64,000 bases of DNA from Patescibacteria group bacterium UBA926 (GTDB lineage Bacteria; Patescibacteriota; Doudnabacteria; UBA920). How positions within the stretch are numbered: position 1 is the first letter of the stretch; the number at the start of each line of letters is the position of its first letter. Positions 1 through 64,000 of the stretch are shown one piece after another. Under the pieces are notes generated by a model. The model searched no databases. It was not told where the DNA came from and saw only the letters and a list, made by a program, of their open reading frames with translations. Location of the stretch: NCBI GenBank assembly GCA_002293685.1, contig DBDS01000004.1, positions 34,479 to 98,478 on the forward strand. Reading direction: 5' to 3'. A program made the position numbers and the translations under genes.

Positions 1-189
1 AGAATCCTGTTAAAACGAATTGGTTTTGTAAAGTTGCAAGCAAGCGTGTTTATTTCCCCGTTTCCAATTTCCAAAGAGGTAGTAGAGTATTTACAGATAG
101 GTGGTTTGATTAATCATATAAGGATTTTAAGAGTAGATCAGTTGGATAATGAAACAGAATTGCTAAAAAAGTATTGTTTAAAAAAGTAG
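1..189 (+). CDS. 3' fragment of PaaX-like (PaaX_C/Cas2-fold) regulator paralog
   Basis: Open frame from the window start to TAG at 187-189. The translation ...GFVKLQASVFISPFP... shares the LGF-x-x-Q-S-(W/F)-ISP motif with the C-terminus of the ORF at 284-763. Confidence 0.35.
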   Translation, partial: RILLKRIGFVKLQASVFISPFPISKEVVEYLQIGGLINHIRILRVDQLDNETELLKKYCLKK

Positions 190-191
190 TA

Positions 192-227
192 CTACCCCGA
201 TTTGTGCGGCCGCACAAATCGGGGTAG
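192..227. repeat. 36-bp perfect palindrome CTACCCCGATTTGTGCGG|CCGCACAAATCGGGGTAG with a GCGGCCGC core
   Basis: Read directly from the sequence. An identical copy lies at 21768-21803 (42-bp perfect palindrome 21765-21806). It sits between convergent genes. Confidence 0.9.
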
Positions 228-255
228 GGGCGTGTGAGAAATTTTGAAAAATTAA

Positions 256-286
256 AGCGATGAGGTTTAGCCCATCGCTATTTTTA
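256..286. terminator. intrinsic terminator hairpin (AGCGATG-N10-CATCGCT) plus T-run, between convergent genes
   Basis: GC stem 256-279 followed by a TTTTTATT run. A T-rich run also follows the hairpin on the reverse strand. Confidence 0.55.
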
Positions 287-763
287 TTCTTTAAACATTT
301 TTTCTAAATCTTCTGTAACATTGATATCTGTAGTTTTGATTAGTCTTATAAAATAATGTTTAGCTAGTTCATTTAATTCTTCTTCGATTTCTGGTGCCAT
401 TGTGTATGGAGATATCCAAATACTATTTTGCCATTTCATGAATCCTAAAGAAACTAATTTAGCACGAATTACATTTCTAACTTGACGTTGCTTCTCGGGG
501 ATATCGAAGATCACTAATTTCCAAATTCCATCCCGTTCTTTTGCTAAAGTGTGCATTAAGATATTGGCATCAGAACTGATTTCATAGCGGTCGTTTTTTA
601 ATTTGACTACACCTTGGGTGGTGAGTCGAAACATCGTATCGTAAATTTTCTTCTTATTAGCGCGGTCTTCAAACGCTTCGTAAAGTTGATGGAGCATCTG
701 AGGCCCTTTATTATTTAAAAGAAGAAGAATGTCTTGTGAAAATTTTGCTAATGGTCGAGGCAT
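284..763 (-). CDS. PaaX-like transcriptional regulator (winged-helix N-terminus, PaaX_C/Cas2-like C-terminus)
   Basis: 159-aa ORF. The motif FDIPE...R...R..L...GF...QNSIWISP is typical of the PaaX C-terminal domain. Confidence 0.5.
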   Translation of the reverse strand: MPRPLAKFSQDILLLLNNKGPQMLHQLYEAFEDRANKKKIYDTMFRLTTQGVVKLKNDRYEISSDANILMHTLAKERDGIWKLVIFDIPEKQRQVRNVIRAKLVSLGFMKWQNSIWISPYTMAPEIEEELNELAKHYFIRLIKTTDINVTEDLEKMFKE

Positions 764-975
764 AAGTACAAATTTAAGAACGTAAATTCATCATACATTT
801 TAACTCTCTGTCTCGTCAAGTATAAAAAGTTTATATGGTTCCGAAACAGTCTTGTTAAGTTATGTAAAAAAATGTTGTATTTTGTCGTAGGCCTTGACAG
901 TAAAATGTGTTATAATAATTTCAATGAACTTTTGCAAAAACCGCAGAATTCGCTGGTAGAAATAAAGATAAACGA

Positions 976-1953
976 TTGAATACACAAACTTTAGACAATC
1001 AATTCCCACATCGAATTTCGCTGTCTCAAGCGGCGGAATTAAGTGGTTATCATCAAGATTATCTTGGTCAGCTTTGCCGTCTTGGTAAGATTAAAGCTGC
1101 GAAAATTGGAAGGAATTGGTATACCACACAAAGTGAGTTACAAAACCTTTTAAATTTCACCGATGCTATTGAAGAAGAGCGTGGTCAAACTTCTGATTTT
1201 ATGGATAGCGAAGAAGACAAAGGTCTGTTCGATTTTTCTGAACCACAAGTTTCAGATGAAAGCATTGCTATGCCTTCAATGGACGCTGTTCGTCCAGCAA
1301 CCCATGCTGAATTAGCTGAGGTGTTAATCAAACAAGCTGACGCTAGGCAAGTTGAGCCAACTACAAACTCAGTTTCCATGAACGCTATCTCGCCAACACC
1401 AGTTATTGCTGATAATTATGTAATCAGTGAAGTCTCCGGAATTCCAATCAAACTCAGGGCAGATGTTGCATCAAGACAGCATCATACCATTCAGACCTTA
1501 ATTACAAAAATGAAACTTGATGCATTGCGGGGCGAAGTCCTTCAGTTATCAGATTTTATGCAAGGCGTCTCTAACGAACTTTCTGAGGTAAAGCAAATTG
1601 TTGCTCGTCACGAAGAAATTCTAAAGCATAAAAAAGATTTGGCAACAGCTTATGCAGCAAGCATTGATGTCGCTCCAAAGCTCGAGCAAGAAAAAATGAT
1701 TCTCACTTTATCAGATGACAGAGAAGAGCCAGTTCAATCTGTAATTACTGTATGGTATGCACCTGCAGTAGCATTGGCCATCGTGGTTATTGCAACCGGT
1801 TGGTTGTTATTGAGTAATCTACCAGGTACCGGTCCTCAAACCAATACTTTGGTTTATCCGGTTAATAATAGTGTAGGTCAAGTAGCGGGTGAGCAAGACT
1901 CAAACTTACCAGTTGAACAGCAGATTATTTTAAATTCAGAAATCCAGCCATAA
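976..1953 (+). CDS. hypothetical protein with N-terminal HTH (excisionase/MerR-like) and a C-terminal transmembrane helix
   Basis: TTG start. The N-terminus SLSQAAELSGYHQDYLGQLCRLGKIKAAKIGRNWY looks like a helix-turn-helix. A hydrophobic helix VWYAPAVALAIVVIATGWLLL lies near the C-terminus. Confidence 0.45.
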   Translation: MNTQTLDNQFPHRISLSQAAELSGYHQDYLGQLCRLGKIKAAKIGRNWYTTQSELQNLLNFTDAIEEERGQTSDFMDSEEDKGLFDFSEPQVSDESIAMPSMDAVRPATHAELAEVLIKQADARQVEPTTNSVSMNAISPTPVIADNYVISEVSGIPIKLRADVASRQHHTIQTLITKMKLDALRGEVLQLSDFMQGVSNELSEVKQIVARHEEILKHKKDLATAYAASIDVAPKLEQEKMILTLSDDREEPVQSVITVWYAPAVALAIVVIATGWLLLSNLPGTGPQTNTLVYPVNNSVGQVAGEQDSNLPVEQQIILNSEIQP

Positions 1954-2492
1954 TGAACAAGTTATTAAAAATTATTTTTGTCTTCGCGATTGTTTTTGGA
2001 ACAATAGGAGTTCAAAATGGAACAGTCGAAGATGTTTTCGTAGATACAACTAAACATACACCAACTACTAATCGAACAGAATTGGCTGTTGCAACAGTAG
2101 AATCAACATCTGATATTGTAGTATCAAGCTCTCCTAATAGTTGTATTTTTTCCGATTCATTTTCTCACAGACTAGATTTGTTACTCTGGAAGCCGTGTAA
2201 TTTTGATTTACAAATCGTTCAACTTGAAACACCGGAACTTATAGTAATCGATGATCCAAATCCAGATGTAACGGTTAGTGTAGCTAATCCTGCGGCAGTA
2301 AAGTTTGCTAAGCACTCAGAAATTAGCCCAAGCTATTCTATCAAGCATTTGGCTTACCAGAGCGGTCTAGTAAATGAATTAATTCAATACCAATTTAGCC
2401 ACTCAAGGCAAGAAAACCATTCAGCACTCAGCCCAGATATAATTAAGCAAAGCATGGACAATAGTCAGGCCTCTATAGTACTATTGTGCTAG
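1953..2492 (+). CDS. hypothetical secreted/membrane protein
   Basis: 179-aa ORF with an N-terminal hydrophobic segment. It overlaps the upstream stop codon (translationally coupled). Confidence 0.4.
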   Translation: MNKLLKIIFVFAIVFGTIGVQNGTVEDVFVDTTKHTPTTNRTELAVATVESTSDIVVSSSPNSCIFSDSFSHRLDLLLWKPCNFDLQIVQLETPELIVIDDPNPDVTVSVANPAAVKFAKHSEISPSYSIKHLAYQSGLVNELIQYQFSHSRQENHSALSPDIIKQSMDNSQASIVLLC

Positions 2493-2540
2493 ACTGAAAA
2501 TCAGTCACTCAATGTTTAATTAATTAATAAAAATAATCTT

Positions 2541-3191
2541 ATGTCAGAAGAAATTCGAGTTGGCCGTCCTCCAGAACGCGTCGAAGGTATGGGTATGAAC
2601 ATGTCATCACGAGCTCCACAAGGTGGACGCAACAACATGCCATGGATCATCCTAGCAGTTGTAGTTCTATTATTAGTTGTTGGTGCAGTATTGTTCCGAG
2701 ACAAATTATTTACTGGTCAGAGTGGTGACACAGCACAGCAAGTAGAAGAAAAGTTATCAGGATATCAAGCAGTTTTCCTTTCAAATGGTCAGGTATATTT
2801 TGGTAAACTTTCGGATGTGACCGCAAGCTATTCTACTTTAGTAGATATTTATTATCTTCAGGTAACACAACCTCCTTTGCAAGGATCACAGCAAGAAGAC
2901 CAGGTTTCACAACAACAGCAACCACAACTTTCTTTGGTTAAATTAGGGCAAGAATTGCACGGTCCAGTTGATGAAATGAAAATTAATCGTGAACACATTT
3001 TGTTTTACGAAGATCTTAAAGAAGATGGTCGTGTAGTACAAGCTATTCGTGACTATCAAGCTAATCCAAATGCTGGAACTCAACAGCAACAAGCACCAGC
3101 TGGACAACAGCAGGCACCAGCGGGTCAGCAACAAGCACCAGCGGGTCAGCAACAAGCACCAGCTGGACAACAGCTACAACAGAATCAATAA
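2541..3191 (+). CDS. hypothetical single-pass membrane protein with C-terminal (QQQAPAG)x4 repeat
   Basis: 216-aa ORF with a transmembrane helix WIILAVVVLLLVVGAVLF. The C-terminus is Q/P-rich and is encoded by a 21-bp tandem repeat. Confidence 0.5.
   Translation: MSEEIRVGRPPERVEGMGMNMSSRAPQGGRNNMPWIILAVVVLLLVVGAVLFRDKLFTGQSGDTAQQVEEKLSGYQAVFLSNGQVYFGKLSDVTASYSTLVDIYYLQVTQPPLQGSQQEDQVSQQQQPQLSLVKLGQELHGPVDEMKINREHILFYEDLKEDGRVVQAIRDYQANPNAGTQQQQAPAGQQQAPAGQQQAPAGQQQAPAGQQLQQNQ
3081..3164 (+). repeat. 21-bp tandem repeat (about 4 units) encoding QQQAPAG
   Basis: The unit cagcaacaagcaccagcgggt and its variants are repeated head to tail inside the ORF. Confidence 0.85.
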
Positions 3192-3206
3192 TCCTAAGTT
3201 AAATCA

Positions 3207-3236
3207 AAACTCCCTCACTTCGAGGGAGTTTTTTTG
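3207..3236 (+). terminator. intrinsic terminator AAACTCCCTC-ACTTC-GAGGGAGTTT plus T7
   Basis: Perfect GC-containing stem followed by TTTTTTT, just after the stop of the ORF at 2541-3191. Confidence 0.85.
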
Positions 3237-3244
3237 ATAAATTT

Positions 3245-3268
3245 TAAACCCGCATGATGCGGGTTTAA
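3245..3268 (-). terminator. hairpin AAACCCGCAT-GATGCGGGTTT downstream of rplT
   Basis: Perfect stem. The flanking T-run is weak in both directions. Confidence 0.5.
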
Positions 3269-3269
3269 A

Positions 3270-3617
3270 TTATTTGGAAAGATCTTTTACCATTTTATCG
3301 AAACCGGTTGGGGCTTTGATAGCCATCTCGGACAACATTTTTCGATTAACAGTAATGCCCTCAGTTTTTAGGACAGCTGCGAATTTGCTCCAAGTGGTGC
3401 CGTTTTCGCGAAGAGCTGCTCCCAAGCGCACTAGCCAAAGTGCTCGTTGATCACGCTTTTTGTTGCGTCGATCGCGGTAAGCGTAAGTTTCAGCTTTGAG
3501 TAAAGCTTCTTTAGCTTGGCGAAGGTTGGTAGAACGGCGGTTATCAAAACCTTTCGTTCGCTTTAATACATTTTTACGGCGCTTATTTCCGGAAACGCCT
3601 CGTTTGATTCTTGTCAT
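3270..3617 (-). CDS. rplT: 50S ribosomal protein L20
   Basis: 115-aa protein MTRIKRGVSGNKRRKNVLKRTKGF...RDRRNKKRDQRALWLVRLGAA, the conserved L20 sequence. Confidence 0.95.
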   Translation of the reverse strand: MTRIKRGVSGNKRRKNVLKRTKGFDNRRSTNLRQAKEALLKAETYAYRDRRNKKRDQRALWLVRLGAALRENGTTWSKFAAVLKTEGITVNRKMLSEMAIKAPTGFDKMVKDLSK

Positions 3618-3637
3618 ATATAGATAGTTAGATTAGT

Positions 3638-3673
3638 TGTCATCCTGAGTCCGCCAAAGGCGGACGAAGGATC
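3638..3673. repeat. GC-rich palindromic mini-element copy E1 (TGTCATCCTGAG-TCCGCCAAAGGCGGA-CGAAGGATC)
   Basis: TGTCATCC terminus with an internal perfect palindrome, set in AT-rich intergenic DNA between rplT and rpmI. Confidence 0.8.
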
Positions 3674-3737
3674 TAGGTTAAAGTCATGGGTTTAGAGATC
3701 CCTCGATAAGCTCTGGATAAAATTTGCTTTGCAAATT

Positions 3738-3932
3738 TTACTTGTGAACAATAAGAGCTTTGATACGGTTGTTAGCAGGGCTAAGTTTAGAATCACGGCG
3801 CTTATTTTTAACGACTTTACCGGTTTCTCTTGTGTTGAAATGATCTTGTCCGCTTGTGCGATGCATGATCTTACCAGTTTTGGTCTTGCGGAAGCGCTTG
3901 GCGGTTCCTTGATGAGTTTTTAATTTGGGCAT
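3738..3932 (-). CDS. rpmI: 50S ribosomal protein L35
   Basis: 64-aa protein MPKLKTHQGTAKRFRKTKTGKIMHR..., the conserved L35 sequence. Confidence 0.95.
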   Translation of the reverse strand: MPKLKTHQGTAKRFRKTKTGKIMHRTSGQDHFNTRETGKVVKNKRRDSKLSPANNRIKALIVHK

Positions 3933-3940
3933 AGTATTGT

Positions 3941-4008
3941 TGTCATCCCAATAGAATTAGGATTTGGTTTAATGAAAGATGGATCCCGGGTCGAGCCCGG
4001 GATGACAA
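3941..4008. repeat. GC-rich palindromic mini-element copy E2 with termini TGTCATCCC / GGGATGACA
   Basis: TGTCATCCC at 3941-3949 and GGGATGACAA at 4001-4008. An internal GGATCCCGGGTCGAGCCCGGGAT palindrome is present. Confidence 0.85.
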
Positions 4009-4024
4009 TTTGCTGCGCAAATTA

Positions 4025-4606
4025 TCACTTAGTAGGGGCGATGGTCATGCCGATTGTGTTTCCAGCTTTCTTCGGCGGTACTTCAATCCGATAGGGGGCG
4101 GTTAAAGCTGCTTTGAAAGATTCCAGTTGCTGATGAGCAACATCGAGGAACGCTTGTTCGCGACCACGCATTCTTAGTTCCAGTTTAACCCAATCGCCGT
4201 CCAATAGGAATTCGTCGGCGCGCTTTGCTTTTGTAGCAATATCGTGGGCAGCAATTTTAGCACTTAAGCGAATCGTTTTGACTTCAACTTTCTTTACGCG
4301 CTTCTTTTGTTGCTGTTCCATTTTCTTTTGCTGATACCTGAACTTGTCGAAACTAATGATTTTGACAACAGGAGGCTTAGCCTGCGGAGATACTTCTACG
4401 AGGTCTAGTCCATGCTCTTCAGCTAAAGCAATAGCTTCTTTGATTGGCAAAATGCCCAATTGTTCACCTACATCATTGAGTAGTCGAACTTCTGGTGCAG
4501 TTATTTGCCGATTGATTCGGGTTTTTTGCAAAGTCTTTTCTAATAAATTTACCTGTAACTGAGCTAAATTATAGCTTTTCTTTAAGATTTTGTCAAAGAA
4601 GGTCAA
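4025..4606 (-). CDS. infC: translation initiation factor IF-3 (true start probably internal or non-AUG)
   Basis: Contains ITAPEVRLLNDVGEQLGI...LDLVEVSPQAKPPVVKIISFDKFRYQQKK. infC-rpmI-rplT gene order is conserved. The N-terminal ~30 aa of the called ORF are probably not translated. Confidence 0.9.
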   Translation of the reverse strand: MTFFDKILKKSYNLAQLQVNLLEKTLQKTRINRQITAPEVRLLNDVGEQLGILPIKEAIALAEEHGLDLVEVSPQAKPPVVKIISFDKFRYQQKKMEQQQKKRVKKVEVKTIRLSAKIAAHDIATKAKRADEFLLDGDWVKLELRMRGREQAFLDVAHQQLESFKAALTAPYRIEVPPKKAGNTIGMTIAPTK

Positions 4607-4646
4607 AATGTGAGATAATATAGTAAAGAAATTCTAAAGAAACAAA

Positions 4647-6011
4647 ATGAAACCAAAAGACATAGTGACTCAAGTTGCAGAAGCCCCTGCGAAAGCTTTG
4701 GAGACAGCTGTTTTGGAAAGTCAGCACGCACTTCGGAGTATTAATAAACCTTGGCGTGAAGCAGAGGATTATTGGTATGCTCTGGGCCCAGGATTAACCA
4801 CTGGAGCATCGGATGACGATCCTTCTGGTATTGCCACTTATTCTCAGGCCGGAGCTTTGTACGGTTTTACTTTGCTTTGGATGGCGCCCTTAACTTTTCC
4901 GTTGATGTCGGTTGTTCAAGAGATGTGCGCTCGCATTGGCTTGGCAACCGGCCGTGGTTTGGCGAGTAATATTCGTGAACGATACTCAGTAAAAGTTTTG
5001 TATGCGCTTACTGCAATATTATTTTTCACAAATGTGATTAATATCGGAGCTGATTTAGGTGCGATGGCCGCGGCTGGCCAAATGCTGTTTCCAGCTTTTA
5101 ATTTTTATACTTTCTTAGGAATATTCACCGTGGTCAGTTTGGGTCTGCAAATTTTTATTACGTATTCTCAGTACGCTCGGTTTTTAAAGTATCTTACTTT
5201 AGTTTTGTTTTTGTATATCATCACCGCGCTGACTTTAGATAATTTACCGTGGCGAGAGATTTGGCAGAATACGATTTGGCCAAATATTACTTGGTCTAAG
5301 GGAACGATTATTATGATTTGTGCGATTCTTGGTACAACGATTTCACCGTATCTGTTTTTTTGGCAGACTGCCCAAGAAGTTGAGTCCAGAAGAGAAGAAG
5401 GCCGAATTAATCCAAAACTCAGACATCAACTTGTAACCAAACGAGAAGTTAGGCGAATGCGTTTTGATGTAATCGCAGGAATGTTCATTTCAAATTTAGT
5501 GATGTTTTTTATCATCGTGACATGTGGAGCGGTTTTATTCCCAGCTGGAATTGAAATTGAAACTGCCGAGCAGGCTGCGTTAGCATTGCAACCATTAGCG
5601 GGTGATCAAGCATATATTTTATTCGCCCTGGGAATTATTGGAACTGGTTTACTGGCGATTCCGGTTTTGGCAGGTAGTGCAGCGTATGCGTTAGCCGAAA
5701 CTTTCAAATGGTCTTCTGGTTTAAATAAAGGACTTAGTCACGCGCGTGCTTTCTACGGCGTGATAATTATCGGAATGTTCCTCGGTCTGGGTATCAACTT
5801 CCTCGGAATAAATCCCATTAAGGCATTAATTTATTCAGCTGTTTTAAATGGAATTACAGCACCAATTATTTTGTACTTCATTGTTAAGCTTAGTAGCGAT
5901 AAAGATTTGATGGGCAAATGGGTTAGTGGCAAGTTTGCGAAATCGGTTGGTTATTCGGTGATTGTGTTAATGACTGTGGCCGCAATTGGCGCTATCATCG
6001 CTTTCTTTTAG
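4647..6011 (+). CDS. NRAMP-family divalent metal cation transporter
   Basis: 454-aa polytopic membrane protein. The motif GPGLTTGASDDDPSGIATYSQAGA is typical of NRAMP/MntH-related transporters. Confidence 0.7.
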   Translation: MKPKDIVTQVAEAPAKALETAVLESQHALRSINKPWREAEDYWYALGPGLTTGASDDDPSGIATYSQAGALYGFTLLWMAPLTFPLMSVVQEMCARIGLATGRGLASNIRERYSVKVLYALTAILFFTNVINIGADLGAMAAAGQMLFPAFNFYTFLGIFTVVSLGLQIFITYSQYARFLKYLTLVLFLYIITALTLDNLPWREIWQNTIWPNITWSKGTIIMICAILGTTISPYLFFWQTAQEVESRREEGRINPKLRHQLVTKREVRRMRFDVIAGMFISNLVMFFIIVTCGAVLFPAGIEIETAEQAALALQPLAGDQAYILFALGIIGTGLLAIPVLAGSAAYALAETFKWSSGLNKGLSHARAFYGVIIIGMFLGLGINFLGINPIKALIYSAVLNGITAPIILYFIVKLSSDKDLMGKWVSGKFAKSVGYSVIVLMTVAAIGAIIAFF

Positions 6012-6066
6012 TTTTGACTTTTTTTTAGCTCAGCGGTAATATTTTCTTATCACACAGGAGGTAAAT

Positions 6067-6453
6067 ATGACTATTGCTCAAGAGTTTGAAGCTATGGGGA
6101 ATGCTGCTTCAGTATTTCGAGACATTACAGCACATCTAGAAAGATTTTTTCTTAGGGCTGGGAATAACCAATCGTTTTGGAACTACCCCATCGAAATTGT
6201 TTTTGATGACCCGCTTCAACTGAAGTTAAACCTACTCACTTCAGATGAACAAGACTATCTTGATAACATTTTAGAAGCAGTGGGTGAAAAGAGGGGAAAG
6301 AGTTTGGTGTTACATTTTCGGGGCAACTCCGACTGGTATTTAGAAATAACACCAATCTTTCCAGATAATAATCTCGATGATGGTGATGACGACACTTCCC
6401 CTAAACCATCTTTTGAAAAACCGGCACTTGTAATGGCGGCCGGCGCAAGATAG
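6067..6453 (+). CDS. hypothetical protein
   Basis: 128-aa ORF with a strong RBS AGGAGGTAAATATG. No recognisable motif. Confidence 0.45.
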   Translation: MTIAQEFEAMGNAASVFRDITAHLERFFLRAGNNQSFWNYPIEIVFDDPLQLKLNLLTSDEQDYLDNILEAVGEKRGKSLVLHFRGNSDWYLEITPIFPDNNLDDGDDDTSPKPSFEKPALVMAAGAR

Positions 6454-6458
6454 AAATA

Positions 6459-6489
6459 ACCCAACGCTTCCACGTTGGGTATCTTTTTT
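6459..6489 (+). terminator. intrinsic terminator ACCCAACG-CTTCCA-CGTTGGGT plus TCTTTTTT
   Basis: Perfect 8-bp stem plus T-run immediately after the stop at 6453. Confidence 0.8.
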
Positions 6490-6525
6490 GATGTTTCTCT
6501 TGGCGAGTAGGCGATCTTGAATGTA

Positions 6526-7554
6526 TTAATTTAAATTTGCATTAAAAAAATCAATTGTTCTTTGCATTACTGTGCCCCAATCAGGTCCGAACTCGTGACC
6601 TTCACCGGGGTATTGATGAAATACAACTTCTTTATTTGCGGCGAGGAGTGCGTTGTAGGTATCTTGGCTCCACTCAATCGGCACATCGGCGTCATTTGTT
6701 CCATGATTAATCATAATTGGAGCTGTAACTTTATCCAAAAAATTTATTGGTGACATATTATCCCAAAATTCGGGATTCGATTCTGGACTGCCGTGAGTAG
6801 CGGCGATTTGGGCAACTGCCTCGGGTCGGCTCTTTGTCCATCTATAATAACTCTCGCGAACATCCGTGGAGACCGCGGCATAGAGCATGTACGCTTGTAC
6901 TAAATCAGGCTGCGTGACCATAATTGTTTGCGCTATTCCACCACCCATTGAGTGACCAATCATCGCAATCCGATTGGTGTCAGCGTAGGGGAGGTTGGCG
7001 GCTTTTAGTGCATAAATAGAATTGATAACATCTTCAGCGTAACCTAGGCGAATGTTCTGCTCAACGTTGGGATCATTGTCTGATTGCGCGTGATTGCGGT
7101 AATCAGGGTGAATCACAATGTAACCGCGATTGGCAAAGTAATCTTGTTCGCGGCGAAGCCCGCGACCGTTTGTGTAAATCGCAGGATCAATGTAGCCGTG
7201 GTTCATTATTACAACAGGGAATGGACCGTCGCCCCTAGGCACATTCATGATTCCAGAAATTGTGAGTTCACCACTTTTGTATGTGATGAAATAGCGAGTG
7301 TAGTTAGCTGACTGGGACTGAACATCTCCAAGAACTAAATCTCGGCCGTCAAATTGTTTTTGCGAGAACGCTTGCAGTGAAACTGGGTAGACTTCTTCAG
7401 TGGAAGTTTCCTGCTCTTTGGTGGTTGAAGATGTGCTCGGAGCAGAATCCGTATTTGGATTACAACCAATCATTAGCAGAGTAGTGGTAAAAACTAAGAT
7501 AAATATATTTTTCATACTATAAATATAACATGGAATTGCGCTTATCTGTTTCAA
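6526..7554 (-). CDS. alpha/beta hydrolase (S9 peptidase/esterase-like) lipoprotein
   Basis: 342-aa ORF with a GHSMGGG nucleophile-elbow motif. The signal peptide carries a lipobox (LLMIGC). Confidence 0.75.
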   Translation of the reverse strand: MKQISAIPCYIYSMKNIFILVFTTTLLMIGCNPNTDSAPSTSSTTKEQETSTEEVYPVSLQAFSQKQFDGRDLVLGDVQSQSANYTRYFITYKSGELTISGIMNVPRGDGPFPVVIMNHGYIDPAIYTNGRGLRREQDYFANRGYIVIHPDYRNHAQSDNDPNVEQNIRLGYAEDVINSIYALKAANLPYADTNRIAMIGHSMGGGIAQTIMVTQPDLVQAYMLYAAVSTDVRESYYRWTKSRPEAVAQIAATHGSPESNPEFWDNMSPINFLDKVTAPIMINHGTNDADVPIEWSQDTYNALLAANKEVVFHQYPGEGHEFGPDWGTVMQRTIDFFNANLN

Positions 7555-7570
7555 CGAAAAAATCCCAATA

Positions 7571-7693
7571 TGTCATCCCCGCCGCTAGATATTTCCTATG
7601 TCATCCCCGCGAAGGCGGGGATCCATTAGGGCACTTATAGATTCCGGATTTCCCGCGTTCACCTTCGGTGAACTTGTAGAATCCGGAATGACG
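7571..7693. repeat. composite GC-rich palindromic element E3 (two TGTCATCCCC starts, ATCCCCGCGAAGGCGGGGAT palindrome, GTTCACC-TTC-GGTGAAC palindrome, end CCGGAATGAC)
   Basis: Read directly from the sequence. It lies between the hydrolase start and the csp terminator. Confidence 0.8.
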
Positions 7694-7699
7694 TAGCCA

Positions 7700-7727
7700 A
7701 CAAAAAAACAGCCCGGTTGAGCTGTTT
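7700..7727 (-). terminator. intrinsic terminator for the csp gene (AAACAGC-TCAACCGGG-GCTGTTT plus T7 on the minus strand)
   Basis: The stem at 7707-7727 is followed on the reverse strand by TTTTTTT (CAAAAAAA on the plus strand). Confidence 0.85.
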
Positions 7728-7735
7728 AATTTTGA

Positions 7736-7933
7736 CTAAACGCGTTGGACGTTAGTCGCGTTCTTTCCTTTAGGGGAATCCTCTTCTTCGAAAGTAACGT
7801 TGTCACCTTCTTGAATTTCGTCAAAGGTAACTCCAACGAGAGAATTGCTATGGAAGAACAGGTCTTTGTCAGAACCTTCAGGGGAGATGAATCCAAATCC
7901 CTTGTCGGTCTTTTTCTTTACTACACCGTTCAT
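7736..7933 (-). CDS. cspA: cold-shock protein, CspA family
   Basis: 65-aa protein MNGVVKKKTDKGFGFISPEGSDKDLFFH, carrying the RNP1/RNP2 motifs. Confidence 0.9.
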   Translation of the reverse strand: MNGVVKKKTDKGFGFISPEGSDKDLFFHSNSLVGVTFDEIQEGDNVTFEEEDSPKGKNATNVQRV

Positions 7934-8121
7934 GATTGCAAACTTATTGATAAAGCAAATTTATAGATTTTAGAACTTGCTTTACGCAACTGTTCTAGAT
8001 GGAGCTCGACGATTTTTCCTAAAGATAAACTTGATAACCTAAGTATGGCATGTCTGATGGATTTTGTCCAGTGTGTTAATGGGAAATAGGGTTAGGAGGG
8101 AGAGGAAATAAATAGATTCTA

Positions 8122-9390
8122 TTAGTTTGATTTAGCCGCATTTTCTCCCGCGAGATAGCCGGTAGTCCAGCAGATTTGCAAACTATACCCGCCGGAGGGT
8201 CTATCGAAGTTTAAGATATCGCCGGCGAGGTAAAGATTGCTGTAGAGTTTGGATTGCATAGTTTTGAAATCAATTTCATTTAAAACAACACCGCCAGAAG
8301 TTACCACCGCTTTTTCTTCTCCTAAGAATCCGCTCACAGACATGGGTAGTACTTTTATTAACCTAACTATTTTCATGCGGTCAGTTTTGGTTAAATTGTT
8401 AGTAGTGATTTCAGGGTTGATTCTTGTGAACTGCAAAATGGTTGAAATCATTTTAGGAGGCACGATTGAACCTAAGTTGTTTTTCACTTGTTTGTTTAAA
8501 GCTTTACCGAGGAGCTCTAGAAAATGTTTATCCAAAGTTCCCAAATCCATATCGGGGTAAAGGTCGAGTTCTAGATTTACAGGCGCGTATTTAAATAGCT
8601 CAGAGATTCCTTTGCTCATGTTCAAAACTAACGGGCCACTGATTCCAAAATGGGTAAGCAAAATTTTACCAGTGCGTGATTCTTGTTTTTCTTTGCCTTG
8701 AAAAACTGTCAGTTTGGCATTTTTAAAACTCACTCCAGAAAGTTTCTTTACCCAATCATCATGTAGCCTGATAGGAACTAAAGCCGGATCAGATTCTTCA
8801 ACTGTATGACCAAGCTCTTTCATCCATTCCATGCCTTCACCTGTGGAGCCGGTTTCTGGGCGAGACTTTCCGCCTGTTGCGATTACGTAATGCTTTGCGG
8901 TGTAAGTTTGTTTTGAGGTTTTGATTCCAGTGATTAAATTTGTCTCCTTGTTGAACAAGACTTTCTTAACAGGGGAGTCGGAGATAATTGTAACGCCTGA
9001 ATCTTTTAAGTATTTAACTAATACCTTCCAAACGTCTTCGGCTTTATTACTGACAGGGAAAGCTCGCTTTTCGGCTTCAACTTTTGTTGGCAGATTCTTA
9101 ACGTGAAAGAAGTCGAGTGTATCTTCCACACCGAAACGCGCAAAAGCGCTATACAAGGATTTGCCTTTGACGCCGTACTTTGCGATTAATTTTTTCACAT
9201 CAAATTCCGCGTTGGTGATGTTACATCGACCACCGCCAGTGATAAGTAATTTTTTGCCAAGCTTATTGTTCTTTTCGATTATGGCAACTTTTGCGCCAAG
9301 CTCAGCCGCGCGACCAGCCGCCATCATTCCTGCCGGACCGCCACCTACGACAATTACATCAAAATCGGATTTTGAAACTTTCTGATTCAT
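8122..9390 (-). CDS. HI0933-family NAD(P)/FAD-dependent flavoprotein (BaiN-like)
   Basis: Contains DVIVVGGGPAGMMAA and TGGGRCNITN signatures. Confidence 0.85.
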   Translation of the reverse strand: MNQKVSKSDFDVIVVGGGPAGMMAAGRAAELGAKVAIIEKNNKLGKKLLITGGGRCNITNAEFDVKKLIAKYGVKGKSLYSAFARFGVEDTLDFFHVKNLPTKVEAEKRAFPVSNKAEDVWKVLVKYLKDSGVTIISDSPVKKVLFNKETNLITGIKTSKQTYTAKHYVIATGGKSRPETGSTGEGMEWMKELGHTVEESDPALVPIRLHDDWVKKLSGVSFKNAKLTVFQGKEKQESRTGKILLTHFGISGPLVLNMSKGISELFKYAPVNLELDLYPDMDLGTLDKHFLELLGKALNKQVKNNLGSIVPPKMISTILQFTRINPEITTNNLTKTDRMKIVRLIKVLPMSVSGFLGEEKAVVTSGGVVLNEIDFKTMQSKLYSNLYLAGDILNFDRPSGGYSLQICWTTGYLAGENAAKSN

Positions 9391-9474
9391 GCCTATATTA
9401 TAGCCCGCCTAAGCGGTTAGTGCTAAGTGCTGAAATATCTATGCAAATTAAAAAACACCATAGAGGTGTTTTTC

Positions 9475-9860
9475 TGGTGGAGATGGCGGGAGTTAAACCC
9501 GCGTCCAAAACTAAGCAATCGAATCATTGGTCACAAGATTAGTCCGTTAAAATACCGACAGCCTCACAACGGACAACTAAGCAGTCGGGCGATATACTTA
9601 ATTTCGGTTGAATGATGTATATCAGACCATTCAACTATAGCTCCAAATAAACCAGCTGATCTACGGTCAGAGCGGACAGTAGGGCTGGGCGTTGCCTAAA
9701 GGTTAGGCGAACGCAGGTGCAAGTTGCTTGCTATTGAAAGCAGCAACGACCTTGTTCCATGCGTTTTCACGTATGATTGCTTGTAAGATTTACGAGCTTG
9801 CAAGCTGGCTCGTCTTGTATATAAAACGATTTTAAAGTCCTGTCAAAATCCGGCATCCCC
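9475..9860 (-). ncRNA. ssrA: transfer-messenger RNA (tmRNA, ssrA)
   Basis: The minus strand begins GGGGATGCCGGATTTTGAC and ends GGACGCGGGTTTAACTCCCGCCATCTCCACCA. The acceptor stem has a G3:U70 wobble pair. The candidate tag frame ...AWNKVVAAFNSKQLAPAFA ends with UAA inside a hairpin. smpB lies 2 kb away. Confidence 0.85.
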
Positions 9861-10034
9861 GACTAAATATTCCTATGATATTCACAAACCAATTGGTTCA
9901 TAAATATAACCTTTTGGCTAAGAAAATTTGGACGAACATCCCAGGTTACCCAGAAAAGGGTAGCATAATTGTACTGTATATATTGACTTTTGTCAAGATA
10001 TCGGCTAAGATTAGTATCCAAAAGGAGGAAATTA

Positions 10035-10336
10035 TGCCCAGATTGAATATGCAAGACCAGATTTCGGCAATGCTTTTCGTAGCCGGATTTTTTATTCCTT
10101 ATGATGCTTCTCAGCATCAATTGATGGTAGGAGATTTAGTTGTGGTAGATTCTCCTGAGTATGGAATCTCCTACCAGTTATTTAAGGGATTTACTCAAGA
10201 TGATTTGCTGGAGATTGGAAGCATTCAAGTCCATCCAACTCATTCGAATATACTGAAGGTGCTTGAGCCACAACTTGCACCAATCGTGACAAAGATTTTG
10301 GATGACCCATCAGTGCTGAAAACTTTGAAAGTTTAA
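10035..10336 (+). CDS. hypothetical protein (start chosen at RBS-supported internal Met)
   Basis: RBS AAAAGGAGGAAATTATG at 10021-10037. The longer upstream extension of the ORF lacks an RBS. Confidence 0.4.
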
Positions 10337-10395
10337 CATGGTAAAAATCCCTCGAATTAATTTTCTAGGGATTTTTTTAAATCTTTTGCACTACC

Positions 10396-10857
10396 TTAGC
10401 GGCGCTTGACTGTTTTTTTAACAACTTTCTTAGCTGCTTTCTTTGCAGCCTTCTTTGCCTTTGAGCCATTCACTTTAACTTTCTTAGCAACTGATTTAAC
10501 AGTTTTTGGAACAACCTTGCGGACACTGCTACTTGCAGCAGAAATTTCTTTGTTGATTACATCCCAATGTTGTTTCAGTTCACCAGCTAGGGAAGTTAAA
10601 TCTTTACTACTTACATCTTTGATGCCTTTGTAGTTCTTTGCTACTTGGTCAACAACTTTGTTGTAATGAGCTTTGGTTAACTTACTTGCTTTACCAACTT
10701 CTTTAGCAACGTCTGATTGCATATCCCTAGCCCACTTAGCAATTTTGGTACGATTCTTTGCATTCTTTCCAGTTAGGAAATATGCTGCGGTTGCAGCGGC
10801 TGCGATGGCGGCAACGCCCGCGCCAACTGCTACAGCTTTTTTTGATGATTTTTTCAT
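10396..10857 (-). CDS. hypothetical Lys/Ala-rich protein with N-terminal TM helix (YtxH-like)
   Basis: 153-aa low-complexity protein with a KKAAKK-rich C-terminus. Confidence 0.45.
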   Translation of the reverse strand: MKKSSKKAVAVGAGVAAIAAAATAAYFLTGKNAKNRTKIAKWARDMQSDVAKEVGKASKLTKAHYNKVVDQVAKNYKGIKDVSSKDLTSLAGELKQHWDVINKEISAASSSVRKVVPKTVKSVAKKVKVNGSKAKKAAKKAAKKVVKKTVKRR

Positions 10858-10858
10858 A

Positions 10859-11131
10859 TTATTTTTTCTTTCTTGTTTGCTTCGGTTTCATCCCTAGCAC
10901 AAACTTAATGAACGAACCGATTTTGAAACCCTCTGACTTTATATTTTTACTAAACTCACTAAGGTCTTCGGTAACTAATTTTACCCCACGTGTAGCTTGA
11001 TCGGCAACCATCTTTAATGCTCGCAGGAACATTATAAAATAGATGAGTGCGATAACTAAAAACGCAGTGACAAAAATAATTGCGATGCCTGTGATAATAA
11101 AAAATAAATCGACTAATGATATCATTTCCAT
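10859..11131 (-). CDS. DUF948-like small membrane protein
   Basis: 90-aa protein with an N-terminal TM helix followed by an amphipathic helix. It is adjacent to the YtxH-like gene. Confidence 0.45.
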   Translation of the reverse strand: MEMISLVDLFFIITGIAIIFVTAFLVIALIYFIMFLRALKMVADQATRGVKLVTEDLSEFSKNIKSEGFKIGSFIKFVLGMKPKQTRKKK

Positions 11132-11162
11132 GTGTTAATTATATCACATTTAACTCTCTGGA

Positions 11163-11720
11163 TTATAACGAGTATTTATAAAGGAGTGTTTCAATCACGT
11201 TTTGGTGTTTTAATCGGAGTTCCTCGTCGCGACCAATCTCGATGATTTCATCGTTGCGGTCTGTACCGCTTGCTGTCCAGTTGAAAGAACCAGTGAAATA
11301 AGATTTTTCGGTGACCAAAGTTTTCAAATGCATAATCGAACTATGATCGTTGAAGGCGATTGGGATTCCTGCTTGTTGTAAATCTTTTACAATTGATTCT
11401 TGGATATCTAAGGTGGTTGATTGTTTCTTATCCATGACCCTGCGCACTTCAACACCTCTATATTTAGCACCAATGAGAGCGTCTTTGATGTCTTGTCTGG
11501 TGAAAGTATAAATCGCGAAATACACAAACCGTTCGGCTTCGTTTATTTCGTTGATTAATAACTCGTTGCTAGCCACTTCTTTGTTGTAATACACTTCCAC
11601 TTGGCGTGCTGCACGTTCTTGCCACGCCGGTTCAACATGAAAAGAATAATAGAACTGCGCGCTCACGGCGATAAGCCCTGCTATTATAGTGACGTAGATT
11701 AAGTCTCTGTTGATTTTCAC
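11163..11720 (-). CDS. phospholipase D-family (HKD-motif) protein, Nuc-like
   Basis: HLKTLVTEKSYFTGSFNWT matches HxK(x)4D(x)6GSxN. An N-terminal TM helix is present. The GTG start lies inside the inverted-repeat module. Confidence 0.65.
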   Translation of the reverse strand: MKINRDLIYVTIIAGLIAVSAQFYYSFHVEPAWQERAARQVEVYYNKEVASNELLINEINEAERFVYFAIYTFTRQDIKDALIGAKYRGVEVRRVMDKKQSTTLDIQESIVKDLQQAGIPIAFNDHSSIMHLKTLVTEKSYFTGSFNWTASGTDRNDEIIEIGRDEELRLKHQNVIETLLYKYSL

Positions 11721-11816
11721 CCTGTTAAATTATTAATATTGATTTAGATGCTCAGATTTATGAACAACTATTCAACCTGTTGAATCTGAAAGTTAAAATG
11801 TATTTAACAGGGTGAA
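11716..11816. repeat. ORF-less inverted-repeat module TTCACCCTGTTAAAT ... ATTTAACAGGGTGAA (15-bp perfect inverted repeat, ~70-bp spacer)
   Basis: Read directly from the sequence. The repeats match the terminal repeats of the GIY-YIG cassette at 18104-18382. One repeat overlaps the start codon of the PLD-like gene. Confidence 0.8.
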
Positions 11817-11877
11817 TATTTATATTATAAAACAGGACGTTCAAACCCTGTTTAAGAAAAACTCAATTTTGATGTAA

Positions 11878-12315
11878 TTATTTGTCTGTGTGTTTTGTAG
11901 TTTCGCGTTTGTCGTCTCTGGTTTTGATGTATTCGCGCTTGTCTTGTTTCTTGCGACCACGGCCAACACCGATTTTTAGTTTCACTAAATTTTTTGGACC
12001 AATGAAAATTTCCATTGGCACAATGATAGTTCCTTTTTCTTTGCCGAGCAGTTGGTTCAACTCTTTTTTGTTTAACAAGACTTGTCGGTCTTTGGTTGGG
12101 TTGTAGTCTTCAGTTGGCGCATACTTGTAAGGTCCGATGTGCGCGTTTACAAGGGTTGCTCCTCGGGCGGAGATTTTGACGTAGCTACCCGCTAGCGAGA
12201 CGTTGCCAGTTTTGGCTGATTTAACTTCGCGACCTTCCAATACCAAACCAGCATCAAAGGTGTCTGTGATGTCGTAATCAAATTTCGCTCGTTTGTTGAA
12301 AGCTAAAGATTTCAT
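11878..12315 (-). CDS. smpB: SsrA-binding protein SmpB
   Basis: Contains KFDYDITDTFDAGLVLEGREVKS...LLNKKELNQLLGKEKGTIIVP, the conserved SmpB sequence. Confidence 0.9.
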   Translation of the reverse strand: MKSLAFNKRAKFDYDITDTFDAGLVLEGREVKSAKTGNVSLAGSYVKISARGATLVNAHIGPYKYAPTEDYNPTKDRQVLLNKKELNQLLGKEKGTIIVPMEIFIGPKNLVKLKIGVGRGRKKQDKREYIKTRDDKRETTKHTDK

Positions 12316-12386
12316 ATTGTTGTCCCTTATATTTTACCTGTAATAGACTAATAAAAAAAGCCGGAGTGGGGAGTACTCAGGCTAAG

Positions 12387-12635
12387 TTATTCTTTCCATT
12401 CTTCGAGCCAGGATTTGTCGAATAAATCATCTCCGTCGAGAATGAACAGTGGTTTATCAGTTTGACGATTGCCAAGCATGACCTTAGGGTTTTCATAAAG
12501 ACCCATTTCAGCATGGACAACCTCAAATGGTCCAGGTCCGAACTTTTTTTCCATGAGGTCTATCCAACTGCTCCGATTTTTGGAGCGCCAAGTTACTTTT
12601 GTTCCAATTTGGAAGTTCTCTGGCGTATTCTTCAT
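12387..12635 (-). CDS. hypothetical protein
   Basis: 82-aa ORF. No motif recognised. Confidence 0.35.
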   Translation of the reverse strand: MKNTPENFQIGTKVTWRSKNRSSWIDLMEKKFGPGPFEVVHAEMGLYENPKVMLGNRQTDKPLFILDGDDLFDKSWLEEWKE

Positions 12636-12733
12636 AATTAAATGCCTCCGTTTTGTTGACTTACTATAAAGTAAAACAGTGGAATTGTCAAGATTACTGC
12701 TTTCGATTTTGTGTTATAATTAAACCCATGAAC

Positions 12734-12825
12734 CCTGTTAAATATGCTAATTTCTTGAACAACAGGGAACAATTAGATTGGCTTACCAGTCTATTTTTAC
12801 TCATTAAATATTTAACAGGGTGAAA
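12734..12825. repeat. ORF-less inverted-repeat module CCCTGTTAAATAT ... ATATTTAACAGGGTGAAA overlapping the argS GTG start
   Basis: The repeats are 13/13 complementary with a ~62-bp spacer. GTG at 12820 is inside the right-hand repeat. Confidence 0.8.
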
Positions 12826-14556
12826 GCTTATATTTCCGGCTTAATTAGCGATGCTGTAAGGCAAATTTCTCCTTCCGAAGCGGAGGAGGTTTTAGGTTCG
12901 GGCAATTTCGATATCAGCTATCCAAAGAGCGGCTTTGGTGACTACGCAACCAATGTCGCGATGATGCTGTTTAAGAAGTTCAATGTTGTTCCGGCAGAAA
13001 ACCCAGTTGATTTTGCAAAACAATTAGCAGAAAAATTAGTCGAACTTGATGGTGGTTATACTTTTTCGAATATCGAAGCTCAGAACGGATTTATTAATTT
13101 CACAATTTCACCAAGAGTTTTGTTAAATACTTTGTCGGAGATAATTGAAGCCAAAGAAAATTACGGCAAAGTGGATTTAGGACAAGGTCAAAAAGTTTTG
13201 GTTGAATATTTTCAGCCGAACATCGCTAAGCCTCTTCATCTTGGTCATTTGCGCACTGCTATTATTGGTGATAGCTTATTCAAAATTTTGGGCTTTTCAA
13301 ATTATCAAACCGAGAGCGATACTCACTTAGGTGACTGGGGAACTCAATTTGGTTTGCTCATGCTTGCTTACAAAAAATGGGGCGATGCAGAAACAGTGAA
13401 GCAAGATCCAATTACAGAATTGAATAAACTTTATGTTCGTATCAATACAGAAATGGAAGCCGACCCAGAATTACGCGAACAAGGTAAGGCAGAGTTTGTG
13501 AAACTAGAACAGGGTGATTCCGAAAACGAAGAACTTTGGAAACAGTTTAAAGAATGGAGCTGGCAAGAATTTGGGATCATCTATGATGATTTAGGTGTGC
13601 GCAAAGCCGATAATGATTGGCCGGAAAGTTTTTACATGGATAAAATGCCAGCTGTTATTGAACAACTAAAGGCTAAGAATTTATTAGTTGAATCTCAGGG
13701 CGCGCAGATTGTGAATTTAGAAGATTACGGTTTAGGTGTTGCTGTGGTTGTAAAAAGCGATGGTGGAACAACATATTTGCTTCGTGATTTAGCAACTTAT
13801 ATTTTCCGAAAACAACAAGGCTTTGAAAAACAAATTTATGTTGTCGATAATCGCCAGTCTCACGCATTAGCGCAAACTTTTAAAATCTTAGAATTACTAG
13901 GAGTGATTACTTCGCCAACCGAAGCTGTTCACATTGCTTACGGTGTGTTGAGTTTGCCGGAAGGTCAGATGAGTACCCGAAAAGGCACAATGGTTGGAGC
14001 GAAAGAGTTGATTCAAAAAGCGCAAGAGAAAGCTTTAGAGATTATCAATGAAAAGAATCCTGGATTACAGAATAAAGAAGCTGTTTCCAAACAAGTAATG
14101 CAAGCGGCCTTAAAGTATTTCGATCTTTCCCATAATTACAAAAGCGATATCGTGTTCACTTGGGACAAAGCGCTTTCGTTTGAGGGGAACACCGGTCCTT
14201 ACTTGCAATACACCCATGCTCGAATCAATGGAATTTTACGAAAAACCCAAGGTATCGCAGTCGAACAAATTGATCAGAACATTGCACTCGAAGACATAGA
14301 GCAACTACTACTTCGTAAGTTGCAAAAGTTCCCGGAAATAATTACTCAAACAGCAGAAAACTTTTCACCGAATATTATTAGCAACTATCTTTTCGAACTT
14401 TCTCAGATATTCAATTCGTTCTATGAAGCCGTGCCGATTCTAAAAGAAACAGATAGCGCGAAACAAAATATTCGAATTAAAATTATTATCGGAACCGCAC
14501 AAGTATTAAAAAATGGTCTTAATCTTTTAGGCATCCCAGCACCAGAGGAAATGTGA
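12820..14556 (+). CDS. argS: arginine--tRNA ligase
   Basis: 578-aa protein with a class I HIGH motif (PLHLGHLRTA) and an MSTRKG motif. It matches ArgRS along its full length. Confidence 0.95.
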   Translation: MKAYISGLISDAVRQISPSEAEEVLGSGNFDISYPKSGFGDYATNVAMMLFKKFNVVPAENPVDFAKQLAEKLVELDGGYTFSNIEAQNGFINFTISPRVLLNTLSEIIEAKENYGKVDLGQGQKVLVEYFQPNIAKPLHLGHLRTAIIGDSLFKILGFSNYQTESDTHLGDWGTQFGLLMLAYKKWGDAETVKQDPITELNKLYVRINTEMEADPELREQGKAEFVKLEQGDSENEELWKQFKEWSWQEFGIIYDDLGVRKADNDWPESFYMDKMPAVIEQLKAKNLLVESQGAQIVNLEDYGLGVAVVVKSDGGTTYLLRDLATYIFRKQQGFEKQIYVVDNRQSHALAQTFKILELLGVITSPTEAVHIAYGVLSLPEGQMSTRKGTMVGAKELIQKAQEKALEIINEKNPGLQNKEAVSKQVMQAALKYFDLSHNYKSDIVFTWDKALSFEGNTGPYLQYTHARINGILRKTQGIAVEQIDQNIALEDIEQLLLRKLQKFPEIITQTAENFSPNIISNYLFELSQIFNSFYEAVPILKETDSAKQNIRIKIIIGTAQVLKNGLNLLGIPAPEEM

Positions 14557-14582
14557 CATCATAAACCAGAATTTGTTTATGA

Positions 14583-14740
14583 TGTCATCCCGGCAGCTAC
14601 AAGTGGTCCCCGCTTTCGCGGGGATAAACTCCGCGAGGACGAGGGCTAGCCGGGATCCATACCCTTTAAACTAATGGATTCCCACCTTCGAGCTCGCGAT
14701 GCTCGGGCTCTGCCCGAGCAAGCTCGTGTGGGAATGACAA
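14583..14740. repeat. composite GC-rich palindromic element E4 (TGTCATCCCGGCAGCTACAAG...CTAGCCGGGATCC followed by GGATTCCCAC...GTGGGAATGACAA)
   Basis: The first half is the reverse-complement homolog of elements at 26060-26150 and 57601-57679. It lies between argS and ileS and ends 9 bp before the ileS start. Confidence 0.85.
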
Positions 14741-14749
14741 CGGAAAATT

Positions 14750-17700
14750 ATGACAGAACAAACTAACAAACCACAATCAAATACTCCAAATTTTAACGAA
14801 CAAGAACTAGAAGTTTTAAAGTTTTGGGCCGAGCAAAATATTTTTGAGAAGAGCTTAGAGCAAACTAAAGATGCTAAACCTTTTGTTTTTTATGATGGAC
14901 CACCGTTTGCAACAGGAGTTCCTCACTACGGACACATTTTAATTTCGGCCGTTAAGGATGCATTCGGTCGTTATCAAACCATGAAGGGCAATTCTGTGCG
15001 TCGTGTTTGGGGATGGGATTGTCATGGGTTGCCTATTGAAAATATTGTTGAAGCCAAGCTTGGTATTTCTGGAAAGAAGCAAATTGAAGAAGTCGGTGTC
15101 GAAAAGTTCAACGCAGCTTGTCGTGAAAACGTCCTTACCTATGTAGACGAATGGGGTCGTACCATTGAGCGATTAGCACGCTGGGTTAACTTCAAGGACT
15201 CCTATAAAACTATGGACACCACCTACATGGAAAGTGTCTGGTGGGGTGTAAAGCAAGTGTGGGATAAAGATTTAATTTACCCTGACCATAAAGTTTTGCT
15301 TTACTGCAGTCGCTGTGAAACGCCATTGTCGAATTTTGAAGTGGCGATGGACAACAGTTATAAAGATGTCACAGAAGCTTCTGTTTTCGTCAAGTTCAAG
15401 TTAAATAGTGGTCAGCGAATTTTGGATTTCATGACCGACGATAAAACTTATGCTTTGGCGTGGACCACAACACCGTGGACATTACCTGGTAATACTGCGC
15501 TAAACATTGGCCCAGAAATCACTTACGTTATTGTTGAGCAAAACGGCGATAACTATATTTTAGCTAAGGACAGATTGGAAATTTTAGAAGGGCAATACGA
15601 AGTTAAGACAGAAATCAGTGCACGTTCTTTGGAGGGCTTAGCTTACGAACCATTGTATCCTGGCGTAATTTCCGATGAATCTGGTACTGCTCACAAGATA
15701 TATATAGAGGATTATGTCACAACTACTGATGGAACAGGGATAGTTCATAATGCTGCGATGTATGGGGAAGAAGATTTCGCGGCTGCCAAGGCACGCAATT
15801 TACCTCGTCAACATATGTTGGATGCGAAGGGTGAGTATCTACCATCTGCGCCTGAGAGCTTGCGCGGCGTGTTCTTTAAAGATGCTGATAAAATTGTTCT
15901 CGATGAATTGACTAGCAAAAATTTGGTTTATAAAACTCTTAACTACACTCACAGTTATCCTCACTGTTGGCGTTGTGGTACAGCGTTGTACTACTCAGCG
16001 TTACCAGCTTGGTTTATCAATATTCAAAAAGTGAAAGCGCGAATGCTCGAACTTAACGAAGGAATCAATTGGTATCCTGAACATCTTAAACACGGTCGCT
16101 TCGCGCAAGGAATTGAAAATGCGCCTGATTGGAACATTTCACGTAACCGTTATTGGGCAACGCCTTTGCCATTTTGGTTGTGTGAGAGCGAAGATTGCGA
16201 TAACAAAGTTTGTATAGGCTCAATTGATGAACTAAAAACCAGAGCTTCAAATTTCGATGAAGTTTATCCAAACTACGATCCGAACCCCTCCCTACCCTCC
16301 CCTCAGGAGGGGAGGGATAGGGAGGGGTCAATTGATTTGCATAAACCATTCATTGATAGAATCAAACTGCCTTGTGAAAAATGTAGCGGTGTAATGGCTC
16401 GCGTTCCTGAAGTAATTGATTGCTGGGTTGAATCTGCGAGCATGCCGTTTGCAGAACTCCATGCCCCGTTTGAAAACCAAGATTTGTTAGAACAGCGCTT
16501 ACCAGCAGATTTTGTATCTGAATATATTCCGCAGACCCGGGCTTGGTTCTACGTGTCGCATGTAATGAGCACGATCATTTTCGACAAAGCTCCGTTTAAA
16601 AATGTGATTACAACCGGAACAGTTTTAGCAGAAGACGGTACAAAGATGTCGAAATCAAAAAATAATTTCCCTGACCCAAATCTTGTTATTGATCAATACG
16701 GCGCAGATCCACTTCGTTTTTATCTTTTGACGAGTTCGATTGTAACCGGTGAAGACTTGAATTTCTCTGAAGCTGGCGTTTCTGAAGTAAACCGAAAGTT
16801 AAGTTTAATTCTTTGGAACACATTCCAGTTTTATAGAATGTATAGCCACGACACAATTGGCACCGAAGCGCCTCACGTAACTCACAGCCTAGATGTTTGG
16901 ATGCTGTCTAGATTGTTTGCAACACATGCTGAAGTTACAAAACAATTAGATGGTTTTAACACAGTGAAGGCAGGACGTGCTATTTCTGAATTAGTTACCG
17001 AACTTTCAACTTGGTTTGTTCGTCGCAGCCGCGATAGAATTAAATCCGGTGGGGAAGACGCTCGCACCGCGCTTCAAGTATTAGGTTTCAGTCTTGTTGA
17101 AATCAGCAAGATGCTTGCGCCATTTATGCCGTATCTCAGTGAAAAGATTTACAAAGAACTTACCGGTGAAGAATCAGTGCACTTAGCTTCTTGGAGTGAA
17201 GTTCGTGAGTATCGTCAAAGTAGTTTGGATGAAATGTCGGCTTTACGTTCAATAGTTGAAATCGGTCTAAGTCTTCGTAAAGAACACAACTTAAAAGTTC
17301 GCCAACCACTCGCAGAATTACAGTACCAAATTGCTAACGAAGAATTGAATCTAGACGAATCACTCGAGCAAATCATTGCCGAAGAAATGAATGTGAAGAA
17401 AGTGACAAACACCGAAGTAATCTCTCGCACCAACTGGGTCTCGAAAGCGGATAATGGTTTTATAGTTGCACTAAATACAGAGTTATCACAAGAATTAAAA
17501 GATGAAGGTTTGGCTCGTGATATCGAACGCGCCGTTCAAGATTTGCGAAAGAAGAGTGGTCTAAAAGTCGGACAAATTGTTGATTTGTATTTCACAACTA
17601 AGGACGACAACCTTGCCGAGATTCTTACATCATTAGTTGATCGAAAAAAGACTTTTATCAATCAAATTAAAACTAGCTTAGAGATTGAAGCTGATTACGA

Positions 17701-17755
17701 GACCCAGGCAACGATTAATGGCTCTGTGGTTTGGCTCGGCTTAGTTTTGGTGTAA
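14750..17755 (+). CDS. ileS: isoleucine--tRNA ligase
   Basis: 1001-aa protein with HYGH and KMSKS motifs. It matches IleRS throughout and carries a 45-bp palindromic in-frame insert. Confidence 0.95.
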   Translation: MTEQTNKPQSNTPNFNEQELEVLKFWAEQNIFEKSLEQTKDAKPFVFYDGPPFATGVPHYGHILISAVKDAFGRYQTMKGNSVRRVWGWDCHGLPIENIVEAKLGISGKKQIEEVGVEKFNAACRENVLTYVDEWGRTIERLARWVNFKDSYKTMDTTYMESVWWGVKQVWDKDLIYPDHKVLLYCSRCETPLSNFEVAMDNSYKDVTEASVFVKFKLNSGQRILDFMTDDKTYALAWTTTPWTLPGNTALNIGPEITYVIVEQNGDNYILAKDRLEILEGQYEVKTEISARSLEGLAYEPLYPGVISDESGTAHKIYIEDYVTTTDGTGIVHNAAMYGEEDFAAAKARNLPRQHMLDAKGEYLPSAPESLRGVFFKDADKIVLDELTSKNLVYKTLNYTHSYPHCWRCGTALYYSALPAWFINIQKVKARMLELNEGINWYPEHLKHGRFAQGIENAPDWNISRNRYWATPLPFWLCESEDCDNKVCIGSIDELKTRASNFDEVYPNYDPNPSLPSPQEGRDREGSIDLHKPFIDRIKLPCEKCSGVMARVPEVIDCWVESASMPFAELHAPFENQDLLEQRLPADFVSEYIPQTRAWFYVSHVMSTIIFDKAPFKNVITTGTVLAEDGTKMSKSKNNFPDPNLVIDQYGADPLRFYLLTSSIVTGEDLNFSEAGVSEVNRKLSLILWNTFQFYRMYSHDTIGTEAPHVTHSLDVWMLSRLFATHAEVTKQLDGFNTVKAGRAISELVTELSTWFVRRSRDRIKSGGEDARTALQVLGFSLVEISKMLAPFMPYLSEKIYKELTGEESVHLASWSEVREYRQSSLDEMSALRSIVEIGLSLRKEHNLKVRQPLAELQYQIANEELNLDESLEQIIAEEMNVKKVTNTEVISRTNWVSKADNGFIVALNTELSQELKDEGLARDIERAVQDLRKKSGLKVGQIVDLYFTTKDDNLAEILTSLVDRKKTFINQIKTSLEIEADYETQATINGSVVWLGLVLV
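16284..16328. repeat. in-frame palindromic insert in ileS: ACCCCTCCCTACCCTCCCCT|CAGGAGGGGAGGGATAGGGAGGGGT
   Basis: Near-perfect 45-bp palindrome, GC-rich, encoding PSLPSPQEGRDREGS (15 codons). Confidence 0.85.
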
Positions 17756-17773
17756 TCGTGGTATAATAATTCT

Positions 17774-18028
17774 ATGGATGCAATCTCAGGATTAAAATAC
17801 GCTTTAGTACTTGTTCTAATCGTTAGTGCTGCCTTGCTTGGCTGGACTACTTATTTAGAACGCAAAACTAATAGTCAAATTGAAGCATTTTCATCAGCCA
17901 TTAGCCAAGCTCAAAATGAAGCTCAAGCCAGACAGGTAATTCAAAACTTCCTTATTGATACCGAAAAGTTTAATCCGGCTTTATCAGCTTCAGCCGATAG
18001 CCAGCCCTGTAGTTGGCTCTGTGAGTAA
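17774..18028 (+). CDS. hypothetical small membrane protein
   Basis: 84-aa ORF with one TM helix. Confidence 0.4.
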   Translation: MDAISGLKYALVLVLIVSAALLGWTTYLERKTNSQIEAFSSAISQAQNEAQARQVIQNFLIDTEKFNPALSASADSQPCSWLCE

Positions 18029-18035
18029 ATCTTAA

Positions 18036-18072
18036 ACCTCCGTCTACATAATAGTATGACGGAGGTTTTTTC
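18036..18072 (+). terminator. intrinsic terminator ACCTCCGTC-loop-GACGGAGGT plus TTTTTT
   Basis: Perfect 9-bp stem plus a T6 run. Confidence 0.85.
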
Positions 18073-18103
18073 ATATTAATCACAGCTTGTTTGATATAAT
18101 TAA

Positions 18104-18382
18104 CCCTGTTAAATAATTTCAAATTTAAACATGCACTATGTTTATGTACTGTGTTCAGAGAAGGATAAAAAATGGTATACTGGTTATACTAGAAATTTGA
18201 AATTAAGATTTGAGCAACATAGGTTAGGTAAAGTAGTTTCTACTAAGCATCGCAGGCCTTTGAAGCTAATTTATTATGAAGCCTGTTTGAACCAACAAGA
18301 TGCAACTCACCGAGAAAAGTATTTAAAAACTTTTCATAGTAAAGTATTTATCAAACGTAGGCTCAAATCTTATTTAACAGGG
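18104..18382 (+). mobile_element. minimal GIY-YIG cassette: 84-aa nuclease gene bounded by inverted repeats CCCTGTTAAATAA / TATTTAACAGGG
   Basis: The inverted repeats abut the ORF, whose last codons YLTG* are encoded by the right-hand repeat. ORF-less repeat pairs occur at 11716-11816, 12734-12825 and 57209-57313. Confidence 0.6.
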
Positions 18383-18385
18383 TAA
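18131..18385 (+). CDS. GIY-YIG nuclease family protein (COG2827-like)
   Basis: MHYVYVLCSEKDKKWYTGYTRNLKLRFEQHRLG, carrying the GIY...YIG motif. Confidence 0.8.
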   Translation: MHYVYVLCSEKDKKWYTGYTRNLKLRFEQHRLGKVVSTKHRRPLKLIYYEACLNQQDATHREKYLKTFHSKVFIKRRLKSYLTG

Positions 18386-18387
18386 AC

Positions 18388-19095
18388 ATGCTAGCTAGAG
18401 ATTTAATGACAAAAAAGGTAATCACTGTTACTCCCGAAACACTCGTAAGTGAGGTAGCGGATCTTCTTCATAAGTATCATTTCACTGGCGTCCCTGTTGT
18501 AAATGATGAAGGTCGTGTTTTGGGTACTATTTCGGAACGAGATTTCATTACCGCCGATTCAAACTTGTATTTACCTACATATATTCATATGCTTTCGAAT
18601 CTAGATTATGTGAGAGGTTCGAACAAGCAACTTCCTCATGTGGTTGAGCAAGTGGTGAATGCAAAAGCAAAAGATATTATGAACCAAACCATTCCTTTTG
18701 CCCGACCTGATACTTCGATTGAAGAAATTGCCCGCATGTTCGCAGAGCAACGCGTGAACCCAGTGCCTGTCACCGACAGCACAAATAAATTACTAGGCGT
18801 AATTGCTCGTAGTGATTTAATTAAATTCTTTTCTCCTGGAATGGTTCGCTCTTCATATATTCCCCAGCAGGAAACTGTGCCTCGTGCACGGATGATTGAT
18901 TCTCAAGTTGCATACACACAATCCCATTTCTCTTCGACTTTTGCTTATGTTGCAAAAGCTAGGGCAAATATTTGGATAACCACAGCTGTTGTATTATTTT
19001 TGGTAGGTTTTATCGGGGGAATAATTTATGTTGCTGACCCGAATGTGTTTCGTGGTAAAATGAGCCCACAGTATTTACCAACTCAGGAAGAATAA
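18388..19095 (+). CDS. CBS-domain pair protein with C-terminal TM helix
   Basis: Two CBS-like segments (VITVTPETLVSEVADLL... and GVIARSDLIKF). Confidence 0.75.
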   Translation: MLARDLMTKKVITVTPETLVSEVADLLHKYHFTGVPVVNDEGRVLGTISERDFITADSNLYLPTYIHMLSNLDYVRGSNKQLPHVVEQVVNAKAKDIMNQTIPFARPDTSIEEIARMFAEQRVNPVPVTDSTNKLLGVIARSDLIKFFSPGMVRSSYIPQQETVPRARMIDSQVAYTQSHFSSTFAYVAKARANIWITTAVVLFLVGFIGGIIYVADPNVFRGKMSPQYLPTQEE

Positions 19096-19098
19096 TCA

Positions 19099-19821
19099 AT
19101 GTCTCGAGAATATAAATTAACAGGTTTCGTAATCAAGTCACAAGACTTAGGTGAGGCAGATTTGCTCCTCACTTTTTTTTCATTGTCGGAAGGAAAAATT
19201 CGCGCAGTTGTGAAATCGGCAAAAAAACTCACAAGTAGATTAGCAGGGAGAATTCAACCTGCTGCAGAAATCGAAATTAATTTGGCAGGAAATAATAGTT
19301 TACCAAAGTTGATTGGCGCGCAGGTTATGAATGCTTATTCTTCAGTTTTGGATTTTGAGGATAGCATGGCCACGCTTGTTGCCATGCAGGAATTTGTCAA
19401 TCGATCACTTCCTGATGGACAGCCAAACGAACAATTATTTGAGATCTATAGATCTTCACTCATAGAACTGGCAAAACATTCCGAATTATCCGGGTTGATA
19501 CTGGCAAGATTTTTTGCTCAAGGTTTGTCTGCACTGGGATTCGCGCCAATGGAACTAGATAAAAATTCAGAACTTGAATCCGAAATCTATTTTAGTAAAC
19601 AGGAAGGAAGATTTTCCAAAAATTCAATTAGTACTGATGATGTAAAAATATCTCCGGAGCTCCATAAATTATACATTCATCTACTATCTGGCGATTCTTT
19701 TAATGAAGCAATTGAACTAGGCTTGCAAAAACAAATTCTTTTCTTTTTGAATAATTTTATTAGCTACCAACTAGAAAGACCACTCCATGGTGCACAATAC
19801 TTTTTTAGCCAAAAGCCGTGA
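19099..19821 (+). CDS. recO: DNA repair protein RecO
   Basis: 240-aa protein with the RecO N-terminal OB-fold pattern (LTGFVIKSQDLGEADLLLTFFSLSEGKIRAVVKSAKK). Confidence 0.7.
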   Translation: MSREYKLTGFVIKSQDLGEADLLLTFFSLSEGKIRAVVKSAKKLTSRLAGRIQPAAEIEINLAGNNSLPKLIGAQVMNAYSSVLDFEDSMATLVAMQEFVNRSLPDGQPNEQLFEIYRSSLIELAKHSELSGLILARFFAQGLSALGFAPMELDKNSELESEIYFSKQEGRFSKNSISTDDVKISPELHKLYIHLLSGDSFNEAIELGLQKQILFFLNNFISYQLERPLHGAQYFFSQKP

Positions 19822-19836
19822 TATAATTAAGTTATT

Positions 19837-21663
19837 ATGGAAGATTTTAAACCTCAAGAAGTTAAAGGTCCGGATAAAAATGGACCATTAGAACCGCAAA
19901 GCATTCCTCCCGAAAACGTTTTAGTACCAGAACAACCTCCAGAATCAGGCGGAATTATGAACTTTTTATCAAACAATAAATGGTATGTAATTGCCATTGT
20001 TGCAGGATTGTTCATTATCGGCGCTTTGGCGGCGTTTGCATTCTGGCCACGATCCGAGCCGAGAACTCAAGAGGCGAAAGTACAACTTAGTATTGAAGCT
20101 CCTCAAACCACTCAAGCAGGAGGGGAGGTGATTTACAGAATTCAAGTTTTGAATGAAGACTCAGCTTCACTCACTGGAATGAATTTGGAATTGGTATATG
20201 ATGACGGAATGTCTTATGTTTCTAGCTCTCCTAAGGCAGAAAATATTTCTGGAACAAGTTTTAGCGTTCCAGATTTAGCTCCAGGTCAAAATGCAATACT
20301 TTTAGTAAAAACACTTGCTCAAGGAAATGTCAATGATAATAAGCGATTAGTTGCTAGACTTCGATATAAATTCGACAATTTTAGTTCTACGTTTACTGCT
20401 GAAACTAATCACACGACTAGGTTGATTGCCGCAAATGTTATTTTAGATATTAGTGGTAAGCAGCAAGTTAATAGTGGTGAATCATTGACTTATAACATTT
20501 CTTATAGAAACACCTCAACACGCCCTATTGATAATGGACGTATTCAGGTCAAATATCCAGAAGGATTTGAGTTTTCTAACAGCAGCCCAGCTACTTCATT
20601 AGCGAATAATATTTGGAATCTAAGTAGTTTAACTCCAAATCAATCGGGGCAGATTAGTTTCCAAGGAACTATGGGCTCAGCGAGGGTGGGGCAAAGTCAA
20701 AGTTTTATAGTTGAATTTTTGGTACCAGACGACTCAGGAAATTACTTCACCCAATCCAGTGTAACTTATGATATTGAAATTGCAACTCAGCCGCTGTCCG
20801 TGGATGCTAGGGTGACTTCTGGTGGAGTTGCAGGGGGAATCGTTCGACCAGGAAGTCAAGTTGCTATTGAGATCCGATATCAAAACAACACTCAAGTGGT
20901 GAATACTGGTTTACAACTTTTGGCGGAAATTGATTCTAGTAGTATTGTGAATGGTTCTATTCAGACCGAAGCAGGTTTTGTTCAAGATCAAGTTGTAAAT
21001 TGGAATGCTTCGTCGCGGCCTACACTCGAGCAATTGAACGTAGGGCAGTCAGGCACAGTCACTGTTCGATTCACAATCGCTAATCCTGCAACTACATCTG
21101 AAAACAAAGATTTAACAGTTGTGATTAGGCCGCGAATAAAATCCAATCAAAACGCACAATTTTTGAGCGGTGGTGAAGTGGTTCTAAAAATCGCTAGCCC
21201 TTCCGAATTAACTGGTGGAGTTACTCATGCCGGTGGTTCGCTACCTCCAAAAGTTGGTACTCAGAGTAGTTTCAGAGTACGATTAGCCCTGAAGAACAGC
21301 TCTAATGATTATCGAGAAGGTGTTCTCATCGGCTATGTTCCTGTGGGGGTCAATCTAGATACTAACAGTATTACTCAGTTAGAACGTAGTTCGGTACAGT
21401 TTGATGTATCTACTGGAAAGTTAACTTGGAGTGTTGGTCAACTGGTGGCACACGCGGGAAGATTAAGGCCAGAGCGGGTGCTGGAGTTCACAGTAAGCAC
21501 TACACCAGGAGCTTCTCAGGTCGGACAAGCTATTAGTTTGTTCCGCGATATAGATTTCACAGCAACAGATAGCTTTACTTCAGAAAGCATTCAATTAGAT
21601 ACCTCCGACCTTTCATCTGCTAACCTTCCTGAAGGCAGTAATCAAGGAAGAGTAACGCCATAA
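19837..21663 (+). CDS. membrane-anchored surface protein with DUF11-like repeats
   Basis: 608-aa ORF with an N-terminal TM helix and Ser/Thr/Asn/Gln-rich beta-type repeats. Confidence 0.45.
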   Translation: MEDFKPQEVKGPDKNGPLEPQSIPPENVLVPEQPPESGGIMNFLSNNKWYVIAIVAGLFIIGALAAFAFWPRSEPRTQEAKVQLSIEAPQTTQAGGEVIYRIQVLNEDSASLTGMNLELVYDDGMSYVSSSPKAENISGTSFSVPDLAPGQNAILLVKTLAQGNVNDNKRLVARLRYKFDNFSSTFTAETNHTTRLIAANVILDISGKQQVNSGESLTYNISYRNTSTRPIDNGRIQVKYPEGFEFSNSSPATSLANNIWNLSSLTPNQSGQISFQGTMGSARVGQSQSFIVEFLVPDDSGNYFTQSSVTYDIEIATQPLSVDARVTSGGVAGGIVRPGSQVAIEIRYQNNTQVVNTGLQLLAEIDSSSIVNGSIQTEAGFVQDQVVNWNASSRPTLEQLNVGQSGTVTVRFTIANPATTSENKDLTVVIRPRIKSNQNAQFLSGGEVVLKIASPSELTGGVTHAGGSLPPKVGTQSSFRVRLALKNSSNDYREGVLIGYVPVGVNLDTNSITQLERSSVQFDVSTGKLTWSVGQLVAHAGRLRPERVLEFTVSTTPGASQVGQAISLFRDIDFTATDSFTSESIQLDTSDLSSANLPEGSNQGRVTP

Positions 21664-21764
21664 ATTTTAGTTACTCAAGCTAGTTTAAAAGTAGTAAATA
21701 AATAATTTGAGATGGTTGCCCAAGTTTATCTAGGAAAACCATCTTTTTATTTTTGCATTTAACA

Positions 21765-21806
21765 ACTCTACCCCGATTTGTGCGGCCGCACAAATCGGGG
21801 TAGAGT
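21765..21806. repeat. 42-bp perfect palindrome (second copy of the GCGGCCGC-core hairpin) between convergent genes
   Basis: ACTCTACCCCGATTTGTGCGG|CCGCACAAATCGGGGTAGAGT. Its 36-bp core is identical to 192-227. Confidence 0.9.
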
Positions 21807-21853
21807 AAGTGACAATACAAAAACCACCAGTTTTACACTGGTGGCTAGTTTAC

Positions 21854-22888
21854 TTATGGGTGAATGATTGCTAATACTTTAGGATCACTCATATCTAGAG
21901 TTCGAACTGTACGGACTCCTAGTCCAGCATAATTGTGTTCGCTGAAAGTGACTTTGGTACCTTCAACTTTTTCAATGTAACCAACGTGTCCATAGCGACT
22001 GTTTTCACTAGTTTGGATAATTGATCCAACTTTTGGTGTTTTGTTAACTGTCGCTCCTGCGCTCCTTGCGTTTTTAGCCCACATATTTGCGTTACCTCGC
22101 CAGTAGACTTTTACCTTACTCGCAACGTAGGCTGTACAATGCCCACGAGCAAACTTGTTACTACCAACGAATGCAGCTCTTGGTACAGATGGAGTGATTG
22201 CAGCAACTCTAGTTGAATTAGTCGGTGCTGGTTTAGGTGGTTCAGGAAGCTGACCACCTGGAACGATTAGGTAGCTACCTTTTTCCAGCACTGCATCAGG
22301 ACCATCTAGTCCGTTGTATGCAATCATTTTTTCTAGACTTGCCTGGTACTTACCAGCAACGTCATCAAGGGAAAGATCTGGGTTGCTAACATGGATTACA
22401 ATACCATCTACTGGTGGAATAATTAGATCCCAACCTGCTAGTAGAGCATTGTTTGGTAAACTATTTGTTTCGCGAATCGTTTTTGTTGAAACACCAAATT
22501 TTTCGGAAACAGTGTAAACTGTATCAAATGGCTGGGTCTTATAGATAGTAACTTGTCGCTCTACTAAACTTTTAACACTGTCCGGATTAGATTTGGTGAT
22601 ACCTGTATCATCAATTTGAATTTCTTCAGAATTAGGCAGATCTGTCTGGTCCCCAAGAACGCGAGGAGTCAATTGATCGAAGCTATTGGCATTAGCTTGA
22701 GAGAAAATACTATTATTAGCCACTTTAGTGCTAATGGTATTTTGTCGATCAGCTAACTGTGGGTTTAGATTGCTGTGATTGCGAAGTAATTGACTAGCTA
22801 AGCTACCGTCTTTGTGCTTGTAATCTGCTGATAAGGGATTAAAGATTATTACATTAATCGCTGCCGCTGTAATTACCACAATTCCCAC
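21854..22888 (-). CDS. CHAP-domain peptidoglycan hydrolase with LysM-like region and N-terminal TM helix
   Basis: The C-terminus ...ARGHCTAYVASKV...GHVGYIEKV shows a CHAP Cys/His arrangement. Confidence 0.65.
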   Translation of the reverse strand: MGIVVITAAAINVIIFNPLSADYKHKDGSLASQLLRNHSNLNPQLADRQNTISTKVANNSIFSQANANSFDQLTPRVLGDQTDLPNSEEIQIDDTGITKSNPDSVKSLVERQVTIYKTQPFDTVYTVSEKFGVSTKTIRETNSLPNNALLAGWDLIIPPVDGIVIHVSNPDLSLDDVAGKYQASLEKMIAYNGLDGPDAVLEKGSYLIVPGGQLPEPPKPAPTNSTRVAAITPSVPRAAFVGSNKFARGHCTAYVASKVKVYWRGNANMWAKNARSAGATVNKTPKVGSIIQTSENSRYGHVGYIEKVEGTKVTFSEHNYAGLGVRTVRTLDMSDPKVLAIIHP

Positions 22889-23476
22889 TAAAATTTCACT
22901 TGAGAAATTAACACTATATTGCCAACCATTCAGTTTCTGGTTTAGTTGAACTGAAGGGTGGTGGTCAGTGTAGTGCTTGGATAGGTGAGGGTATTGAGCC
23001 TTTAAGCTGTGAAGTAATTTTTTAAAGAAGTATTGGCTAATGAACCAATATCTTTTTAGTTTTTTAAGTAAATATTGCGTTAAATGCGAAGCGGGTATAT
23101 GAGTGCCTTTGGCAGAATGCCAACACCAAATTTCCGATCAGCCCCAGTTCAGACGTTTGTATTCCAAACTTCCCTCCAGAAGCCACCAAAAACTTGGGTT
23201 AATTGTTTTTAAATAGTGTAATTTATTGGGATTTTTCTCCAAAATCGACTGATTGGAGTGATTACTTAGCAAGTTTAACAAGGGTCTGAACTGAATACAA
23301 GTCAGGTTGGGGATTAGTGATAAATTGACCACAATTTAAGCCATTTTTTTTCCACAACCCGCATAAATAAAAGGAAAATCACGACTAAATCACAATATTT
23401 TTAGGGCCTCTATTTTTGGGTTGTATTCAACACAAATCAGATTGGAAATTATAATAATGCTATAATTTCTGTAGAT

Positions 23477-25606
23477 ATGGAACTTAATCATCTCAATCAA
23501 GCACAACGTACAGCCGTGACCGCTCCGCTCGGTCCGGTTTTGGTTTTGGCCGGTGCAGGAAGCGGGAAGACTCGCGTTTTAACTTACCGAATCGCTCATA
23601 TTATAGAGCAGGGGCTTTACCGCCCTGATCAAATATTGGCAGTGACTTTTACAAATAAAGCGGCTAAGGAAATGCAAAGTCGTATTGCGAAATTACTTGC
23701 CGAAGGTGGCAACCAGAAGTTGGTGAGTCAGCCAGTTCTTGGAACTTTCCATTCCATTGGTGTTCGAATTCTCAGAAAATATATTTCTAAGCTCGGTTAT
23801 AACCCAAGTTTCTCGATTGCCGACAGCGACGATCAGTTAAAAATTATTAAGGATATTTTAAAAGATTTAGCTGTGCCGAAGCAGTTCGGAGCACCGTTAT
23901 TTAGAGCTTACATCTCTTCGGCGAAGAACTTGTTGCAAACCCCTGCCCAAATGGACTTAGGTTTGGATGGTCATATCCGTGATTTAGCGGCTCAGGTCTA
24001 CGGGCGTTATCAAGACTTTCTATTTAAGCAGAACAATGTTGATTTTGATGATTTGTTAATGCTACCAATCATTTTGTTTCAGAATTTCCCTGAAGTACTA
24101 AGATCTTTCCAAGAGCGATGGCAGTATATATTAGTAGACGAGTATCAGGACACCAACCAAGCTCAGTATATGTTCCTTCATTTATTGGCAAAATCAGGAA
24201 ATATTTTTGTGGTTGGTGACGACGCTCAAAGTATTTATGGTTTTCGTGGTAGTAATATTGCTAATATCTTAAATTTTGAAAAGGACTTTCCAAACGCCCA
24301 AGTGATTAAACTTGAACAAAATTATCGTTCTACTAAGAATATTTTAGCGGCTGCACAAAAAGTTATTGAGTTGAATAGTGAGCAAAAACCAAAAACGTTA
24401 TGGACCGATAATGATGATGGCGATAAGGTTATGATTAAAGAGGTTTATGATGGTCACACTGAAGCTGTGTTTGTCGCCAAAAAGATTGTTAGTCTTTCCT
24501 CAGGGGTAGAAGACGAATGGGAATATGAACTAGATGATGATGAACAACCTCAAACCTTCTCTATATTAGATACTTTTTTAGCACAGCAAAAGCGACGAGG
24601 CGGTTCTGGTAAATCATGGTCTGGAGCAATTGGCATTCCGCAGCTGCCAAAAAACCATGGACCATTAAATGAGTTTGCTGTTTTGTATCGCACTCATGCG
24701 CAGAGTCGTCAGATTGAAGAAGTTTTCATAACAGCAGGAATCCCATATCACATTGTTGGCGGTGTGAAGTTCTATGAACGAAAAGAAATCAAAGATGTTT
24801 TAGCATATCTTAGATTGTTGATTAATCCGCTCGATATCTTAGCTTTAGATAGAGTTATTAATTTGCCACCACGAGGAATTGGTGAAAAATCATTCGAGCA
24901 AATCCGAAAGTATGTACTTGCTTTGCCAAAAGGTTTGTCGGTTGAGGAAGTCGCTACAAAATTAGGACAATTAGCATTACCCCCAAAGCAGCGAGCTGGT
25001 TTAAATCAGTTCTGGGGAATTTTGAAAAAAGCTGCTTTGGTTCCGGAAGAAGTGACTCTTTCGGAATTACTTAAAGTTGTTGTCAAGCTTTCGGGAATCG
25101 ATGATTTGTTAAATGATGGTACTGACATAGGTGAAGTTCGTCGCGAAAACGTTCGTGAATTGTTTAACGTGACTGCAAAATTTGATAACACGGCTTGGCA
25201 TGAAGGCCTTCAGTTGTTTTTAGAGGAAGTCGCCTTAATCACTGATTTAGACAACTTAACTGATGAACGCAACTCTGTAACATTGATGACACTTCATGCT
25301 GCAAAAGGTTTGGAGTTCGATACTGTGTTTTTTGTAGGCTTAGAAGAAGGGATTTTGCCTCATACTAATAGTTTGTTTGATCCAAAAGAATTGGCAGAAG
25401 AGGTTAGATTGGCCTACGTTGGCTTGACTCGTGCCCGTAAGAGATTATTTTTATTATATGCGCAAGGCCGTCAGATGTACGGCAGTTTTCAGAATAATGC
25501 TCCTTCACGTATTTTACACGCGCTACCTAAAGAAGTTATTAATGCAGCAGCGGGTACTAAGCTCGCAGCTCAGGATGGCGATTATTCCTACGAACCATTT
25601 GAGTAA
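23477..25606 (+). CDS. pcrA: ATP-dependent DNA helicase, UvrD/PcrA family
   Basis: 709-aa protein with Walker A VLAGAGSGKTRVLTYR and helicase motifs (DEYQDTN, VGDDAQSIYGFRG). Confidence 0.9.
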   Translation: MELNHLNQAQRTAVTAPLGPVLVLAGAGSGKTRVLTYRIAHIIEQGLYRPDQILAVTFTNKAAKEMQSRIAKLLAEGGNQKLVSQPVLGTFHSIGVRILRKYISKLGYNPSFSIADSDDQLKIIKDILKDLAVPKQFGAPLFRAYISSAKNLLQTPAQMDLGLDGHIRDLAAQVYGRYQDFLFKQNNVDFDDLLMLPIILFQNFPEVLRSFQERWQYILVDEYQDTNQAQYMFLHLLAKSGNIFVVGDDAQSIYGFRGSNIANILNFEKDFPNAQVIKLEQNYRSTKNILAAAQKVIELNSEQKPKTLWTDNDDGDKVMIKEVYDGHTEAVFVAKKIVSLSSGVEDEWEYELDDDEQPQTFSILDTFLAQQKRRGGSGKSWSGAIGIPQLPKNHGPLNEFAVLYRTHAQSRQIEEVFITAGIPYHIVGGVKFYERKEIKDVLAYLRLLINPLDILALDRVINLPPRGIGEKSFEQIRKYVLALPKGLSVEEVATKLGQLALPPKQRAGLNQFWGILKKAALVPEEVTLSELLKVVVKLSGIDDLLNDGTDIGEVRRENVRELFNVTAKFDNTAWHEGLQLFLEEVALITDLDNLTDERNSVTLMTLHAAKGLEFDTVFFVGLEEGILPHTNSLFDPKELAEEVRLAYVGLTRARKRLFLLYAQGRQMYGSFQNNAPSRILHALPKEVINAAAGTKLAAQDGDYSYEPFE

Positions 25607-25614
25607 GGAATAAA

Positions 25615-25693
25615 CAGTAATCAGTAAGAAGTAAATAGTAGTAAGTAAGAAGGGTAAATACATTTTACTTATTACTCTTTACTTTCTACTTAA
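25615..25693. repeat. AT-rich GTAAG/CTTAC imperfect long hairpin just upstream of rsmA
   Basis: AGTAAGAAGTAAATAGTAGTAAGTAAGAAGG...CATTTTACTTATTACTCTTTACTTTCTACTT. A similar element lies at 35795-35888. Confidence 0.6.
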
Positions 25694-25700
25694 TAATAAA

Positions 25701-26654
25701 ATGACAATAGATACTCTTAAAAGTTTATTAAAACACTATGGTCTAAATCCTAACAAGACATACGGTCAGCATTTTTTAATGGACGAAACAATTCTTGAAG
25801 ACATGGCTGATGTTGCTGATGTTAAAGCGGGGGATATGGTTGTAGAAATCGGACCAGGGATTGGTAACTTGACTGAAATTTTGTTAAAGCGAGAAGCAAC
25901 TGTTTTATCAATTGAAAAAGATGAACAGTTTATAAGAGTTCTTCGCACGCTTTCAAAGCAATACAAAAATTTTGAGTATGAGTTAATTGATGCATTGAAA
26001 TTTAATTTCTCCTCTTTCCTGTCATCCCCGGGCGAGCGTAGTGAGAACCGGGGATCCACTAGTGGGTCCCGGCTAGCCCGCGCGACTTCGTCCGCCAAAA
26101 TCTCTACGAGATTTAGGCGGACTTCGTCGCTTGTAGCTGCCGGGAAGACACCACAGTATAAAGTTGTCGCCAACATTCCTTACTACATCACTGGGAAAAT
26201 TGTTCAATTGTTTTTGAAGCAGGAGCATAAACCAAAAAGCATGACATTGCTTATGCAGAAAGAAGTTGCTAACAATATTGTTGCGAAAGTTGGACAACTA
26301 AACTTGTTAGCAATTTCTGTACAACTATATGGCGACGCAAAATTAGTTACAAAAGTTCCTGCTTTTAAATTTCATCCGGCTCCAAAAGTTGAGAGCGCAG
26401 TTATTCATATCGAATTATTTTCCAAACCAAAATATAAATTGAAAGACGAGCAAAAGTTTTTTCGAGTGTTGCGCGCTTGCTTTGCAGGGAAGCGAAAGCA
26501 AATCCATAACACACTGACAAATAATTTAGGACTAGAAAAAACTGTTGCATTGCAAAGTTTGGAAAATATAAATGTTGACCCAACGGCAAGACCACAGCAA
26601 CTAACAATCGAACAATGGATTAAGTTAGTAGACTCAATTGAATTGCCAAATTAA
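25701..26654 (+). CDS. rsmA: 16S rRNA (adenine1518/1519-N6)-dimethyltransferase RsmA/KsgA with ~44-codon in-frame GC-rich insert
   Basis: Contains GQHFLMDE, VVEIGPGIGNLT and YKVVANIPYYITG motifs. It is 317 aa versus ~270 for typical KsgA. The insert lies between FNF and YKVVANIPY. Confidence 0.9.
   Translation: MTIDTLKSLLKHYGLNPNKTYGQHFLMDETILEDMADVADVKAGDMVVEIGPGIGNLTEILLKREATVLSIEKDEQFIRVLRTLSKQYKNFEYELIDALKFNFSSFLSSPGERSENRGSTSGSRLARATSSAKISTRFRRTSSLVAAGKTPQYKVVANIPYYITGKIVQLFLKQEHKPKSMTLLMQKEVANNIVAKVGQLNLLAISVQLYGDAKLVTKVPAFKFHPAPKVESAVIHIELFSKPKYKLKDEQKFFRVLRACFAGKRKQIHNTLTNNLGLEKTVALQSLENINVDPTARPQQLTIEQWIKLVDSIELPN
26019..26150. repeat. GC-rich palindromic element E6 inserted in frame in rsmA
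   Basis: TGTCATCCCCGGGCGAGCGTAGTGAGAACCGGGGATCCACTAGTGGGTCCCGGCTAGCCCGCGCGACTTCGTCCGCCAAAATCTCTACGAGATTTAGGCGGACTTCGTCGCTTGTAGCTGCCGGGAAGACA. It is homologous to 53002-53039, 57601-57679 and 14583-14657. Confidence 0.9.
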
Positions 26655-26667
26655 AATTTATTCCTGT

Positions 26668-26782
26668 TGTCATCCTGAGCGTAGCGAATGATCTAGTTCC
26701 GAGATTCTTCGGCTTTGCCTCAGAATGACATTTGGCACTCCGCATTTGAGTTAAAAATGATCCCGGGTCTCAGCCCGGGATT
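26668..26782. repeat. GC-rich palindromic element E7 (12-bp termini TGTCATCCTGAG / CTCAGAATGACA) plus GATCCCGGGTCTCAGCCCGGGATTT hairpin
   Basis: The element sits in the convergent intergenic region and probably doubles as a bidirectional terminator. Its reverse complement is homologous to the gatB insert at 60733-60822. Confidence 0.85.
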
Positions 26783-26797
26783 TCTTTATGTTTTGTT

Positions 26798-27286
26798 TTA
26801 GAACTGAATCGTGTCACCAACTTTAATTTGATTTCTTTGCGACCAACCAGCAATAACTTCTAGAACGTGAGTGATATCACCTGGCGGAGGATAAGATGGA
26901 AGGCTCTCGTTAGAAGTCGGTGCTGGAACATTCGGTGTAATCCCAATTATTTTATTGTCAGCGATCCAAATTATGTCGATATTGAATTTCATATCCTTCA
27001 TCCAAAAACTTGGTTGTCTGATAGTTGTGTTTGTAAAATCAAAAAGCATTCCTTGTTGTTCTGTTAATGGATCTCGTCCAGATAATCCCTGGGCACGAGT
27101 TTCATCAGTCGCTACAACTTCAACTAATAAACTTGCGTCGCCAACAGTAATCGGAATATCGTATGCAGTTGAAATTGTGGATTCACTTTGAACATTTGGA
27201 CGCTGTGGTTCTGCGAAAGTTGGCTCATTACAACCTGCAAATAGGAACAGGGGAGAGAGTAATAAAATATAAATCTGAATCCGTTT
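26798..27286 (-). CDS. DUF192-family lipoprotein
   Basis: Start taken at MKRIQIY with lipobox LFAGC. The called ORF extends further upstream without support. Confidence 0.55.
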   Translation of the reverse strand, partial: KRIQIYILLLSPLFLFAGCNEPTFAEPQRPNVQSESTISTAYDIPITVGDASLLVEVVATDETRAQGLSGRDPLTEQQGMLFDFTNTTIRQPSFWMKDMKFNIDIIWIADNKIIGITPNVPAPTSNESLPSYPPPGDITHVLEVIAGWSQRNQIKVGDTIQF

Positions 27287-27373
27287 CATAGCTATTGCCA
27301 AAATGGTTAATTTCTGATATAATAATAACAAAGTTACTGAATTTCCGAAACAAAAATCAAAATAAAACTTAAT

Positions 27374-27739
27374 ATGTCTAATCAATTTGTACAAAAAATC
27401 GCTTCGGTGGTTTTAATTCTTGGGATATTTGTGAGCCTTTTTATGGCAGCGCAAACCGCGCGTGCACAAACCCAATCGCTGCCAATCACTCAACCATTTG
27501 GTGGAGCAATTTTATTTTCTGTTCCTCCATCACCTACTTGTGGAACAGCGCATACAATTATCTTTGATTTTAGATCAATGTCAGTTAGAGCAGTGGCACC
27601 TGTACCTTCTAGTAGAATTTATGAAAATCGGAATTTAACCACTCCTGGGACTTTTGTTTTGGGAAATTATACGAACACCCCGATACCTTGCTTGCTTCCA
27701 TATCCAATTTTTCCAATTTCTCAAGTAGGTACATCATAA
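27374..27739 (+). CDS. hypothetical secreted protein (signal peptide), first gene of the T4SS-like region
   Basis: 121-aa ORF with an N-terminal hydrophobic segment and AQTARA cleavage-like site. Confidence 0.4.
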   Translation: MSNQFVQKIASVVLILGIFVSLFMAAQTARAQTQSLPITQPFGGAILFSVPPSPTCGTAHTIIFDFRSMSVRAVAPVPSSRIYENRNLTTPGTFVLGNYTNTPIPCLLPYPIFPISQVGTS

Positions 27740-27740
27740 A

Positions 27741-28442
27741 ATGAAATTCGTTAAAACAAAAATACAACAGTACGGATTTACTGTTAACCACATCGCGTTA
27801 TTGGCTGTGGCTGTTTTGATTTTTGGAGCATTAGTCATTCCAAAGACAGGGCTTTCAATCACATCTGTATTCGGGAATGATGAACAACAACCGATGCTTA
27901 CTTACGATCAGATTCGTGGCGAGGTCTATGCTCAGATGGGCGTTGGTTCAGAAGATGCTTATATCCAAGAACTAGAAAACCAATTTGCATTATTAGATCG
28001 TGGTAGTACTGATGGTGCGGTGCTTGGAGAGATTATTGGTGTTGGTGAATTACCTGATCCCAACTCGTTGCATTTACCTGAGGTTGATGCCAAGTATCCA
28101 GCTCGTGTAATCAACGACAACTCTCCAACTTCCATCAGTGATTACCAAGATGCTGTAGCAGCTATCGAAACTCGAAATGGAGGAGCTCGTTTGTTCGCAC
28201 AACTTAGCACAGCAGATACAAACTTGCTAAATCAAAGCGTAGCTGGATTCAGCACAATCCTAAGTGAGATTTCACAATTGAACGTCCCAAGTAGCCAGCT
28301 TGAGATGCACAAGGTTCACTTATCTTATTATTACTCAATCATGAAGATGGCAGAAATTTACGCAGGTAGTGGAGATGAATCACAGCTACAGTTTTTCCTA
28401 ACTGTGATGATGAGCACTGGTAATAAGTTAAATTCATTTTAA
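27741..28442 (+). CDS. hypothetical membrane-anchored protein
   Basis: 233-aa ORF with an N-terminal TM helix, translationally coupled to the upstream gene. Confidence 0.4.
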   Translation: MKFVKTKIQQYGFTVNHIALLAVAVLIFGALVIPKTGLSITSVFGNDEQQPMLTYDQIRGEVYAQMGVGSEDAYIQELENQFALLDRGSTDGAVLGEIIGVGELPDPNSLHLPEVDAKYPARVINDNSPTSISDYQDAVAAIETRNGGARLFAQLSTADTNLLNQSVAGFSTILSEISQLNVPSSQLEMHKVHLSYYYSIMKMAEIYAGSGDESQLQFFLTVMMSTGNKLNSF

Positions 28443-28445
28443 AGT

Positions 28446-30422
28446 ATGAAATCTTTTTTTCTAAAAATTTCATCAGGAATTACTTTAACGGCGTTAATCG
28501 CTGCTTCTTTAATTTCTCCACAAACAGCTATTGCACAATTCTCTGGCACGGGACCAACCGTTCCTGTGAATGATTCACAGGTACTTGATTCTCTGGGATA
28601 CAACACTTCTTTATCGATCACAGGGGTGGTTTCGGAAGTGCAAACTGCGATCGCAGAAATCGCATCCTTGTGTAATGACATACTAGATACAGTTGAAGAC
28701 ACAGAAAATATTGCAAATTCCGTGAGTCGTTTTGAACAAGTGCTCAATGTAGCTATGAGCGTTATCGGCGGTAGTCCGGTAGAAGCAACAAAAGCATCTG
28801 TTCAGGCAGAACTCACACAAAGAAAGATCGATTGTGGTTATGCCTACCTCGAGGCATTAAATGAAATTGAACCAACCAGTTTAAATGATGCCAACCAATT
28901 GCAAAAAGCTGTGACTGAGGTTGCTACAGAATTAAATGCTCTTGAAACAAATTTAAAAAATCTGCAAGCACAGGCTAATGCAGGATGGAAAGATGTTGCA
29001 AAAGCGGTGATGGTAAGAACTTTACTTACAGTAAATAAGAACATCACCACAAAATTAGCCAATGAGTTAATCAATCGATATAAAATTGATGATTACTTGG
29101 CTTATGGCGATGCCGTGGCAACGCAAATTTATGCGATGAAGTATATCGATCAGAATTATCAGGGTGATGCTCGTACGCAAATGATGATGCGCTCGTTAAT
29201 TCAAAGCCCAAAAGCTCCAGAAAAAGCTCGGATAGCAGCGAACTTTGCAAATCAGCAAGCTAGAGAGTATATCGCTAATAGTTGTGGTAGTGCTGGGTCT
29301 TTAGATTCATCAAACAGAACTTCGCTAAATTGTTTAGCTGCTTATGGCGATGTTCAAGCTAGTCCAATGTTCAAGTATATGAACGCTTTGGACACAGCTA
29401 GTCAGATTAAGCTGCAAGCAGATAAAACAGCTCAAGCTGAGATAGCACAAAGCGCTGGTTATGCTCCGCCTCGTGACTGTAGTGGTTCTTTGTCTCAGCA
29501 ACAACAATTAGATTCGAGAATTCAAGCTGTATCGGCAGAGCGCGATGCTGCCGAAGCAGTACTAGTGAGATTACAACAAGCCTTGAAGCAAGGTCAGACA
29601 ACTCAAGCTGAAGTCGATAAAGCAGAAGCAGCTTTCTTTGCGGCAGACACAAAGTTAGTAGAATTACCGCAAGAGGTAAACTCCCCGGTAATTGATATTT
29701 GTAAAGCTATTGATTCACCGGCGTCATATTTGGGAAATCAGGTGAATGAATGGGTAAGTAATTTAACCAAACAATCTACAGACTTAAAGCAGGACAACTT
29801 ACCTTTCTACGCGAACTTTATCAGTGACATAGCAAGTAACTTCTTAACAAATTTATTGACTGGTGGTAAAAGTACTTCCCAAGTGTTTAAAGAAGCAGGG
29901 CTTCAAGCGATGGGTGCGGGGGTTGTCAGCTTGGGAAGTTTAACAAATAATAATAGCTCAGGCGGTGGACCTCTTACTTCACAAAGTTTAAGTGAGGGCG
30001 ATGTTCAAATTTATGCTCGTAGTGCAAACAGCACAGAGCGCATTAACGTGTTAATGAGCGGACAGTCTTATGTGTTAGTGATAGACTTCGCTGGGTTGAT
30101 AGCACGACCTGGTACAAATGAAGATCCTGTGTTCAATCCAGTGCGAGCAGTGGTTTCGGGTGGTAACTTTGAGGGAAGTAATAACTTCCAATTATCTCCA
30201 GCCGAATTAGCAGCTGGTCGCATTGAGTTAGATCTCACGAATGTAACGCAGTCATTTTCTATCAATGCTCAATTCTATGCTCGCGTGCAAGGTTCTGACA
30301 CCCCGTTGCGTGGTGGTGGGTGGACTCAATCGTTTGTAGTTGGAACGGTAGGTGGTGCAAAGACAGTGTTCTTCAATCCTCGAGGGGAAATGCCGAACAC
30401 AAGCACGTTCCGCATCCGATAA
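28446..30422 (+). CDS. hypothetical large secreted protein
   Basis: 658-aa ORF with a signal peptide and Ala/Gln-rich coiled-coil-like segments. Confidence 0.45.
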   Translation: MKSFFLKISSGITLTALIAASLISPQTAIAQFSGTGPTVPVNDSQVLDSLGYNTSLSITGVVSEVQTAIAEIASLCNDILDTVEDTENIANSVSRFEQVLNVAMSVIGGSPVEATKASVQAELTQRKIDCGYAYLEALNEIEPTSLNDANQLQKAVTEVATELNALETNLKNLQAQANAGWKDVAKAVMVRTLLTVNKNITTKLANELINRYKIDDYLAYGDAVATQIYAMKYIDQNYQGDARTQMMMRSLIQSPKAPEKARIAANFANQQAREYIANSCGSAGSLDSSNRTSLNCLAAYGDVQASPMFKYMNALDTASQIKLQADKTAQAEIAQSAGYAPPRDCSGSLSQQQQLDSRIQAVSAERDAAEAVLVRLQQALKQGQTTQAEVDKAEAAFFAADTKLVELPQEVNSPVIDICKAIDSPASYLGNQVNEWVSNLTKQSTDLKQDNLPFYANFISDIASNFLTNLLTGGKSTSQVFKEAGLQAMGAGVVSLGSLTNNNSSGGGPLTSQSLSEGDVQIYARSANSTERINVLMSGQSYVLVIDFAGLIARPGTNEDPVFNPVRAVVSGGNFEGSNNFQLSPAELAAGRIELDLTNVTQSFSINAQFYARVQGSDTPLRGGGWTQSFVVGTVGGAKTVFFNPRGEMPNTSTFRIR

Positions 30423-30546
30423 AAATTTAAAAATACCGTCGTTCGAAGCAATTCGGGCGGCGGTTTTTTGTTCACAGATTTAGCTTGGAGTTTGAGATGT
30501 GTATGTGGTATAATATTTACAAGATTTAGCGGTTAAAACACATTCT

Positions 30547-33500
30547 GTGACCACGAAACAAACATCAAATTTCCTCAATTTTTTGCTTAAATTTTTGAAA
30601 CAAAACCTACATAAAAGAAGCAAGCGGATTGTTCTCGCTTTCGACAAGTTGAGGCGGATTGTTCTAGCATCCCTCGTTGCTTTTTTGTTTGTTCCGGTCG
30701 TTGGTTATGCTCAAGGACCCTTACCACCATCACAAACACCTCCAATCAATCCAACTCCAACCAATAGTTCTACTTGTGATTTGACCAGATTATCTGATGC
30801 GAATGCCAAGGCTGATTATGTGTTTGCGCCATCTGAAAACACTCCAATCAATCCAGAACAGGTTTTTCAAATTGGTGTGAAAATTAGCAATATTACAGAC
30901 CAACAACTAGCAGCAGCTTGTTACCAGAGCCAAAATTTAAAAATTTCAGCTAAATTTTATTTGTATCAATGTCTTCCTCTTCTTGATTATATAGCCTGCA
31001 GTCAAGCTACTGGTCCTGCTCTATCTGAAGGGATTTTAGAAGGAACTGGAAAGGTGATCAAAGACTCGAGCGGTACAGCTATTGGAATCGGTGGTGTTTT
31101 TGCTCCCATGAAGCTTACGGACATAATGAAAACCAGAATTACTGGCGCTCCTTTTGATTTTTCTATCACCAATACCATTCTGAATAATTATTATGTATAT
31201 GTATATCCAGAAGTTTTAATTTCGGATATGAATAAGGTTGAAGTTCCGTTCAATGATACTTATGCATTTTGGAGACAAGTGACTGTGAGTGCACCAGTTG
31301 GTTCACCGGGCGCAGTTCCCCCGGAGTTTGCACCTGAGACTGAGAATACAGCAAATCCTGGAGCAGCTGGCACACTTTTCAACTTCATCCGAAGTGTAAT
31401 CGCTTACATTGTTTTATTATTGACCAGCTTTATTTATTACATATTTTCAATTATTTTAGTTCCGGTTTTGGTCGCACTGTTGCAGATTCAGGCGTACAAA
31501 GATAACTTTGTAAACTTTATTTACCCAGGTTGGGTTATCATCAGAAACATCTCGAATATCTTGTTCATAATCGCGCTGTTATGGATTGGGCTTCGTACTC
31601 TTTTCCAAGTTGATGACGCAAGCAAGAGTCGTAGCTTTATAGTTCGATTAATTTTAATGGCGTTGCTCGTTAACTTCAGTTTGGTAATTGGTCAAGCCAT
31701 TGTTGGTATAGCTGATACTGTTCAAGCCCAGTTTTTACCGAAAGATAGTAGGGTTGTTGAAGCTTTGGGTCATAAGTTGATGGTTGACCCGATTATCACT
31801 TTCCGTGGTGGTGCAGATCTTGATGCAAGCGGCAACTTCACCAGCAACTCGTTCGCAAGTGATTTACCAAAAGCAATTATCTTACTTGTTCTTGCGGTTG
31901 CAGCATTTTTTGCTTTCGTTGCACTAATAGCATTTATTTTTGTGCGACTAGGAATGTTATGGCTTTTATATATGTTGTCGCCGCTGGCGTATGTGGCGCA
32001 AATATTACCTGAAACTAAAGAGTATGGTAAAAAATGGTTTACCGAGTTTCTTCGCTATGCATTTGTTGTACCTATTTTAGCGTTTTTCTTAAATATGACC
32101 GCTCTAATAGCAGTTACTTTTTCTAGAACAAGTGGTGATCAGGTTCAAGTTGAAGGCTCTGGTACGACTGCGCTGGGAGGGTTAGTTCCTACGGGCGATG
32201 CGGCAGCGGGAATAGTAGAGTTTGCAGTCACTGTAATGTCTCACTTCATCGTTCTAGTTTTCTTGTTTGGCGGAATGGCCTTCGCTCAAAAATTTGGTGG
32301 TGTTGGTTCAAAACAAATTGTTTCATTCGCGAAGAAGGGCTTTGATGCTGTTACTAAGAGACCAGCAATGTGGGCAGCGCGAGGCGCTGGGAATTTGGCT
32401 AAAAGTTATGGAAAAGAACAGTATGAACGAAAAATTGCTGGTGGATTGTTAGATCCAAAAGCATGGAAAGAGGGTTGGAAAGGTAGAATTAGTACAGAGA
32501 CTAACACTCAGAAATCTAATCGTTTACTTAAGAAAGATGGTAAACTGAATCCCGGTATTGCGACCCAGTATATGGGAACTTCCTTAAAATATTTGTTTCA
32601 TAAAATGACCTTCGGTGCACCTCATCGATTACTCTCAGAAGCTGATAGACTAAAAGAGCAGGCAAGTATTTTTACTGAGAACGAGAGATTAGCCAAGGAA
32701 GTCAAGTTGGGAGAAAATCAATCTGTTAAGCAAATTTATGATGCATTTAAAACTGGAATACCGGAAACAGGGCCAATCAATGTTGCTGGATTATTGGGTA
32801 GTTTAGGAACCCAAATAACTGATTTTGAAAATCAAGGCAATTTAAAAGCAGATAATCTAGAGATAGAAGCCAATACCTTGGAGGCGAATGGAAATATGTC
32901 TGGAGCTGCAGCAAAAAGAGCAGAAGCAGCTTCAGTTTTACAAGAATATGAGGATAAAGTAAAAGAGTTAAATAAAGTTAAAGATAAACTTGATCCTGCG
33001 ACTAATGGTGGGGTAGATGTAAACTCTGATCCAGGTTTGCGTAAACAAATTTCCAATGACTTGGAAAAAAGTATTGAGGAGCTTGCAAAAAATATTGAGG
33101 ATTCTCAGAAACAAATTAAGGACAATAATGTTCTTAAGCAAAAGTACGGCGTAACGGGTGATTTACCTGAGTCAGAAAGAGAGAGATTAAGGAAACAGGC
33201 CGAGTCGTTAGAACAAAAAGCCAGTGAACGAAAACTTCCAGAATCTCTGGCAATAAGGGCTTTATTGAGAGAAGGGCAAAAGAAGGAAATGGAAAAATAT
33301 GATGGTGTTGATGACCCAGATGAACTAATTGCTATTCATAAAAAGGCTATGAAAGATAATAATCTTTTGTTAGCAACGGCAATTCAAAAAAAGTTAGCTA
33401 AGGAAGGCTTCTTTAAAGATCTTCTACAAAGTGAAGGTGGGCGAAATAATATTGAATCGATGCAGGCATTCTTTGCGAAGAATTTAAAGGGAATGGCTCC

Positions 33501-33930
33501 TAATGTTCGCATGCAGGTTATGTCAGAGGTAAGTTATCTTAATAAACAAAGCAATAACTTGGCGTTATCCAATGCCACCAAAATGGATGCTGAAACAGGT
33601 AGTCTGAGATTAGCCACCTTAGAAGAACAAGCCAAAAAGGTAAATGGATTCTTAGAGTCAAGAAATCCTAATGATTTATCAAATCTTAAAGCTGATCAGG
33701 TAGTTAGGGAAAGAGAAGATGGTAAGAATGAAATTTTTGGTGGTTATGTAAATGCAATGAAAAAGCATATGGAAAGTTTGTCTGCCATAGAATTCGATAA
33801 ATATGTTCCTAAAATTCCTACCAATGTAGCAAAAAAGGTGGCTAATGCTACTAACTTTGGAGATTTTAATCCACAAGGCACTGCGATAGGAAATAAGATT
33901 CAACAAGCTTTTAAGGATCGTGGGAAATAA
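30547..33930 (+). CDS. giant polytopic membrane protein, VirB6/TrbL-like candidate with long charged C-terminal tail
   Basis: 1127-aa ORF with about 7 TM helices in residues 280-560 and a K/E-rich coiled-coil C-terminus. It lies next to the VirB3/VirB4-like genes. Confidence 0.4.
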   Translation: MTTKQTSNFLNFLLKFLKQNLHKRSKRIVLAFDKLRRIVLASLVAFLFVPVVGYAQGPLPPSQTPPINPTPTNSSTCDLTRLSDANAKADYVFAPSENTPINPEQVFQIGVKISNITDQQLAAACYQSQNLKISAKFYLYQCLPLLDYIACSQATGPALSEGILEGTGKVIKDSSGTAIGIGGVFAPMKLTDIMKTRITGAPFDFSITNTILNNYYVYVYPEVLISDMNKVEVPFNDTYAFWRQVTVSAPVGSPGAVPPEFAPETENTANPGAAGTLFNFIRSVIAYIVLLLTSFIYYIFSIILVPVLVALLQIQAYKDNFVNFIYPGWVIIRNISNILFIIALLWIGLRTLFQVDDASKSRSFIVRLILMALLVNFSLVIGQAIVGIADTVQAQFLPKDSRVVEALGHKLMVDPIITFRGGADLDASGNFTSNSFASDLPKAIILLVLAVAAFFAFVALIAFIFVRLGMLWLLYMLSPLAYVAQILPETKEYGKKWFTEFLRYAFVVPILAFFLNMTALIAVTFSRTSGDQVQVEGSGTTALGGLVPTGDAAAGIVEFAVTVMSHFIVLVFLFGGMAFAQKFGGVGSKQIVSFAKKGFDAVTKRPAMWAARGAGNLAKSYGKEQYERKIAGGLLDPKAWKEGWKGRISTETNTQKSNRLLKKDGKLNPGIATQYMGTSLKYLFHKMTFGAPHRLLSEADRLKEQASIFTENERLAKEVKLGENQSVKQIYDAFKTGIPETGPINVAGLLGSLGTQITDFENQGNLKADNLEIEANTLEANGNMSGAAAKRAEAASVLQEYEDKVKELNKVKDKLDPATNGGVDVNSDPGLRKQISNDLEKSIEELAKNIEDSQKQIKDNNVLKQKYGVTGDLPESERERLRKQAESLEQKASERKLPESLAIRALLREGQKKEMEKYDGVDDPDELIAIHKKAMKDNNLLLATAIQKKLAKEGFFKDLLQSEGGRNNIESMQAFFAKNLKGMAPNVRMQVMSEVSYLNKQSNNLALSNATKMDAETGSLRLATLEEQAKKVNGFLESRNPNDLSNLKADQVVREREDGKNEIFGGYVNAMKKHMESLSAIEFDKYVPKIPTNVAKKVANATNFGDFNPQGTAIGNKIQQAFKDRGK

Positions 33931-34972
33931 AAACCTTATGCAATCAATAGATATGAGCACAATCAAAGATATTATCGCAACAAATGATGTCAGGGAGGCT
34001 GTCAGATTGTTGGTATTTTTAAAAAAATCTCCAAAGATTGAAATTGATCAAAATTTATTGATGCAACTTCAGTATGTACGAATGAATAGCTTAACCCCAT
34101 CTCGCCTATTAGATTTATTAAGAGCATCTGTATTAGCTTGTTATTCAATCCCAAATTCATTGCTTAGTGAGAAATTGAAGGAATACTTAATTCAACTTGA
34201 TAGTGTTCCAGAAGAAATTGATTTTTTTGAAAAATTTATAAAGTTATTGGAAACTGACGAAGAGTTGATTGCTAATTCAAAACTGGTTGTAAAAGGTCAG
34301 CCATTTATACCGTCAATTAAGAATTTTATTGCGGACTTTAATTCTTCTACAAATGATTTTTCAAATAAAGATGCTTTGGTGGAAATTCGATACTTCTCTA
34401 ATTCTCCTTATATCAATTCTTTGCCTGAGGAAAGAAAGTTCATAGCAAGGGATATTATAAAAAGTTATAATTATGCTAAATCATCATTGCAAGAGTGGAA
34501 TAGTATTCCTGAAATAAAATCTCCCGAAGAGAAAGCCAATATATTAAAGAACTTTGATTTATACAAGGCAATTCCGTGGTTAGAAGAATATTTAGAGGAA
34601 GAGATAGAAAATGAATCACAGACAGTCGCTCCGAAAACAATTTTTCAAACATCTCAGCCTACACAATCAACTCAAGTTACTCAACCTGTACAATCACAGC
34701 GGGTTATCCGAAATAACACACCACCTGTGGGGACAGACACTCAACAAGCAAAAATCGACCGTAATTTACAAGTGGGTTCAGATGAGAATGAATTTAAAAT
34801 CCCGCAACAACGAGATTTAGACTTGTCCCGTCAAGCAAAACGAGGATTAGTGTTTGATGAGCCAACTAATGTCGATTTAACGGAAGTCGCGAAACGTCGA
34901 GAAGAGGAACTAAAAAAACAAAGAGCTATCGATGAAAAATTAAACGCTCTTAAACAGCGTAAGCAGAAATAA
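33920..34972 (+). CDS. hypothetical protein
   Basis: 350-aa ORF overlapping the upstream stop. No motif recognised. Confidence 0.4.
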   Translation: MGNKNLMQSIDMSTIKDIIATNDVREAVRLLVFLKKSPKIEIDQNLLMQLQYVRMNSLTPSRLLDLLRASVLACYSIPNSLLSEKLKEYLIQLDSVPEEIDFFEKFIKLLETDEELIANSKLVVKGQPFIPSIKNFIADFNSSTNDFSNKDALVEIRYFSNSPYINSLPEERKFIARDIIKSYNYAKSSLQEWNSIPEIKSPEEKANILKNFDLYKAIPWLEEYLEEEIENESQTVAPKTIFQTSQPTQSTQVTQPVQSQRVIRNNTPPVGTDTQQAKIDRNLQVGSDENEFKIPQQRDLDLSRQAKRGLVFDEPTNVDLTEVAKRREEELKKQRAIDEKLNALKQRKQK

Positions 34973-34973
34973 T

Positions 34974-35780
34974 ATGTCAGATCCAGTAAAAATTCAAAAG
35001 CTTACAAACTTGGTGGAAACCTCTACTATACTAAATGCTCAGGAAAAATCCGAGTGGCTTGCTTTGATGCAACTGATGAACGATAAGCAACTCTCAGAGC
35101 TTGAAGAAATTTTGAAGCCTGCCGCACCGAGCGTTACACCTGTTAGTAACAATAATCAAACTCAAGGTGTGAGCACACCTCCTTTGTCGCACATTAGCAA
35201 TCTACCTAGTCAGATGGTCGACCCGAGAATTAAGGCACGGCCTTTGGAGATGTTTCATTCCTCACAACCGGCTAAGCCAGCTGTGAAAACTCCAGTTCAA
35301 TCACCTCGCGTTCCTGAGCCACGACCACAGCCTAGAGTTCAAGCACCATCTCCTGTTATCTCTAAAGCTCAACCAATTACTCAACCAGTGCCTGTTGTTA
35401 GCTCACCTCAGAAACCACTTCAGACAGTTGCACCAAAGCCTGCATTTAACCCGGAGCCTGTAACCCCACCTACTCATGGACAAGTCAAAGTGGCACCGAC
35501 AATTCAATTAAGCTCGCTGGATGAAGCAAGTACATTAACATCCGCCGCGCTTCACGAGCAAACCAGGGAAGGTTTTTATAAGGCCATTATTGGTCTGGCA
35601 GAACAATTCGGTTATTTTCAAGTTTTATCCCAATTAGAACTAAGTCCTCTATATAAAGATTATTTGGTTTATGGAAAAGTAAGATTAAATGGTGGTCCGG
35701 ATGATAATTTACCTCTTTCACAAGAGGAGTTTGAGTTTGTTGCAGATTTGTTGACGGCGTTAAAAATTAACCGCGTTTAG
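34974..35780 (+). CDS. hypothetical proline-rich protein
   Basis: 268-aa ORF with a P/Q/V-rich central region. Confidence 0.4.
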   Translation: MSDPVKIQKLTNLVETSTILNAQEKSEWLALMQLMNDKQLSELEEILKPAAPSVTPVSNNNQTQGVSTPPLSHISNLPSQMVDPRIKARPLEMFHSSQPAKPAVKTPVQSPRVPEPRPQPRVQAPSPVISKAQPITQPVPVVSSPQKPLQTVAPKPAFNPEPVTPPTHGQVKVAPTIQLSSLDEASTLTSAALHEQTREGFYKAIIGLAEQFGYFQVLSQLELSPLYKDYLVYGKVRLNGGPDDNLPLSQEEFEFVADLLTALKINRV

Positions 35781-35794
35781 TTTGGTATAATTTG

Positions 35795-35888
35795 AGTTAG
35801 GAAGTAAGCAGTAGAAAGTAGTGAGTAAGACTCTACTGATCCGAACCTGGCTAAAATTACTTCTTACTTCTTACTATTTATTTCTTAG
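35795..35888. repeat. AT-rich GTAAG/CTTAC imperfect hairpin upstream of the VirB3-like gene
   Basis: GGAAGTAAGCAGTAGAAAGTAGTGAGTAAG...TTACTTCTTACTTCTTACTATTT. An extended -10 TGGTATAAT at 35782-35790 precedes it. Confidence 0.55.
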
Positions 35889-35893
35889 TTTCA

Positions 35894-36349
35894 ATGCAAT
35901 TTCCTGTCCCACAATTTACCGACGTCGAAGATAAAATTATCGCAGGTCTAACCTTTAAACAATTCGCGATAGTTTTTGGGGCAGCTGTTTTCACTTTCAT
36001 AATTTATACAATCAGCAAAAACTTACCAATTACTATCGGAGTAGCAGTTTTTACAGGCATACCAGCACTCGCATTAGTGTTTGGAAAGTTGAATGGCCGC
36101 CCTTTATACTCTAGTGCTGGAAATTTTGTTCAATATCTTTTTGGCCCCAAAGTTTATATTTACCATAAAGAGGGAAAAGATTTTGGCTCAGAGTATACTC
36201 CAATTATAGTTGAGGAAAAAGTTGCACCTAAAGACTTGAAACAAACTGCTGTGAAAATCAAAGAACTAAATTATGTTTTGCAACAACAACAATCTGAGCA
36301 ATCAAAGTTAATAGATATGATTAAGCAAAACCGCGAACAATCTAAATAA
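35894..36349 (+). CDS. small two-TM membrane protein, PrgI/VirB3-like candidate
   Basis: 151-aa ORF with two adjacent TM helices, immediately upstream of the VirB4 N-domain gene. Confidence 0.4.
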   Translation: MQFPVPQFTDVEDKIIAGLTFKQFAIVFGAAVFTFIIYTISKNLPITIGVAVFTGIPALALVFGKLNGRPLYSSAGNFVQYLFGPKVYIYHKEGKDFGSEYTPIIVEEKVAPKDLKQTAVKIKELNYVLQQQQSEQSKLIDMIKQNREQSK

Positions 36350-36357
36350 ATAGTTCC

Positions 36358-37041
36358 ATGGAAACCAAAAGCAAAAAAACAGTCGGCTCACCAACTCAGC
36401 AATTTCTAAAGCTCTCAGAGATTAGAGATGATTTAATCGTGATGAACGATGGAACATTGCGCGCGGTACTCGCTGTTTCTTCAACGAACTTTGACTTGAA
36501 GAGCGAAGAAGAACAGAACGCTCTAATCTATAGTTATCAAAGATTTTTGAATTCTTTAGAGTTTCATATTCAAATTGTTGTTCAATCTAGAAAAATGGAT
36601 ATTGCCGAGTACATGAGCAAGCTAAAAGTTTTAGCCGAAAAGCAAACCAATGAGTTACTTCGAATGCAAACCCAGGAGTACATCGAGTTCATTGATCGTT
36701 TGGTTGAATCGGCCAACGTAATGAACAAAGATTTCTACGTAATCGTTCCTTATACTACCAGCATTACCCCAGCGTCCACTGGAATATTTGGAAAGTTATT
36801 TGGTACAGGCCAATCTAAGCAAGTAGCCGATAGGGAAGCTAATCTAGCAAACGGTCGCAAGCAACTTGATGAGCGAGCAAATACTGTAGCCGCATCCTTA
36901 TCTAGTAGCGGTTTGCGCGTGGTTAGACTGGGAACTGATCAATTAATCGAACTTGTTTATAATTCTTATAATTTTGCAGCTGGCCCAAGCATAGATGCTA
37001 GTCAATTAGAAAAAGTTACTATTAAAGACTTACGAAATTAA
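36358..37041 (+). CDS. VirB4/TrbE/CagE N-terminal domain protein (first part of a split VirB4)
   Basis: The pattern LSEIRDDLIVMNDGTLRAVLAVSSTNFDLKSEEEQ resembles the VirB4 N-terminal domain. The stop at 37041 is followed 2 nt later by the ATG of the ATPase ORF. Confidence 0.5.
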   Translation: METKSKKTVGSPTQQFLKLSEIRDDLIVMNDGTLRAVLAVSSTNFDLKSEEEQNALIYSYQRFLNSLEFHIQIVVQSRKMDIAEYMSKLKVLAEKQTNELLRMQTQEYIEFIDRLVESANVMNKDFYVIVPYTTSITPASTGIFGKLFGTGQSKQVADREANLANGRKQLDERANTVAASLSSSGLRVVRLGTDQLIELVYNSYNFAAGPSIDASQLEKVTIKDLRN

Positions 37042-37043
37042 TT

Positions 37044-38891
37044 ATGTCTTTATTTTCAATCAATAAATCAGAATTAGATAAGAAAAAGTCCGAACTCGAG
37101 CATCTTAAAGGTCAAATTTCTGCTGACAGTAAGCTAGTTGAAGTTGAAAAGCAGTACCGTGAAGGTGTTACAACTCTGCGTGATTTACTCGCACCTGCTT
37201 CACTAAAATTTACTAATTCTTATTTCGAACTTAACGGCAAATTTGGTCGTAGCTTTTTTGTACTCGCATATCCACGATTCCTATCCTCAAACTGGCTTTC
37301 ATTTATTATCAATTCCGAGAGTGCTTTAGACGTTTCGATGTACATTTATCCAATTGATTCTGGGATGGTACTAAAAAAGCTTAAGAGTAAGATTGGAGAA
37401 ATTGGTTCACAGATTACGATTGAGCAAGAAAAAGGCCTTGCTCGAAATCCACTTTTAGAAACTGCTTATCACGACGTAGAAGAACTTCGAGATGAACTTC
37501 AGCAAGGCACAGAGCACTTCTTCCGTTTTGCATTGTACTTCACTTTGTATTCAGATTCTTTGGATGAGTTAGATAAAAACTCGAAAATTTTAGAAAGCGC
37601 ATTGGGTGCAAAGTTAGTTGTGACTAAACGCGCATTGTTAGCTGTTGAAGCAGGATTTAATTCTACTTTACCTTTAGGTGTAGACGAATTAGATGTGGCG
37701 AGTAATTTAAACACCAGTCCGTTGTCGAGCACTTTTCCATTCGTGTCTTCAGATTTAACTGGAAACGACGGAATCCTTTATGGAATCAATCGTCATAACA
37801 ACAGTTTGATTTTGTTTGATAGATTCCAAATGGAGAATGCTAATTTTGTGATTTTTGCAAAATCTGGAGCAGGAAAATCTTATGCTGTTAAATTAGAAAT
37901 CCTTCGTTCGTTGATGGTCGGCATTGATGTAATAGTCATTGATCCAGAAAATGAGTATCAGCATTTGGCAGAAGCTGTTGGGGGTACTTATATTAATATT
38001 TCTCTTAACTCAGATTTCCGAATTAATCCTTTTGATTTACCGATTGGCATGGAAGATGAAGACAAAGCAGATATTTTACGCAGCGCCGTTATTAATTTAG
38101 TGGGTTTGATGGGATTGGTTTTAGGTAAACTCGATCCAACCGAAGAAGCGATACTAGACAAAGCTCTCTGGGCAACATATGCCAAAAAAGATATCACTGA
38201 AAATTCTGATTACGCCACCGTTGAAATGCCAATTATGAGTGATCTAATCGAAGTTTTAGCAGGAATGGTTGGGGGTGAGAGCTTGGCGCAACGCTTAGGT
38301 AAATTTACCGAAGGAACTTTTGCAGGATTGCTTAACAATCAAACCAACGTAGTTTTAAAAAATCAATTGTTAGTATTTTCGATTCGAGATTTAGAAGATT
38401 CGCTTCGCCCAATCGCGATGTATATTATCCTTGGTCATATATGGAATGTGGTTCGTAGTGAACTTAAAAAACGAATTATGGTTTTGGACGAAGCTTGGAT
38501 CATGATGCAACATGAAGACTCAGCTCGTTTCGTATTTGGTATCGCTAAGCGTGCGCGTAAGTATTACTTGGGTCTTACCACAATCACTCAGGACGTCGCT
38601 GATTTTATGGCCAGTCCATATGGAAAACCAATTGTGACTAATTCTTCAATTCAATTGCTTCTTAAACAAAGCCCTGCCGCAATTGAAATTGTGCAAGAAA
38701 CTTTTTTCCTTACTGAAGGAGAAAAATATTTGTTGCTCGAAAGTGATGTGGGAGAAGGAATTTTCTTCGCTGGATTAAAGCACGCTGCAATAAAAATTTA
38801 TGCATCGTATGTTGAAGACCAAATTATTACAACCGACCCGAAACAATTATTAGAAATCGAACAAAGTAAGGAAGAATTATCTGAGCAGTAA
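37044..38891 (+). CDS. virB4: VirB4-family type IV secretion ATPase (C-terminal/ATPase part)
   Basis: Walker A FAKSGAGKSY, Walker B VLDEAW, and VirB4-specific regions. Confidence 0.8.
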   Translation: MSLFSINKSELDKKKSELEHLKGQISADSKLVEVEKQYREGVTTLRDLLAPASLKFTNSYFELNGKFGRSFFVLAYPRFLSSNWLSFIINSESALDVSMYIYPIDSGMVLKKLKSKIGEIGSQITIEQEKGLARNPLLETAYHDVEELRDELQQGTEHFFRFALYFTLYSDSLDELDKNSKILESALGAKLVVTKRALLAVEAGFNSTLPLGVDELDVASNLNTSPLSSTFPFVSSDLTGNDGILYGINRHNNSLILFDRFQMENANFVIFAKSGAGKSYAVKLEILRSLMVGIDVIVIDPENEYQHLAEAVGGTYINISLNSDFRINPFDLPIGMEDEDKADILRSAVINLVGLMGLVLGKLDPTEEAILDKALWATYAKKDITENSDYATVEMPIMSDLIEVLAGMVGGESLAQRLGKFTEGTFAGLLNNQTNVVLKNQLLVFSIRDLEDSLRPIAMYIILGHIWNVVRSELKKRIMVLDEAWIMMQHEDSARFVFGIAKRARKYYLGLTTITQDVADFMASPYGKPIVTNSSIQLLLKQSPAAIEIVQETFFLTEGEKYLLLESDVGEGIFFAGLKHAAIKIYASYVEDQIITTDPKQLLEIEQSKEELSEQ

Positions 38892-38898
38892 AACCTTA

Positions 38899-39055
38899 GT
38901 CATTCTGAACAAAGCAACTTCATCATTCTGAGCTCTTCGAAGAATCTACCTCTGTCATTCTGAAGCCGTAGGCTGAAGAATCCAATAATTAGAGATCCTT
39001 CGCTTCGCCCGCCAAAATCCCTTTGAGATTTAGGCGGATTACGCTCAGGATGGCA
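38899..39055. repeat. GC-rich element E8: three tandem GTCATTCTGA(A/G) sub-units plus a CGCCAAAATCCCTTTGAGATTTAGGCGGA module
   Basis: Read directly from the sequence. The CGCCAAAATC...GAGATTTAGGCGGA module also occurs inside the rsmA insert at 26085-26125. Confidence 0.85.
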
Positions 39056-40015
39056 TCTCCTAACATGTTACTTCTAGACTCCACAAACTTTAATGCATCC
39101 GATTCAAACGAATCTCTCTCAGACGAGAGAGATTCTTTTGTTGGTAATGATCAAGAACAAGACGGGGATCGTGAAGAGTTAAAAGCAAAAGCTAAGCAAA
39201 ATGCACTGTCCCGGTTGAGCGCACCTAAACCATTAAATTTGAATCAGCGTGTGCCAGGTTCGCAAGGTTCAAGTAGTTCGATGGGTGGCGTTGGTAAACC
39301 AGGAATTGCTAAACAAAAACTTGGCCGTGACCCACAGAAACTTTCTGGATATGGTGGAGCTGGAGGCCCTTCTGCAATGAAATCTTCAGGAGTAGGTAAT
39401 ACCAAGTCTTCGATGGGAAAAGCAAAGACTTCATCTGTGAAAAAGGGTGGTAAGGGTGATGCAGTCAATGCTGTTAAAGATGTGGCAAATCAGGTGCCTG
39501 TTATTGGTCAAAAAGTTTCTGCAAAAATTGCAAGCTTGCAAGAAGACGAGGGACGCTTGATAGGATTTTTGCTCTGGGTTATTTGGGGATTGCTATCAAT
39601 TGCTGGATTGATTGTTTCCATTAGTATAGTTGGGATAGTTATTGCGGCCCCAGTCATTTTAATCTTTAATTTATTATTGATTTCACCTCGGCTAGTTTAT
39701 AGACTCACGGTCTGGATATTAGATTTATTTGGGATTGGTGAATTCCTGCAAGGAGCTGAAAAGTCAGGAATTATTGATAAACATACAATTAGAATCGGTG
39801 GTTTCGAAAAAACCACTATAATTTTATTTGATATCTTGCTCTTCATCGGAATTGTCCTGATGTTGGTGATGTTTGTTTACTTCTCATGTTGGTTAGGTGA
39901 GCAGACAGGAGTATTGGGTACAGGTTTTGCAAAGGTGGTATTAACCGGTTATGACTGGTGGAATGGAACTGAATACGCATCTATAGTAGATCAAGTCTGC
40001 GGGCTTGTAAATTAA
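39023..40015 (+). CDS. hypothetical membrane protein (G/S/K-rich N-terminus, 4-5 TM helices at C-terminus); start uncertain
   Basis: The called TTG start lies inside element E8. Alternative ATG starts are at 39048 and 39066. Confidence 0.4.
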   Translation: MRFRRITLRMASPNMLLLDSTNFNASDSNESLSDERDSFVGNDQEQDGDREELKAKAKQNALSRLSAPKPLNLNQRVPGSQGSSSSMGGVGKPGIAKQKLGRDPQKLSGYGGAGGPSAMKSSGVGNTKSSMGKAKTSSVKKGGKGDAVNAVKDVANQVPVIGQKVSAKIASLQEDEGRLIGFLLWVIWGLLSIAGLIVSISIVGIVIAAPVILIFNLLLISPRLVYRLTVWILDLFGIGEFLQGAEKSGIIDKHTIRIGGFEKTTIILFDILLFIGIVLMLVMFVYFSCWLGEQTGVLGTGFAKVVLTGYDWWNGTEYASIVDQVCGLVN

Positions 40016-40074
40016 CGCAAAATATGATATTATTAAATTAATAAAAGTCTTCTTAGATACAAAAATATAAATTA

Positions 40075-41238
40075 ATGAATAAAAAAGCAATTGCGATATT
40101 AGGTGGGATATTTATCCTTATTGTCGGTACTTTAGGGGTAATTATTTATTTACGCTCAACAGGTGATGATGAGCCAACTACTCCAGTGGAAACTCCACCT
40201 GTGGTTATTCAAGAACCTGTGATAGATTTTCCGGATTTTGAAGAACCGGAGCCAACTCCAGTTACAGGTTCTGGGGCTACTCGATTAACAGATGAAGCAG
40301 TGATTACGCCTGCCTTGTTTTTCCAAGGAAATGGCATCGCTTATTTTAACAGACAGGGTCAGTTATTCAGAACTGATATGGCCATTTCAGGTTCCACTGT
40401 CTTACTAAGTAATAAAACTGAGATCACCATTCCTCCTAAAAGTGGTATTTCAAAAATATTATGGCCTCTAGTTGGACAAAGTTTTATAGCTGAATCTGGA
40501 GTCGGTTTGGCACGTCAGTGGAGTTACTATAACCCAGAAACTGGGGTGTACGTTGAATTGCCAAGACAGGTGAAAAGTCTAAGCTGGATGCCTGATGGTA
40601 CAAAAATTGTGTTCGTGTGGGTAGACGATAATGGAAATGCTACTTTAAATCTGGCTAACCCAGACACGACTGGGTACCAATTACTGTCTGAGCTATATGA
40701 TAGTGATATTGAAATTATGGTTTCCCCTGATGGGCGGACCATTGCTTATTACAGAAATCAAAACACCAATTTAAGTGAGAATGGTTTGTTTACAGTATCA
40801 GCAGATGGCCAGACATGGGGGACAATCACTCGTGAAGGTTATAACCGCGGAGTATTATGGAGTCCAGATAGCCGTAAGTTGTTATTCAGTAAGCGGGATA
40901 GTTCAGGTTCATCAACTCTTTGGATGGCCGATCTTACAACTTCGCAAGTGAAAAGTCTGGGCGTGAGCTCAAGTGAAACCAAAGCTGTGTGGAGTCGCGA
41001 CAGTCAAAGCGTTGTTGTTGCGGTGCCAAGTTCGGGTGGTGTCGGCAGTGGTTTAACATCTGATTCAATTGCTAAAATAGATGTGATGTCTGGTTCTAAA
41101 ACCGATTTCAGCTTAGGAAGCGGTGTGGATGCGCAAGAATTATTCTTGAACCTTGAAGAAAATATATTATTCTTCCGTAACGCTCAAGACGGATCTCTTT
41201 ACTATTTGTTCCTATCCTCACCTAGTTCTTCGTTTTAA
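40075..41238 (+). CDS. membrane-anchored beta-propeller protein (TolB/PD40-like repeats)
   Basis: N-terminal TM helix plus repeated WxPDG / SPDGR motifs. Confidence 0.5.
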   Translation: MNKKAIAILGGIFILIVGTLGVIIYLRSTGDDEPTTPVETPPVVIQEPVIDFPDFEEPEPTPVTGSGATRLTDEAVITPALFFQGNGIAYFNRQGQLFRTDMAISGSTVLLSNKTEITIPPKSGISKILWPLVGQSFIAESGVGLARQWSYYNPETGVYVELPRQVKSLSWMPDGTKIVFVWVDDNGNATLNLANPDTTGYQLLSELYDSDIEIMVSPDGRTIAYYRNQNTNLSENGLFTVSADGQTWGTITREGYNRGVLWSPDSRKLLFSKRDSSGSSTLWMADLTTSQVKSLGVSSSETKAVWSRDSQSVVVAVPSSGGVGSGLTSDSIAKIDVMSGSKTDFSLGSGVDAQELFLNLEENILFFRNAQDGSLYYLFLSSPSSSF

Positions 41239-41283
41239 AAATACTATACACAAAATTTTATATTATCCTTGGCTTAACTAAGT

Positions 41284-41376
41284 ATCCCCGGCGAAGGCCG
41301 GGGCCTACATCACAGATCCCGGATCGCCTTTGGCGTCCGGGAATACTTTTTTTGTCATCTCAGCGTCTGGGAATAC
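41284..41376. repeat. GC-rich palindromic element E9 (ATCCCCGGCGAAGGCCGGGG ... ATCCCGGATCGCCTTTGGCGTCCGGGAAT ... TGTCATCTCAGCGTCTGGGAAT)
   Basis: Homologous to the segment at 62717-62790 inside miaA. Confidence 0.85.
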
Positions 41377-41491
41377 TTCTCATATCAACCCGCAAATAAT
41401 TTAATCTGCCGGGTTTTTAATTTTCAAAATCTTATTGCAACTTTGAGATTTTCTTAATCTGGATTTTAAAGCAATAAGGTATAATATCTTT

Positions 41492-42787
41492 ATGGCCATA
41501 AAAACAGTTTATACATGTGAAAATTGTGCTTTTCAAAGCCCTCGCTGGCAAGGAAAATGTCCATCCTGCGGGGAATGGAATTCATTTCAGGAGCAAACTA
41601 TTCAAACTACCAAAAAGAGCGTTGGTTCTATTTCTTTCGGATCAGCGGTTAAGCCTGTTCAATTATCAGAGGTAAGGCAGAACAAGGTACCGCGAATTCT
41701 TACTGGAATAGGTGAGTTGGACTTGGTATTAGGCGGAGGTATAGTACCGGGTTCTGTAATTCTTCTTGGTGGCGATCCAGGGATTGGTAAATCGACTTTA
41801 GCACTACAGTTAGCCAATCTTCTGGAAAAGGCCAATCAGAGCGTTTTATACGTGTCTGGTGAGGAATCTGCCCAGCAAATCGCGATGCGAAACCAACGCC
41901 TGACCTTAAAAGAGGATATTTTAGTTTTAGCAGAAACAGATTTGGAATTAGCTATCGCAACAATCGAGCAATTTAAACCTACAGCTGTAATTATCGACTC
42001 CATCCAGACGATGAGTTCGTCAGAAGCAGGTGGTGTTACCGGTGGTGTAGCTCAGTTATCTTATGTTACGAATCAACTTATTCGTTTAGCTAAACGACTT
42101 CATGTAGCAATTATTTTAATTGGTCACGTTACTAAAGAAGGAATGTTGGCTGGTCCAAAAACTATTGAACATATGGTGGATTGTGTTTTATATTTAGAAG
42201 GTGAGCGTCTTGGTAATTTGCGAATTTTACGTAGTTCCAAGAATCGTTTCGGAAGCATCGGCGAAGTTGGAGTTTTCGAAATGCACGACACAGGTTTAGT
42301 AGAGGTTGCGAACGCTTCCAGTATGTTTTTGGAAAATACCGAAACCCCGATGTCGGGGAGTTGTGTGACAGCGTTAATGGAAGGTAATAAAACTTTACTT
42401 ATAGAAATTCAAGCCTTAACAAACACTTCCAGCGCAAGTTACCCAAGGCGCGTTGCTTCTGGGTTTGATGCAAACCGACTTCAGTTACTATTAGCTATTA
42501 TGCAAAAGACTTTAGGAATCAATCTTGGTAATCAAGATGTGTACGTAAACGTAGCAGGTGGTTTTAAAGTTAGCGAACGGGCCGCTGATTTACCAGTCGT
42601 GATGGCGATTTTATCTTCTTACTATGGAAAGGCTTGGCCAAAAGGAACTATTGCGTATGGTGAAGTTGGTTTGCTAGGCGAAGTTAGGCTAGTTTCTCAG
42701 GCACAGAAACGGGACAAAGAGGCCAAGAAATTAGGTTTCAATAATTTAGTCAAAGTGAAATCGATTAAGAATTTGAATTTAAAATAA
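41492..42787 (+). CDS. radA: DNA repair protein RadA/Sms
   Basis: Zn-finger CENCAFQSPRWQGKCPSCGEW, Walker A GGDPGIGKST, and KNRFG motif. Confidence 0.9.
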   Translation: MAIKTVYTCENCAFQSPRWQGKCPSCGEWNSFQEQTIQTTKKSVGSISFGSAVKPVQLSEVRQNKVPRILTGIGELDLVLGGGIVPGSVILLGGDPGIGKSTLALQLANLLEKANQSVLYVSGEESAQQIAMRNQRLTLKEDILVLAETDLELAIATIEQFKPTAVIIDSIQTMSSSEAGGVTGGVAQLSYVTNQLIRLAKRLHVAIILIGHVTKEGMLAGPKTIEHMVDCVLYLEGERLGNLRILRSSKNRFGSIGEVGVFEMHDTGLVEVANASSMFLENTETPMSGSCVTALMEGNKTLLIEIQALTNTSSASYPRRVASGFDANRLQLLLAIMQKTLGINLGNQDVYVNVAGGFKVSERAADLPVVMAILSSYYGKAWPKGTIAYGEVGLLGEVRLVSQAQKRDKEAKKLGFNNLVKVKSIKNLNLK

Positions 42788-42827
42788 AAAACCATGGTTA
42801 GTATGTTGGTTTTTAGCGAAATGAAAA

Positions 42828-42859
42828 CCTGCAAGTGGGAGACTTGCAGGGTGTTTTTT
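42828..42859 (+). terminator. intrinsic terminator CCTGCAAGT-GGGAG-ACTTGCAGG plus GTGTTTTTT
   Basis: Perfect 9-bp stem plus T-run after radA. Confidence 0.8.
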
Positions 42860-43070
42860 AATGCTTGCGACTTCTTCGGGAGACCCGTTCGTGTCGATGG
42901 CGAATGACCTCCCCGTAAGGAAACCATTTTTTTCCGTCTTGACTTACTTCGGTGATGGTTACATTGTAACCATTAATGACTTCTCTCCGAATTCTCCGCA
43001 CATGATTGACTTCTATGTCTGTCATTTCTCTCTCCTCTAGATTTTTGTATTTGTACCACTGGACGTTCAT
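42858..43070 (-). CDS. hypothetical small basic protein
   Basis: 70-aa ORF. No motif recognised. Confidence 0.3.
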   Translation of the reverse strand: MNVQWYKYKNLEEREMTDIEVNHVRRIRREVINGYNVTITEVSQDGKKWFPYGEVIRHRHERVSRRSRKH

Positions 43071-43123
43071 CTCATCGAGTGAATACTAAGTCTTTATACC
43101 AAATTTAAGGTAATTTGTCAATT

Positions 43124-45178
43124 TTACTCAATATGGAGAGTTTCTAGGTAGCTAGTTGATAGTGATTTTAAGTGTTGGTGATTCGCTAGGTTTTCATCGT
43201 TGCTCAAAATCTCTCCTGCAATTTGGTTAGCAGTTTTCAAAGCTTCGAGAGTTATGAATTTTGGGAATTTAAAATTGAAACCTGATTGATTTTCACCAAA
43301 CAAATCTCCATAACCACGTTGTTCTAAATCGTGCTCTGCAAGAATAAATCCGTCAGAAATTTTCTCAAACACTTTTAGTCGCTCAGACTCGGTATGGTTA
43401 TCATTGGTTGTGAATAGGTAACAGTAGCTTGGATGTTCACCACGACCGACTCGGCCTCGAAGTTGATGCAACTGGGCTAATCCAAAGTTTTCCGCCCCTT
43501 CGATTAAAATTACGGTTGCGTTTGGGATGTCTATACCGATTTCAATGACAGTGGTCGCTACTAAAATATCAAATTTATGAGCGGCGAAGTCATTCATGAC
43601 TTGTTCTTTTTCAGCGCTTTTCAACCCACCATAAATTAGTCCAATTCGAAAATTTGGAAACAGTTTTTTTAATCTATCGAACTCTGCCTTTACAGATTTT
43701 GTTTCAGACTCACTTTCTTCAACTTTTGGTGTGATAATGAAAACTTGTCTGCCTGCCGTAATTTCGGATGAGATTTTTTGATAAGCAATTTTTCTTTCTG
43801 ATTCGGAACAGAGTTTAGTTGTAATCGGGAGACGATTCTTTGGCATTGATTTGAGTTGAGAAATTTTCAAACTCCCGAATAAAGACAAAGCTAAGGTTCT
43901 AGGAATCGGTGTGGCAGACATCGATAAGAAGTGTGGAACTAGATCTTGTTGGTGAGCTTTTGATAGGAACGCCCTTTGTCCTACACCAAACCTATGTTGT
44001 TCATCGATTATGATCAATCCTAAATCTCCTAGTTCAACTGAACCGGAAAGAACGGCATGAGTGCCGATAAGGATTTTAATTTTATTATTTGCGACTTGGG
44101 TCAAAAACTTTGCTTTAGATACCTGTTCTCCTTCTATTGTCGAGAAACTTTTAGTAAGTAATCCGATTTCTGAATCATGGTCCTTAGCAAACTTTCGAAA
44201 AGATTCATAATGTTGCTGCGCAAGAATTTCTGTTGGGGCAAGCACAACCGTTTGATAATTAGATTTGGCAGTCATCAATGATGCGAGAATCGCCACAATA
44301 GTTTTACCACTACCCACATCTCCTTCAAGTAAACGATTCATCGGTTTTCCTGTTTCTAAGTCTTGTAGAATATCCCAAGTTGCCCGTTTCTGGCTGTTAG
44401 TTAAATCAAATGGAAGTAGGGAGAGTTGTTTCTTAACATATTCAATGTCGGTTGCGATTTTCGGAGACGAACTATTTTCTAGCTGTTTTTGCTTAATTTG
44501 TGCAGCTAATTGTTGCGGCAATACATCATCAATTGCAACTCTAAATCGAGCTGAGTTTATTGCCTGAGTATTTTCAGGAAAATGCAAAGTCGTAATTGCC
44601 TTTTCGATTGGGAGTAATTTGAACTTGGATAGAACCTCCTTACTTAAAAACTCAGTGAACTTTTTTTCGGTTCCTTCCCATGCAATTTTTATCAACTTAG
44701 CTAAACGCAGATTGGTGATTCCCGAAGTAAGGGGATAGACTGGCAAGATTTTCCCAGAAGCAACTGCGTCATCACTTAGGATTTCAAAGTAAGGATTAGT
44801 AAGTTGGTTTTGCCGGTAAAATTCTACTTTACCTGCTACTATTATTCTTGAGCCTTCGGTTAGCTGTTTTGCGATGTATGGCTGGTTAAACCACATCAGA
44901 CGAATTTCTCCCGAACTATCTTCTAAAGTAGCCTCAGTGAAAGCCAAGCGACTGCGGAAAGATCGTCGCGCTTTGATATCGATGATCTGACCTTCTAGTG
45001 TAACTAGTTGTCCAACTTCAGTTTCTCCAATTGGAATCTTCTGAGAAAAATCTATGTATCTAAACGGAAGATGATAGAACAAATCGAGAATATAAAAAAT
45101 CCCCAATTTGTTTAGGGTTTTTTTTAAAGCAGGCCCAACACTAGATAGCCTTTCAATTTTGGTGTTAAGTGTCAGCAT
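43124..45178 (-). CDS. recG: ATP-dependent DNA helicase RecG
   Basis: Wedge domain, Walker A GDVGSGKT, and DEQHRFGV motif. Confidence 0.9.
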   Translation of the reverse strand: MLTLNTKIERLSSVGPALKKTLNKLGIFYILDLFYHLPFRYIDFSQKIPIGETEVGQLVTLEGQIIDIKARRSFRSRLAFTEATLEDSSGEIRLMWFNQPYIAKQLTEGSRIIVAGKVEFYRQNQLTNPYFEILSDDAVASGKILPVYPLTSGITNLRLAKLIKIAWEGTEKKFTEFLSKEVLSKFKLLPIEKAITTLHFPENTQAINSARFRVAIDDVLPQQLAAQIKQKQLENSSSPKIATDIEYVKKQLSLLPFDLTNSQKRATWDILQDLETGKPMNRLLEGDVGSGKTIVAILASLMTAKSNYQTVVLAPTEILAQQHYESFRKFAKDHDSEIGLLTKSFSTIEGEQVSKAKFLTQVANNKIKILIGTHAVLSGSVELGDLGLIIIDEQHRFGVGQRAFLSKAHQQDLVPHFLSMSATPIPRTLALSLFGSLKISQLKSMPKNRLPITTKLCSESERKIAYQKISSEITAGRQVFIITPKVEESESETKSVKAEFDRLKKLFPNFRIGLIYGGLKSAEKEQVMNDFAAHKFDILVATTVIEIGIDIPNATVILIEGAENFGLAQLHQLRGRVGRGEHPSYCYLFTTNDNHTESERLKVFEKISDGFILAEHDLEQRGYGDLFGENQSGFNFKFPKFITLEALKTANQIAGEILSNDENLANHQHLKSLSTSYLETLHIE

Positions 45179-45204
45179 GAGCGGGTGATTCTGGAAAAGT
45201 GACT

Positions 45205-45678
45205 CTAAAACTTAAACCGGTGAGCGATTTTTTGCGCACTGGTTGGTTCGATTTCTGAGTGCTCAGGTAGAATGTCGATTAAGAATTCACGAATTTCATC
45301 TGCATCTTCATCTTCTAATTCAATTGCAAGTTGATGATTAAGATATGCAGTTGTTTCAATATTTAAAACTTTATGTTCATGATCATCGATAATCCAAAAA
45401 TGTTTGATTCTATTGTAAGGAATTAAATCGCCACTAATATGAATTCCTTGATCAGAAATTTCCATTTCGACATGCTTGGGGGTTTGTCGGGCAAAGAAAG
45501 AAATAATAATACCAAGTATGATTAACGAAACAGCTCCAAACCAGTCACCTAAAATAATTTGATAGGCGATTAGCAATCCAACAACAATGAACATAGTGAT
45601 GTACCAAGCTGGGTTTTTTGGGTAGTGACGGAATTCCGGCGCTTCCCATTTAAAAACTGATAGAGGTGCTTTTGCCAT
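45205..45678 (-). CDS. hypothetical two-TM membrane protein
   Basis: 157-aa ORF. Confidence 0.4.
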   Translation of the reverse strand: MAKAPLSVFKWEAPEFRHYPKNPAWYITMFIVVGLLIAYQIILGDWFGAVSLIILGIIISFFARQTPKHVEMEISDQGIHISGDLIPYNRIKHFWIIDDHEHKVLNIETTAYLNHQLAIELEDEDADEIREFLIDILPEHSEIEPTSAQKIAHRFKF

Positions 45679-45915
45679 TTAAATTAGATGTCTGTTTCTA
45701 AACCCTTGTCCAGAACCAGACTTTAAGTATTTTTCAAAATTAAGAGCATCTTGCCTCTTAGAGAATGCACAGTACCATATTAATTTAACTGGTAGAAAAT
45801 TTTTAGTAGCATTCACTGACCCTTCGGTGTGTCGGTTCAATCTTTCTTTTACGTCTTTACTACTACCTGTATAGATTTTACCATTTATTAGTTTTAGTAG
45901 ATACACGTAATGCAT
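45679..45915 (-). CDS. GIY-YIG nuclease family protein (second copy), adjacent to tRNA-Ser
   Basis: MHYVYLLKLINGKIYTGSSKDVKERLNRH. The start is taken at the internal Met. The upstream extension of the called ORF overlaps a hairpin. Confidence 0.7.
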   Translation of the reverse strand: MHYVYLLKLINGKIYTGSSKDVKERLNRHTEGSVNATKNFLPVKLIWYCAFSKRQDALNFEKYLKSGSGQGFRNRHLI

Positions 45916-46023
45916 GTTTATTTTGCAACCCTTCGCTAAAGCTATGGGTTGCACACTTCGCTATTGTGATTTATTGGCTTGCCACACGAAGCCTTCTTGC
46001 CATCCGAAGGATGGGGCGAAGTG

Positions 46024-46111
<88 letters not shown>

Positions 46112-46550
46112 ACGTCGTACTTGTCTCCGAGCTTTCGGTACAGGCTAAAGCCTGTCCCTTACGCTCTCCATCAAGTACTCCTCTCACATTCACGCTTAAC
46201 CTCGCTATCGCTCGGCCCAAGTGTGAATGTGGTAAACTCACTTTCTTGGTCGCGGATACGGCAAGCCGTCCCGCTCCTTGTTCGCACTGGCGAAGCCAGA
46301 CGCTCACATGCTAAAGAATATTGTTGCCCTACGGGCATCTAAGATAAATCTAAATTGTGGATACTGTAAGTAGGACCTCCCTAACTACACTGTCTAAATG
46401 ACTCTACTATTATAACATTTTACCAAACTAAATCAAAAACGAGCCGTACTCTAGAATTGGCTCGTTTTTTGTTGGGTTTCGATTTCTGGTAGTACTATCA
46501 TTTCTGGATGGACGCCCACTTGGACTCAACTGGGCGTAGACCAAAAAGGA

Positions 46551-47708
46551 TTATTGAGGATATTGGCTTTCGGCTGGTTCAACTATGAAACCAGTAGTAG
46601 CTTGGCTTGGTTTTTGAACTGATGTATCTTCAGGTTCTGGGGTTACTGGTTCGGTTGGGGTGGTTGGTTGAGCTGGTGTTGTAGTTGTGGAAGTGGTAGC
46701 TCCTTGAACGCTCGCAGTTGTAGGTGCGATTGGGGTAGGCAATACCGCCAATGGGTCAAGTACAATTATCTTTTTCGCAATAAGGGAATTGTTTTCACGA
46801 GTTCCGATTACAGCAATTTTTCCGTTTAGACTATCCAGCTCGGTGATAGGCTCACCGTCCTGACTCATCATAATGGTCTCAGGATTGATTATAAAGGCAT
46901 TTTTTTCTACAGTGACTGTGGTTCTACTGCGATTACTAATAATTCCTGTGACAGAAATTTTGTTTGGAAGATCGAGCAAACTTTGTTCATTTACCGCGGC
47001 AATAAGTCTGGCTAAGTTCTTGTCAGTTTCTTTGATTGTGTCGAGAGCTTTAGCAAGTTTTTCACCATCTGGTAATTTCGCAGCACTCTCTATAACAGTT
47101 TTCTTTTCTTTATTTAAAGCAACTAAGTTATTTAATAAACTGGAATCATTTTGTGAAGCTTTCGTTGCAGCTAACTGAGAAGTTACTTCAAAAGTTTTTT
47201 CAGTTTGCTTTGCGAGAGCATCCAAAGCGATTGCTTCCTGGTCCGGGTTACTTAGTGCGATAACTAACTTAGTTTCCGAGAGTCGCTTCTTTGCTAATTC
47301 TAAGTGAATTTCTGCCTTCTTTTCGTTATCTAAAGCAAGTTTTAAGCGAAGTTGTTCCTTAGAGATTTTCACTCCGTATAGACGATCGCCAGGAAGGCTG
47401 TCTTCGGAAGCTTGAATTGTTCCGTACCCACCAACTAATAACATCGCTAGTGCCAAAGGGATAGTTGCAAGTTTGTAAGTTTGAAAAGTATTAACCAGCT
47501 TTTGCCAAACTCCGACTTTCTGAGCATATGCGTGACGCATGGTAGGGGAAGGAGCTTTACTAACCGGGATTGAGTTTAAAGTTTGTGCCAACTTTAACAT
47601 CTCCACCAATTCTTCAGATTGGAAGTGCTGAGCGATTGATTCAATACTTTCGCCTTGATTTAGTCTGGCAAGAGCTTGATCTAAGATGTCGTCTGAACTT
47701 AATTTCAT
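46551..47708 (-). CDS. putative anti-sigma factor (membrane-anchored)
   Basis: Its start lies 4 nt after the ECF sigma stop. One TM helix is followed by an extracytoplasmic Thr/Pro-rich tail. Confidence 0.5.
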   Translation of the reverse strand: MKLSSDDILDQALARLNQGESIESIAQHFQSEELVEMLKLAQTLNSIPVSKAPSPTMRHAYAQKVGVWQKLVNTFQTYKLATIPLALAMLLVGGYGTIQASEDSLPGDRLYGVKISKEQLRLKLALDNEKKAEIHLELAKKRLSETKLVIALSNPDQEAIALDALAKQTEKTFEVTSQLAATKASQNDSSLLNNLVALNKEKKTVIESAAKLPDGEKLAKALDTIKETDKNLARLIAAVNEQSLLDLPNKISVTGIISNRSRTTVTVEKNAFIINPETIMMSQDGEPITELDSLNGKIAVIGTRENNSLIAKKIIVLDPLAVLPTPIAPTTASVQGATTSTTTTPAQPTTPTEPVTPEPEDTSVQKPSQATTGFIVEPAESQYPQ

Positions 47709-47712
47709 TGAT

Positions 47713-48297
47713 TTATAATTTTCTGATGTTGTTGTCGAACAGTTCTTTAAGTTTACTGATAGCACGGTGTTGGATAACTCTGATCGCGCCTTCGGTCTTG
47801 TTTAAGATTTGAGCAATAGTTGAGTTGTCGAGTTCTTCGAGGAACTTCATTTTGATTACCGTTTGCTGTTCATCATTTAACTCTTTGAGAAGTTTAATTA
47901 AGATACTTTGTTCAATTTGTAGATTTATGATTTCTACAACATTAGTTTCGTATTCAAGGGTATTCTCTATTGCATCCAACGGAACCAATTGCTTTTTTTT
48001 GCGGTAATAATCAATTACTAGGTTTCTGGCTATTTGGAATAACCAACCTTCGAAAGCTTCAATCTTTTCTAAGTTTTTTAAACTATTGAAAGCTTTTATG
48101 AAAGTGTCTTCCGTGATGTCTTCAGCGGTTTCTCTATGAGAAACACGATAGTAAACAAAGCGATAAACTCTCATAAAGTAAGCCTCGTAAATATCCGAAA
48201 GAGCTTCTTGCTTACCAGCCTGGGCTTGTGTGATGAGTCTTGTGAGACTGCCAGCTGGCAAATCCGTCATATTACTGATGTTGGTTTGAGAGTTCAT
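47713..48297 (-). CDS. ECF-type RNA polymerase sigma-70 family factor
   Basis: Region 2 (YRFVYYRVSHRETAEDITEDTFIKAF) and region 4 HTH (LNDEQQTVIKMKFLEELDNSTIAQIL). Confidence 0.85.
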   Translation of the reverse strand: MNSQTNISNMTDLPAGSLTRLITQAQAGKQEALSDIYEAYFMRVYRFVYYRVSHRETAEDITEDTFIKAFNSLKNLEKIEAFEGWLFQIARNLVIDYYRKKKQLVPLDAIENTLEYETNVVEIINLQIEQSILIKLLKELNDEQQTVIKMKFLEELDNSTIAQILNKTEGAIRVIQHRAISKLKELFDNNIRKL

Positions 48298-48505
48298 GAT
48301 TATAGACGTGGGTTTAGTTGTTTTGTTACAGAAGGTCCTGAAACACTGCTGATTATGTATATTTTATCACAAAGCAGTAGTATTTAGGCAAAATAAAAAC
48401 CCTTTTGGGATTGTTTTAGATTTCTGGATTTAAAGCGAAGGATTCTTTGAATCCCTCTACAAAACCGAAAGAGGTTTTTCATCCACAAAGTGAATAAAAA
48501 ACCTC

Positions 48506-48598
<93 letters not shown>

Positions 48599-48810
48599 TC
48601 GTCGCAACAACCTCCATCCGTTCAAATTTGGCTAAAGCCAAATTTTCACTAGTTCCGGTGTTGCTCCTCTCACATTCACGCTTAACCTCACTACGCTCGG
48701 CCCAAGTGTGAATGTGTCAAATTATTAATACAGTCGCGGATGCTGCAAGCGGCCCCGCAGATATGTATCAATAACTCACTCATTTTACTGCAAAAGTGGT
48801 CATTGGTCAA

Positions 48811-49497
48811 TTAGTCTTGAGCAATAGCGATACACCAAACAGATTTTACGCCTGCGCGCTTTAAAACAATAGTTGCTTCTAAAAAAGTTGAGCCTGTGGT
48901 TGTGATGTCATCAACCAAAATCACTTGCTTTGGGATTGGTCCCAAACTGACACTGAAAGCACTTCTCAAATTGGAAGCCCTTTGTTCTTTATTTAATTCT
49001 TTTTGTTGGCGAGTGGCTTTGGGTTTTACCAGAATATTATCTACAGCTAAACTGAAATGTTTGGATAACACTCTGGCGATTAACTCAGCTTGATTGAAAC
49101 CTCGCCATCTAGCTTTACTTTTAGTTTGGGGAATAGGGCATAGTATGTATTTCCAAATCTGCTCATCACGTATTTTTATTTTACGAGCTGCTATAAAAGC
49201 CAAATCAGAAAAAATTTCAGGAACCAAACCAGACTTCCCGGTGTTGATTAAGCTACTTACCACTTTGGAGTGGTAATCAAAAATTGAAATTAAGCGTTCA
49301 GGTGCATACCTCTTTTTGCATTTTGGATGAGTCCATCCACTTAAACTAGGTTTTTGGCACACAATACATCTTTGAAAAGTTTGAACTTTCAAACCACTTT
49401 CACACTCACTACAGATAAAATTCCCCCAAGTTCTGCAACTGAAGCATTGTTTTGGGAATATTAAATCCTTAATCATGATTTCAATTTCATCAAACAT
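48811..49497 (-). CDS. comFC: ComF-family protein (double zinc-ribbon plus phosphoribosyltransferase domain)
   Basis: N-terminal Cys clusters, and VILVDDITTTGSTFLEA PRT motif. Confidence 0.75.
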   Translation of the reverse strand: MFDEIEIMIKDLIFPKQCFSCRTWGNFICSECESGLKVQTFQRCIVCQKPSLSGWTHPKCKKRYAPERLISIFDYHSKVVSSLINTGKSGLVPEIFSDLAFIAARKIKIRDEQIWKYILCPIPQTKSKARWRGFNQAELIARVLSKHFSLAVDNILVKPKATRQQKELNKEQRASNLRSAFSVSLGPIPKQVILVDDITTTGSTFLEATIVLKRAGVKSVWCIAIAQD

Positions 49498-49565
49498 GAT
49501 TAATTATAATCTAACCTTGATAAAATCACGTTTAAGTTTTTTTCAAAGTTGAACTAAGTTTTGGA

Positions 49566-49673
49566 TGTCATTCCTGGGCGCGAGCGGAGTGGGCGAACCG
49601 GGAATCTATTAAAGTGACAAGCTGATTTAGTGGATCCCCGGTTCTCACCCTACGGGTGAGCCCAGGGATGACA
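49566..49673. repeat. GC-rich palindromic element E10 with 13-bp termini TGTCATTCCTGGG / CCCAGGGATGACA
   Basis: 108-bp unit in AT-rich intergenic DNA, with internal palindromes CCGGTTCTCACCCTACGGGTGAGCCCAGG. Confidence 0.9.
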
Positions 49674-49723
49674 AAAAGTAAAACCCTCCTACGTCAACCT
49701 AGCGGTGGACTTCGCAGGGCAAG

Positions 49724-49750
49724 TAAAACCCCGCCTTTAAGCGGGGTTTG
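49724..49750 (-). terminator. terminator hairpin AAACCCCGC-TTAAAG-GCGGGGTTT plus T-run, downstream of clpC
   Basis: Perfect 9-bp stem followed by TTTT on the minus strand. Confidence 0.7.
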
Positions 49751-49760
49751 AACTTATAGA

Positions 49761-52301
49761 TTATGCAGGAACAGGAGCAGGTTTTTTATTATCGGATTTG
49801 AATGTAACCTTGTCTGCTTCAAGACCTATAGTTATAGTCGTACCTTCTTTTAAGCCGTCACTGATAATCTGTTCAGCCAAAGGGTCGCTGATGTAATCCT
49901 GAATGTTCTTACGAATATAGCGAGCTCCTTGCAGAGGATCGTAACTCTTTTCGGTTATAAATTTAATAACCGCTGGAGTAATCTTTAAGGTGGTTTTTTG
50001 TGGTTCTAGTCGTGATTGAAGATCTGCGAATTGAAGTTGCGTGATCTTTTTTAGTTCCGCAGCTGCAAGCGGTCGGAAGATAATTACTTTGTCGATACGG
50101 TTTAAGAATTCCGGTCGCAAATCCTTTTTTAGTTTTTCTACCAAACCTTCTTTGATGCGGTCGTATTCTTTATCGAGCTTAACTTTTTCCGAATCGTTTT
50201 CGTCTCTATCGGTGAATCCCATTTTCACGCTTGCCGCATTAAGTTCTTGCATACCTAAGTTGGAAGTCATGATGATTACCGTGTTGGCAAAGTTTACTTT
50301 TTTACCTTGCGCGTCTGTTAGTTGACCATCTTCTAAAATCTGCAGAAGAATGTTGAATACTTCAGGATGAGCTTTTTCGATCTCATCGAACAGAACAACT
50401 GAATACGGTTTGCGGCGAACAGCTTCGGTAAGACGACCACCTTCTTCGTAGCCAACATATCCTGCAGGAGCACCGATTAATCTAGCAACATTATGACGTT
50501 CCATAAACTCCGACATATCTACGCGAATTAAAGCATCGATGTCTTCGAATACTTCTTGAGCAATCATTTTAGCTGTTTCTGTTTTACCAACTCCTGTTGG
50601 TCCAAGGAACATGAAAGAACCGATTGGACGCTTTGGATCTGCTAAGCCTGCGCGAGAACGGCGAATAGTCTTTGCGATTTCTGAAAGTGCTTCGTCTTGA
50701 CCGACGATTCTGGTCTTCAGAGTTTTTTCTAGATTGGTAAGTTTGCCAATTTCGCTTTGTGCTAATTTTTTGAGAGGGATTTTGGTCATTAAAGAAACAG
50801 TGTGTGCGATATCTTCAGCTGTTAGGGAATAAACAGGACCAGTATCTTCCTTCGCCATGGATTCTAATTCTTTTTTCTGAGCGAGCAACCTTTCTTCTTG
50901 GCTGCGCAAATGCAAAGCAGTGGTGAAATCCTGAGACATCACAGCTTTAGTTTTTTCTTCTTCTAATTGTTCGAGCTCTAATTCGACTTTGCGCTTTGTT
51001 TTCGCAAGTTTAGAGTTGCTGTGAATACTTCGAAGAAAAGCAGCAGTTTCATCTACTAAATCGACAGCTTTGTCGGGAAGGAAGTGGTCTTGAATATAAC
51101 GGTCGGATAGATCTACAGCAGCTTGAATGGCCTCATCAGTAATCTGAACGTTGTGATGTTTTTCGTAATTAGGGCGAATACCTTTAAGAATGGCAACGGA
51201 TTCTTCTTTGCTTGGTTCTTCAACTAAAATTGGTTGAAAACGTCGTTCGAGGGCCGCGTCGTGTTCGATGTGCTTTTTGTATTCTGCTAAAGTTGTCGCG
51301 CCGATTGTGCTTAACTCACCGCGCGCTAACGCTGGTTTGAAAATATTTGCAGCATCAAGACTTCCAGTGGTTGCTCCCGCACCCATCATGGTGTGAAGTT
51401 CATCGATGAACAAGATAATATTTGGATTAGCTTTCACTTCGTCGATGATTTGCTTTAAGCGGTTTTCAAATTCACCTCGGAACATCGAACCTGCTACTAC
51501 CAAAGCTAAATCTAAAGATAAAATCTTTTTATCTAATAGAGTGTCTGGTACTTCGCGGTTAGCGATAGCAAGAGCGAGACCTTCAACGATAGCAGTTTTA
51601 CCGACACCTGCTTCGCCAATTAACACAGGATTATTTTTGGTACGACGGCCTAGAATGCTGACTAGCCGTTCAATTTCTTTTTTACGGCCAATAACAGGAT
51701 CGATGCCGCCTTGCGCAGCTTTCTTAGTTAAGTCAGTTGTAAAGTATTCCAATGGATTTCCTTTTTGGGCGTTTGGGTTAGGGGATTGATGAGAGTGATT
51801 TTCTGGTCCCATGTTTCCTGGTTGATCTTGAGGCATGTCTGGGAATTTAGAAATGTTTTCGAATACGGTAACAAGATTATGTTCAAGTTCACCGATGTCG
51901 ACCCCAATCTTAGAAAGAATGACGCGAGCTTTATTGTGTTCGGTTGTAATTAGTCCGTATAGAAAATGTTCGGTGCCGATAAACTGATAACCGTACTGGC
52001 TGGCAATAATGGCAGATTTTTCGATAGCGGTTTTTAAGTTTGCGGATAGAATTGGTTTCCAAACAGCGACTTCGTTGTTTTGATTAACCATGGTTAATTC
52101 AGCTTTCACGAGTTCGGAGGAAATTTTTGCTTTATTTAATATTTCGCCTGCAAAGCTGGATTTCTCGGCAACAACGCCAAACAATAAATGCTCCGTCCCG
52201 ATGTGATCGTGGTGGAGTTCTTCAGAAACCATTTGTGCTGCGATGAGAGCGTTTTTTGCTCTACTCGACAGGCGTTCTAATATAAAGGCGAAGTTGTTCA
52301 T
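49761..52301 (-). CDS. clpC: Clp/Hsp100 ATPase, ClpC-like (two Clp-N repeats, two AAA+ modules, short M-domain)
   Basis: 846-aa protein with GEAGVGKTAIVEGLA, GPTGVGKTETAK and sensor motifs. Confidence 0.85.
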   Translation of the reverse strand: MNNFAFILERLSSRAKNALIAAQMVSEELHHDHIGTEHLLFGVVAEKSSFAGEILNKAKISSELVKAELTMVNQNNEVAVWKPILSANLKTAIEKSAIIASQYGYQFIGTEHFLYGLITTEHNKARVILSKIGVDIGELEHNLVTVFENISKFPDMPQDQPGNMGPENHSHQSPNPNAQKGNPLEYFTTDLTKKAAQGGIDPVIGRKKEIERLVSILGRRTKNNPVLIGEAGVGKTAIVEGLALAIANREVPDTLLDKKILSLDLALVVAGSMFRGEFENRLKQIIDEVKANPNIILFIDELHTMMGAGATTGSLDAANIFKPALARGELSTIGATTLAEYKKHIEHDAALERRFQPILVEEPSKEESVAILKGIRPNYEKHHNVQITDEAIQAAVDLSDRYIQDHFLPDKAVDLVDETAAFLRSIHSNSKLAKTKRKVELELEQLEEEKTKAVMSQDFTTALHLRSQEERLLAQKKELESMAKEDTGPVYSLTAEDIAHTVSLMTKIPLKKLAQSEIGKLTNLEKTLKTRIVGQDEALSEIAKTIRRSRAGLADPKRPIGSFMFLGPTGVGKTETAKMIAQEVFEDIDALIRVDMSEFMERHNVARLIGAPAGYVGYEEGGRLTEAVRRKPYSVVLFDEIEKAHPEVFNILLQILEDGQLTDAQGKKVNFANTVIIMTSNLGMQELNAASVKMGFTDRDENDSEKVKLDKEYDRIKEGLVEKLKKDLRPEFLNRIDKVIIFRPLAAAELKKITQLQFADLQSRLEPQKTTLKITPAVIKFITEKSYDPLQGARYIRKNIQDYISDPLAEQIISDGLKEGTTITIGLEADKVTFKSDNKKPAPVPA

Positions 52302-52495
52302 TTAGTGACTTTCTAGACCGCCATCTGGCAGTCTGGAGCAAGTCCAGACTTGAGATGGCTTAGACCAATTTCTTTGTCGCCAGCTCCACTCCTTGCTCAG
52401 CGTACCTTTAGTACGCTTCGCTCGGTGCTCGCTGGCTTCTCGAACTTGGTCAATCTAGGAAGCCACTCAATTGGATTGCTATTGCTGTGTATTAT

Positions 52496-52522
52496 TTAGC
52501 ACTCTCAAAGTTAGACTGCTAA
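52496..52522. promoter_or_regulatory. CIRCE-like inverted repeat TTAGCACTC-N9-GACTGCTAA (HrcA operator candidate)
   Basis: Matches the consensus TTAGCACTC-N9-GAGTGCTAA with one mismatch. It lies ~195 bp upstream of clpC and ~110 bp upstream of the divergent recX-like gene. Confidence 0.55.
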
Positions 52523-52631
52523 TTATTTTATATCGGATTTATGAGTGAATGTCAACTCTATATATAACTACCGATATCTATTATAATTGTAACACGCATC
52601 GAAATTTTGTTATCTATTATTTCTCAAAGTT

Positions 52632-53144
52632 ATGTTTAAGAAAGCTCGACCACTGAAAGATCCTTCCGATTACGACCACGGCTATCAATATGCCTTATTC
52701 TTGCTCAATTTAAGCATGCGGACTGTTGGCGAAGTAAGAGACAAAATGACTAGTCGCGGATACACTTCTACTGTAATAAACGAAGTTATAAACAATCTGT
52801 TACAAGAAAAATACTTGAACGACTCAAATTATGCCGAAGTTTTTATAAATAGTATGAAAAACTATAAAACTTGGGGTCGGTTCATGATGAAAAAGAAGAT
52901 GTATGAGAAAAAATTACCGAAAGAATTAATTGACGAAAGCTTAAATGAATTTTTAAGTACCAAAGAAGAGAAGGAAATTGCTATGAGGTATCTATCTTCC
53001 ATGTCATCCTCGGTCGAGCGAAGCGAGAACCGGGGATCCATTGAATGGATTAAATCCCTGCCTTACGACGAAAAACAAAAACTAATGAGAAAGTTATTAT
53101 CACGCGGGTTTGGGATGGACATAGTAACAAAACTAATAAAATAA
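52632..53144 (+). CDS. recX: RecX-family regulatory protein with short in-frame GC-rich insert
   Basis: 170-aa ORF with a three-helical-repeat pattern (YALFLLNLSMRTVGEVRDKM...). Confidence 0.6.
   Translation: MFKKARPLKDPSDYDHGYQYALFLLNLSMRTVGEVRDKMTSRGYTSTVINEVINNLLQEKYLNDSNYAEVFINSMKNYKTWGRFMMKKKMYEKKLPKELIDESLNEFLSTKEEKEIAMRYLSSMSSSVERSENRGSIEWIKSLPYDEKQKLMRKLLSRGFGMDIVTKLIK
53002..53039. repeat. truncated copy of the rsmA-type GC-rich element inside recX (TGTCATCCTCGGTCGAGCGAAGCGAGAACCGGGGATCC)
   Basis: ~85% identical to 26021-26055. It is translated in the same frame (ERSENRGS). Confidence 0.85.
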
Positions 53145-53188
53145 AAAACTGCAGGACGGGGAGCCCTGCAGGTGATCTCGGATAGAGA

Positions 53189-53737
53189 TCATTTTTTGGT
53201 GTTTGCGTTTGCCGCCGCTTTGGGTGCGGTCGGTGGTGACGCAACTGTTTCATTGGTTGGTGAGATCGGCGGCGAAGTTTCCGCTGGGGGCATAGCCTTA
53301 CCGTCAATCTGATTTTTCATTAAAATCGCCATCTTGTCAGCTGCCTTGGGCAGCAAGCCGATCCCTACTGTATCTGGGACGCCAGTTTCCGTGCTAGACA
53401 CAGACACACACCCTCCGGGGAGTAGACTGTCTGATTTGTCCAATGACCTGTAGTCCTCAGCCGTGACACAGAGCGTTACGGATCGTTTGTCCTCCGACCA
53501 TTTTGCTTTGGCTTCGTACCTGATCCAGCTTTCGGAGCTGTTGGTGAAGCCATTAGCTGCCATCGCTTGCTGCAGGGTGGCTTGAACCTGGTGGCTCAAG
53601 TTTTCTGCGTTTATATGACCACTACCAGAAAGGCTCCGGTAGTTTAGCGCTGCTTTACCAGTAGCGCTTGCGTCATTGCATGCCATCGAAGCAAAGCCTA
53701 AACCGATAACTACCATCAAAACTAGTAACTTTTTCAT
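53189..53737 (-). CDS. hypothetical lipoprotein
   Basis: Start taken at MKKLLVLMVVIGLGFASMAC (lipobox). Confidence 0.4.
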   Translation of the reverse strand: MKKLLVLMVVIGLGFASMACNDASATGKAALNYRSLSGSGHINAENLSHQVQATLQQAMAANGFTNSSESWIRYEAKAKWSEDKRSVTLCVTAEDYRSLDKSDSLLPGGCVSVSSTETGVPDTVGIGLLPKAADKMAILMKNQIDGKAMPPAETSPPISPTNETVASPPTAPKAAANANTKK

Positions 53738-53825
53738 AATATATTGTCCCTCACTATCAGATTTTCGAACTTGCCCAGTATACCAAAAACAGGCACTTTT
53801 GTCAATACCTGTTTTATGAATTATA

Positions 53826-54146
53826 TTAGTGTATTCTTTCACCAGTATTGATGACACCATCATCATCTGGCAAACCTTCTTTACTAGTTCTGATGTATCT
53901 ATTCAACTCTCTTGCTATGTTGTTCAAAGTTTGGATTTCTTCTAATTGCTTGCCTGTCGGTGCTGGGTGCTCATCTAATTTAGTCGAGAGCTCTTCTTGA
54001 ATTGTTCGGTAAAGAGACTCAACTTCTGTTGCTGATAATTCTTTTTCTGATATTTTTTGATAAATTTTCGAAACTATTTCATCGTTAAAATACCATTCTT
54101 GAGGAAGTGAAGATTCAAAATTGAAATTTGGTTTATATTTTTCCAT
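53826..54146 (-). CDS. hypothetical protein
   Basis: 106-aa acidic ORF. Confidence 0.35.
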   Translation of the reverse strand: MEKYKPNFNFESSLPQEWYFNDEIVSKIYQKISEKELSATEVESLYRTIQEELSTKLDEHPAPTGKQLEEIQTLNNIARELNRYIRTSKEGLPDDDGVINTGERIH

Positions 54147-54147
54147 T

Positions 54148-55053
54148 TTATTTATCCATCCCTCTAAGGCGCTTGATACGTTCTTCTATTGGTGGGTGAG
54201 TGTTGAATAATCCTGCAAACCAACTTTGTCCGTCGCCTTCGTGATCTTTGAGCGGATTGGAAATATATAAGTGAGCAGTTGCTTTATTGGCAGTTTCCAG
54301 TGGTTCATGATCGGCTGCAATTTTTTCTAAAGCAGAAGCTAAACCTTCAGGGTAACGAGTCATCAATGCGCCGGTTGCATCGGCAAGATACTCGCGTTGT
54401 CTGGAGACAGCTAACTGAATTAACATTCCAACTATTGGTGAAAGAATTGCTAAGCCAATTCCAATAAGCAGGAATACTCCGTTATTCCCACCGCCTTCAC
54501 TATTCTTTCTATTGCCACCAAAAAATGACATTCTTAACATCCAATCGGCGAGAAGTGTAATGATTCCAACTAAGACAACCACTAAAGCCATGAAGCGGAT
54601 ATCGTAGTTGCCGATATGTGAAAGTTCGTGAGCGAGAACACCTTCGAGTTCGGTTTTATCTAGTTTTTGAAGTAAACCTGTAGTTACAGCAATGACGGCA
54701 TTGTCGGGATTACGACCGGTTGCGAAAGCATTTAAGGCTGAGTCTTCTATTATATAGACACGTGGCATCGGGAGACCTGCAGCAATTGAAAGATTTTCAA
54801 CAATTCTATAGAGTTCAGGATTAGCATTCAAATCAATTTGGGTTGCTCCAGACATTGAAAGTGCAATTTGATCGGAGAAAAAATATGAAATAATAGCTGA
54901 TACAGAACTAAACACAACTGCTAGCAGTAAAATTTCTGGTGCTCCGTACGCTTGCGAGAATACAAAACCAAGCCCGATGATTACGAGAAGGAATACCATT
55001 ATGAGCAAAACCGAATAGGTTTTATTTTTACTAATTTGGGTGTATGTAAGCAT
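54148..55053 (-). CDS. htpX: M48-family zinc metalloprotease HtpX
   Basis: HELSH motif inside HAHELSHIGN, with TM helices flanking. Confidence 0.85.
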   Translation of the reverse strand: MLTYTQISKNKTYSVLLIMVFLLVIIGLGFVFSQAYGAPEILLLAVVFSSVSAIISYFFSDQIALSMSGATQIDLNANPELYRIVENLSIAAGLPMPRVYIIEDSALNAFATGRNPDNAVIAVTTGLLQKLDKTELEGVLAHELSHIGNYDIRFMALVVVLVGIITLLADWMLRMSFFGGNRKNSEGGGNNGVFLLIGIGLAILSPIVGMLIQLAVSRQREYLADATGALMTRYPEGLASALEKIAADHEPLETANKATAHLYISNPLKDHEGDGQSWFAGLFNTHPPIEERIKRLRGMDK

Positions 55054-55055
55054 GA

Positions 55056-55571
55056 TTAACTAACAGGTCCACATTTAGCTGGTTCAATAATTCTATCCAC
55101 TTTTTCCAACCGAACTGAACCGCCGCCAGTGTTGTAATAACCTTCTTTGAAGCTTGAGTAAACTATAGAAGCTTTTCCTGAAATTTGTTCGCACTTATCT
55201 CCATCTAATTTGCCAGCACTGTTAGTGTTGAGCATTAGTTTAGCCTCAGCTTGGTTTTCAAAACAGTAGGTTGGATTTCCTGCATCAGGGGTAAAGCATA
55301 ATGTGTCTGGTGCGATTCCAATAGCATACATACTAAATGTTCCAGAAATTCGAGTGTGTCCTGTAGGTAGTACTGCTTCTGTGTTATCGGGTTTTGCTTG
55401 CTCTGGTTCAGGTGTGGTGCTCTCATTTTCGTTGTCCGGAGTTTTGTCTTGCACTGTTTCGTTAGACGAGTTGATTTCGCTTTGGTTTTTATCTTTTAAA
55501 ACTAGTGACCACACCAGTAATATTGAAAGAGCGACAACTGCAATTATTGCAACAATGATTTTTGTATTCAT
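55056..55571 (-). CDS. hypothetical secreted protein
   Basis: 171-aa ORF with an N-terminal TM/signal segment. Confidence 0.4.
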   Translation of the reverse strand: MNTKIIVAIIAVVALSILLVWSLVLKDKNQSEINSSNETVQDKTPDNENESTTPEPEQAKPDNTEAVLPTGHTRISGTFSMYAIGIAPDTLCFTPDAGNPTYCFENQAEAKLMLNTNSAGKLDGDKCEQISGKASIVYSSFKEGYYNTGGGSVRLEKVDRIIEPAKCGPVS

Positions 55572-55575
55572 ATTA

Positions 55576-56124
55576 TTAGAACTTTACTTCAACTGGTTGC
55601 TGCTCTGGCCCATTATCATCAATATCGAAGAATGCCCGCTTAGTGAAACCGAGCATCTGAGCAAATAAGTTAGTCGGGAACACTTCAATTTTAGTGTTGA
55701 AGTCACGAACATTACCATTATAGAAACGACGTGCGGCCTGAATCTTGTTTTCTGTATCCGTTAAATCATTTTGCAATTGCAAAAAGTTTTGGTTGGACTT
55801 TAAGTCTGGGTAGTTTTCAGCAACAGCAAACAAACTTTTCAAAGTTCCTGAAAGCATGTTTTCATCTTGCTGATGTTCTTGCACAGTCTGTGCGCCCATG
55901 GCTCGAGTACGAGCCTCAGTGACGCGTTCCAAAACACCAGATTCTTGTGCCGCGAAACCTTTAACAGTGTTTACAAGGTTTGGGATTAAGTCATAGCGAC
56001 GTTTAAGTTGAACCTCAATGTCTGCCCATGCTTCTTCCACACGATTGCGAGAACGAATTAAAGAGTTGTATACACCAACACCTATAATAAGTACCGCTAC
56101 GATAATTATTACAAAAATTAACAT
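55576..56124 (-). CDS. lemA: LemA family protein
   Basis: N-terminal TM helix and the conserved LemA core (YNSLIRSRNRVEEAWADIEVQLKRRYDLIPNLV). Confidence 0.85.
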   Translation of the reverse strand: MLIFVIIIVAVLIIGVGVYNSLIRSRNRVEEAWADIEVQLKRRYDLIPNLVNTVKGFAAQESGVLERVTEARTRAMGAQTVQEHQQDENMLSGTLKSLFAVAENYPDLKSNQNFLQLQNDLTDTENKIQAARRFYNGNVRDFNTKIEVFPTNLFAQMLGFTKRAFFDIDDNGPEQQPVEVKF

Positions 56125-56296
56125 AATTTCCTTTCTATTATTTATTACCGAAATTGGTTTGATAGTAACATTAGTATAGCAAAACCACTAGCTCAATTCT
56201 AGTTAAAATAGCACCTACTTTAATATGCTTTCGTCTGATAAGGTGCCTGCACTGCGAAGTCCACCAGTGGCGGACGTAGGGGTGTGGATAGCTGGA

Positions 56297-56325
56297 TTGA
56301 CACAGAGCGAGAAATTCAATATAAT
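56297..56325 (+). promoter_or_regulatory. consensus sigma70-type promoter TTGACA-N17-TATAAT
   Basis: Exact -35 and -10 hexamers with a 17-bp spacer. Confidence 0.55.
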
Positions 56326-56445
56326 TGCTCATATGAATTTATATCTGCACACAACCTGCGCAAACATTACTAAGGCGATTCGTTTTGCCTTTTTGCCTTT
56401 TGCGTTTTCAGGCGTCAGATATAGAGCATAATTTTTCTAGGAATT

Positions 56446-56482
56446 AACTCGCTATCTGGTCCGCCGGGTAGCGAGTTTTAAT
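56446..56482 (+). terminator. leader hairpin AACTCGCTA-loop-TAGCGAGTT plus TTTAATTTT (attenuator-like), 25 nt upstream of a strong RBS
   Basis: Read directly from the sequence. It sits ~120 nt downstream of the consensus promoter. Confidence 0.45.
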
Positions 56483-56505
56483 TTTAATTAGCAACGGAGG
56501 AAAAA

Positions 56506-56709
56506 ATGAAAAAGGATGAAGTTGAAAATTCTGACCCAAAAGTAGGTTTGGTTCAAACGATCAATTCCCACGGGTTTTTGGATAAAGGTGACGACTGTGA
56601 TCGCGCCATGATACTACAAGGCATCAGAGAACGCACATCCCAGCGTTTAGTGAGGAGATTCGCGGGCAAAGGGTTAAGACGAAGAATTCACACTCAGGAG
56701 GGTCAGTAA
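56506..56709 (+). CDS. hypothetical small protein 1 of a GC-rich three-gene cluster
   Basis: RBS AACGGAGGAAAAAATG. Local GC is ~50% versus ~38% in the flanks. Confidence 0.4.
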   Translation: MKKDEVENSDPKVGLVQTINSHGFLDKGDDCDRAMILQGIRERTSQRLVRRFAGKGLRRRIHTQEGQ

Positions 56710-56921
56710 TGGAAGGTAATTCTTGCGGCAAGGGCCATGTTGGCAATTCACGCTTACGCTTTACTAAGGAGCAGGCGGAGTCGGAAGCTGTTAAGCATCC
56801 AGCGGTCAATGATCATGGATTGTTAACAAAGCGATATCGGTTACAGAGTCGCTATGGGTTAGAGGTTGGAAAGAACAGCAAACAGGAGGTTGAAAATGAG
56901 CATTCGTCGAGAGAGTGGTAG
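56709..56921 (+). CDS. hypothetical small protein 2
   Basis: RBS AGGAGGGTCAGTAATG overlapping the upstream stop. Confidence 0.4.
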   Translation: MEGNSCGKGHVGNSRLRFTKEQAESEAVKHPAVNDHGLLTKRYRLQSRYGLEVGKNSKQEVENEHSSREW

Positions 56922-57135
56922 GCCGGGATTTGTTCGAAGTTCTGGCATGGAAGACTTGGTTGCCAAACCTGCCCAAGGTGTGGTCGGTATTGGTATCGAA
57001 GGATTAAGTCCGAGCGAAGTACAGGACATAGTAAATAGTCCAAATCGGATCGGACCGGATGAAGTGCGTCGTTACACCGATGAAGAAATACACCAATCAT
57101 GGGGTGCGGAGCGCAACTTCGGGGCATTGAAGTGA
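56896..57135 (+). CDS. hypothetical small protein 3
   Basis: RBS ACAGGAGGTTGAAAATG. It overlaps the 3' end of protein 2 in another frame. Confidence 0.4.
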   Translation: MSIRRESGRPGFVRSSGMEDLVAKPAQGVVGIGIEGLSPSEVQDIVNSPNRIGPDEVRRYTDEEIHQSWGAERNFGALK

Positions 57136-57155
57136 ACTTATGTTCATTGCATTAT

Positions 57156-57186
57156 AGCGCAGACTTTGTTCTGCGCTTTTCTATTT
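57156..57186 (+). terminator. intrinsic terminator AGCGCAG-ACTTTGTT-CTGCGCT plus TTTCTATTTT
   Basis: Perfect 7-bp stem plus T-run after the small-ORF cluster. Confidence 0.8.
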
Positions 57187-57208
57187 TATTTATTCCCTCT
57201 ATAATTTA

Positions 57209-57313
57209 CCCTGTTAAATATAGCTGAAATTAGCTAGTTTAGAAGACGTGTTTTGGTTTCGTAAAAGTGTTATAATTAACACATAAATCATAAATAATTT
57301 AACAAGGTAAATG
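57209..57313. repeat. ORF-less inverted-repeat module CCCTGTTAAATA ... ATTTAACAAGGTAAATG abutting the gatC start, with internal extended -10 TGTTATAAT
   Basis: Same half-sites as the GIY-YIG cassette. The right-hand half-site is degenerate by one base. TATAAT at 57271-57276. Confidence 0.7.
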
Positions 57314-57592
57314 TTAACCCCTGAAGAAGTAAGAAAAATCGCTCAATTAGCCCGAATTGAACTCCGTGAAGGAGAAGTTGAAAAGTTTCAGAAGGACTTG
57401 TCGTCAATTTTGGATTATGTTGAAGAGTTGAAAGCGGTTGATACCGACGGTTTGGATATTGTTTCCTCGGTGACAGGTTTAGAAAACGTTCAGCGACCAG
57501 ATAAAGCAGTGTTAATCGATTATCAAGAAGGCATTATGACAAATGCCCCTGAGCGAAAAGATCGTTATTATAAAGTGAAATCAATTTTGTAA
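57311..57592 (+). CDS. gatC: Asp/Glu-tRNA amidotransferase subunit C
   Basis: MLTPEEVRKIAQLARIELREGEVEKFQKDLSSILDYVEEL. Confidence 0.9.
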   Translation: MLTPEEVRKIAQLARIELREGEVEKFQKDLSSILDYVEELKAVDTDGLDIVSSVTGLENVQRPDKAVLIDYQEGIMTNAPERKDRYYKVKSIL

Positions 57593-57600
57593 TCTTAAGT

Positions 57601-57679
57601 ATCCTCGGGCAAAGACCCGGGGTCTGGATCCCGGCTAGCTCGCGCCCCGCTTCACGGGACTTGTAGCTGCCGGGATGAC
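57601..57679. repeat. GC-rich element E12 ending CCGGGATGAC, which overlaps the gatA ATG
   Basis: GGATCCCGGCTAGCTCGCGCCCCGCTTCACGGGACTTGTAGCTGCCGGGATGAC. It is homologous to 26060-26150 and to the reverse complement of 14583-14657. Confidence 0.85.
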
Positions 57680-59195
57680 TTATAGCATGAACTACGAAGA
57701 ATTATCTCTCGCTGAGTTGCGGGAAAAATTGGATAACAAAGAAGTTTCGTCAGTCGAACTGACGAACTATTTTTTGGCGCGAATCAAAGAGCAGAATCCG
57801 GAGCTCAATGCGTTCATTACAATTACTGAACAAGAAGCGTTAGAACAAGCAAAAGAAGCTGATGAATTTATAAACTCACCAGGCGACAACTTTCCACTAA
57901 CAGGAATTCCTTTTGCAGCGAAAGATTTATTTTTAACTAAGGGTATTCGTACAACAGCAGCTTCAAAAATTTTAGATAACTATATCCCGCCGTACGACGC
58001 AACTGTAATTGCAAAACTGAAAGAGCAGAAAGCAGTGTTGCTTGGTAAAGCGAACATGGATCAGTTTGCGCATGGCTCATCGGGTGAAACATCTGCTTAT
58101 GGCGCAACCAAAAATCCGTGGGACAAAACTCGTATGCCTGGCGGTTCTTCTTCGGGTAGTGCTGCTGCAGTGGCTGCGGGGCTTGCTCCTTGGGCTTTAG
58201 CTACAGAAACAGGCGGCAGTATTCGCCAACCTGCTTCGTTAACCGGCGTAAGTGGTTGGAAACCAACTTATGGCCGTGTTTCGCGATATGGAGTAGCGGC
58301 GATGGCTTCAAGTTTGGACAGCATGGGCGCTATGGCTACAAGCGTAAAAGATTTGGCAATGATTGCCGAAAGTATTTCTGGTCATGATCCAAAAGATGGC
58401 ACAACTGGAGAGCGTGAAGTTCCTGCTTACTCAAAATTACTGGACGCAAATATCAAAGGAATGAAAATCGGTGTGCCTAAAGAATATTTTGTTGATGGAA
58501 TGGAAGCAGGGGTGCGGGAAGCTGTCGAGAAGGCAATTGAAGAAATAAAAAACTTAGGTGCAGAAATTGTTGAGGTTAGTTTACCAAACACAAAGTACGG
58601 TTCGCTTGTTTACGCAATCGTATGTCCAAGCGAAGTATCTTCAAACCTAGCTCGTTACGATGGAATTCGTTACGGCCATTCCACATCTGAAGGCGGCAGT
58701 TTATTAGATGTGTACCAGAAAAGCCGCGCGGAGGGCTTTGGTGACGAAGCCAAACGCAGAATTATGACAGGTACTTACGTTCTTAGCGCGGGCTATTACG
58801 ATGCTTATTACAAAAAAGCGCAGCGCGTGCGTCGTAAGATTTTAAATGAATTCGAAGAAGTTTTTAAGCGGGTAGATATTTTACTTGCACCATCAAGTCC
58901 GAATGTTGCTCAGCCTTTGGGGAACGCCGCGAGTGATCCATTGTTTGGATATATCGCCGATCAATTAAACATCCCAGCTTCATTGGCAGGTTTGCCTGCA
59001 TTGTCGTTGCCGTGTGGTTTTGCTTCCCCTCCTTTCCAAGGAGGGGTGGCCGAGTCCGCGACAGCGGGCGAGGACGGGGTGCTACTTCCAGTTGGACTTC
59101 AAATCATCGGTCCGCAATGGGGCGAACAAAAAGTTTTTAATGTTGGATACGCTTATCAGCAAGCAACTGATTGGCATACTAAGAAAGCAAAATAA
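57675..59195 (+). CDS. gatA: Glu-tRNA(Gln) amidotransferase subunit A with ~18-codon in-frame hairpin insert
   Basis: Amidase signature GGSSSGSAAAVAAGL, with catalytic Ser/Lys context. The true start may be Met at 57687. Confidence 0.95.
   Translation: MTYSMNYEELSLAELREKLDNKEVSSVELTNYFLARIKEQNPELNAFITITEQEALEQAKEADEFINSPGDNFPLTGIPFAAKDLFLTKGIRTTAASKILDNYIPPYDATVIAKLKEQKAVLLGKANMDQFAHGSSGETSAYGATKNPWDKTRMPGGSSSGSAAAVAAGLAPWALATETGGSIRQPASLTGVSGWKPTYGRVSRYGVAAMASSLDSMGAMATSVKDLAMIAESISGHDPKDGTTGEREVPAYSKLLDANIKGMKIGVPKEYFVDGMEAGVREAVEKAIEEIKNLGAEIVEVSLPNTKYGSLVYAIVCPSEVSSNLARYDGIRYGHSTSEGGSLLDVYQKSRAEGFGDEAKRRIMTGTYVLSAGYYDAYYKKAQRVRRKILNEFEEVFKRVDILLAPSSPNVAQPLGNAASDPLFGYIADQLNIPASLAGLPALSLPCGFASPPFQGGVAESATAGEDGVLLPVGLQIIGPQWGEQKVFNVGYAYQQATDWHTKKAK
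59037..59090. repeat. in-frame CCCCTCCTTTCCAAGGAGGGG hairpin element in gatA
   Basis: Perfect 8-bp stem. The insert encodes ASPPFQGGVAESATAGEDG between the conserved CGF and LPVGLQIIG. It is homologous to 62155-62215 in miaA. Confidence 0.85.
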
Positions 59196-59669
59196 ATGAA
59201 CAAGCCTTCAGCGATTACTAAAGGTATATTTATAATCTTAATGCTACTAATTGCAGCGTTTGCTTTATTGCCTTTATACTTGATTAAGCAAAACGTAACT
59301 GCTTTGGTTGATGGTCGTCAAATAGTAGGCGAAGTCATGAATGTTCAGACCCAGATTACTGGCAGTTGTTTTTCAGAAGTTGACTGCCGTTCAGATGTGA
59401 TTAAGCAGATAAAGTATTTTGATGATAATGGGAATGAACAGTTTTTTACAACTTCAGCTTATAGTAGTGTTTCTTTTCTGGGATTGTTTGATGAGGGTGA
59501 TAAAGTGAATTTAGTGGTGATTAATGAGGATTTTAGTAGTATTCAAGTGTATCTACCTTTTGTAACATGGGCTTACATTTTTCTACTTCTTGTGATTGTT
59601 GCTCTGGCTGTTAAAGGAGCAATTGCATTTTTACATCACAACAAGAACATACAAGGTAATCAAATATGA
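59196..59669 (+). CDS. hypothetical two-TM membrane protein inserted between gatA and gatB
   Basis: Overlapping stop/start codons on both sides (translationally coupled). Confidence 0.45.
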   Translation: MNKPSAITKGIFIILMLLIAAFALLPLYLIKQNVTALVDGRQIVGEVMNVQTQITGSCFSEVDCRSDVIKQIKYFDDNGNEQFFTTSAYSSVSFLGLFDEGDKVNLVVINEDFSSIQVYLPFVTWAYIFLLLVIVALAVKGAIAFLHHNKNIQGNQI

Positions 59670-61252
59670 ACTTAAACGGATACAAACCAGTTATCGGACT
59701 CGAAATCCACGTACAGCTTGCAACCAAAAGCAAGATGTTTTCTAGCGCGCCTAATAATCCTGACGAAAAACAGCCAAATACTAATATAGACGAAGTCGTT
59801 ACGGCGGAACCGGGAACTTTGCCGGTGCTTAATAAAGAAGCGGTTCGTCTTGGGGTGATGGTGGGTTTGGCTTTAAATTGCGAAATTCCTGAATACTCAA
59901 AATTTGATCGGAAACATTATTTCTATCCAGATTTACCGAAAGGTTATCAGATTTCTCAGTACGATGAACCAATTGCCTTAAACGGTTGGGTAGAAATTTT
60001 GGTACCAACAAATGGGGAACGCGATGCTTACACTAAACGCATCCGCATCACCCGCGCACACTTGGAAGAAGATGCTGGTAAAAACATGCACCCAGAAGGT
60101 TTGCCATATTCGCTCGTTGATTACAATCGAGCCGGTAGTCCGCTTTTAGAAATTGTCACCGAACCAGATATAGAAACTGCCGAAGAGGCGCGCATCTTCT
60201 TGCAGGAATTACAAAGAATTGTTCGCTATGTCGGAGCGAGCTCTGCTGATATGGAAAAAGGCACAATGCGTTGTGAGCCAAACATTTCAGTTCGCAAACC
60301 CGGAGAAGAAAGCTTGCCAAAATACAAGGTTGAAGTGAAAAACATCAACAGTTTTAAATTTGCGGAAGCAGCAATCAATTACGAAATTCCTCGTCACATC
60401 GAAATGCTTGAAGCAGGTGGCATGCCAAAGCAAGTCACGATGGGTTGGAATGAGAAAACTAACAAGACTGTTGAACAACGCAGTAAGGAAGAAGCAAATG
60501 ATTATCGCTATTTCCCCGAACCAGATTTAGCGCCAATGCGTTTTACAAAAGAATTTCTTGATGAACTGCGGGGAGATTTACCTGAATTGCCATCACAAAA
60601 GCGCGTGCGTTTCAAACAAGAGTTTGCTCTTGATGAATCTGTAATCGAAACTTTACTAAATTGGAAAGACCTCAATGAATATTTTGAGGATGTTGTTAGT
60701 GAGATTGACGCTTGGATAATTACTGACTCCAGTGTCATTCTGAGTGATAGCGAAGAATCTCAATCATCAGATCCTTCGGCTTCGCCTCAGGATGACGGGA
60801 AAGAGATCTCTCAGGATGACGGAAAAAGAGCGAGATTAATCAAAGCGGCGGCGAATTGGTGCATTCAAGAATTTTCAGCTTTACTAAATGCCGACTTGGC
60901 AAACCCAAGTGACTCAAAAGTTTCAGCAGAAAATATGGCTGAACTTGTAAAGCTAATTGACGCTGGAAAAATTTCTGGTTCAGCAGCGAAGCAAGTATTT
61001 AAAAAGATGTATGAAACTGGCGGTGAGCCAGACCATATAGTAGAAGAACTTGGCTTGTCACAGGTTAGTGATGAAGGAGCAATTGAAACTGCAGTAGACG
61101 AAATCATCGCTGCAAATCCGAAAGCCGTAGAGGATTACAAAGCTGGTCAACAAAAATCGTTCGGCTTCTTGGTAGGGCAAGTGATGGCGGCCATGAAAGG
61201 AAAAGCTAATCCACAAGTGGTTAACGAAATTTTAAAAGAGAAATTATCATAA
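59666..61252 (+). CDS. gatB: Asp/Glu-tRNA amidotransferase subunit B with ~30-codon in-frame insert before the C-terminal YqeY-like domain
   Basis: Conserved N-terminus MNLNGYKPVIGLEIHVQL and the GatB/GatE catalytic core. Confidence 0.95.
   Translation: MNLNGYKPVIGLEIHVQLATKSKMFSSAPNNPDEKQPNTNIDEVVTAEPGTLPVLNKEAVRLGVMVGLALNCEIPEYSKFDRKHYFYPDLPKGYQISQYDEPIALNGWVEILVPTNGERDAYTKRIRITRAHLEEDAGKNMHPEGLPYSLVDYNRAGSPLLEIVTEPDIETAEEARIFLQELQRIVRYVGASSADMEKGTMRCEPNISVRKPGEESLPKYKVEVKNINSFKFAEAAINYEIPRHIEMLEAGGMPKQVTMGWNEKTNKTVEQRSKEEANDYRYFPEPDLAPMRFTKEFLDELRGDLPELPSQKRVRFKQEFALDESVIETLLNWKDLNEYFEDVVSEIDAWIITDSSVILSDSEESQSSDPSASPQDDGKEISQDDGKRARLIKAAANWCIQEFSALLNADLANPSDSKVSAENMAELVKLIDAGKISGSAAKQVFKKMYETGGEPDHIVEELGLSQVSDEGAIETAVDEIIAANPKAVEDYKAGQQKSFGFLVGQVMAAMKGKANPQVVNEILKEKLS
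60733..60822. repeat. GC-rich element E14 inside gatB (TGTCATTCTGAG...CCTCAGGATGACGG...CTCAGGATGACGG)
   Basis: Homologous to the reverse complement of the intergenic element at 26668-26730. It encodes SVILSDSEESQSSDPSASPQDDGKEISQDDG. Confidence 0.85.
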
Positions 61253-61258
61253 AATAAA

Positions 61259-61295
61259 GACGCGACAGCTAGGAGGGCTGTCGCGTTTTTTTTTG
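61259..61295. terminator. bidirectional intrinsic terminator GACGCGACAGC-TAGGAGG-GCTGTCGCGT plus T9
   Basis: Perfect 11-bp stem plus TTTTTTTTT. It lies between convergent gatB and the minus-strand ORF. Confidence 0.9.
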
Positions 61296-61307
61296 TCTTG
61301 AACTTAG

Positions 61308-61760
61308 CTAAGCAGATTTCACTACTGATCGTGCCAAGCTGAACTTGTAAGTCAGTTCATAGGGTTTCCCCCAAAACTCGGTCGTCTGATAATCAGTCAC
61401 AGGCTTTGTTTCTTCTTTCATCCTTTCAAATTTTTGTGGGCCGCACATTACGGCTTTATCAAAGATCTTCGCCTGGAGTTCTTCATTAATACGCTTAGGG
61501 TACTCACTAAGCTTCATTCCGCTTGAAATGATTGGCGACGCTTCGCAGGAAAATTGGACGGTTTCACCTTGGTGAGGGAAGCTACCTTCGCTGTAAAGCG
61601 GAGTGACGATGTGTAACTGGTAACCTTCACCCTTGTTCGGTGGGTCGAGTTTCATGAACTGGCCACTGCCAAGTTCCAGTAGTATCAAGGCGCTGCTTGG
61701 AATGGAAGTGGAAAAACTTGTTCCTCCAATTCCGTTTTGGGGTGTAGAAAGTTCTGACAT
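61308..61760 (-). CDS. hypothetical protein
   Basis: 150-aa ORF. No motif recognised. Confidence 0.4.
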   Translation of the reverse strand: MSELSTPQNGIGGTSFSTSIPSSALILLELGSGQFMKLDPPNKGEGYQLHIVTPLYSEGSFPHQGETVQFSCEASPIISSGMKLSEYPKRINEELQAKIFDKAVMCGPQKFERMKEETKPVTDYQTTEFWGKPYELTYKFSLARSVVKSA

Positions 61761-61814
61761 TAATTATTTTCTCCTTCAAGTTGTATTTTCGTTTTTCAAC
61801 GAAAAATTATTCTA

Positions 61815-62975
61815 TCACCTTAGGAGCTTTTTGGCAAGGGTGATTAACTCGTCTGGTGAATCGGACCAATGAATATCTTTATTCCGTTTCCACCAAGTTA
61901 GTTGACGTTTGGCGTATTGTCTAATGGATATCACTGACAGTTCCTGCATTTGTTTGGCAGTAATTTTATTCTGCAAAAACTGAGCTGTATATTTATATTC
62001 TAATCCGAAGCTTTCAAATCTTTTCCAAGATACACCATTTTTGTGAAGCGAACTTACTTCATCGATCATACCGCGCTTTAACCAAGACTTCATTCGTTTA
62101 CTGATTTTACCTTCTAATACTTCCATGGATGGGTTTATTCCTAACCAAAGTGTCGACCACCCCGTCTTCGCCTTCGGCGAATCCACCCCTCCTTGAAAAG
62201 GAGGGGAGAGCAAAGGCACAGGTTTGCCAGTTGATTTAACAATTTCAATTGCTCGTATCAGACGGTGAGGATTTTTTTCATCAATAGTTTTTGCACGTTC
62301 CGGGTCTAGCTTCATAAGCATCTTAAACATCTCAGTAGTGCTGAGTTTAGATAATTTTGCTCGGAGTTTCAAATCAGGTTTGACTTTTGGAAATTGTTGA
62401 TTGAATGCAACTGAATCAATCCAGTGCATAGTGCCGCCGCAGAGGATTGGTAGCTTACCGCGTTTTAAAATATCCGAAATTATTTTATGTGCCTTTCGCT
62501 GAAATTTCTCTGCGGAATATTGTAGCTTTGGATTAGCTTCATCAATTAAGTAGTGGGGAATTGATTTGTAAATAAAGACTTTTTTGGAAATAGATCCTTC
62601 GACTCGCTTCGCTCGCTCAGGATGACGTGGAGTAGATCCTTCGACTCGCTTCGCTCGCTCAGGATGACGTGGAGTAGATCCTTCGACTCGCTTCGCTCGT
62701 CCGTGAATACTAGATGGGATAGCAGTATCCCCGGCGAATGCCGGGGTCTGTAATGTAGATCCCGGATAGCCCTGCGGGCTTCCGGGATGACTGGAAAATG
62801 GAACTGTCATCCATTTTCCAGTCACTTTCCCGCTTCCAATATCTAGCCCACGATAAATTTGTCGGCTGTCTGCCGAAATAATTTCACCATTAAATTTCTT
62901 GGCTAATTTAACAGCCAATTCACTTTTTCCACTAGCTGTTGGACCGACAACAATTACGAGCTTTGGTTTGTTCAT
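61815..62975 (-). CDS. miaA: tRNA dimethylallyltransferase MiaA carrying two in-frame GC-rich inserts (~85 extra codons)
   Basis: P-loop VIVVGPTASGKSELAVKLA and ISADSRQIYRGLDIGSGK, then a long insert before the conserved SIPHYLID. It is 386 aa versus ~300 aa for typical MiaA. Confidence 0.9.
   Translation of the reverse strand: MNKPKLVIVVGPTASGKSELAVKLAKKFNGEIISADSRQIYRGLDIGSGKVTGKWMTVPFSSHPGSPQGYPGSTLQTPAFAGDTAIPSSIHGRAKRVEGSTPRHPERAKRVEGSTPRHPERAKRVEGSISKKVFIYKSIPHYLIDEANPKLQYSAEKFQRKAHKIISDILKRGKLPILCGGTMHWIDSVAFNQQFPKVKPDLKLRAKLSKLSTTEMFKMLMKLDPERAKTIDEKNPHRLIRAIEIVKSTGKPVPLLSPPFQGGVDSPKAKTGWSTLWLGINPSMEVLEGKISKRMKSWLKRGMIDEVSSLHKNGVSWKRFESFGLEYKYTAQFLQNKITAKQMQELSVISIRQYAKRQLTWWKRNKDIHWSDSPDELITLAKKLLR
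62155..62215. repeat. in-frame CCCCTCCTTGAAAAGGAGGGG hairpin element in miaA (homolog of the gatA insert)
   Basis: Its reverse complement CCCCTCCTTTTCAAGGAGGGGTGG...GACGGGGTGG aligns with 59037-59090. It encodes LSPPFQGGVDSPKAKTG. Confidence 0.85.
62591..62823. repeat. complex GC-rich insert in miaA: 42-bp tandem repeat x2.4, a homolog of intergenic E9, and a GACTGGAAAATGG...CCATTTTCCAGTC hairpin
   Basis: TAGATCCTTCGACTCGCTTCGCTCGCTCAGGATGACGTGGAG is repeated head to tail (62591-62700). The next segment, 62717-62790, is ~80% identical to 41284-41344. Confidence 0.9.
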
Positions 62976-62996
62976 ATATTCATATGATACAATAGA

Positions 62997-63554
62997 ATGA
63001 AGAAAATTAAACTATATATTATGAGTAAACAAGCAATGTACGGCATTATTGCCTTAGTAGTTCTGCTAATTGTTGGTGGAATTATCTACGCACAGTCAAA
63101 CAACTCTACGACAGACGAAGCTAACACAACCGAATCACAGCTTCAACAAGACACAGAATCTGATACTAATAATGGATCAGATTTACTCCCAGTTGATGGA
63201 GAGCCATCAACTCCTGCCACCCCGGGTGCTCAAATGGAAGGTCGATTTAGCGGTGAAGGAGATATTATGGCTCCTGACGTGACCGTTCATGAGATTAACT
63301 TCAGTGGTTCTGCTTTTTCACCATCAAATCTTACAATTAAGAACGGTGATATCGTTGTATTCAAAAATAACAGTAATAAAGATTTCTGGCCAGCATCGGC
63401 TCCTCATCCACAGCATACAGATTATCCCGAGTTTGATTCAAAGCAAGGCTTAGCACCAGGTGAAACTTTTCAGTTCAAGTTCACAAAAACAGGTTCCTGG
63501 GGTTTTCATGACCACATCACACCAAGTGCGTTCGGTCGAATTATTGTAGAATAA
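62997..63554 (+). CDS. hypothetical membrane-anchored protein, possible cupredoxin-like fold
   Basis: N-terminal TM helix, a Ser/Thr/Asp-rich linker, and a C-terminal beta-rich domain with several His residues. Confidence 0.35.
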   Translation: MKKIKLYIMSKQAMYGIIALVVLLIVGGIIYAQSNNSTTDEANTTESQLQQDTESDTNNGSDLLPVDGEPSTPATPGAQMEGRFSGEGDIMAPDVTVHEINFSGSAFSPSNLTIKNGDIVVFKNNSNKDFWPASAPHPQHTDYPEFDSKQGLAPGETFQFKFTKTGSWGFHDHITPSAFGRIIVE

Positions 63555-63639
63555 GTGCTAATTGAACATATATCTGAAGATTTTTAAAGAACCTCCAAGA
63601 GAGGTTCTTTTCATCTATAATATGATATAATTTATCTGT

Positions 63640-64000
63640 GAAAGCCACTGAAAAAACGGCAAATTTGGATATTTGGAACACTTCTGGACAGTTTGGTGCG
63701 AAACGCCTGTTGTCTAGCTTTTTGACTTTCCCAGATGCATCTACATTGCCTCATGCGTTCATTTTTTTAGGACCGAGTGGTGTTGGAAAATTTAAACTAG
63801 CTCAAGAGTTCGCTGTTAAGATAGCCGAAACATGGAATAATCAATCCGAGAAATATGTGTTCGACTTTTTGGAAGACAATGGCTTAGATGAACTTCGAGA
63901 GTTAATAAAATTATCTAGCTTAACTTCAGTGGGAGATGGGAGAAAAATTTTCATACTTAAGAATTTTGAACTCGCTCCAAATAGTAGTTTAAATGCTTTG
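63640..64000 (+). CDS. holB: DNA polymerase III delta-prime subunit (5' partial; runs off the window end)
   Basis: GTG start. AAA+ Walker A PHAFIFLGPSGVGKFKLA. No stop before the window end. Confidence 0.55.

Follow-up and report, generated by a model that had tools for sequence, protein, structure and literature searches.

Organization of the gene cluster

Ten co-directional ORFs of at least 100 aa lie between positions 27374 and 40015 of the window (the whole 64-kb stretch of DNA that was analysed), with products of 121, 233, 658, 1127, 350, 268, 151, 227, 615 and 330 aa. A preliminary description had counted eleven there; the common direction stands, and the eleventh, of 387 aa at 40075-41238, falls just past this segment. 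Gaps between the ORFs range from -11 to 8 nt, apart from four of 124, 113, 173 and 59 nt. The best promoter-like match of the region, TTGCCA-17-TATAAT with TG (27295..27323, + strand; 11 of 12 positions), lies 5' of ORF121; it is a consensus match only, and the regional total of promoter-like sites is not above shuffled expectation. A terminator-like hairpin with a 13-bp stem and a T tail (30435..30464, + strand) separates ORF658 from virB6 and suggests two transcription units, one of the upstream ORFs and one from virB6 onward. The GC content of the cluster shows no anomaly relative to its flanks, and no repeat boundaries were found around it.

Homologs of type IV secretion proteins

The 615-aa product of 37044..38891 (+ strand) is the body of a VirB4 ATPase, as had been proposed from its motifs: it exceeds the curated threshold for the Firmicute CD1110 family (NCBIfam NF045971, E=9.4e-105, 351.5 bits; cut-off 325), matches Pfam P-loop_TraG (E=1.1e-25), and has its Walker A motif, AKSGAGKS, at residues 272-279 (nt 37857-37880) and its Walker B motif, IMVLDE, at residues 478-483 (nt 38475-38492). 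The closest solved structure is the C-terminal domain of Thermoanaerobacter VirB4 (4AG5, E=2.8e-43). CedB is matched at 46 bits, where the cut-off is 700, and this reflects general VirB4/HerA similarity only; the CedD match is likewise far under its curated cut-off. Just 5' of virB4, the 227-aa ORF at 36358..37041 (+ strand) encodes a TrsD-like protein corresponding to the VirB4 N-terminal domain, with matches to NCBIfam VirB4_plasma (E=2.9e-11) and TrsD (E=2.5e-7); PF26593 TraC-like was already on record for it. The two ORFs cover separate parts of the CD1110 profile (positions 2-120 and 158-728, respectively), as expected from the earlier description of a split VirB4, and a TAA stop plus a frame change lie at their boundary. 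Since TrsD is also encoded as an ORF of its own, of about 225-235 aa, in 74 related loci, the split is both genuine and ancient.

The small protein in the VirB3/PrgI position (151 aa, 35894..36349, + strand) matches Pfam PrgI (E=5e-9, 37 bits; cut-off 27), has its two predicted membrane-spanning segments at residues 15-33 and 46-64, and is kept in 74 loci. It is the sole VirB2-like small two-TM protein, no VirB2 pilin being found in the annotation of the 64-kb window. The 1127-aa polytopic protein (30547..33930, + strand), described earlier as VirB6/TrbL-like, does match Pfam TrbL/VirB6, just over the gathering cut-off (E=2.9e-6, 27.7 bits; cut-off 25.9); 13 of 30 relatives match the same family, the best at E=6.7e-10, and a family profile reached no solved VirB6 structure. 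It has one N-terminal hydrophobic segment and at least 6 others in a TM scan, and can be divided into a signal/anchor, an ectodomain of about 240 aa, a polytopic core at about 290-575, and a Lys/Glu-rich hydrophilic tail of about 550 aa, which is presumably cytoplasmic.

The suggestion of a T4SS-related machine thus has four clear homologs behind it; the contrary outcome, VirB4 as the only T4SS homolog, is disproved by the HMM searches, with VirB6/TrbL, PrgI/VirB3 and the TrsD-like N-domain all adjoining VirB4. No homologs of VirB8, VirB1, VirB2 or VirB5 were found inside the cluster.

Accessory proteins

The proteins encoded around these homologs are specific to the lineage and include secreted, anchored and cytoplasmic ones. 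Two ORFs stand between virB6 and prgI. ORF350 (33920..34972, + strand) encodes a soluble accessory protein of no known family, with no match in Pfam or PDB. An HMM of its family (alignment A4) finds relatives encoded next after VirB6 in 62 loci, 10 of which belong to the 23 most distant (L064-L086, from records titled Uhr-, Moran- or Portnoybacteria or generically), with E-values down to 1.3e-17. A new detail is the conservation of its central domain directly 3' of VirB6 in other CPR lineages. ORF268 (34974..35780, + strand) encodes a soluble protein in which a proline-rich linker connects conserved N- and C-terminal modules; at 23% proline over residues 50-170, it is the Pro-rich protein of the preliminary description. 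It follows ORF350 and precedes PrgI in 58 loci and has one marginal match (E=2.6e-4) in the most distant 23.

The three products encoded upstream of virB6 each have a single N-terminal hydrophobic segment, in line with their earlier description as secreted or anchored. ORF121 (27374..27739, + strand) is a small, Cys/Pro-containing protein with a signal-like N-terminus and no known family, detectable in the closest relatives only. ORF233 (27741..28442, + strand) is extracytoplasmic and anchored by its N-terminus; next to the membrane it carries an invariant motif, QFALLDRG..GAVLG, and its C-terminal part is a helical bundle, not an NTF2 fold. ORF658 (28446..30422, + strand) is a secreted, Cys-conserved helical protein whose C-terminal Ig-like beta-sandwich (residues ~520-633) varies by strain. 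None of the three resembles a T4SS family by sequence or fold, and no homology to VirB2, VirB5 or VirB8 was detectable. These observations, the hairpin after ORF658, and the 23 most distant loci, where ORF658 has no match and ORF233 two weak ones, would fit a machine composed of VirB6-ORF350-ORF268-PrgI-TrsD-VirB4 alone, with ORF121, ORF233, ORF658, the membrane protein after VirB4 and the TolB-like protein being unrelated envelope neighbors. Against that somewhat improbable arrangement stands the synteny of virB6 with ORF233 and ORF658 throughout the Doudnabacteria-like loci, together with the two further considerations given below.

The first concerns the slot after VirB4, where a multi-TM protein is positionally conserved in relatives. 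The ORF here had been placed at 39023-40015; its Gly/Ser-rich, multi-TM character holds (Gly, Ser and Lys make up 50% of residues 61-150 of the 330-aa form), while gene callers start it at ATG 39065 (316 aa), not at TTG 39023. The resulting ORF316 (39065..40015, + strand) joins the Gly/Ser/Lys-rich N-terminal region to a C-terminal multi-TM module, in which two cysteines are invariant. No hydrolase domain was found in it with Pfam and NCBIfam profiles. Two relatives that align to its membrane module do end in one: Peptidase_M15 in L032 (E=1.3e-26) and SLT in L060 (E=2.6e-17); the protein of L037, assigned to this slot by position, carries SLT_3 (E=1.9e-7). Such fusions to cell-wall hydrolases, a new detail, tie the slot to putative cell-wall remodelling and are typical of the VirB1 analogs of monoderms. 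A separate LysM-CHAP hydrolase gene (21854..22888, - strand; Pfam CHAP E=7.2e-15, LysM E=1.1e-10), on the opposite strand and ending about 4.5 kb 5' of the cluster, is an uncertain candidate for a VirB1 stand-in, the link being speculative. ORF387 (40075..41238, + strand), an N-terminally anchored PD40/TolB-like beta-propeller (Pfam PD40 E=5.7e-14), follows the cluster in every Doudnabacteria-like locus of sufficient length; from this synteny it is a possible envelope component of the system.

Strain-variable segments

When the window was compared by blastn with L001 (GCA_022842405.1), from a conspecific strain, three segments stood out. The first, 29925..30372, encodes the ORF658 C-terminal domain and gave no alignment, between flanks that are 95-99.6% identical. 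The second, 30642..31375, encodes the VirB6 ectodomain and spans 733 bp here versus 1450 bp in L001. The third, 32468..34734, covers the hydrophilic tail of VirB6 and most of ORF350; several metagenome contigs end inside it. Between strains, the VirB6 core is 92-100% identical, the ectodomain 16-30% and the tail 7-44%. In two conspecific strains the ORF658 Ig-like domain, the VirB6 ectodomain, and the VirB6 tail together with ORF350 are swapped wholesale, with the remaining locus 98-100% identical. This replacement of whole modules is also a new detail; the modules are probably specificity determinants. The joint replacement of the variable C-terminal domain in ORF658 and of the neighboring VirB6 ectodomain is the second consideration against a machine limited to VirB6 through VirB4.

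Genomic context and inheritance

Eighty related Patescibacteria loci share the order VirB6-(ORF350)-(ORF268)-PrgI-TrsD-VirB4; they come from records titled Doudna-, Uhr-, Portnoy-, Moran-, Sungi- and Azambacteria; the proposed check of synteny in small-genome relatives gave 74-80 loci for the four T4SS homologs. uvrD-ksgA often lies upstream, and a TolB-like gene, radA and recG downstream. From this shared order, often after uvrD-ksgA, the cluster appears to be vertically inherited and not a mobile element. In the nearest other species VirB4 is 95-96% identical, TrsD 81-85% and PrgI 77-83%, and the same species comparison gives 75-81% for RadA, 75% for UvrD and 63% for KsgA, all lower than VirB4; these values point to strong purifying selection on the cluster.

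As first noted, relaxase and VirD4 genes are lacking: the Pfam records of the called genes across positions 1-64000 include none for a T4CP/VirD4, a relaxase or an integrase, and mobile-element genes do not occur in the window. The probably non-conjugative role proposed on that basis agrees with the window annotation and with published work (PMC10633639; PMC12102498). The top family matches are themselves conjugative (CD1110 of CTn2, Mbov_0397 ICE, TraC) and many Patescibacteria carry T4CP homologs far from virB4 (PMC12102498), as would suit a conjugative or mobilizing T4SS of an integrated element with its coupling protein and an unrecognized relaxase elsewhere in the genome. We regard this as very improbable, given the constant place of the cluster on the chromosome in CPR lineages (uvrD-ksgA ... 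radA-recG), the unremarkable GC content, the lack of integrase, relaxase or repeat boundaries in the window, a VirB4 better conserved than its housekeeping neighbors, and the occurrence of relaxases in just 103 of 3,035 Patescibacteria genomes (PMC12102498).

The missing relaxase and T4CP would equally suit a machine for nucleic-acid import, in which an inward T4SS takes up host DNA or RNA and neighboring genes process it. The surroundings of the cluster are rich in recombination and competence genes: RecO (19099-19821), UvrD (23477-25606), RadA (41492-42787), RecG (43124-45178), ComF-like (48811-49497) and RecX (52632-53144). radA and recG are syntenic with it in all Doudnabacteria-like loci, a comF/recG/radA association has been noted for class ABY1 (PMC12102498), and host-RNA uptake has been described for a cultivated Patescibacterium, together with tubular structures, possibly T4SS pili (2026 preprint 10.64898/2026.06.21.733656). 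Import nevertheless seems unlikely: CedA and ComB-specific components were not found, CedB is matched only at the low score given above, and the uvrD-ksgA and radA synteny may merely reflect conserved chromosomal position. In Southlakia, according to the summary of PMC10633639 given in PMC12857230, deletion of comEC ended competence and left the cells viable, with the T4SS still essential.

Relationships to known systems

The locus belongs to an already known kind, the published T4SS that characterizes the ultra-small Patescibacteria. In the phylum-wide survey VirB4, TrsD, PrgI and VirB6 are widespread, with ksgA, radA, recG and comF as frequent neighbors (PMC12102498); the ksgA, radA and recG neighborhood, described for several classes, recurs here, and Doudnabacteria are not named in the survey's main text. 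Candidatus Southlakia epibionticum cannot grow epibiotically without its T4SS, which has no recognizable coupling protein or relaxase (PMC10633639). Like that of strain ML1 (SEML1_0006-0019) and the Patescibacteria VirB4 clade, the present cluster is chromosomal, of a monoderm envelope, and lacks both (PMC10633639; PMC12102498), and it shares with Southlakia the succession of extended VirB6-like protein, PrgI, TrsD-like protein and a VirB4 of ~612-615 aa. In Southlakia the neighborhood of virB4 also encodes six VirB2-like pilins (PF18895), another VirB6-like protein, a lysozyme-like protein and one of NTF2-like (VirB8-like) type, none of which was found in the window; ORF121/233/658, ORF350/268, the hydrolase-less membrane protein and the TolB-like propeller distinguish the present locus. 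Saccharimonadia, from which the function proposed below is transferred, differ in cluster composition by their pilin array, lysozyme and NTF2-like protein.

Among the MPF-FATA systems of Firmicutes compared (pGO1 TrsC/TrsD/TrsE, CTn2 CD1110, pCF10 PrgH/PrgI/PrgJ/PrgK and pIP501), the likeness lies in PrgI, in a VirB4 above the CD1110 cut-off with Thermoanaerobacter VirB4 as closest solved relative, in a separate TrsD-like gene for the VirB4 N-domain, as in pGO1 (PMC12102498), and in the SLT/peptidase membrane proteins of relatives, which resemble PrgK/TraG-type VirB1 analogs. Unlike them, the locus is not on a plasmid or ICE, its VirB6 is greatly extended, and the window lacks a T4CP (PcfC/TraJ), relaxase, adhesin (PrgB) and VirB8-like PrgL/TraM. 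Large hydrophilic VirB6 extensions are shared with the "extended VirB6" proteins of the Rickettsiales rvh T4SS (PMC12857230; PMC7648143), likewise chromosomal, in a reduced host-dependent genome and not for conjugation; rvh systems differ in being diderm MPF-T, with VirB7-11, VirD4 and duplicated VirB6, whereas the present locus has one VirB6 and a minimal set of monoderm type. Helicobacter ComB and the archaeal Ced/Ted importers share a VirB4-family ATPase without relaxase, and here recombination genes lie near; no CedA or ComB-specific subunits were found.

Taken together, the locus is likely to be a chromosomally fixed, vertically inherited T4SS of a Patescibacteria (CPR) bacterium, most probably Candidatus Doudnabacteria. 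It would belong to the Patescibacteria VirB4 clade, derived from the conjugation machines of monoderms (MPF-FATA), and would serve contact-dependent transfer between host and epibiont in place of conjugation. Three observations sit less easily with this reading: the lack of VirB8, VirB1, VirB2 and VirB5 in the cluster, the hairpin separating the three upstream ORFs from virB6, and the marginal VirB6 score. VirB4, with TrsD, would be docked by PrgI to a channel that VirB6 forms in the single membrane. Synteny and co-variation would place the accessory ORFs in the same machine: the VirB6 ectodomain with ORF121, ORF233 and ORF658 may form the extracellular, host-contacting part, and the VirB6 tail with ORF350 and ORF268 a cytoplasmic platform. 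Passage through the cell wall would be handled by the membrane protein encoded after VirB4, possibly aided by the separate LysM-CHAP hydrolase. By analogy with Saccharimonadia, the machine would most likely move macromolecules between epibiont and host cell on contact, and not conjugate DNA; the chromosomal T4SSs of Patescibacteria are thought to serve host contact, not plasmid transfer.

The secretion locus and its core proteins

Eleven consecutive ORFs occupy the + strand from 27374 to 41238, encoding proteins of 121, 233, 658, 1127, 350, 268, 151, 227, 615, 330 or 316 (two start calls) and 387 AA; most abut or overlap their neighbours. The preliminary description had placed all eleven within 27374-40015. 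The block is co-directional as described, but only ten of the ORFs lie in that interval, the eleventh (ORF387, TolB-like; those ORFs without a family name are designated by their length) lying just beyond it at 40075-41238; in other respects the cluster has been confirmed as first observed. Larger gaps follow ORF658 (124 nt), ORF268 (113 nt) and ORF316 (59 nt), and that after VirB4 is 173 nt, measured to the ATG at 39065. A promoter-like site at 27295-27323 (11 of 12 positions, with an extended -10) and a strong terminator-like hairpin at 30435-30464, 3' of ORF658, suggest two transcription units, both signals being consensus matches only.

HMM searches with each ORF matched four T4SS proteins, namely VirB6/TrbL, PrgI, a TrsD-like protein and VirB4, while the remaining ORFs of the cluster have no Pfam or NCBIfam family. 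The 615 AA VirB4 scores 351.5 bits (E=9.4e-105) against NCBIfam NF045971, the CD1110 family of C. difficile CTn2, whose curated cut-off is 325 bits. It also matches Pfam P-loop_TraG (E=1.1e-25), AAA_10 and DUF87, and its best solved relative is 4AG5, the C-terminal domain of Thermoanaerobacter VirB4 (E=2.8e-43), with TrwK of R388 behind. Both motifs of the VirB4-family ATPase first recognized by eye have been located, Walker A (AKSGAGKS) at residues 272-279 and Walker B (IMVLDE) at 478-483. The two-TM protein beside virB4, assigned earlier to the VirB3/PrgI position, is a 151 AA match to Pfam PrgI (37 bits vs a cut-off of 27, E=5e-9).

The proposal of a split VirB4 likewise stands. A 227 AA ORF, with PF26593 on record, matches VirB4 N-terminal regions and TrsD at E=2.9e-11 to 2.5e-7, below the curated whole-protein cut-offs; it covers positions 2-120 of the CD1110 profile, and the 615 AA ORF covers 158-728. 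The two are in different frames, separated by a TAA stop and two bases. TrsD is a separate ORF of about 225-235 AA in 74 related loci, and the split must therefore be old rather than the product of a frameshift. The 1127 AA polytopic membrane protein (30547-33930), thought to be VirB6/TrbL-like, is matched by Pfam TrbL/VirB6 at 27.7 bits, just over the gathering score of 25.9, as are 13 of 30 relatives (best E=6.7e-10). A search of PDB sequences with the VirB6-family profile did not reach the solved VirB6 chains and returned nothing meaningful.

Accessory proteins

The ORF658 family is narrow, numbering 169 representatives in a set of 1.84 billion proteins. Its members have six conserved cysteines (four invariant, two at least 90% conserved), and the architecture is that of a helical core with a C-terminal Ig-like beta-sandwich, for which the structural matches are generic. 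ORF233 has only nine detectable homologues. The C-terminal half is modelled with confidence as a helical bundle, for which no particular structure stood out as related, so ORF233 does not have a VirB8-type NTF2 fold; it was the sole anchored candidate modelled, and no VirB8-like protein of that fold was found.

In 62 loci, an HMM built from 19 relatives of ORF350 matches the ORF that immediately follows VirB6. Ten of the 23 most distant loci are among them (E down to 1.3e-17), matched by way of a central domain equivalent to approximately residues 100-185 of the window protein, so this protein is a conserved, unannotated VirB6 companion. It belongs to no known family, a Pfam scan of the 19 relatives being empty and a PDB profile search giving nothing meaningful. 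ORF268 is conserved in 58 loci, with one marginal match (E=2.6e-4) among the 23 most distant; a Pfam scan of 43 relatives gave two isolated single-member matches only, and a PDB profile search again gave nothing meaningful. We infer roles in the machine for these accessory proteins.

In Doudnabacteria-like loci a multi-TM protein invariably lies 3' of VirB4. In some related loci the protein in this position reaches 687-992 AA, far more than here, with a cell-wall hydrolase domain at its end: that of locus L032 (11859-13922 of the locus) has a C-terminal Peptidase_M15 and that of L060 (11864-14098) a C-terminal SLT, both aligning to the ORF316 membrane module, while that of L037 (12021-14999), with an SLT_3 end, is a positional equivalent. 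These proteins, which mirror the membrane-anchored VirB1 analogues of Gram-positive T4SS, show lineage-specific gain or loss of a hydrolase module; no hydrolase domain is present in ORF316/330 or anywhere in the cluster. A profile search with the membrane module of ORF316 found no more than 5 relatives, all close, and the corresponding slot in other CPR classes gave one sub-threshold T4SS_pilin match and nothing else. A LysM-CHAP gene lies separate from the cluster at 21854-22888, on the opposite (-) strand, and any link between it and the secretion system is speculative. Adjoining it, at 19837-21663, is a gene for a 608 AA protein with only a faint Pfam match. Anchored in the membrane at its N terminus, and with a long extracytoplasmic part that is repetitive and apparently rich in beta structure, this protein may be a surface adhesin.

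Genomic context and conservation

An identical VirB4 is found on an 851-kb contig of the conspecific GCA_022842405.1, in GCA_002293775.1 and on several metagenome contigs. The closest non-identical VirB4 relatives (57-96% identity) nearly all have CPR/Patescibacteria MAG titles, a few being labelled only "bacterium"; the nearest species-level relatives are Candidatus Doudnabacteria according to the records of independent submitters and bear the generic label Saccharibacteria in one bulk submission, and homologues of the neighbouring ORFs at 42-84% identity also have Doudnabacteria names, the ORF658 cluster at 100% identity being labelled "Patescibacteria group bacterium". The locus is flanked by housekeeping genes, with RecO, the LysM-CHAP hydrolase, UvrD/PcrA, KsgA and DUF192 upstream and RadA, RecG, a sigma factor, a ComF-like protein, ClpB and RecX downstream. 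Comparison with the T4SS loci of relatives showed the order VirB6 ... PrgI-TrsD-VirB4 to be kept in 80 loci with VirB4 57-96% identical, assigned by record titles to Doudna-, Uhr-, Portnoy-, Moran-, Sungi- and Azambacteria. Among these, uvrD-ksgA is often found 5' of the cluster, and Doudnabacteria-like loci have the TolB-like gene, radA and recG on its 3' side.

In the four closest species, identity is 95-96% for VirB4, 81-85% for TrsD and 77-83% for PrgI, the housekeeping proteins lying below VirB4 (RadA 75-81%, UvrD 75%, KsgA 63%). The other proteins of the cluster are at 39-43% (VirB6), 44-47% (ORF658), about 45% (ORF268), 36-40% (ORF233), 39-45% (ORF330) and 27-32% (ORF350). The ATPase module is thus very strongly constrained, and this speaks for an important function rather than a relic.

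Genes for recombination, repair and competence (RecO, UvrD/PcrA, RadA, RecG, ComF-like and RecX) are unusually dense around the T4SS, in the stretches 19099-21663, 23477-25606, 41492-45178, 48811-49497 and 52632-53144; every Doudnabacteria-like locus keeps radA and recG in synteny with the cluster. Short GC-rich palindromic repeats occur in several copies, some of them in frame inside housekeeping genes. Copies within genes are at 26013-26126 in ksgA, 52995-53040 in recX and 62591-62771 in miaA, the last as three 42-nt tandem copies. Another lies between virB4 and the ORF after it (39003-39043), and more are at 41281-41328, 192-227 and 21768-21803. In KsgA two repeat copies correspond exactly to a low-complexity insert of about 40 AA (SSPGERSENRGSTSGSRLARATSSAKISTRFRRTSSLVAAGKT) that is missing from the five relatives aligned, locus L066 having only a short, unrelated insert there. 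The in-frame repeats recall the Rickettsia palindromic elements. Small GIY-YIG-domain ORFs are found at 45680-46016 and 18131-18385; that beside tRNA-Ser (about 45679-45906) has a different 162 AA ORF in its place in the conspecific (L001). Two tRNA-Ser genes, 46024-46111 and 48506-48598, have duplicated flanks in common. A tmRNA gene on the - strand at 9475-9860 (Rfam, 112 bits) was missed by ARAGORN, and smpB is nearby at 11878-12315.

Evidence bearing on function

For none of the called genes of the 64-kb window does the Pfam annotation record a T4CP, relaxase or integrase family, in agreement with the earlier remark that VirD4 and relaxase genes are lacking there. No flanking repeats of a conjugative element were found around the cluster, GC is 0.37-0.41 both inside and outside it, and it has the same chromosomal position across CPR lineages. 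With four T4SS homologues and no T4CP or relaxase in the window, the proposal of a T4SS-related, probably non-conjugative machine is supported.

No VirB2 pilin was found in the window by PF18895 or PF04956, nor any small protein with at least two TM segments other than PrgI. The 1.2-kb lemA-gatC interval (56125-57310) is free of Pfam-annotated genes and, even at E<=1, of Rfam matches; it contains three tandem small ORFs (56506-56709, 56709-56921 and 56896-57135), each with a GGAGG-like site ahead of it, and a terminator-like hairpin follows near 57150. These small ORFs, at 56.5-57.1 kb, were considered as pilins and rejected, being hydrophilic and not pilin-like.

Rather than conjugating, the machine most probably transfers macromolecules on contact between epibiont and host. 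The main rival to this reading is import of nucleic acid by the T4SS, and a 2026 preprint proposes host-RNA uptake via tubular structures, maybe T4SS pili (10.64898/2026.06.21.733656). The known import sets, CedA/CedA1/CedA2 with CedB or ComB2-4 with ComB6-10, were not found; weak matches to CedB (46 bits vs a cut-off of 700) and CedD (22 bits vs 600) reflect shared P-loop ancestry.

Variation between strains

Wherever the locus aligns with that of GCA_022842405.1, DNA identity is 95-99.6%, and three segments, 29925-30372, 30642-31375 and 32468-34734, have no alignment at all. As proteins, ORF658 is about 100% identical over residues 1-490 and 10-38% over the Ig-like domain; VirB6 has a membrane core at 92-100%, an ectodomain at 16-30% (of twice the length in GCA_022842405.1) and a tail at 7-44%; and ORF350 is at 18-40% over residues 1-250 and 100% at the end. 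Several metagenome contigs stop inside 32468-34734, as would be expected of coexisting alleles. We infer module swapping at the variable segments; among the 86 loci, no donor allele closer than 47% was found for the variable modules.

A diversity-generating retroelement as the source of these segments was rejected, the window having neither a reverse transcriptase nor a template/variable repeat pair; the wholesale replacement seen, rather than point mutation, also opposes it.

One possibility, to which we give only a small chance, is that the locus is a "polymorphic" secretion system, with specificity modules that pass as cassettes between members of a species. The outer modules (the ORF658 Ig-like domain and the VirB6 ectodomain) would then set the host surface engaged, and the inner module, the hydrophilic VirB6 tail with ORF350, would form a substrate-recruiting platform standing in for the missing coupling protein. 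Short (about 230 AA) and long (about 490 AA) types of VirB6 ectodomain are each seen again in other species, a pattern suggestive of trans-species polymorphism or of recombination.

Relationship to known systems

Patescibacteria account for a large part of bacterial diversity, and all those known from culture live on other microbes. The system found here is of a type already described in the literature, and the locus adds nothing categorically new. T4SS in Saccharibacteria were reported by McLean et al. and Wang et al.; that of Southlakia epibionticum, which is similar to Gram-positive conjugative systems but has no recognisable coupling or relaxase proteins, is essential to growth as an epibiont (PMC10633639). 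The Southlakia cluster includes six VirB2-like pilins, an NTF2-like protein and a lysozyme-like protein, whereas none of these was found in the present window. Quinonero-Coronel et al. found VirB4 in 2,417 of 3,035 Patescibacteria genomes, as a monophyletic clade nested in MPF-FATA (PMC12102498). A 2025 review, in which VirB6 proteins of the present type are named "extended VirB6", highlights the Patescibacteria systems (PMC12857230). No other T4SS is known to be essential to the growth of its own carrier (PMC12857230).

The present locus is a compact example, without pilin genes in its 64-kb window, and it points to parts open to testing: ORF350, soluble, VirB6-adjacent and conserved in several CPR lineages; the membrane protein after VirB4, tied to cell-wall hydrolases by fusion in relatives; and the three sharply bounded strain-variable modules, natural candidates for determinants of host range or substrate specificity.

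What the first reader, a model, noticed from the sequence alone, without database searches (positions are those of the whole stretch)
36358..38891. VirB4 is encoded as two adjacent ORFs (227-aa N-domain plus 615-aa ATPase) separated by a stop and 2 nt
Seen in sequence:
- ORF 36358-37041 resembles the VirB4/TrbE N-terminal domain.
- It ends TAA at 37041 and is followed by ATG at 37044.
- The 37044-38891 ORF carries the Walker A/B ATPase.
- Together they total 842 aa, a normal VirB4 length.

Inference: one of three things. It may be a natural gene fission that is translationally coupled. It may be a recent nonsense mutation (pseudogenisation). It may be a recoding event.
Basis: partly seen in the sequence, partly recalled or inferred. 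Interest (0 to 1): 0.6.

Follow-up and report, generated by a model that had tools for sequence, protein, structure and literature searches.

The report
Conserved two-gene VirB4 (TrsD plus ATPase)
The secretion-machine ATPase VirB4 really is encoded here as two tightly packed genes, but this is an ancient, conserved and already published arrangement (a TrsD-like protein plus a shortened VirB4), seen across Patescibacteria and Gram-positive plasmids, not a mutation or recoding event.

Summary
ORF1 (36358-37041, 227 aa) ends in TAA. Two bases later ORF2 (37044-38891, 615 aa, Walker A/B) starts, in a different frame.

ORF1 matches only the N-terminal positions of VirB4 profiles, and ORF2 matches the positions after them. 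An AlphaFold model of ORF1 (pLDDT 87) has R388 TrwK/VirB4 as its best structural match by two methods.

The split is neither recent nor recoded:
- More than 2000 homologues of ORF1 exist. 149 of the 150 best cluster representatives are short, stand-alone proteins.
- In all 41 related Patescibacteria loci that carry both genes, ORF1 has its own stop codon.
- The junctions are operon-type (ATGA, TAATG, +1, +2), and all three relative frames occur.

Staphylococcal plasmid pSK41 has the same module: trsC, trsD (also 227 aa), trsE. ORF2 and TrsE begin at the same aligned position. Other Firmicutes and Actinomycetota plasmids carry PrgI, an ORF1-like gene and a DUF87 ATPase in the same order.

Quinonero-Coronel et al. 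2025 (PMC12102498) already report TrsD as the most abundant T4SS component in Patescibacteria. They describe it as remotely homologous to the VirB4 N-terminus, usually next to virB4, and essential in Southlakia epibionticum.

Verdict: real, ordinary and already known, so low interest.

The parts
30435..30464 (+). Terminator-like hairpin (13 pairs, then a T-run) that probably closes the upstream unit and marks the 5' limit of the T4SS operon
   Evidence: Consensus scan. This is a pattern match only.
30547..33930 (+). VirB6/TrbL-like polytopic membrane protein with a long C-terminal extension (1127 aa)
   Evidence: Pfam PF04610 TrbL, E 2.9e-6, 27.7 bits against a cut-off of 25.9, residues 341-531.
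33920..34972 (+). Operon gene of unknown function (350 aa)
   Evidence: No Pfam or NCBIfam match. It overlaps the preceding gene by 11 nt.
34974..35780 (+). Operon gene of unknown function (268 aa, Pro/Gln-rich middle)
   Evidence: No Pfam or NCBIfam match. It starts 1 nt after the previous stop.
35894..36349 (+). PrgI-family (VirB3-like) small membrane protein, 151 aa
   Evidence: Pfam PF12666 PrgI, E 5e-9, 37 bits against a cut-off of 27. A PrgI-like gene lies directly upstream of the ORF1 homologue in at least 72 of 80 related loci.
36358..37041 (+). ORF1: TrsD-like protein, the detached first part of the VirB4 N-terminal domain (227 aa)
37039..37046 (+). Junction TAA-tt-ATG: ORF1 stop, 2-nt spacer, ORF2 start in the +2 frame
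   Evidence: Read directly. The identical TAATTATG junction is seen in L021, L044, L052, L068 and L070. The other junctions are ATGA, TAATG or +1.
37044..38891 (+). ORF2: VirB4-family ATPase lacking the first N-terminal subdomain (615 aa). Residues 1-236 are the rest of the N-terminal domain; residues 237-596 are the RecA-like C-terminal domain.
   Evidence: NCBIfam CD1110-family VirB4, E 9e-105, above the cut-off. PDB 4ag5 VirB4 C-terminal domain, E 2.8e-43, on residues 237-596; TrwK 302-735 on residues 141-563. It aligns from residue 14 with pSK41 TrsE residue 7.
37857..37880 (+). Walker A motif (AKSGAGKS)
38475..38492 (+). Walker B motif (IMVLDE)
39110..39135 (+). Terminator-like hairpin (11 pairs, then TTTTGTT) about 220 nt after the ORF2 stop; probable operon end
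   Evidence: Consensus scan. This is a pattern match only.

Best explanation
[quoted passage not shown] The VirB4 ATPase is made as two polypeptides.

ORF1 is a TrsD-like protein. It corresponds to roughly the first 180-200 residues of a full-length VirB4, which is the first half of the N-terminal domain. ORF2 carries the second half of the N-terminal domain plus the RecA-like ATPase domain.

Both genes sit in one operon: VirB6-like, two unknown genes, PrgI/VirB3-like, TrsD-like, VirB4. The 2-nt TAA-tt-ATG junction most likely couples their translation, through re-initiation by the terminating ribosome, so that the two pieces are made in matched amounts.

The pieces are inferred to re-associate non-covalently into a complete VirB4 N-terminal domain. 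ORF1 is inferred to be the part that the VirB3-like PrgI protein wraps around, docking the ATPase hexamer to the membrane channel.

Shown here:
- homology of each piece, and collinear, non-overlapping coverage of VirB4 profiles;
- the VirB4-like fold of ORF1;
- conservation of the split and of the break point;
- operon geometry.

Inferred, not shown:
- physical re-association of the two pieces;
- binding of ORF1 to PrgI;
- translational coupling.
For: 1. Complementary profile coverage. ORF1 covers CD1110 positions 2-120, TIGR00929 19-180 and PRK13853 17-176. ORF2 covers CD1110 158-728 and TIGR00929 215-724. There is no profile-level similarity between the ORF1 family and ORF2 residues 1-236 (hhalign probability 0.1%), so ORF1 is a missing piece and not a duplicate.

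3. Conservation.
- 2017 homologues were found; the best 120 are all 225-240 aa.
- 149 of the 150 best 50%-cluster representatives are 157-478 aa.
- In 41 of 41 loci with both genes, ORF1 has its own stop. The gaps cluster at -4, -1, +1 and +2 nt, and all three relative frames occur.
- Both proteins stay conserved as divergence grows. ORF1/ORF2 identity to the window is 85/96% in L001, 66/88% in L021 and 42/58% in L049.

4. A rare covalent fusion, P0237 (898 aa), carries the two parts in the same order, joined by a Pro/Ala-rich linker. ORF1 4-205 aligns to its residues 5-208 and ORF2 38-605 to its residues 323-892.

5. The same module occurs elsewhere.
- pSK41: a 135-aa gene at the trsC position, then trsD (227 aa), then trsE (672 aa). 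ORF2 and TrsE have equivalent N-termini.
- The order PrgI, ORF1-like gene, DUF87 ATPase is found in plasmid records of Pontibacillus, Geobacillus, C. perfringens, C. difficile, B. thuringiensis and Miltoncostaea.

6. Literature.
- PMC12102498 describes TrsD as the most abundant T4SS component in Patescibacteria, remotely homologous to the VirB4 N-terminus. 1664 of 2272 homologues lie next to virB4, and the homologue in S. epibionticum is essential.
- PMC9259494: VirB3 wraps around the VirB4 N-terminal domain (TrwK residues 15-400).

7. PrgI stays adjacent to the ORF1 homologue in at least 72 of 80 loci, including loci where VirB4 is not adjacent. This fits a PrgI-TrsD contact.
Against: - No experiment or complex prediction here shows that ORF1 binds ORF2 or PrgI.
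- ORF1 scores far below the curated cut-off of the TrsD/TraD NCBIfam model (30.7 bits against 200). Its link to pSK41 TrsD is only remote (hhalign probability 77%).
- In 39 of the 80 related loci, no VirB4 gene was found in the flank held. In 19 of these the full 4-kb downstream flank was available; in the rest the contig ends sooner. They are labelled Peribacteria, Peregrinibacteria, Gracilibacteria and similar. Tight co-translation is therefore not obligatory for the family.
- There is no Shine-Dalgarno motif before ORF2. That is uninformative, because only 7 of 48 long ORFs in the window have one.
- The direction of evolution (one fission, several fissions, or an ancestral split with later fusions) is not resolved.
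Confidence: 0.82

Rival explanations
1. ORF1 is an independent accessory protein. It shares ancestry and fold with the VirB4 N-terminus but works mainly with PrgI/VirB3, for example as a membrane-proximal adaptor or regulator. ORF2 is then a self-sufficient, N-terminally shortened VirB4.
For: - In 39 of 80 related loci, no VirB4 gene was found in the flank held. In 19 of them the full 4-kb downstream flank was available. A PrgI-like gene was detected directly upstream of the ORF1 homologue in 31 of the 39.
- ORF1 evolves faster than ORF2.
Against: - ORF2 lacks profile positions 1-157 (CD1110) or 1-214 (TIGR00929), which is exactly the region ORF1 supplies.
- The ORF1 family is not similar to the ORF2 N-terminus.
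- A fused form exists in the same order.
- In 25 of 41 loci the two genes overlap or are separated by at most 2 nt.
- This rival differs from the best explanation only in how obligatory the ORF1-ORF2 contact is.
Confidence: 0.13
2. A programmed -1/+2 ribosomal frameshift near the TAA produces a single 842-aa VirB4 from the two ORFs.
For: ORF2 is in the +2 frame only 2 nt after the stop. The junction is A/T-rich.
Against: - Among 41 related loci, ORF2 lies in all three frames relative to ORF1 (22, 13 and 6 loci).
- Spacers range from a 4-nt overlap to 240 and 448 nt. There is therefore no conserved frame relation or slippery site.
- ORF2 begins with its own ATG at the position where pSK41 TrsE also begins.
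Confidence: 0.02
3. A recent nonsense or frameshift mutation (pseudogenisation), or a sequencing or assembly error, split a formerly intact virB4.
For: None beyond the adjacency itself.
Against: - An identical 227-aa protein is on record from 11 contigs in several archives (P0001).
- Homologues down to about 37% identity keep the same length and their own stop codon.
- The same break point is present in pSK41 TrsD/TrsE.
Confidence: 0.01

Closest known systems
TrsD homologue plus VirB4 of the Patescibacteria T4SS (Quinonero-Coronel et al. 2025, PMC12102498; the essential T4SS cluster SEML1_0006-0019 of Ca. Southlakia epibionticum, Wang et al. 2023, PMC10633639)
   Same: - Same phylum: the identical protein is annotated 'Patescibacteria group bacterium'.
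- Same components: VirB6-like, PrgI/VirB3-like, TrsD-like and VirB4.
- The TrsD homologue lies directly upstream of virB4.
- The locus is chromosomal, and no relaxase or coupling protein was seen in the operon.
   Different: Nothing substantive; this locus is one more instance. The paper does not describe the junction geometry, the fold of the TrsD-like protein, or the exact break point. Those details are added here.
TrsD/TraD plus TrsE/TraE of staphylococcal conjugative plasmids pSK41/pGO1 (NCBIfam NF041427)
   Same: - Same gene order: a gene at the trsC (VirB3-like) position, then trsD, then trsE.
- TrsD is 227 aa, the same length as ORF1.
- ORF2 and TrsE start at equivalent positions: residue 14 aligns with residue 7, E 1e-36.
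- The ORF1 family profile aligns with TrsD over 166 columns.
   Different: - Similarity is only remote: 30.7 bits against the family cut-off of 200.
- pSK41 is a conjugative plasmid with a relaxase and a VirD4-like coupling protein. The locus here is chromosomal and lacks both.
- The intergenic gap is 14 nt in pSK41 and 2 nt here.
Full-length VirB4 (R388 TrwK, PDB 7o41/7o42/7o43/8rtb/8rtd; Agrobacterium VirB4; CD1110-family VirB4)
   Same: - ORF1 and ORF2 together tile the profile.
- ORF1 has the fold of part of TrwK.
- ORF2 141-563 aligns with TrwK 302-735.
- Walker A and Walker B motifs are present.
   Different: It is one polypeptide in TrwK and two here. The break lies inside the N-terminal domain (TrwK residues 15-400 per PMC9259494), not between the N- and C-terminal domains.
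VirB3-VirB4 fusion proteins (e.g. Campylobacter plasmids, cited in PMC12102498) and the SCO6880 family of Actinobacteria (NF042935)
   Same: They show that the VirB3 / VirB4 N-terminal / ATPase modules are shuffled by fusion and fission. The PrgI-like protein, ORF1 and ORF2 hit SCO6880 profile positions 11-78, 239-299 and 363-477 of 477, in that order.
   Different: Those are fusions, or splits at other boundaries. The SCO6880 hits are all weak (E 3e-4 to 3e-3, below the cut-off of 60 bits) and were not followed up.

Membership tests
VirB4/TraC/TrbE/CagE T4SS ATPase (ORF2) | Score above the curated family cut-off | tested here: met
   NF045971 (CD1110-family VirB4): 351.5 bits against a cut-off of 325, E 9.4e-105.
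VirB4/TraC/TrbE/CagE T4SS ATPase (ORF2) | RecA-like C-terminal domain with Walker A and Walker B motifs, homologous to a solved VirB4 C-terminal domain | tested here: met
   4ag5 at E 2.8e-43 on residues 237-596. AKSGAGKS at 272-279 and IMVLDE at 478-483.
VirB4/TraC/TrbE/CagE T4SS ATPase (ORF2) | Complete N-terminal domain on the same polypeptide | tested here: not met
   ORF2 starts at profile position 158 of 752 (CD1110) and 215 of 792 (TIGR00929). ORF1 supplies the missing part.
VirB4/TraC/TrbE/CagE T4SS ATPase (ORF2) | Encoded among other T4SS genes (VirB3-like, VirB6-like) | tested here: met
   PrgI at 35894-36349 and TrbL/VirB6-like at 30547-33930.
VirB4 N-terminal domain (ORF1) | Sequence matches the N-terminal positions of VirB4 profiles | tested here: met
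   VirB4_plasma 97-237, E 2.9e-11. PRK13853 17-176, E 1.2e-5. CD1110 2-120, E 1.7e-5. TIGR00929 19-180, E 3.9e-5.
VirB4 N-terminal domain (ORF1) | Fold matches a solved VirB4 structure | tested here: met
   [not shown]
TrsD/TraD family (NCBIfam NF041427) | Score above the curated cut-off (200 bits) | tested here: not met
   30.7 bits, E 2.5e-7. This is remote homology only, so ORF1 is TrsD-like and not a member of the narrow NCBIfam subfamily.
TrsD/TraD family (NCBIfam NF041427) | Small stand-alone protein encoded between a VirB3-like gene and a shortened VirB4 gene | tested here: met
   Window order: PrgI, ORF1, ORF2. pSK41 order: a 135-aa gene, trsD (227 aa), a 672-aa DUF87 gene. Same break point.
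TrsD/TraD family (NCBIfam NF041427) | Profile-level homology to a bona fide TrsD | tested here: inconclusive
   hhalign of A1 against pSK41 TrsD: probability 77%, E 2e-5, 166 columns, collinear. BLASTP E 6e-5 over 43 residues.
Pfam PF26593 | Match to the Pfam model | not testable with these tools
   All 120 listed homologues, including the identical P0001, carry PF26593.2 in the precomputed annotation. The local Pfam scan did not return this model for ORF1. Its name could not be looked up.
Programmed ribosomal frameshift or readthrough gene | Conserved frame relation and conserved recoding site across relatives | tested here: not met
   Relative frames are 22, 13 and 6 loci. Spacers run from -4 to +448 nt.
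Pseudogene (recently disrupted virB4) | Intact single gene in close relatives, with the disruption confined to this lineage | tested here: not met
   The gene is split in 41 of 41 loci. 149 of the 150 best cluster representatives are short.

The most novel reading that the evidence does not exclude
The TrsD-like protein is not just a detached piece of VirB4. It would be a separable adaptor whose primary partner is PrgI/VirB3. Splitting it off would let the cell control when, or in what stoichiometry, the ATPase docks onto the membrane channel. For example, only 'central' VirB4 subunits would receive a TrsD-PrgI anchor.

The hint for this is that in loci labelled Peribacteria, Peregrinibacteria and Gracilibacteria the gene pair PrgI + TrsD-like stays together without a VirB4 gene nearby. 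In the five full-flank loci that gave rRNA matches, the pair sits convergent to the 5S-23S end of an rRNA operon.

If true, the split would be a regulatory feature of a T4SS that is essential for epibiotic life.
Probability: 0.15. Interest if true: 0.45.

Novelty: already known. Interest (0 to 1): 0.15.

Why it matters
For genome annotation, the pair should be called 'TrsD-like VirB4 N-terminal subunit' plus 'VirB4 ATPase', not a disrupted virB4. Tools that flag adjacent fragments as pseudogenes would be wrong here.

Biologically, the Patescibacteria T4SS is the first T4SS reported to be essential for the bacterium that carries it (PMC12857230, PMC10633639), and TrsD has no assigned function (PMC12102498). 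The added details suggest a concrete role for TrsD: it completes the VirB4 N-terminal domain and provides the surface that VirB3/PrgI binds. Those details are:
- ORF1 has the TrwK N-terminal fold.
- ORF1 and ORF2 coverage of VirB4 is exactly complementary.
- The break point is shared with pSK41 TrsD/TrsE.
- Adjacency to PrgI is conserved.

This is a modest refinement of published knowledge, not a discovery.

Tried and rejected
- PDB sequence searches with ORF1 alone and with a 60-sequence profile found nothing meaningful (best E 0.3-0.5 to unrelated proteins). The link to VirB4 needed family profiles and fold comparison.
- The local Pfam scan gave ORF1 only a sub-threshold DUF2299 hit, although precomputed annotations list PF26593 for the family.
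- The phrase 'split VirB4' is in no held paper.
- The main text of Guglielmini et al. 2014 does not contain 'TrsD'. The attribution of the TrsD/VirB4 N-terminus homology to that paper therefore rests on the citation in PMC12102498.
- I considered that ORF1 might be a duplicate of a subdomain still present in ORF2. A BLASTP alignment of ORF1 33-184 with ORF2 44-230 looked suggestive, but its E-value is 0.52 and profile-profile comparison gives probability 0.1%. Rejected.
- I considered predicting an ORF1+ORF2 (+PrgI) complex by concatenation.
- I ran no further search on ORF2. The 41 loci already give its length range (about 603-667 aa).
Full report
**1. The observation**

ORF1 runs from ATG 36358 to TAA 37039-37041 (227 aa). 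After two bases (tt), ATG 37044 opens ORF2, which ends at 38891 (615 aa). ORF2 is in the +2 frame relative to ORF1. ORF2 carries Walker A (AKSGAGKS, 37857-37880) and Walker B (IMVLDE, 38475-38492).

**2. What the two proteins are**

ORF2 passes the curated cut-off of the CD1110-family VirB4 model (351.5 bits against 325, E 9e-105). It covers only profile positions 158-728 of 752, and positions 215-724 of 792 in TIGR00929.

ORF1 hits the missing N-terminal positions of the same models:
- CD1110 2-120;
- TIGR00929 19-180;
- PRK13853 17-176;
- VirB4_plasma 97-237.

ORF1 also hits the stand-alone TrsD/TraD family, at E 2.5e-7 but well below that family's cut-off.

Against solved structures, ORF2 237-596 aligns with the crystallised VirB4 C-terminal domain 4ag5 (E 2.8e-43). 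ORF2 141-563 aligns with TrwK 302-735. Macé et al. give the TrwK N-terminal domain as residues 15-400 (PMC9259494). The break therefore lies inside the N-terminal domain, not at the boundary between domains.

ORF1 has no sequence-level PDB hit. An AlphaFold model built on 60 homologues is confident (pLDDT 87, pTM 0.76), and its best structural matches are VirB4:
- Foldseek: the top 14 hits are all R388 TrwK chains (probability 0.99-1.0, TM 0.45-0.54). The next hit has probability 0.14.

The ORF1 family shows no profile similarity to the N-terminal 236 residues of ORF2 (hhalign probability 0.1%). ORF1 is therefore a complementary piece and not a paralogous copy.

**3. Is the split recent, recoded or conserved?**

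It is conserved.
- The 5.8-billion-protein search found 2017 homologues of ORF1. The best 120, down to 64% identity, are all 225-240 aa. One is identical and on record from 11 contigs.
- The exhaustive search of 50% cluster representatives gave 2353 hits. 149 of the best 150 are 157-478 aa.
- The one long protein, P0237 (898 aa), is a collinear fusion. ORF1 4-205 aligns to its residues 5-208 and ORF2 38-605 to its residues 323-892, joined by a Pro/Ala-rich linker.

A scan of one genome per species returned 234 relatives, and 80 loci were kept, all from Patescibacteria MAGs. Forty-one of these loci hold both genes. In each of them the ORF1 homologue ends at its own stop codon. Junctions are typical of operons:
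- a 4-nt ATGA overlap (7 loci);
- a 1-nt TAATG overlap (6 loci);
- +1 (6 loci);
- +2, TAATTATG as here (6 loci);
- larger gaps up to 240 and 448 nt.

ORF2 lies in all three frames relative to ORF1 (22, 13 and 6 loci). This excludes a recent nonsense mutation and any conserved recoding signal.

ORF1 diverges faster than ORF2, but both stay conserved. Identity to the window is 85/96% in L001, 66/88% in L021 and 42/58% in L049.

**4. The same architecture elsewhere**

pSK41 encodes, in order, a 135-aa gene at the trsC position, trsD (227 aa, 'TrsD/TraD family conjugative transfer protein') and a 672-aa DUF87 ATPase (TrsE).
- ORF2 aligns with TrsE from residue 14 to residue 7 onward (E 1e-36), so the break point is shared.
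- The ORF1 family profile aligns collinearly with TrsD over 166 columns (E 2e-5, probability 77%).

tblastn against plasmids found ORF1-like genes between a PrgI-family gene and a DUF87/VirB4 gene of 620-660 aa in plasmid records of Pontibacillus, Geobacillus, Clostridium perfringens, Clostridioides difficile, Bacillus thuringiensis and the actinomycete Miltoncostaea. A variant occurs on a haloarchaeal plasmid.

**5. Literature**

Quinonero-Coronel et al. 2025 (PMC12102498) report the following:
- 1664 of these homologues are associated with VirB4. Gracilibacteria are the notable exception.
- The homologue in Ca. Southlakia epibionticum is listed as essential. The essential T4SS cluster is described by Wang et al. 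2023 (PMC10633639).

The finding is therefore already described at the level of the family and its gene neighbourhood.

**6. Context in the window**

A terminator-like hairpin at 30435-30464 precedes the operon. The operon holds a VirB6/TrbL-like gene (30547-33930), two genes without family matches, PrgI (35894-36349), ORF1 and ORF2. A strong hairpin with a T-run follows at 39110-39135.

Shine-Dalgarno motifs are rare in this genome: 7 of 48 long ORFs have one. Several genes have a TATAAT box just upstream of the ATG. The absence of a Shine-Dalgarno motif before ORF2 is therefore uninformative.

**7. Mechanism**

Shown here:
- the two genes are adjacent and apparently co-transcribed;
- each piece is homologous to a distinct, contiguous part of VirB4;
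- ORF1 has the VirB4 fold;
- the arrangement and the break point are ancient.

Inferred:
- the 2-nt junction gives termination-reinitiation coupling;
- the two polypeptides re-associate to form a complete VirB4 N-terminal domain;
- ORF1 provides the surface contacted by PrgI/VirB3.

The last inference rests on two points. In R388, VirB3 wraps around the VirB4 N-terminal domain (PMC9259494). And a PrgI-like gene stays immediately upstream of the ORF1 homologue in at least 72 of 80 loci.

In 39 of the 80 loci no VirB4 gene was found in the flank held. The full 4-kb downstream flank was available in 19 of them. Eight of those full-flank loci were searched against Rfam. Five (L028, L030, L032, L036, L063) have a convergent 5S-23S rRNA operon just downstream of the ORF1 homologue.

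**8. Verdict**

The feature is a normal instance of a published arrangement, so interest is low. The residual open question is what TrsD does. The structural and collinearity evidence here points to 'first half of the VirB4 N-terminal domain, VirB3-binding', but that needs a complex structure or interaction data.

Noticed in passing
L028, L030, L032, L036, L063 (for example L028 4996-5110 5S and 5254-8252 23S, minus strand): In MAGs labelled Peribacteria, Peregrinibacteria, Gracilibacteria and similar, the PrgI-like + TrsD-like gene pair has no VirB4 gene within 4 kb. In these five loci it is followed directly by a convergent 5S-23S rRNA operon. Many other contigs end about 0.4-1.5 kb after the TrsD-like gene, as expected for assembly breaks at rRNA. 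PMC12102498 notes the Gracilibacteria exception but, in the passages read, not the rRNA neighbourhood.
   Followed up: partly
P0237 (898 aa): This is the only long protein among the 150 best representatives. It is a collinear TrsD-like + VirB4 fusion joined by a Pro/Ala-rich linker of about 110 aa. Whether it is a true secondary fusion or a frameshift or gene-calling artefact could not be checked, because no genomic context is available.
   Followed up: partly
P0125, P0130, P0257, P0258: Many stand-alone TrsD-like proteins carry long low-complexity Pro/Gln/Ala-rich tails of 100-220 aa at the N- or C-terminus. The window protein has none.
   Followed up: no
L086 (Salinibaculum sp. KK48 plasmid, locus 517-3744 and 3786-6317): On a haloarchaeal plasmid the ORF1-like region lies near the C-terminus of a 1075-aa protein, directly upstream of an 843-aa DUF87 ATPase. 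Haladaptatus and Natrinema plasmids also gave hits. The module therefore extends to archaea in a different domain arrangement.
   Followed up: no
window 35894-38891 against NCBIfam NF042935 (SCO6880 family, 477 positions): PrgI, ORF1 and ORF2 hit SCO6880 profile positions 11-78, 239-299 and 363-477, in order. All three hits are weak (E 3e-4 to 3e-3, below the cut-off). This hints that the actinobacterial SCO6880 protein is a VirB3 + whole VirB4 N-terminal-domain fusion, split from its ATPase at a different boundary.
   Followed up: no
window, start regions of genes at 19837, 23477, 41492 (+) and 48811-49497, 47713-48297, 8122-9390 (-): Only 7 of 48 long ORFs have a Shine-Dalgarno-like motif. 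Several have a TATAAT-like box 6-12 nt before the ATG, which suggests widespread leaderless or very short-leader mRNAs in this genome.
   Followed up: no
window 39023-40015: The mechanically listed TTG start of this 330-aa membrane-protein ORF lies upstream of the strong terminator-like hairpin at 39110-39135. The real start is probably further downstream.
   Followed up: no
L003 4683-7301: In this close relative the ORF2 homologue reads on to 872 aa. The match to ORF2 covers only residues 1-594. This could be a C-terminal fusion with the downstream gene or a lost stop codon.
   Followed up: no
L045 2442-3899 and L053 2969-3958: The PrgI-like genes upstream of the TrsD-like gene are greatly enlarged here (485 aa and 329 aa, against 151 aa in the window).
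   Followed up: no
[not shown]
   Followed up: no
window 27374-30422 and 21854-22888 (-): Three genes without family matches lie just upstream of the operon terminator: 121 aa with a signal-peptide-like N-terminus, 233 aa with one N-terminal hydrophobic segment, and 658 aa with a signal-peptide-like N-terminus. A LysM + CHAP peptidoglycan hydrolase lies nearby at 21854-22888. They might be further T4SS components (pilin-like, VirB8-like, VirB1-like). This was not tested.
   Followed up: no

What the first reader, a model, noticed from the sequence alone, without database searches (positions are those of the whole stretch)
52496..52522. CIRCE-like operator in the divergent clpC / recX intergenic region
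Seen in sequence: TTAGCACTC-TCAAAGTTA-GACTGCTAA matches the HrcA operator consensus (TTAGCACTC-N9-GAGTGCTAA) at 17 of 18 positions.

Established knowledge: CIRCE normally controls groESL and dnaK. Control of a Clp ATPase gene by HrcA is less common.

No hrcA gene is in this window.
Basis: partly seen in the sequence, partly recalled or inferred. Interest (0 to 1): 0.5.

Follow-up and report, generated by a model that had tools for sequence, protein, structure and literature searches.

The report
HrcA heat-shock operator on clpC promoter
A real, evolutionarily conserved copy of the classic bacterial heat-shock operator (CIRCE) sits on the promoter of the protein-unfolding ATPase gene clpC in an uncultured ultra-small (Patescibacteria) bacterium; it is a known kind of switch on a less usual target, so it is sound but fairly ordinary.

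Summary
TTAGCACTC-TCAAAGTTA-GACTGCTAA lies at 52496-52522, matches CIRCE at 17 of 18 arm positions, and is the only such site in the window.

Read towards clpC it follows a near-consensus promoter: TTGACA, 17 nt, TATAAA, 4 nt, CIRCE. The operator therefore covers the predicted transcription start of clpC (49761-52301, minus strand), not of recX.

All four related Patescibacteria species with upstream sequence available and 72-91% identical ClpC keep a 17/18 CIRCE on the clpC promoter. Arms are 92% identical, spacers 42%, flanks 35%. Two more distant relatives carry one ahead of a nusA-clpC operon.

A second 17/18 CIRCE lies on the same contig, 14.5 kb before the window, on the promoter of an hsp20 gene.

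I did not find hrcA, groESL or dnaK in the roughly 20% of the genome I could reach, so the repressor itself remains inferred.

HrcA control of Clp ATPases (clpB, clpL) and small heat-shock proteins is already known in Mollicutes and lactobacilli. This is a new member of a known kind, of modest interest.

The unusual 194-nt gap between operator and start codon is a 169-nt palindromic repeat element inserted in this species.

The parts
52496..52522 (.). CIRCE-type inverted repeat, the predicted HrcA operator. On the + strand it reads TTAGCACTC-N9-GACTGCTAA; in the clpC direction it reads TTAGCAGTC-TAACTTTGA-GAGTGCTAA.
   Evidence: It is 17/18 to consensus and unique in the window, with 0.02 expected by chance. 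The same site is conserved upstream of clpC in L011, L013, L015, L016 and L224.
52550..52555 (-). -35 hexamer TTGACA of the predicted clpC promoter.
   Evidence: Read directly from the minus-strand sequence. The identical arrangement is present in L011 and L224. The promoter scanner did not list it because it requires T at the last -10 position.
52527..52532 (-). -10 hexamer TATAAA, 17 nt after the -35 and 4 nt before the CIRCE. The predicted transcription start falls in the first arm of the CIRCE.
   Evidence: Read directly from the sequence. The same hexamer and spacing occur in L011.
52302..52470 (-). 169-nt GC-rich palindromic repeat element inserted in the clpC 5' leader between operator and start codon. 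It is part of the transcription unit but not of the operator.
   Evidence: It is absent from the sister species L011, where the CIRCE is 23 nt from the ATG. The leader folds at -94 kcal/mol, z = -8. Other copies exist in the same genome and in relatives. 13 of 29 pairs show compensatory changes.
49761..52301 (-). clpC (846 aa), the gene predicted to be under CIRCE control.
   Evidence: Clp_N plus two AAA+ modules plus D2-small. The best PDB matches are B. subtilis and S. aureus ClpC over the full length, E = 5e-227, whereas ClpB matches only in two pieces. An MGF loop aligns to the VGF ClpP-docking loop. NCBI names it ClpC.
52632..53144 (+). recX, the divergent neighbour. Its likely -10 (TATAAT at 52582-52587, + strand) lies 60 nt beyond the CIRCE, so it is probably not the regulated gene.
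   Evidence: RecX three-helix domains are present. The promoter geometry is read.

Best explanation
The inverted repeat is a working CIRCE operator for the heat-shock repressor HrcA, built into the sigma-70-type promoter of clpC. The steps below are marked as shown or inferred.

**Shown:** the promoter is TTGACA-17-TATAAA. The CIRCE starts 4 nt after the -10, so it covers the predicted transcription start.

**Inferred from the established B. subtilis model:**
- At normal temperature an HrcA dimer, kept active by GroEL/GroES, binds the repeat and blocks RNA polymerase.
- When unfolded proteins titrate GroE, HrcA loses activity and clpC is transcribed.

**Shown:** the mRNA then begins with the CIRCE hairpin. 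In this species it carries a 169-nt highly structured repeat element before the ATG.

**Shown:** the same repressor site also sits on an hsp20 promoter on the same contig. In this reduced Patescibacteria genome the HrcA regulon therefore appears to include the Clp unfoldase and a small heat-shock protein. In Firmicutes clpC is under CtsR instead.
For: - **Match and uniqueness.** 17/18 to consensus, the only such site in 64 kb, 0.02 expected.
- **Position.** A perfect -35 with 17-nt spacing to a 5/6 -10 lies immediately upstream in the clpC direction.
- **Phylogenetic footprint.** L011 (91% ClpC identity), L013 (76%), L015 (74%) and L016 (72%) each carry a 17/18 CIRCE 23-147 nt before the clpC ATG. 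In each it overlaps -35, spacer, -10 or the start site. Mean pairwise identity is 0.92 for arms, 0.42 for the spacer and 0.35 for flanks. No other site with up to 3 mismatches occurs in those 13.6-22.6-kb loci.
- **More distant relatives.** L024 (18/18) and L035 (16/18) carry a CIRCE ahead of a nusA-clpC operon.
- **Second site in the same genome.** L227:3818-3844 reads TTAGCACTC-TATAGTGTA-GAGTGATAA between a TTGACA and the ATG of an HSP20 gene. It is on the contig that is 100% identical to the window.
- **No CtsR box** near clpC.
- **Literature precedents.**
  - HrcA controls clpB and lon in Mollicutes, and functional CIRCEs there carry no more than 2 mutations (PMC5138195).
  - L. gasseri clpL is HrcA-controlled and L. 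plantarum hsp3 is predicted to be (PMC6503756).
  - A natural groESL CIRCE carries the same C-to-G change, TTAGCAGTT (PMC3192767).
Against: - No hrcA gene was found. It is absent from the window, from about 100 kb of contiguous sequence of this strain, and from the roughly 170 kb in total (about 20%) seen of the 851-kb genome of a closely related strain (97-98% DNA identity over most of the shared region) (and the Pfam lists). The rest of the genome could not be reached.
- No groESL or dnaK operon was seen, so the canonical CIRCE targets are unchecked.
- Less close relatives (L017-L023, L025, L037) have no CIRCE upstream of clpC, so the link is clade-specific.
- The hsp20 site is missing from the close strain JALHPQ01.
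- The promoter is predicted from sequence only. There are no expression or binding data.
Confidence: 0.85

Rival explanations
1. The CIRCE acts on the divergent recX promoter, or on both promoters, and not only on clpC.
For: The element is palindromic and lies 110 nt from the recX ATG. The recX<>clpC arrangement is kept in relatives. In L016 the CIRCE is only about 30 nt from the recX start codon.
Against: In the window the best recX -10 (TATAAT, 52582-52587) is 60 nt away from the CIRCE on the far side. The operator would therefore sit at about -65 to -95 of recX, which is not a repressing position. The clpC promoter abuts it. In L024 and L035 the CIRCE travels with nusA-clpC and without recX. 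recX is not a heat-shock gene.
Confidence: 0.1
2. The site is a relic. HrcA has been lost from this reduced genome and the repeat no longer regulates anything.
For: hrcA was not found in the roughly 20% of the genome examined. CIRCE decay is documented in Spiroplasma (PMC5138195).
Against: Arms are 92% conserved against 35-42% for spacer and flanks across five species. The site has also moved relative to the -35 and -10 while staying intact, which indicates ongoing selection. A second intact site sits at hsp20. Decayed CIRCEs carry 3-4 mutations, whereas these carry one.
Confidence: 0.04
3. It is a chance palindrome, or part of the neighbouring repeat element, or a terminator hairpin.
For: The region is AT-rich and carries a large palindromic repeat right next to it.
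Against: Chance expectation is 0.02 even at up to 3 mismatches. L011 has the CIRCE without the repeat element, and other copies of the element have no CIRCE. No U-tract or terminator-like site is present in 52200-52750. No gene ends there.
Confidence: 0.01

Closest known systems
CIRCE/HrcA operators of the Bacillus subtilis dnaK and groESL operons (class I heat-shock genes)
   Same: The same 9-N9-9 inverted repeat, here 17/18. The same placement directly downstream of, or overlapping, a housekeeping-sigma promoter, so that the transcript starts at the repeat. Presumably the same GroE-titration logic.
   Different: The target is clpC, which in B. subtilis is a class III gene under CtsR. No groESL or dnaK copy and no hrcA were seen here. 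The host is an uncultured Patescibacteria (Doudnabacteria-like) organism.
HrcA regulon of Mollicutes (dnaK, clpB, lon; PMC5138195)
   Same: A reduced genome in which HrcA is one of very few regulators and its regulon extends to an Hsp100 ATPase or protease. Functional sites carry no more than 2 mutations.
   Different: The Mollicute target is ClpB, a disaggregase with no ClpP docking. Here it is ClpC, with an MGF ClpP-docking loop and a clpP gene in the genome. There is one CIRCE copy per promoter, not two.
HrcA-controlled clpL of Lactobacillus gasseri and hsp3 (small HSP) of L. plantarum (cited in PMC6503756, PMC3192767)
   Same: A Clp-family ATPase and a small heat-shock protein under CIRCE/HrcA, the same two kinds of target found here (clpC and hsp20).
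   Different: A different Clp paralogue. Those organisms also have CtsR, whereas no CtsR box is found here.
CtsR control of the clpC operon in Firmicutes
   Same: The same regulated gene, and the same logic of a heat-labile repressor on a housekeeping promoter.
   Different: A different repressor and operator (heptad direct repeat RGTCAAA-NAN-RGTCAAA). No such site lies in the clpC-recX intergenic region, and clpC is not preceded by ctsR-mcsA-mcsB.

Membership tests
CIRCE / HrcA operator | 9-bp inverted repeat with a 9-bp spacer matching TTAGCACTC-N9-GAGTGCTAA, with functional sites usually carrying no more than 2 mismatches | tested here: met
   17/18, correct spacing, unique in the window. 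The mismatch threshold is from PMC5138195.
CIRCE / HrcA operator | Overlaps or directly follows the housekeeping-sigma promoter of a chaperone or protease gene | tested here: met
   TTGACA-17-TATAAA-4 nt-CIRCE, pointing at clpC. In relatives it overlaps the -35, spacer or -10. The promoter is predicted, not mapped.
CIRCE / HrcA operator | Conserved at orthologous promoters, with arms under selection and the spacer free to vary | tested here: met
   Four other species plus one close strain. Identity is 0.92 for arms, 0.42 for the spacer and 0.35 for flanks.
CIRCE / HrcA operator | Further CIRCE copies at other heat-shock genes of the same genome (normally groESL and dnaK) | tested here: inconclusive
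   A second 17/18 CIRCE lies on the hsp20 promoter of the same contig. groESL and dnaK were not in the roughly 170 kb that could be read, so the canonical targets are unchecked.
CIRCE / HrcA operator | An hrcA gene in the same genome | tested here: inconclusive
   Not found by tblastn or HMM, or in the Pfam lists, for the window, its flanks and four other regions, about 20% of the genome.
CIRCE / HrcA operator | HrcA binding and heat- or GroE-dependent derepression | not testable with these tools
   This needs EMSA or ChIP and heat-shock transcriptomics.
ClpC (class I Hsp100 that docks to ClpP) | Clp_N domain, two AAA+ modules, a short middle domain (not the long ClpB coiled coil), and an (I/V/M)GF ClpP-docking loop | tested here: met
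   Pfam architecture. A full-length single-stretch match to B. subtilis ClpC, while ClpB matches split at the M-domain. MGF aligns to VGF. clpP is present in the genome.
CtsR regulon | CtsR heptad direct repeat at the clpC promoter | tested here: not met
   No match with up to 3 mismatches lies in 52300-52650. The window has fewer matches than chance would give.

The most novel reading that the evidence does not exclude
In this Patescibacteria clade HrcA has taken over the job that CtsR does in Firmicutes, governing the proteolytic branch (ClpC) and a small heat-shock protein. In this species the clpC mRNA additionally carries a 169-nt member of a previously undescribed, covarying palindromic repeat family between operator and start codon. 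That repeat pairs with the bases just upstream of the AUG and could add a post-transcriptional layer to heat-shock control, through processing, stability or temperature-dependent opening.
Probability: 0.12. Interest if true: 0.5.

Novelty: new member of a known kind. Interest (0 to 1): 0.25.

Why it matters
It gives a concrete, testable piece of gene regulation in the Candidate Phyla Radiation, a group for which I found no paper discussing HrcA or CIRCE.

It suggests that these very small genomes use one repressor, HrcA, to drive the Clp unfoldase and a small heat-shock protein, much as Mollicutes do with clpB and lon.

It is not surprising to a specialist. The operator, its mode of action and the idea of Clp genes in HrcA regulons are all established.

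Tried and rejected
- **Rfam.** A search of the window and of the intergenic region found no RNA family at the site or in the leader.
- **hrcA in the window and fetched loci.** tblastn with B. subtilis HrcA and an HrcA HMM found nothing.
- **A Patescibacteria HrcA to use as a closer query.**
  - A CIRCE scan and an HrcA scan of IMG/VR gave only Bifidobacterium-type hrcA next to prophages.
- The big protein search with B. subtilis HrcA listed only Bacillaceae.
- **Walking the genome.** They produced the hsp20 CIRCE but no hrcA, groESL or dnaK.
- **The single metagenome scan.** I used it on the repeat element and it returned one locus. That locus showed the true copy next to nusA and exposed L007-L009 as chimeric joins.
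- **CtsR box.** Searched for and not found near clpC.
- **ClpB instead of ClpC.** Considered and rejected.
- **Internal promoter or terminator in the leader element.** Neither was found.
- **Literature.** Searches for HrcA in Patescibacteria, Saccharibacteria or CPR found nothing relevant.

Full report
**Observation.** Positions 52496-52522 read TTAGCACTC TCAAAGTTA GACTGCTAA. This is the CIRCE consensus TTAGCACTC-N9-GAGTGCTAA with one change, a C for G at the third base of the right arm. A pattern search allowing 3 mismatches finds only this site in the 64-kb window, and shuffles give 0.02 expected. The next-best sites have 4-5 mismatches. The consensus itself is as quoted in PMC545781.

**Genes.**
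- The ORF 49761-52301 (-) has Clp_N, two AAA+ modules and the D2-small domain.
- It matches B. subtilis and S. aureus ClpC over its whole length (E = 5e-227), while ClpB structures match only in two pieces split at the middle domain.
- Its MGF tripeptide aligns with the VGF ClpP-docking loop of B. subtilis ClpC.
- NCBI calls the identical protein ClpC of a 'Patescibacteria group bacterium'.
- clpP is present elsewhere in the genome.
- 52632-53144 (+) is RecX.

The window is 100% identical to JGI contig Ga0119928_1000004, 155.7 kb. A closely related strain (97-98% DNA identity over most of the shared region; a 6-kb stretch is 94%) has an 851,616-bp contig, GCA_022842405.1.

**Which gene does the operator serve?** Read on the minus strand, the region is TTGACA (52555-52550), 17 nt, TATAAA (52532-52527), ATAA, then the CIRCE (52522-52496). 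The operator therefore covers the predicted start site of a near-consensus promoter that points at clpC. The promoter scanner missed this pair only because it demands a T at the last -10 position. The most plausible recX -10 (TATAAT, 52582-52587, + strand) lies 60 nt beyond the CIRCE, so the repeat would sit far upstream of the recX start. No CtsR box is present near clpC.

**Relatives.** A genome-collection scan with ClpC returned 80 loci.
- All four relatives with 72-91% ClpC identity that have upstream sequence carry a 17/18 CIRCE 23-147 nt before the clpC ATG. These are L011, L013, L015 and L016.
- The two others in that identity range, L012 and L014, end at the gene.
- Across the five species, mean pairwise identity is 0.92 for arms, 0.42 for the spacer and 0.35 for the 20-nt flanks.
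- The site has shifted relative to the promoter hexamers. It lies after the -10 in the window and L011, between -35 and -10 in L015, and with the -35 inside its spacer in L016. This is the pattern of a selected protein-binding site, not of recent common descent.
- Two loci labelled Saccharibacteria (L024, 18/18; L035, 16/18) have a CIRCE ahead of a nusA-clpC operon.
- Other Patescibacteria loci (L017-L023, L025, L037) and all non-Patescibacteria loci have none.

**Other sites in the same genome.** By looking up proteins at the edges of known sequence I read about 100 kb of contiguous sequence of this strain. In total I read about 170 kb (about 20%) of the genome of the close strain.
- One more CIRCE turned up: L227:3818-3844, TTAGCACTC-TATAGTGTA-GAGTGATAA (17/18).
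- It starts 2 nt after a TTGACA and ends 31 nt before the ATG of an HSP20-family gene.
- L227 overlaps the window's first 3,002 nt at 100% identity, so this site is 14.5 kb before window position 1 on the same contig.
- The close strain lacks this hsp20 cassette.

**What I could not show.** No hrcA, groESL or dnaK was seen in any sequence I could reach (and the Pfam lists of the look-ups).
- Attempts to obtain a Patescibacteria HrcA as a closer query failed.
- The presence of the repressor is therefore inferred from two intact, promoter-embedded operators and from the footprint across species.
- I found no paper on HrcA in this phylum.

**Mechanism.** The mechanism is inferred from the B. subtilis model, which is established knowledge. 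HrcA, kept active by GroE, binds the repeat and blocks initiation. Proteotoxic stress titrates GroE, HrcA falls off, and clpC (and hsp20) are transcribed.

**Comparison with what is known.**
- HrcA regulons always include groESL and often dnaK (PMC545781).
- Extensions to Hsp100 or protease genes are documented. Examples are clpB and lon in Mollicutes, where functional CIRCEs carry no more than 2 mutations (PMC5138195), and clpL in L. gasseri.
- A small HSP (hsp3) is predicted to be controlled by HrcA alone in L. plantarum (PMC6503756).
- The S. thermophilus groESL CIRCE is reported as TTAGCAGTT-N9-GAGTGCTAA, which carries the same C-to-G change seen here among its two left-arm differences from consensus (PMC3192767).
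- What is particular here is that the target is clpC, a CtsR-controlled gene in Firmicutes, and that the lineage is Patescibacteria.

This makes it a new member of a known kind.

**The long leader.** The CIRCE is 194 nt from the ATG here but 23 nt in L011.
- The difference is a 169-nt GC-rich element (52302-52470) with imperfect terminal inverted repeats. The leader folds at -94 kcal/mol, z = -8.
- A covariance model built from five copies finds seven copies in the roughly 170 kb of this species. They lie upstream of clpC, nusA, rpsD, frr, nrdA, an rmlA-like gene and trmD. Copies also occur at other places in L011, L015 and L016.
- 13 of 29 base pairs show compensatory changes.
- Five of the seven copies are antisense to their flanking genes, which fits a mobile palindromic repeat (MITE/REP-like) better than a cis-regulatory RNA.
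- No Rfam family matches it.
- The element explains three contigs (L007-L009) in which clpC appears joined to other neighbours. These are chimeric assemblies at the repeat.
- The scanner finds one weak promoter-like match (9/12) inside the repeat and no terminator-like site; neither resembles the near-consensus promoter at the CIRCE.

**Verdict.**
- Confidence that this is a functional HrcA operator for clpC is about 0.85. The main gap is the unseen hrcA gene.
- Interest is modest, at 0.25.

Noticed in passing
window 52302-52470 (-). Other copies at L228:11881-11994, L228:2608-2723, L091:12543-12657, L230:2868-2982, L227:12975-13090, L231:7031-7148. In relatives at L011:8039-8156, L015:12431-12546, L016:4806-4931.: A family of roughly 115-170-nt GC-rich palindromic repeat elements with a conserved core (AAGTTCGAG..., GACAAAGAAATT) and strong covariation (13 of 29 pairs compensatory). 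All copies are intergenic and in either orientation. There is about one per 25-30 kb in this small genome, and copies sit at different places in related species. No Rfam match. It looks like a MITE/REP-type element, and one copy sits in the clpC leader.
   Followed up: partly
L227:3818-3844 and L227:3876-4289 (window coordinates about -14473 to -14002, same contig, outside the window): A second CIRCE (17/18) embedded in the promoter of an HSP20-family gene. The whole hsp20 cassette is absent at this position in the close strain GCA_022842405.1.
   Followed up: yes
L007, L008, L009 (contigs from JGI 3300005678 and 3300005680, and NCBI GCA_003446815.1): These contigs carry the identical clpC joined to other upstream neighbours (rpsD-rpoA, or nusA-clpP). 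The junctions fall inside the repeat element, and two of them contain runs of N. They are chimeric assemblies at the repeat, not rearranged strains.
   Followed up: yes
L017:~130-215 and L018:~9900-10000: Relatives with 64% ClpC identity have no CIRCE. They share a different conserved promoter-proximal motif upstream of clpC, TTGAC(A/T)..TCTGGTATA(A/C)TAT(T/A)AGTATAGTAT. This may be another operator.
   Followed up: no
L024:8536-8562 and L035:8515-8541: In two loci labelled Saccharibacteria the CIRCE lies ahead of a nusA-clpC operon. In L024 a -35 TTGACA sits inside the CIRCE spacer and a perfect TATAAT follows 18 nt later. A transcription factor gene (nusA) would then be heat-shock regulated.
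   Followed up: partly
window 62591-62699: A perfect 42-nt tandem repeat (2.6 copies, 100% identity) inside the miaA-like ORF 61815-62975 (-). It is in frame (14 codons per unit) and shares an 11-nt string with the repeat element.
   Followed up: no
L013:~9760-9900: A long inverted repeat (GGGTTTGGGGGCATCAGTA...TACTGATACCCCAAACCC, arms about 130 nt apart) lies just upstream of the clpC promoter and CIRCE of a Doudnabacteria MAG. It may be another palindromic insertion.
   Followed up: no
window 54148-55053 (-), 55576-56124 (-), 47713-48297 (-), 46551-47765 (-): Other stress-type genes cluster around clpC. HtpX and LemA lie on one side, and an ECF sigma factor with a DUF5667 protein on the other. 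None has a CIRCE.
   Followed up: partly
window 9475-9860 (-), 46024-46111 (-), 48506-48598 (-): A tmRNA gene and two tRNA-Ser genes (anticodons TGA and GCT). A 4-mismatch CIRCE-like string at 9400-9426 next to the tmRNA gene looks like chance.
   Followed up: no
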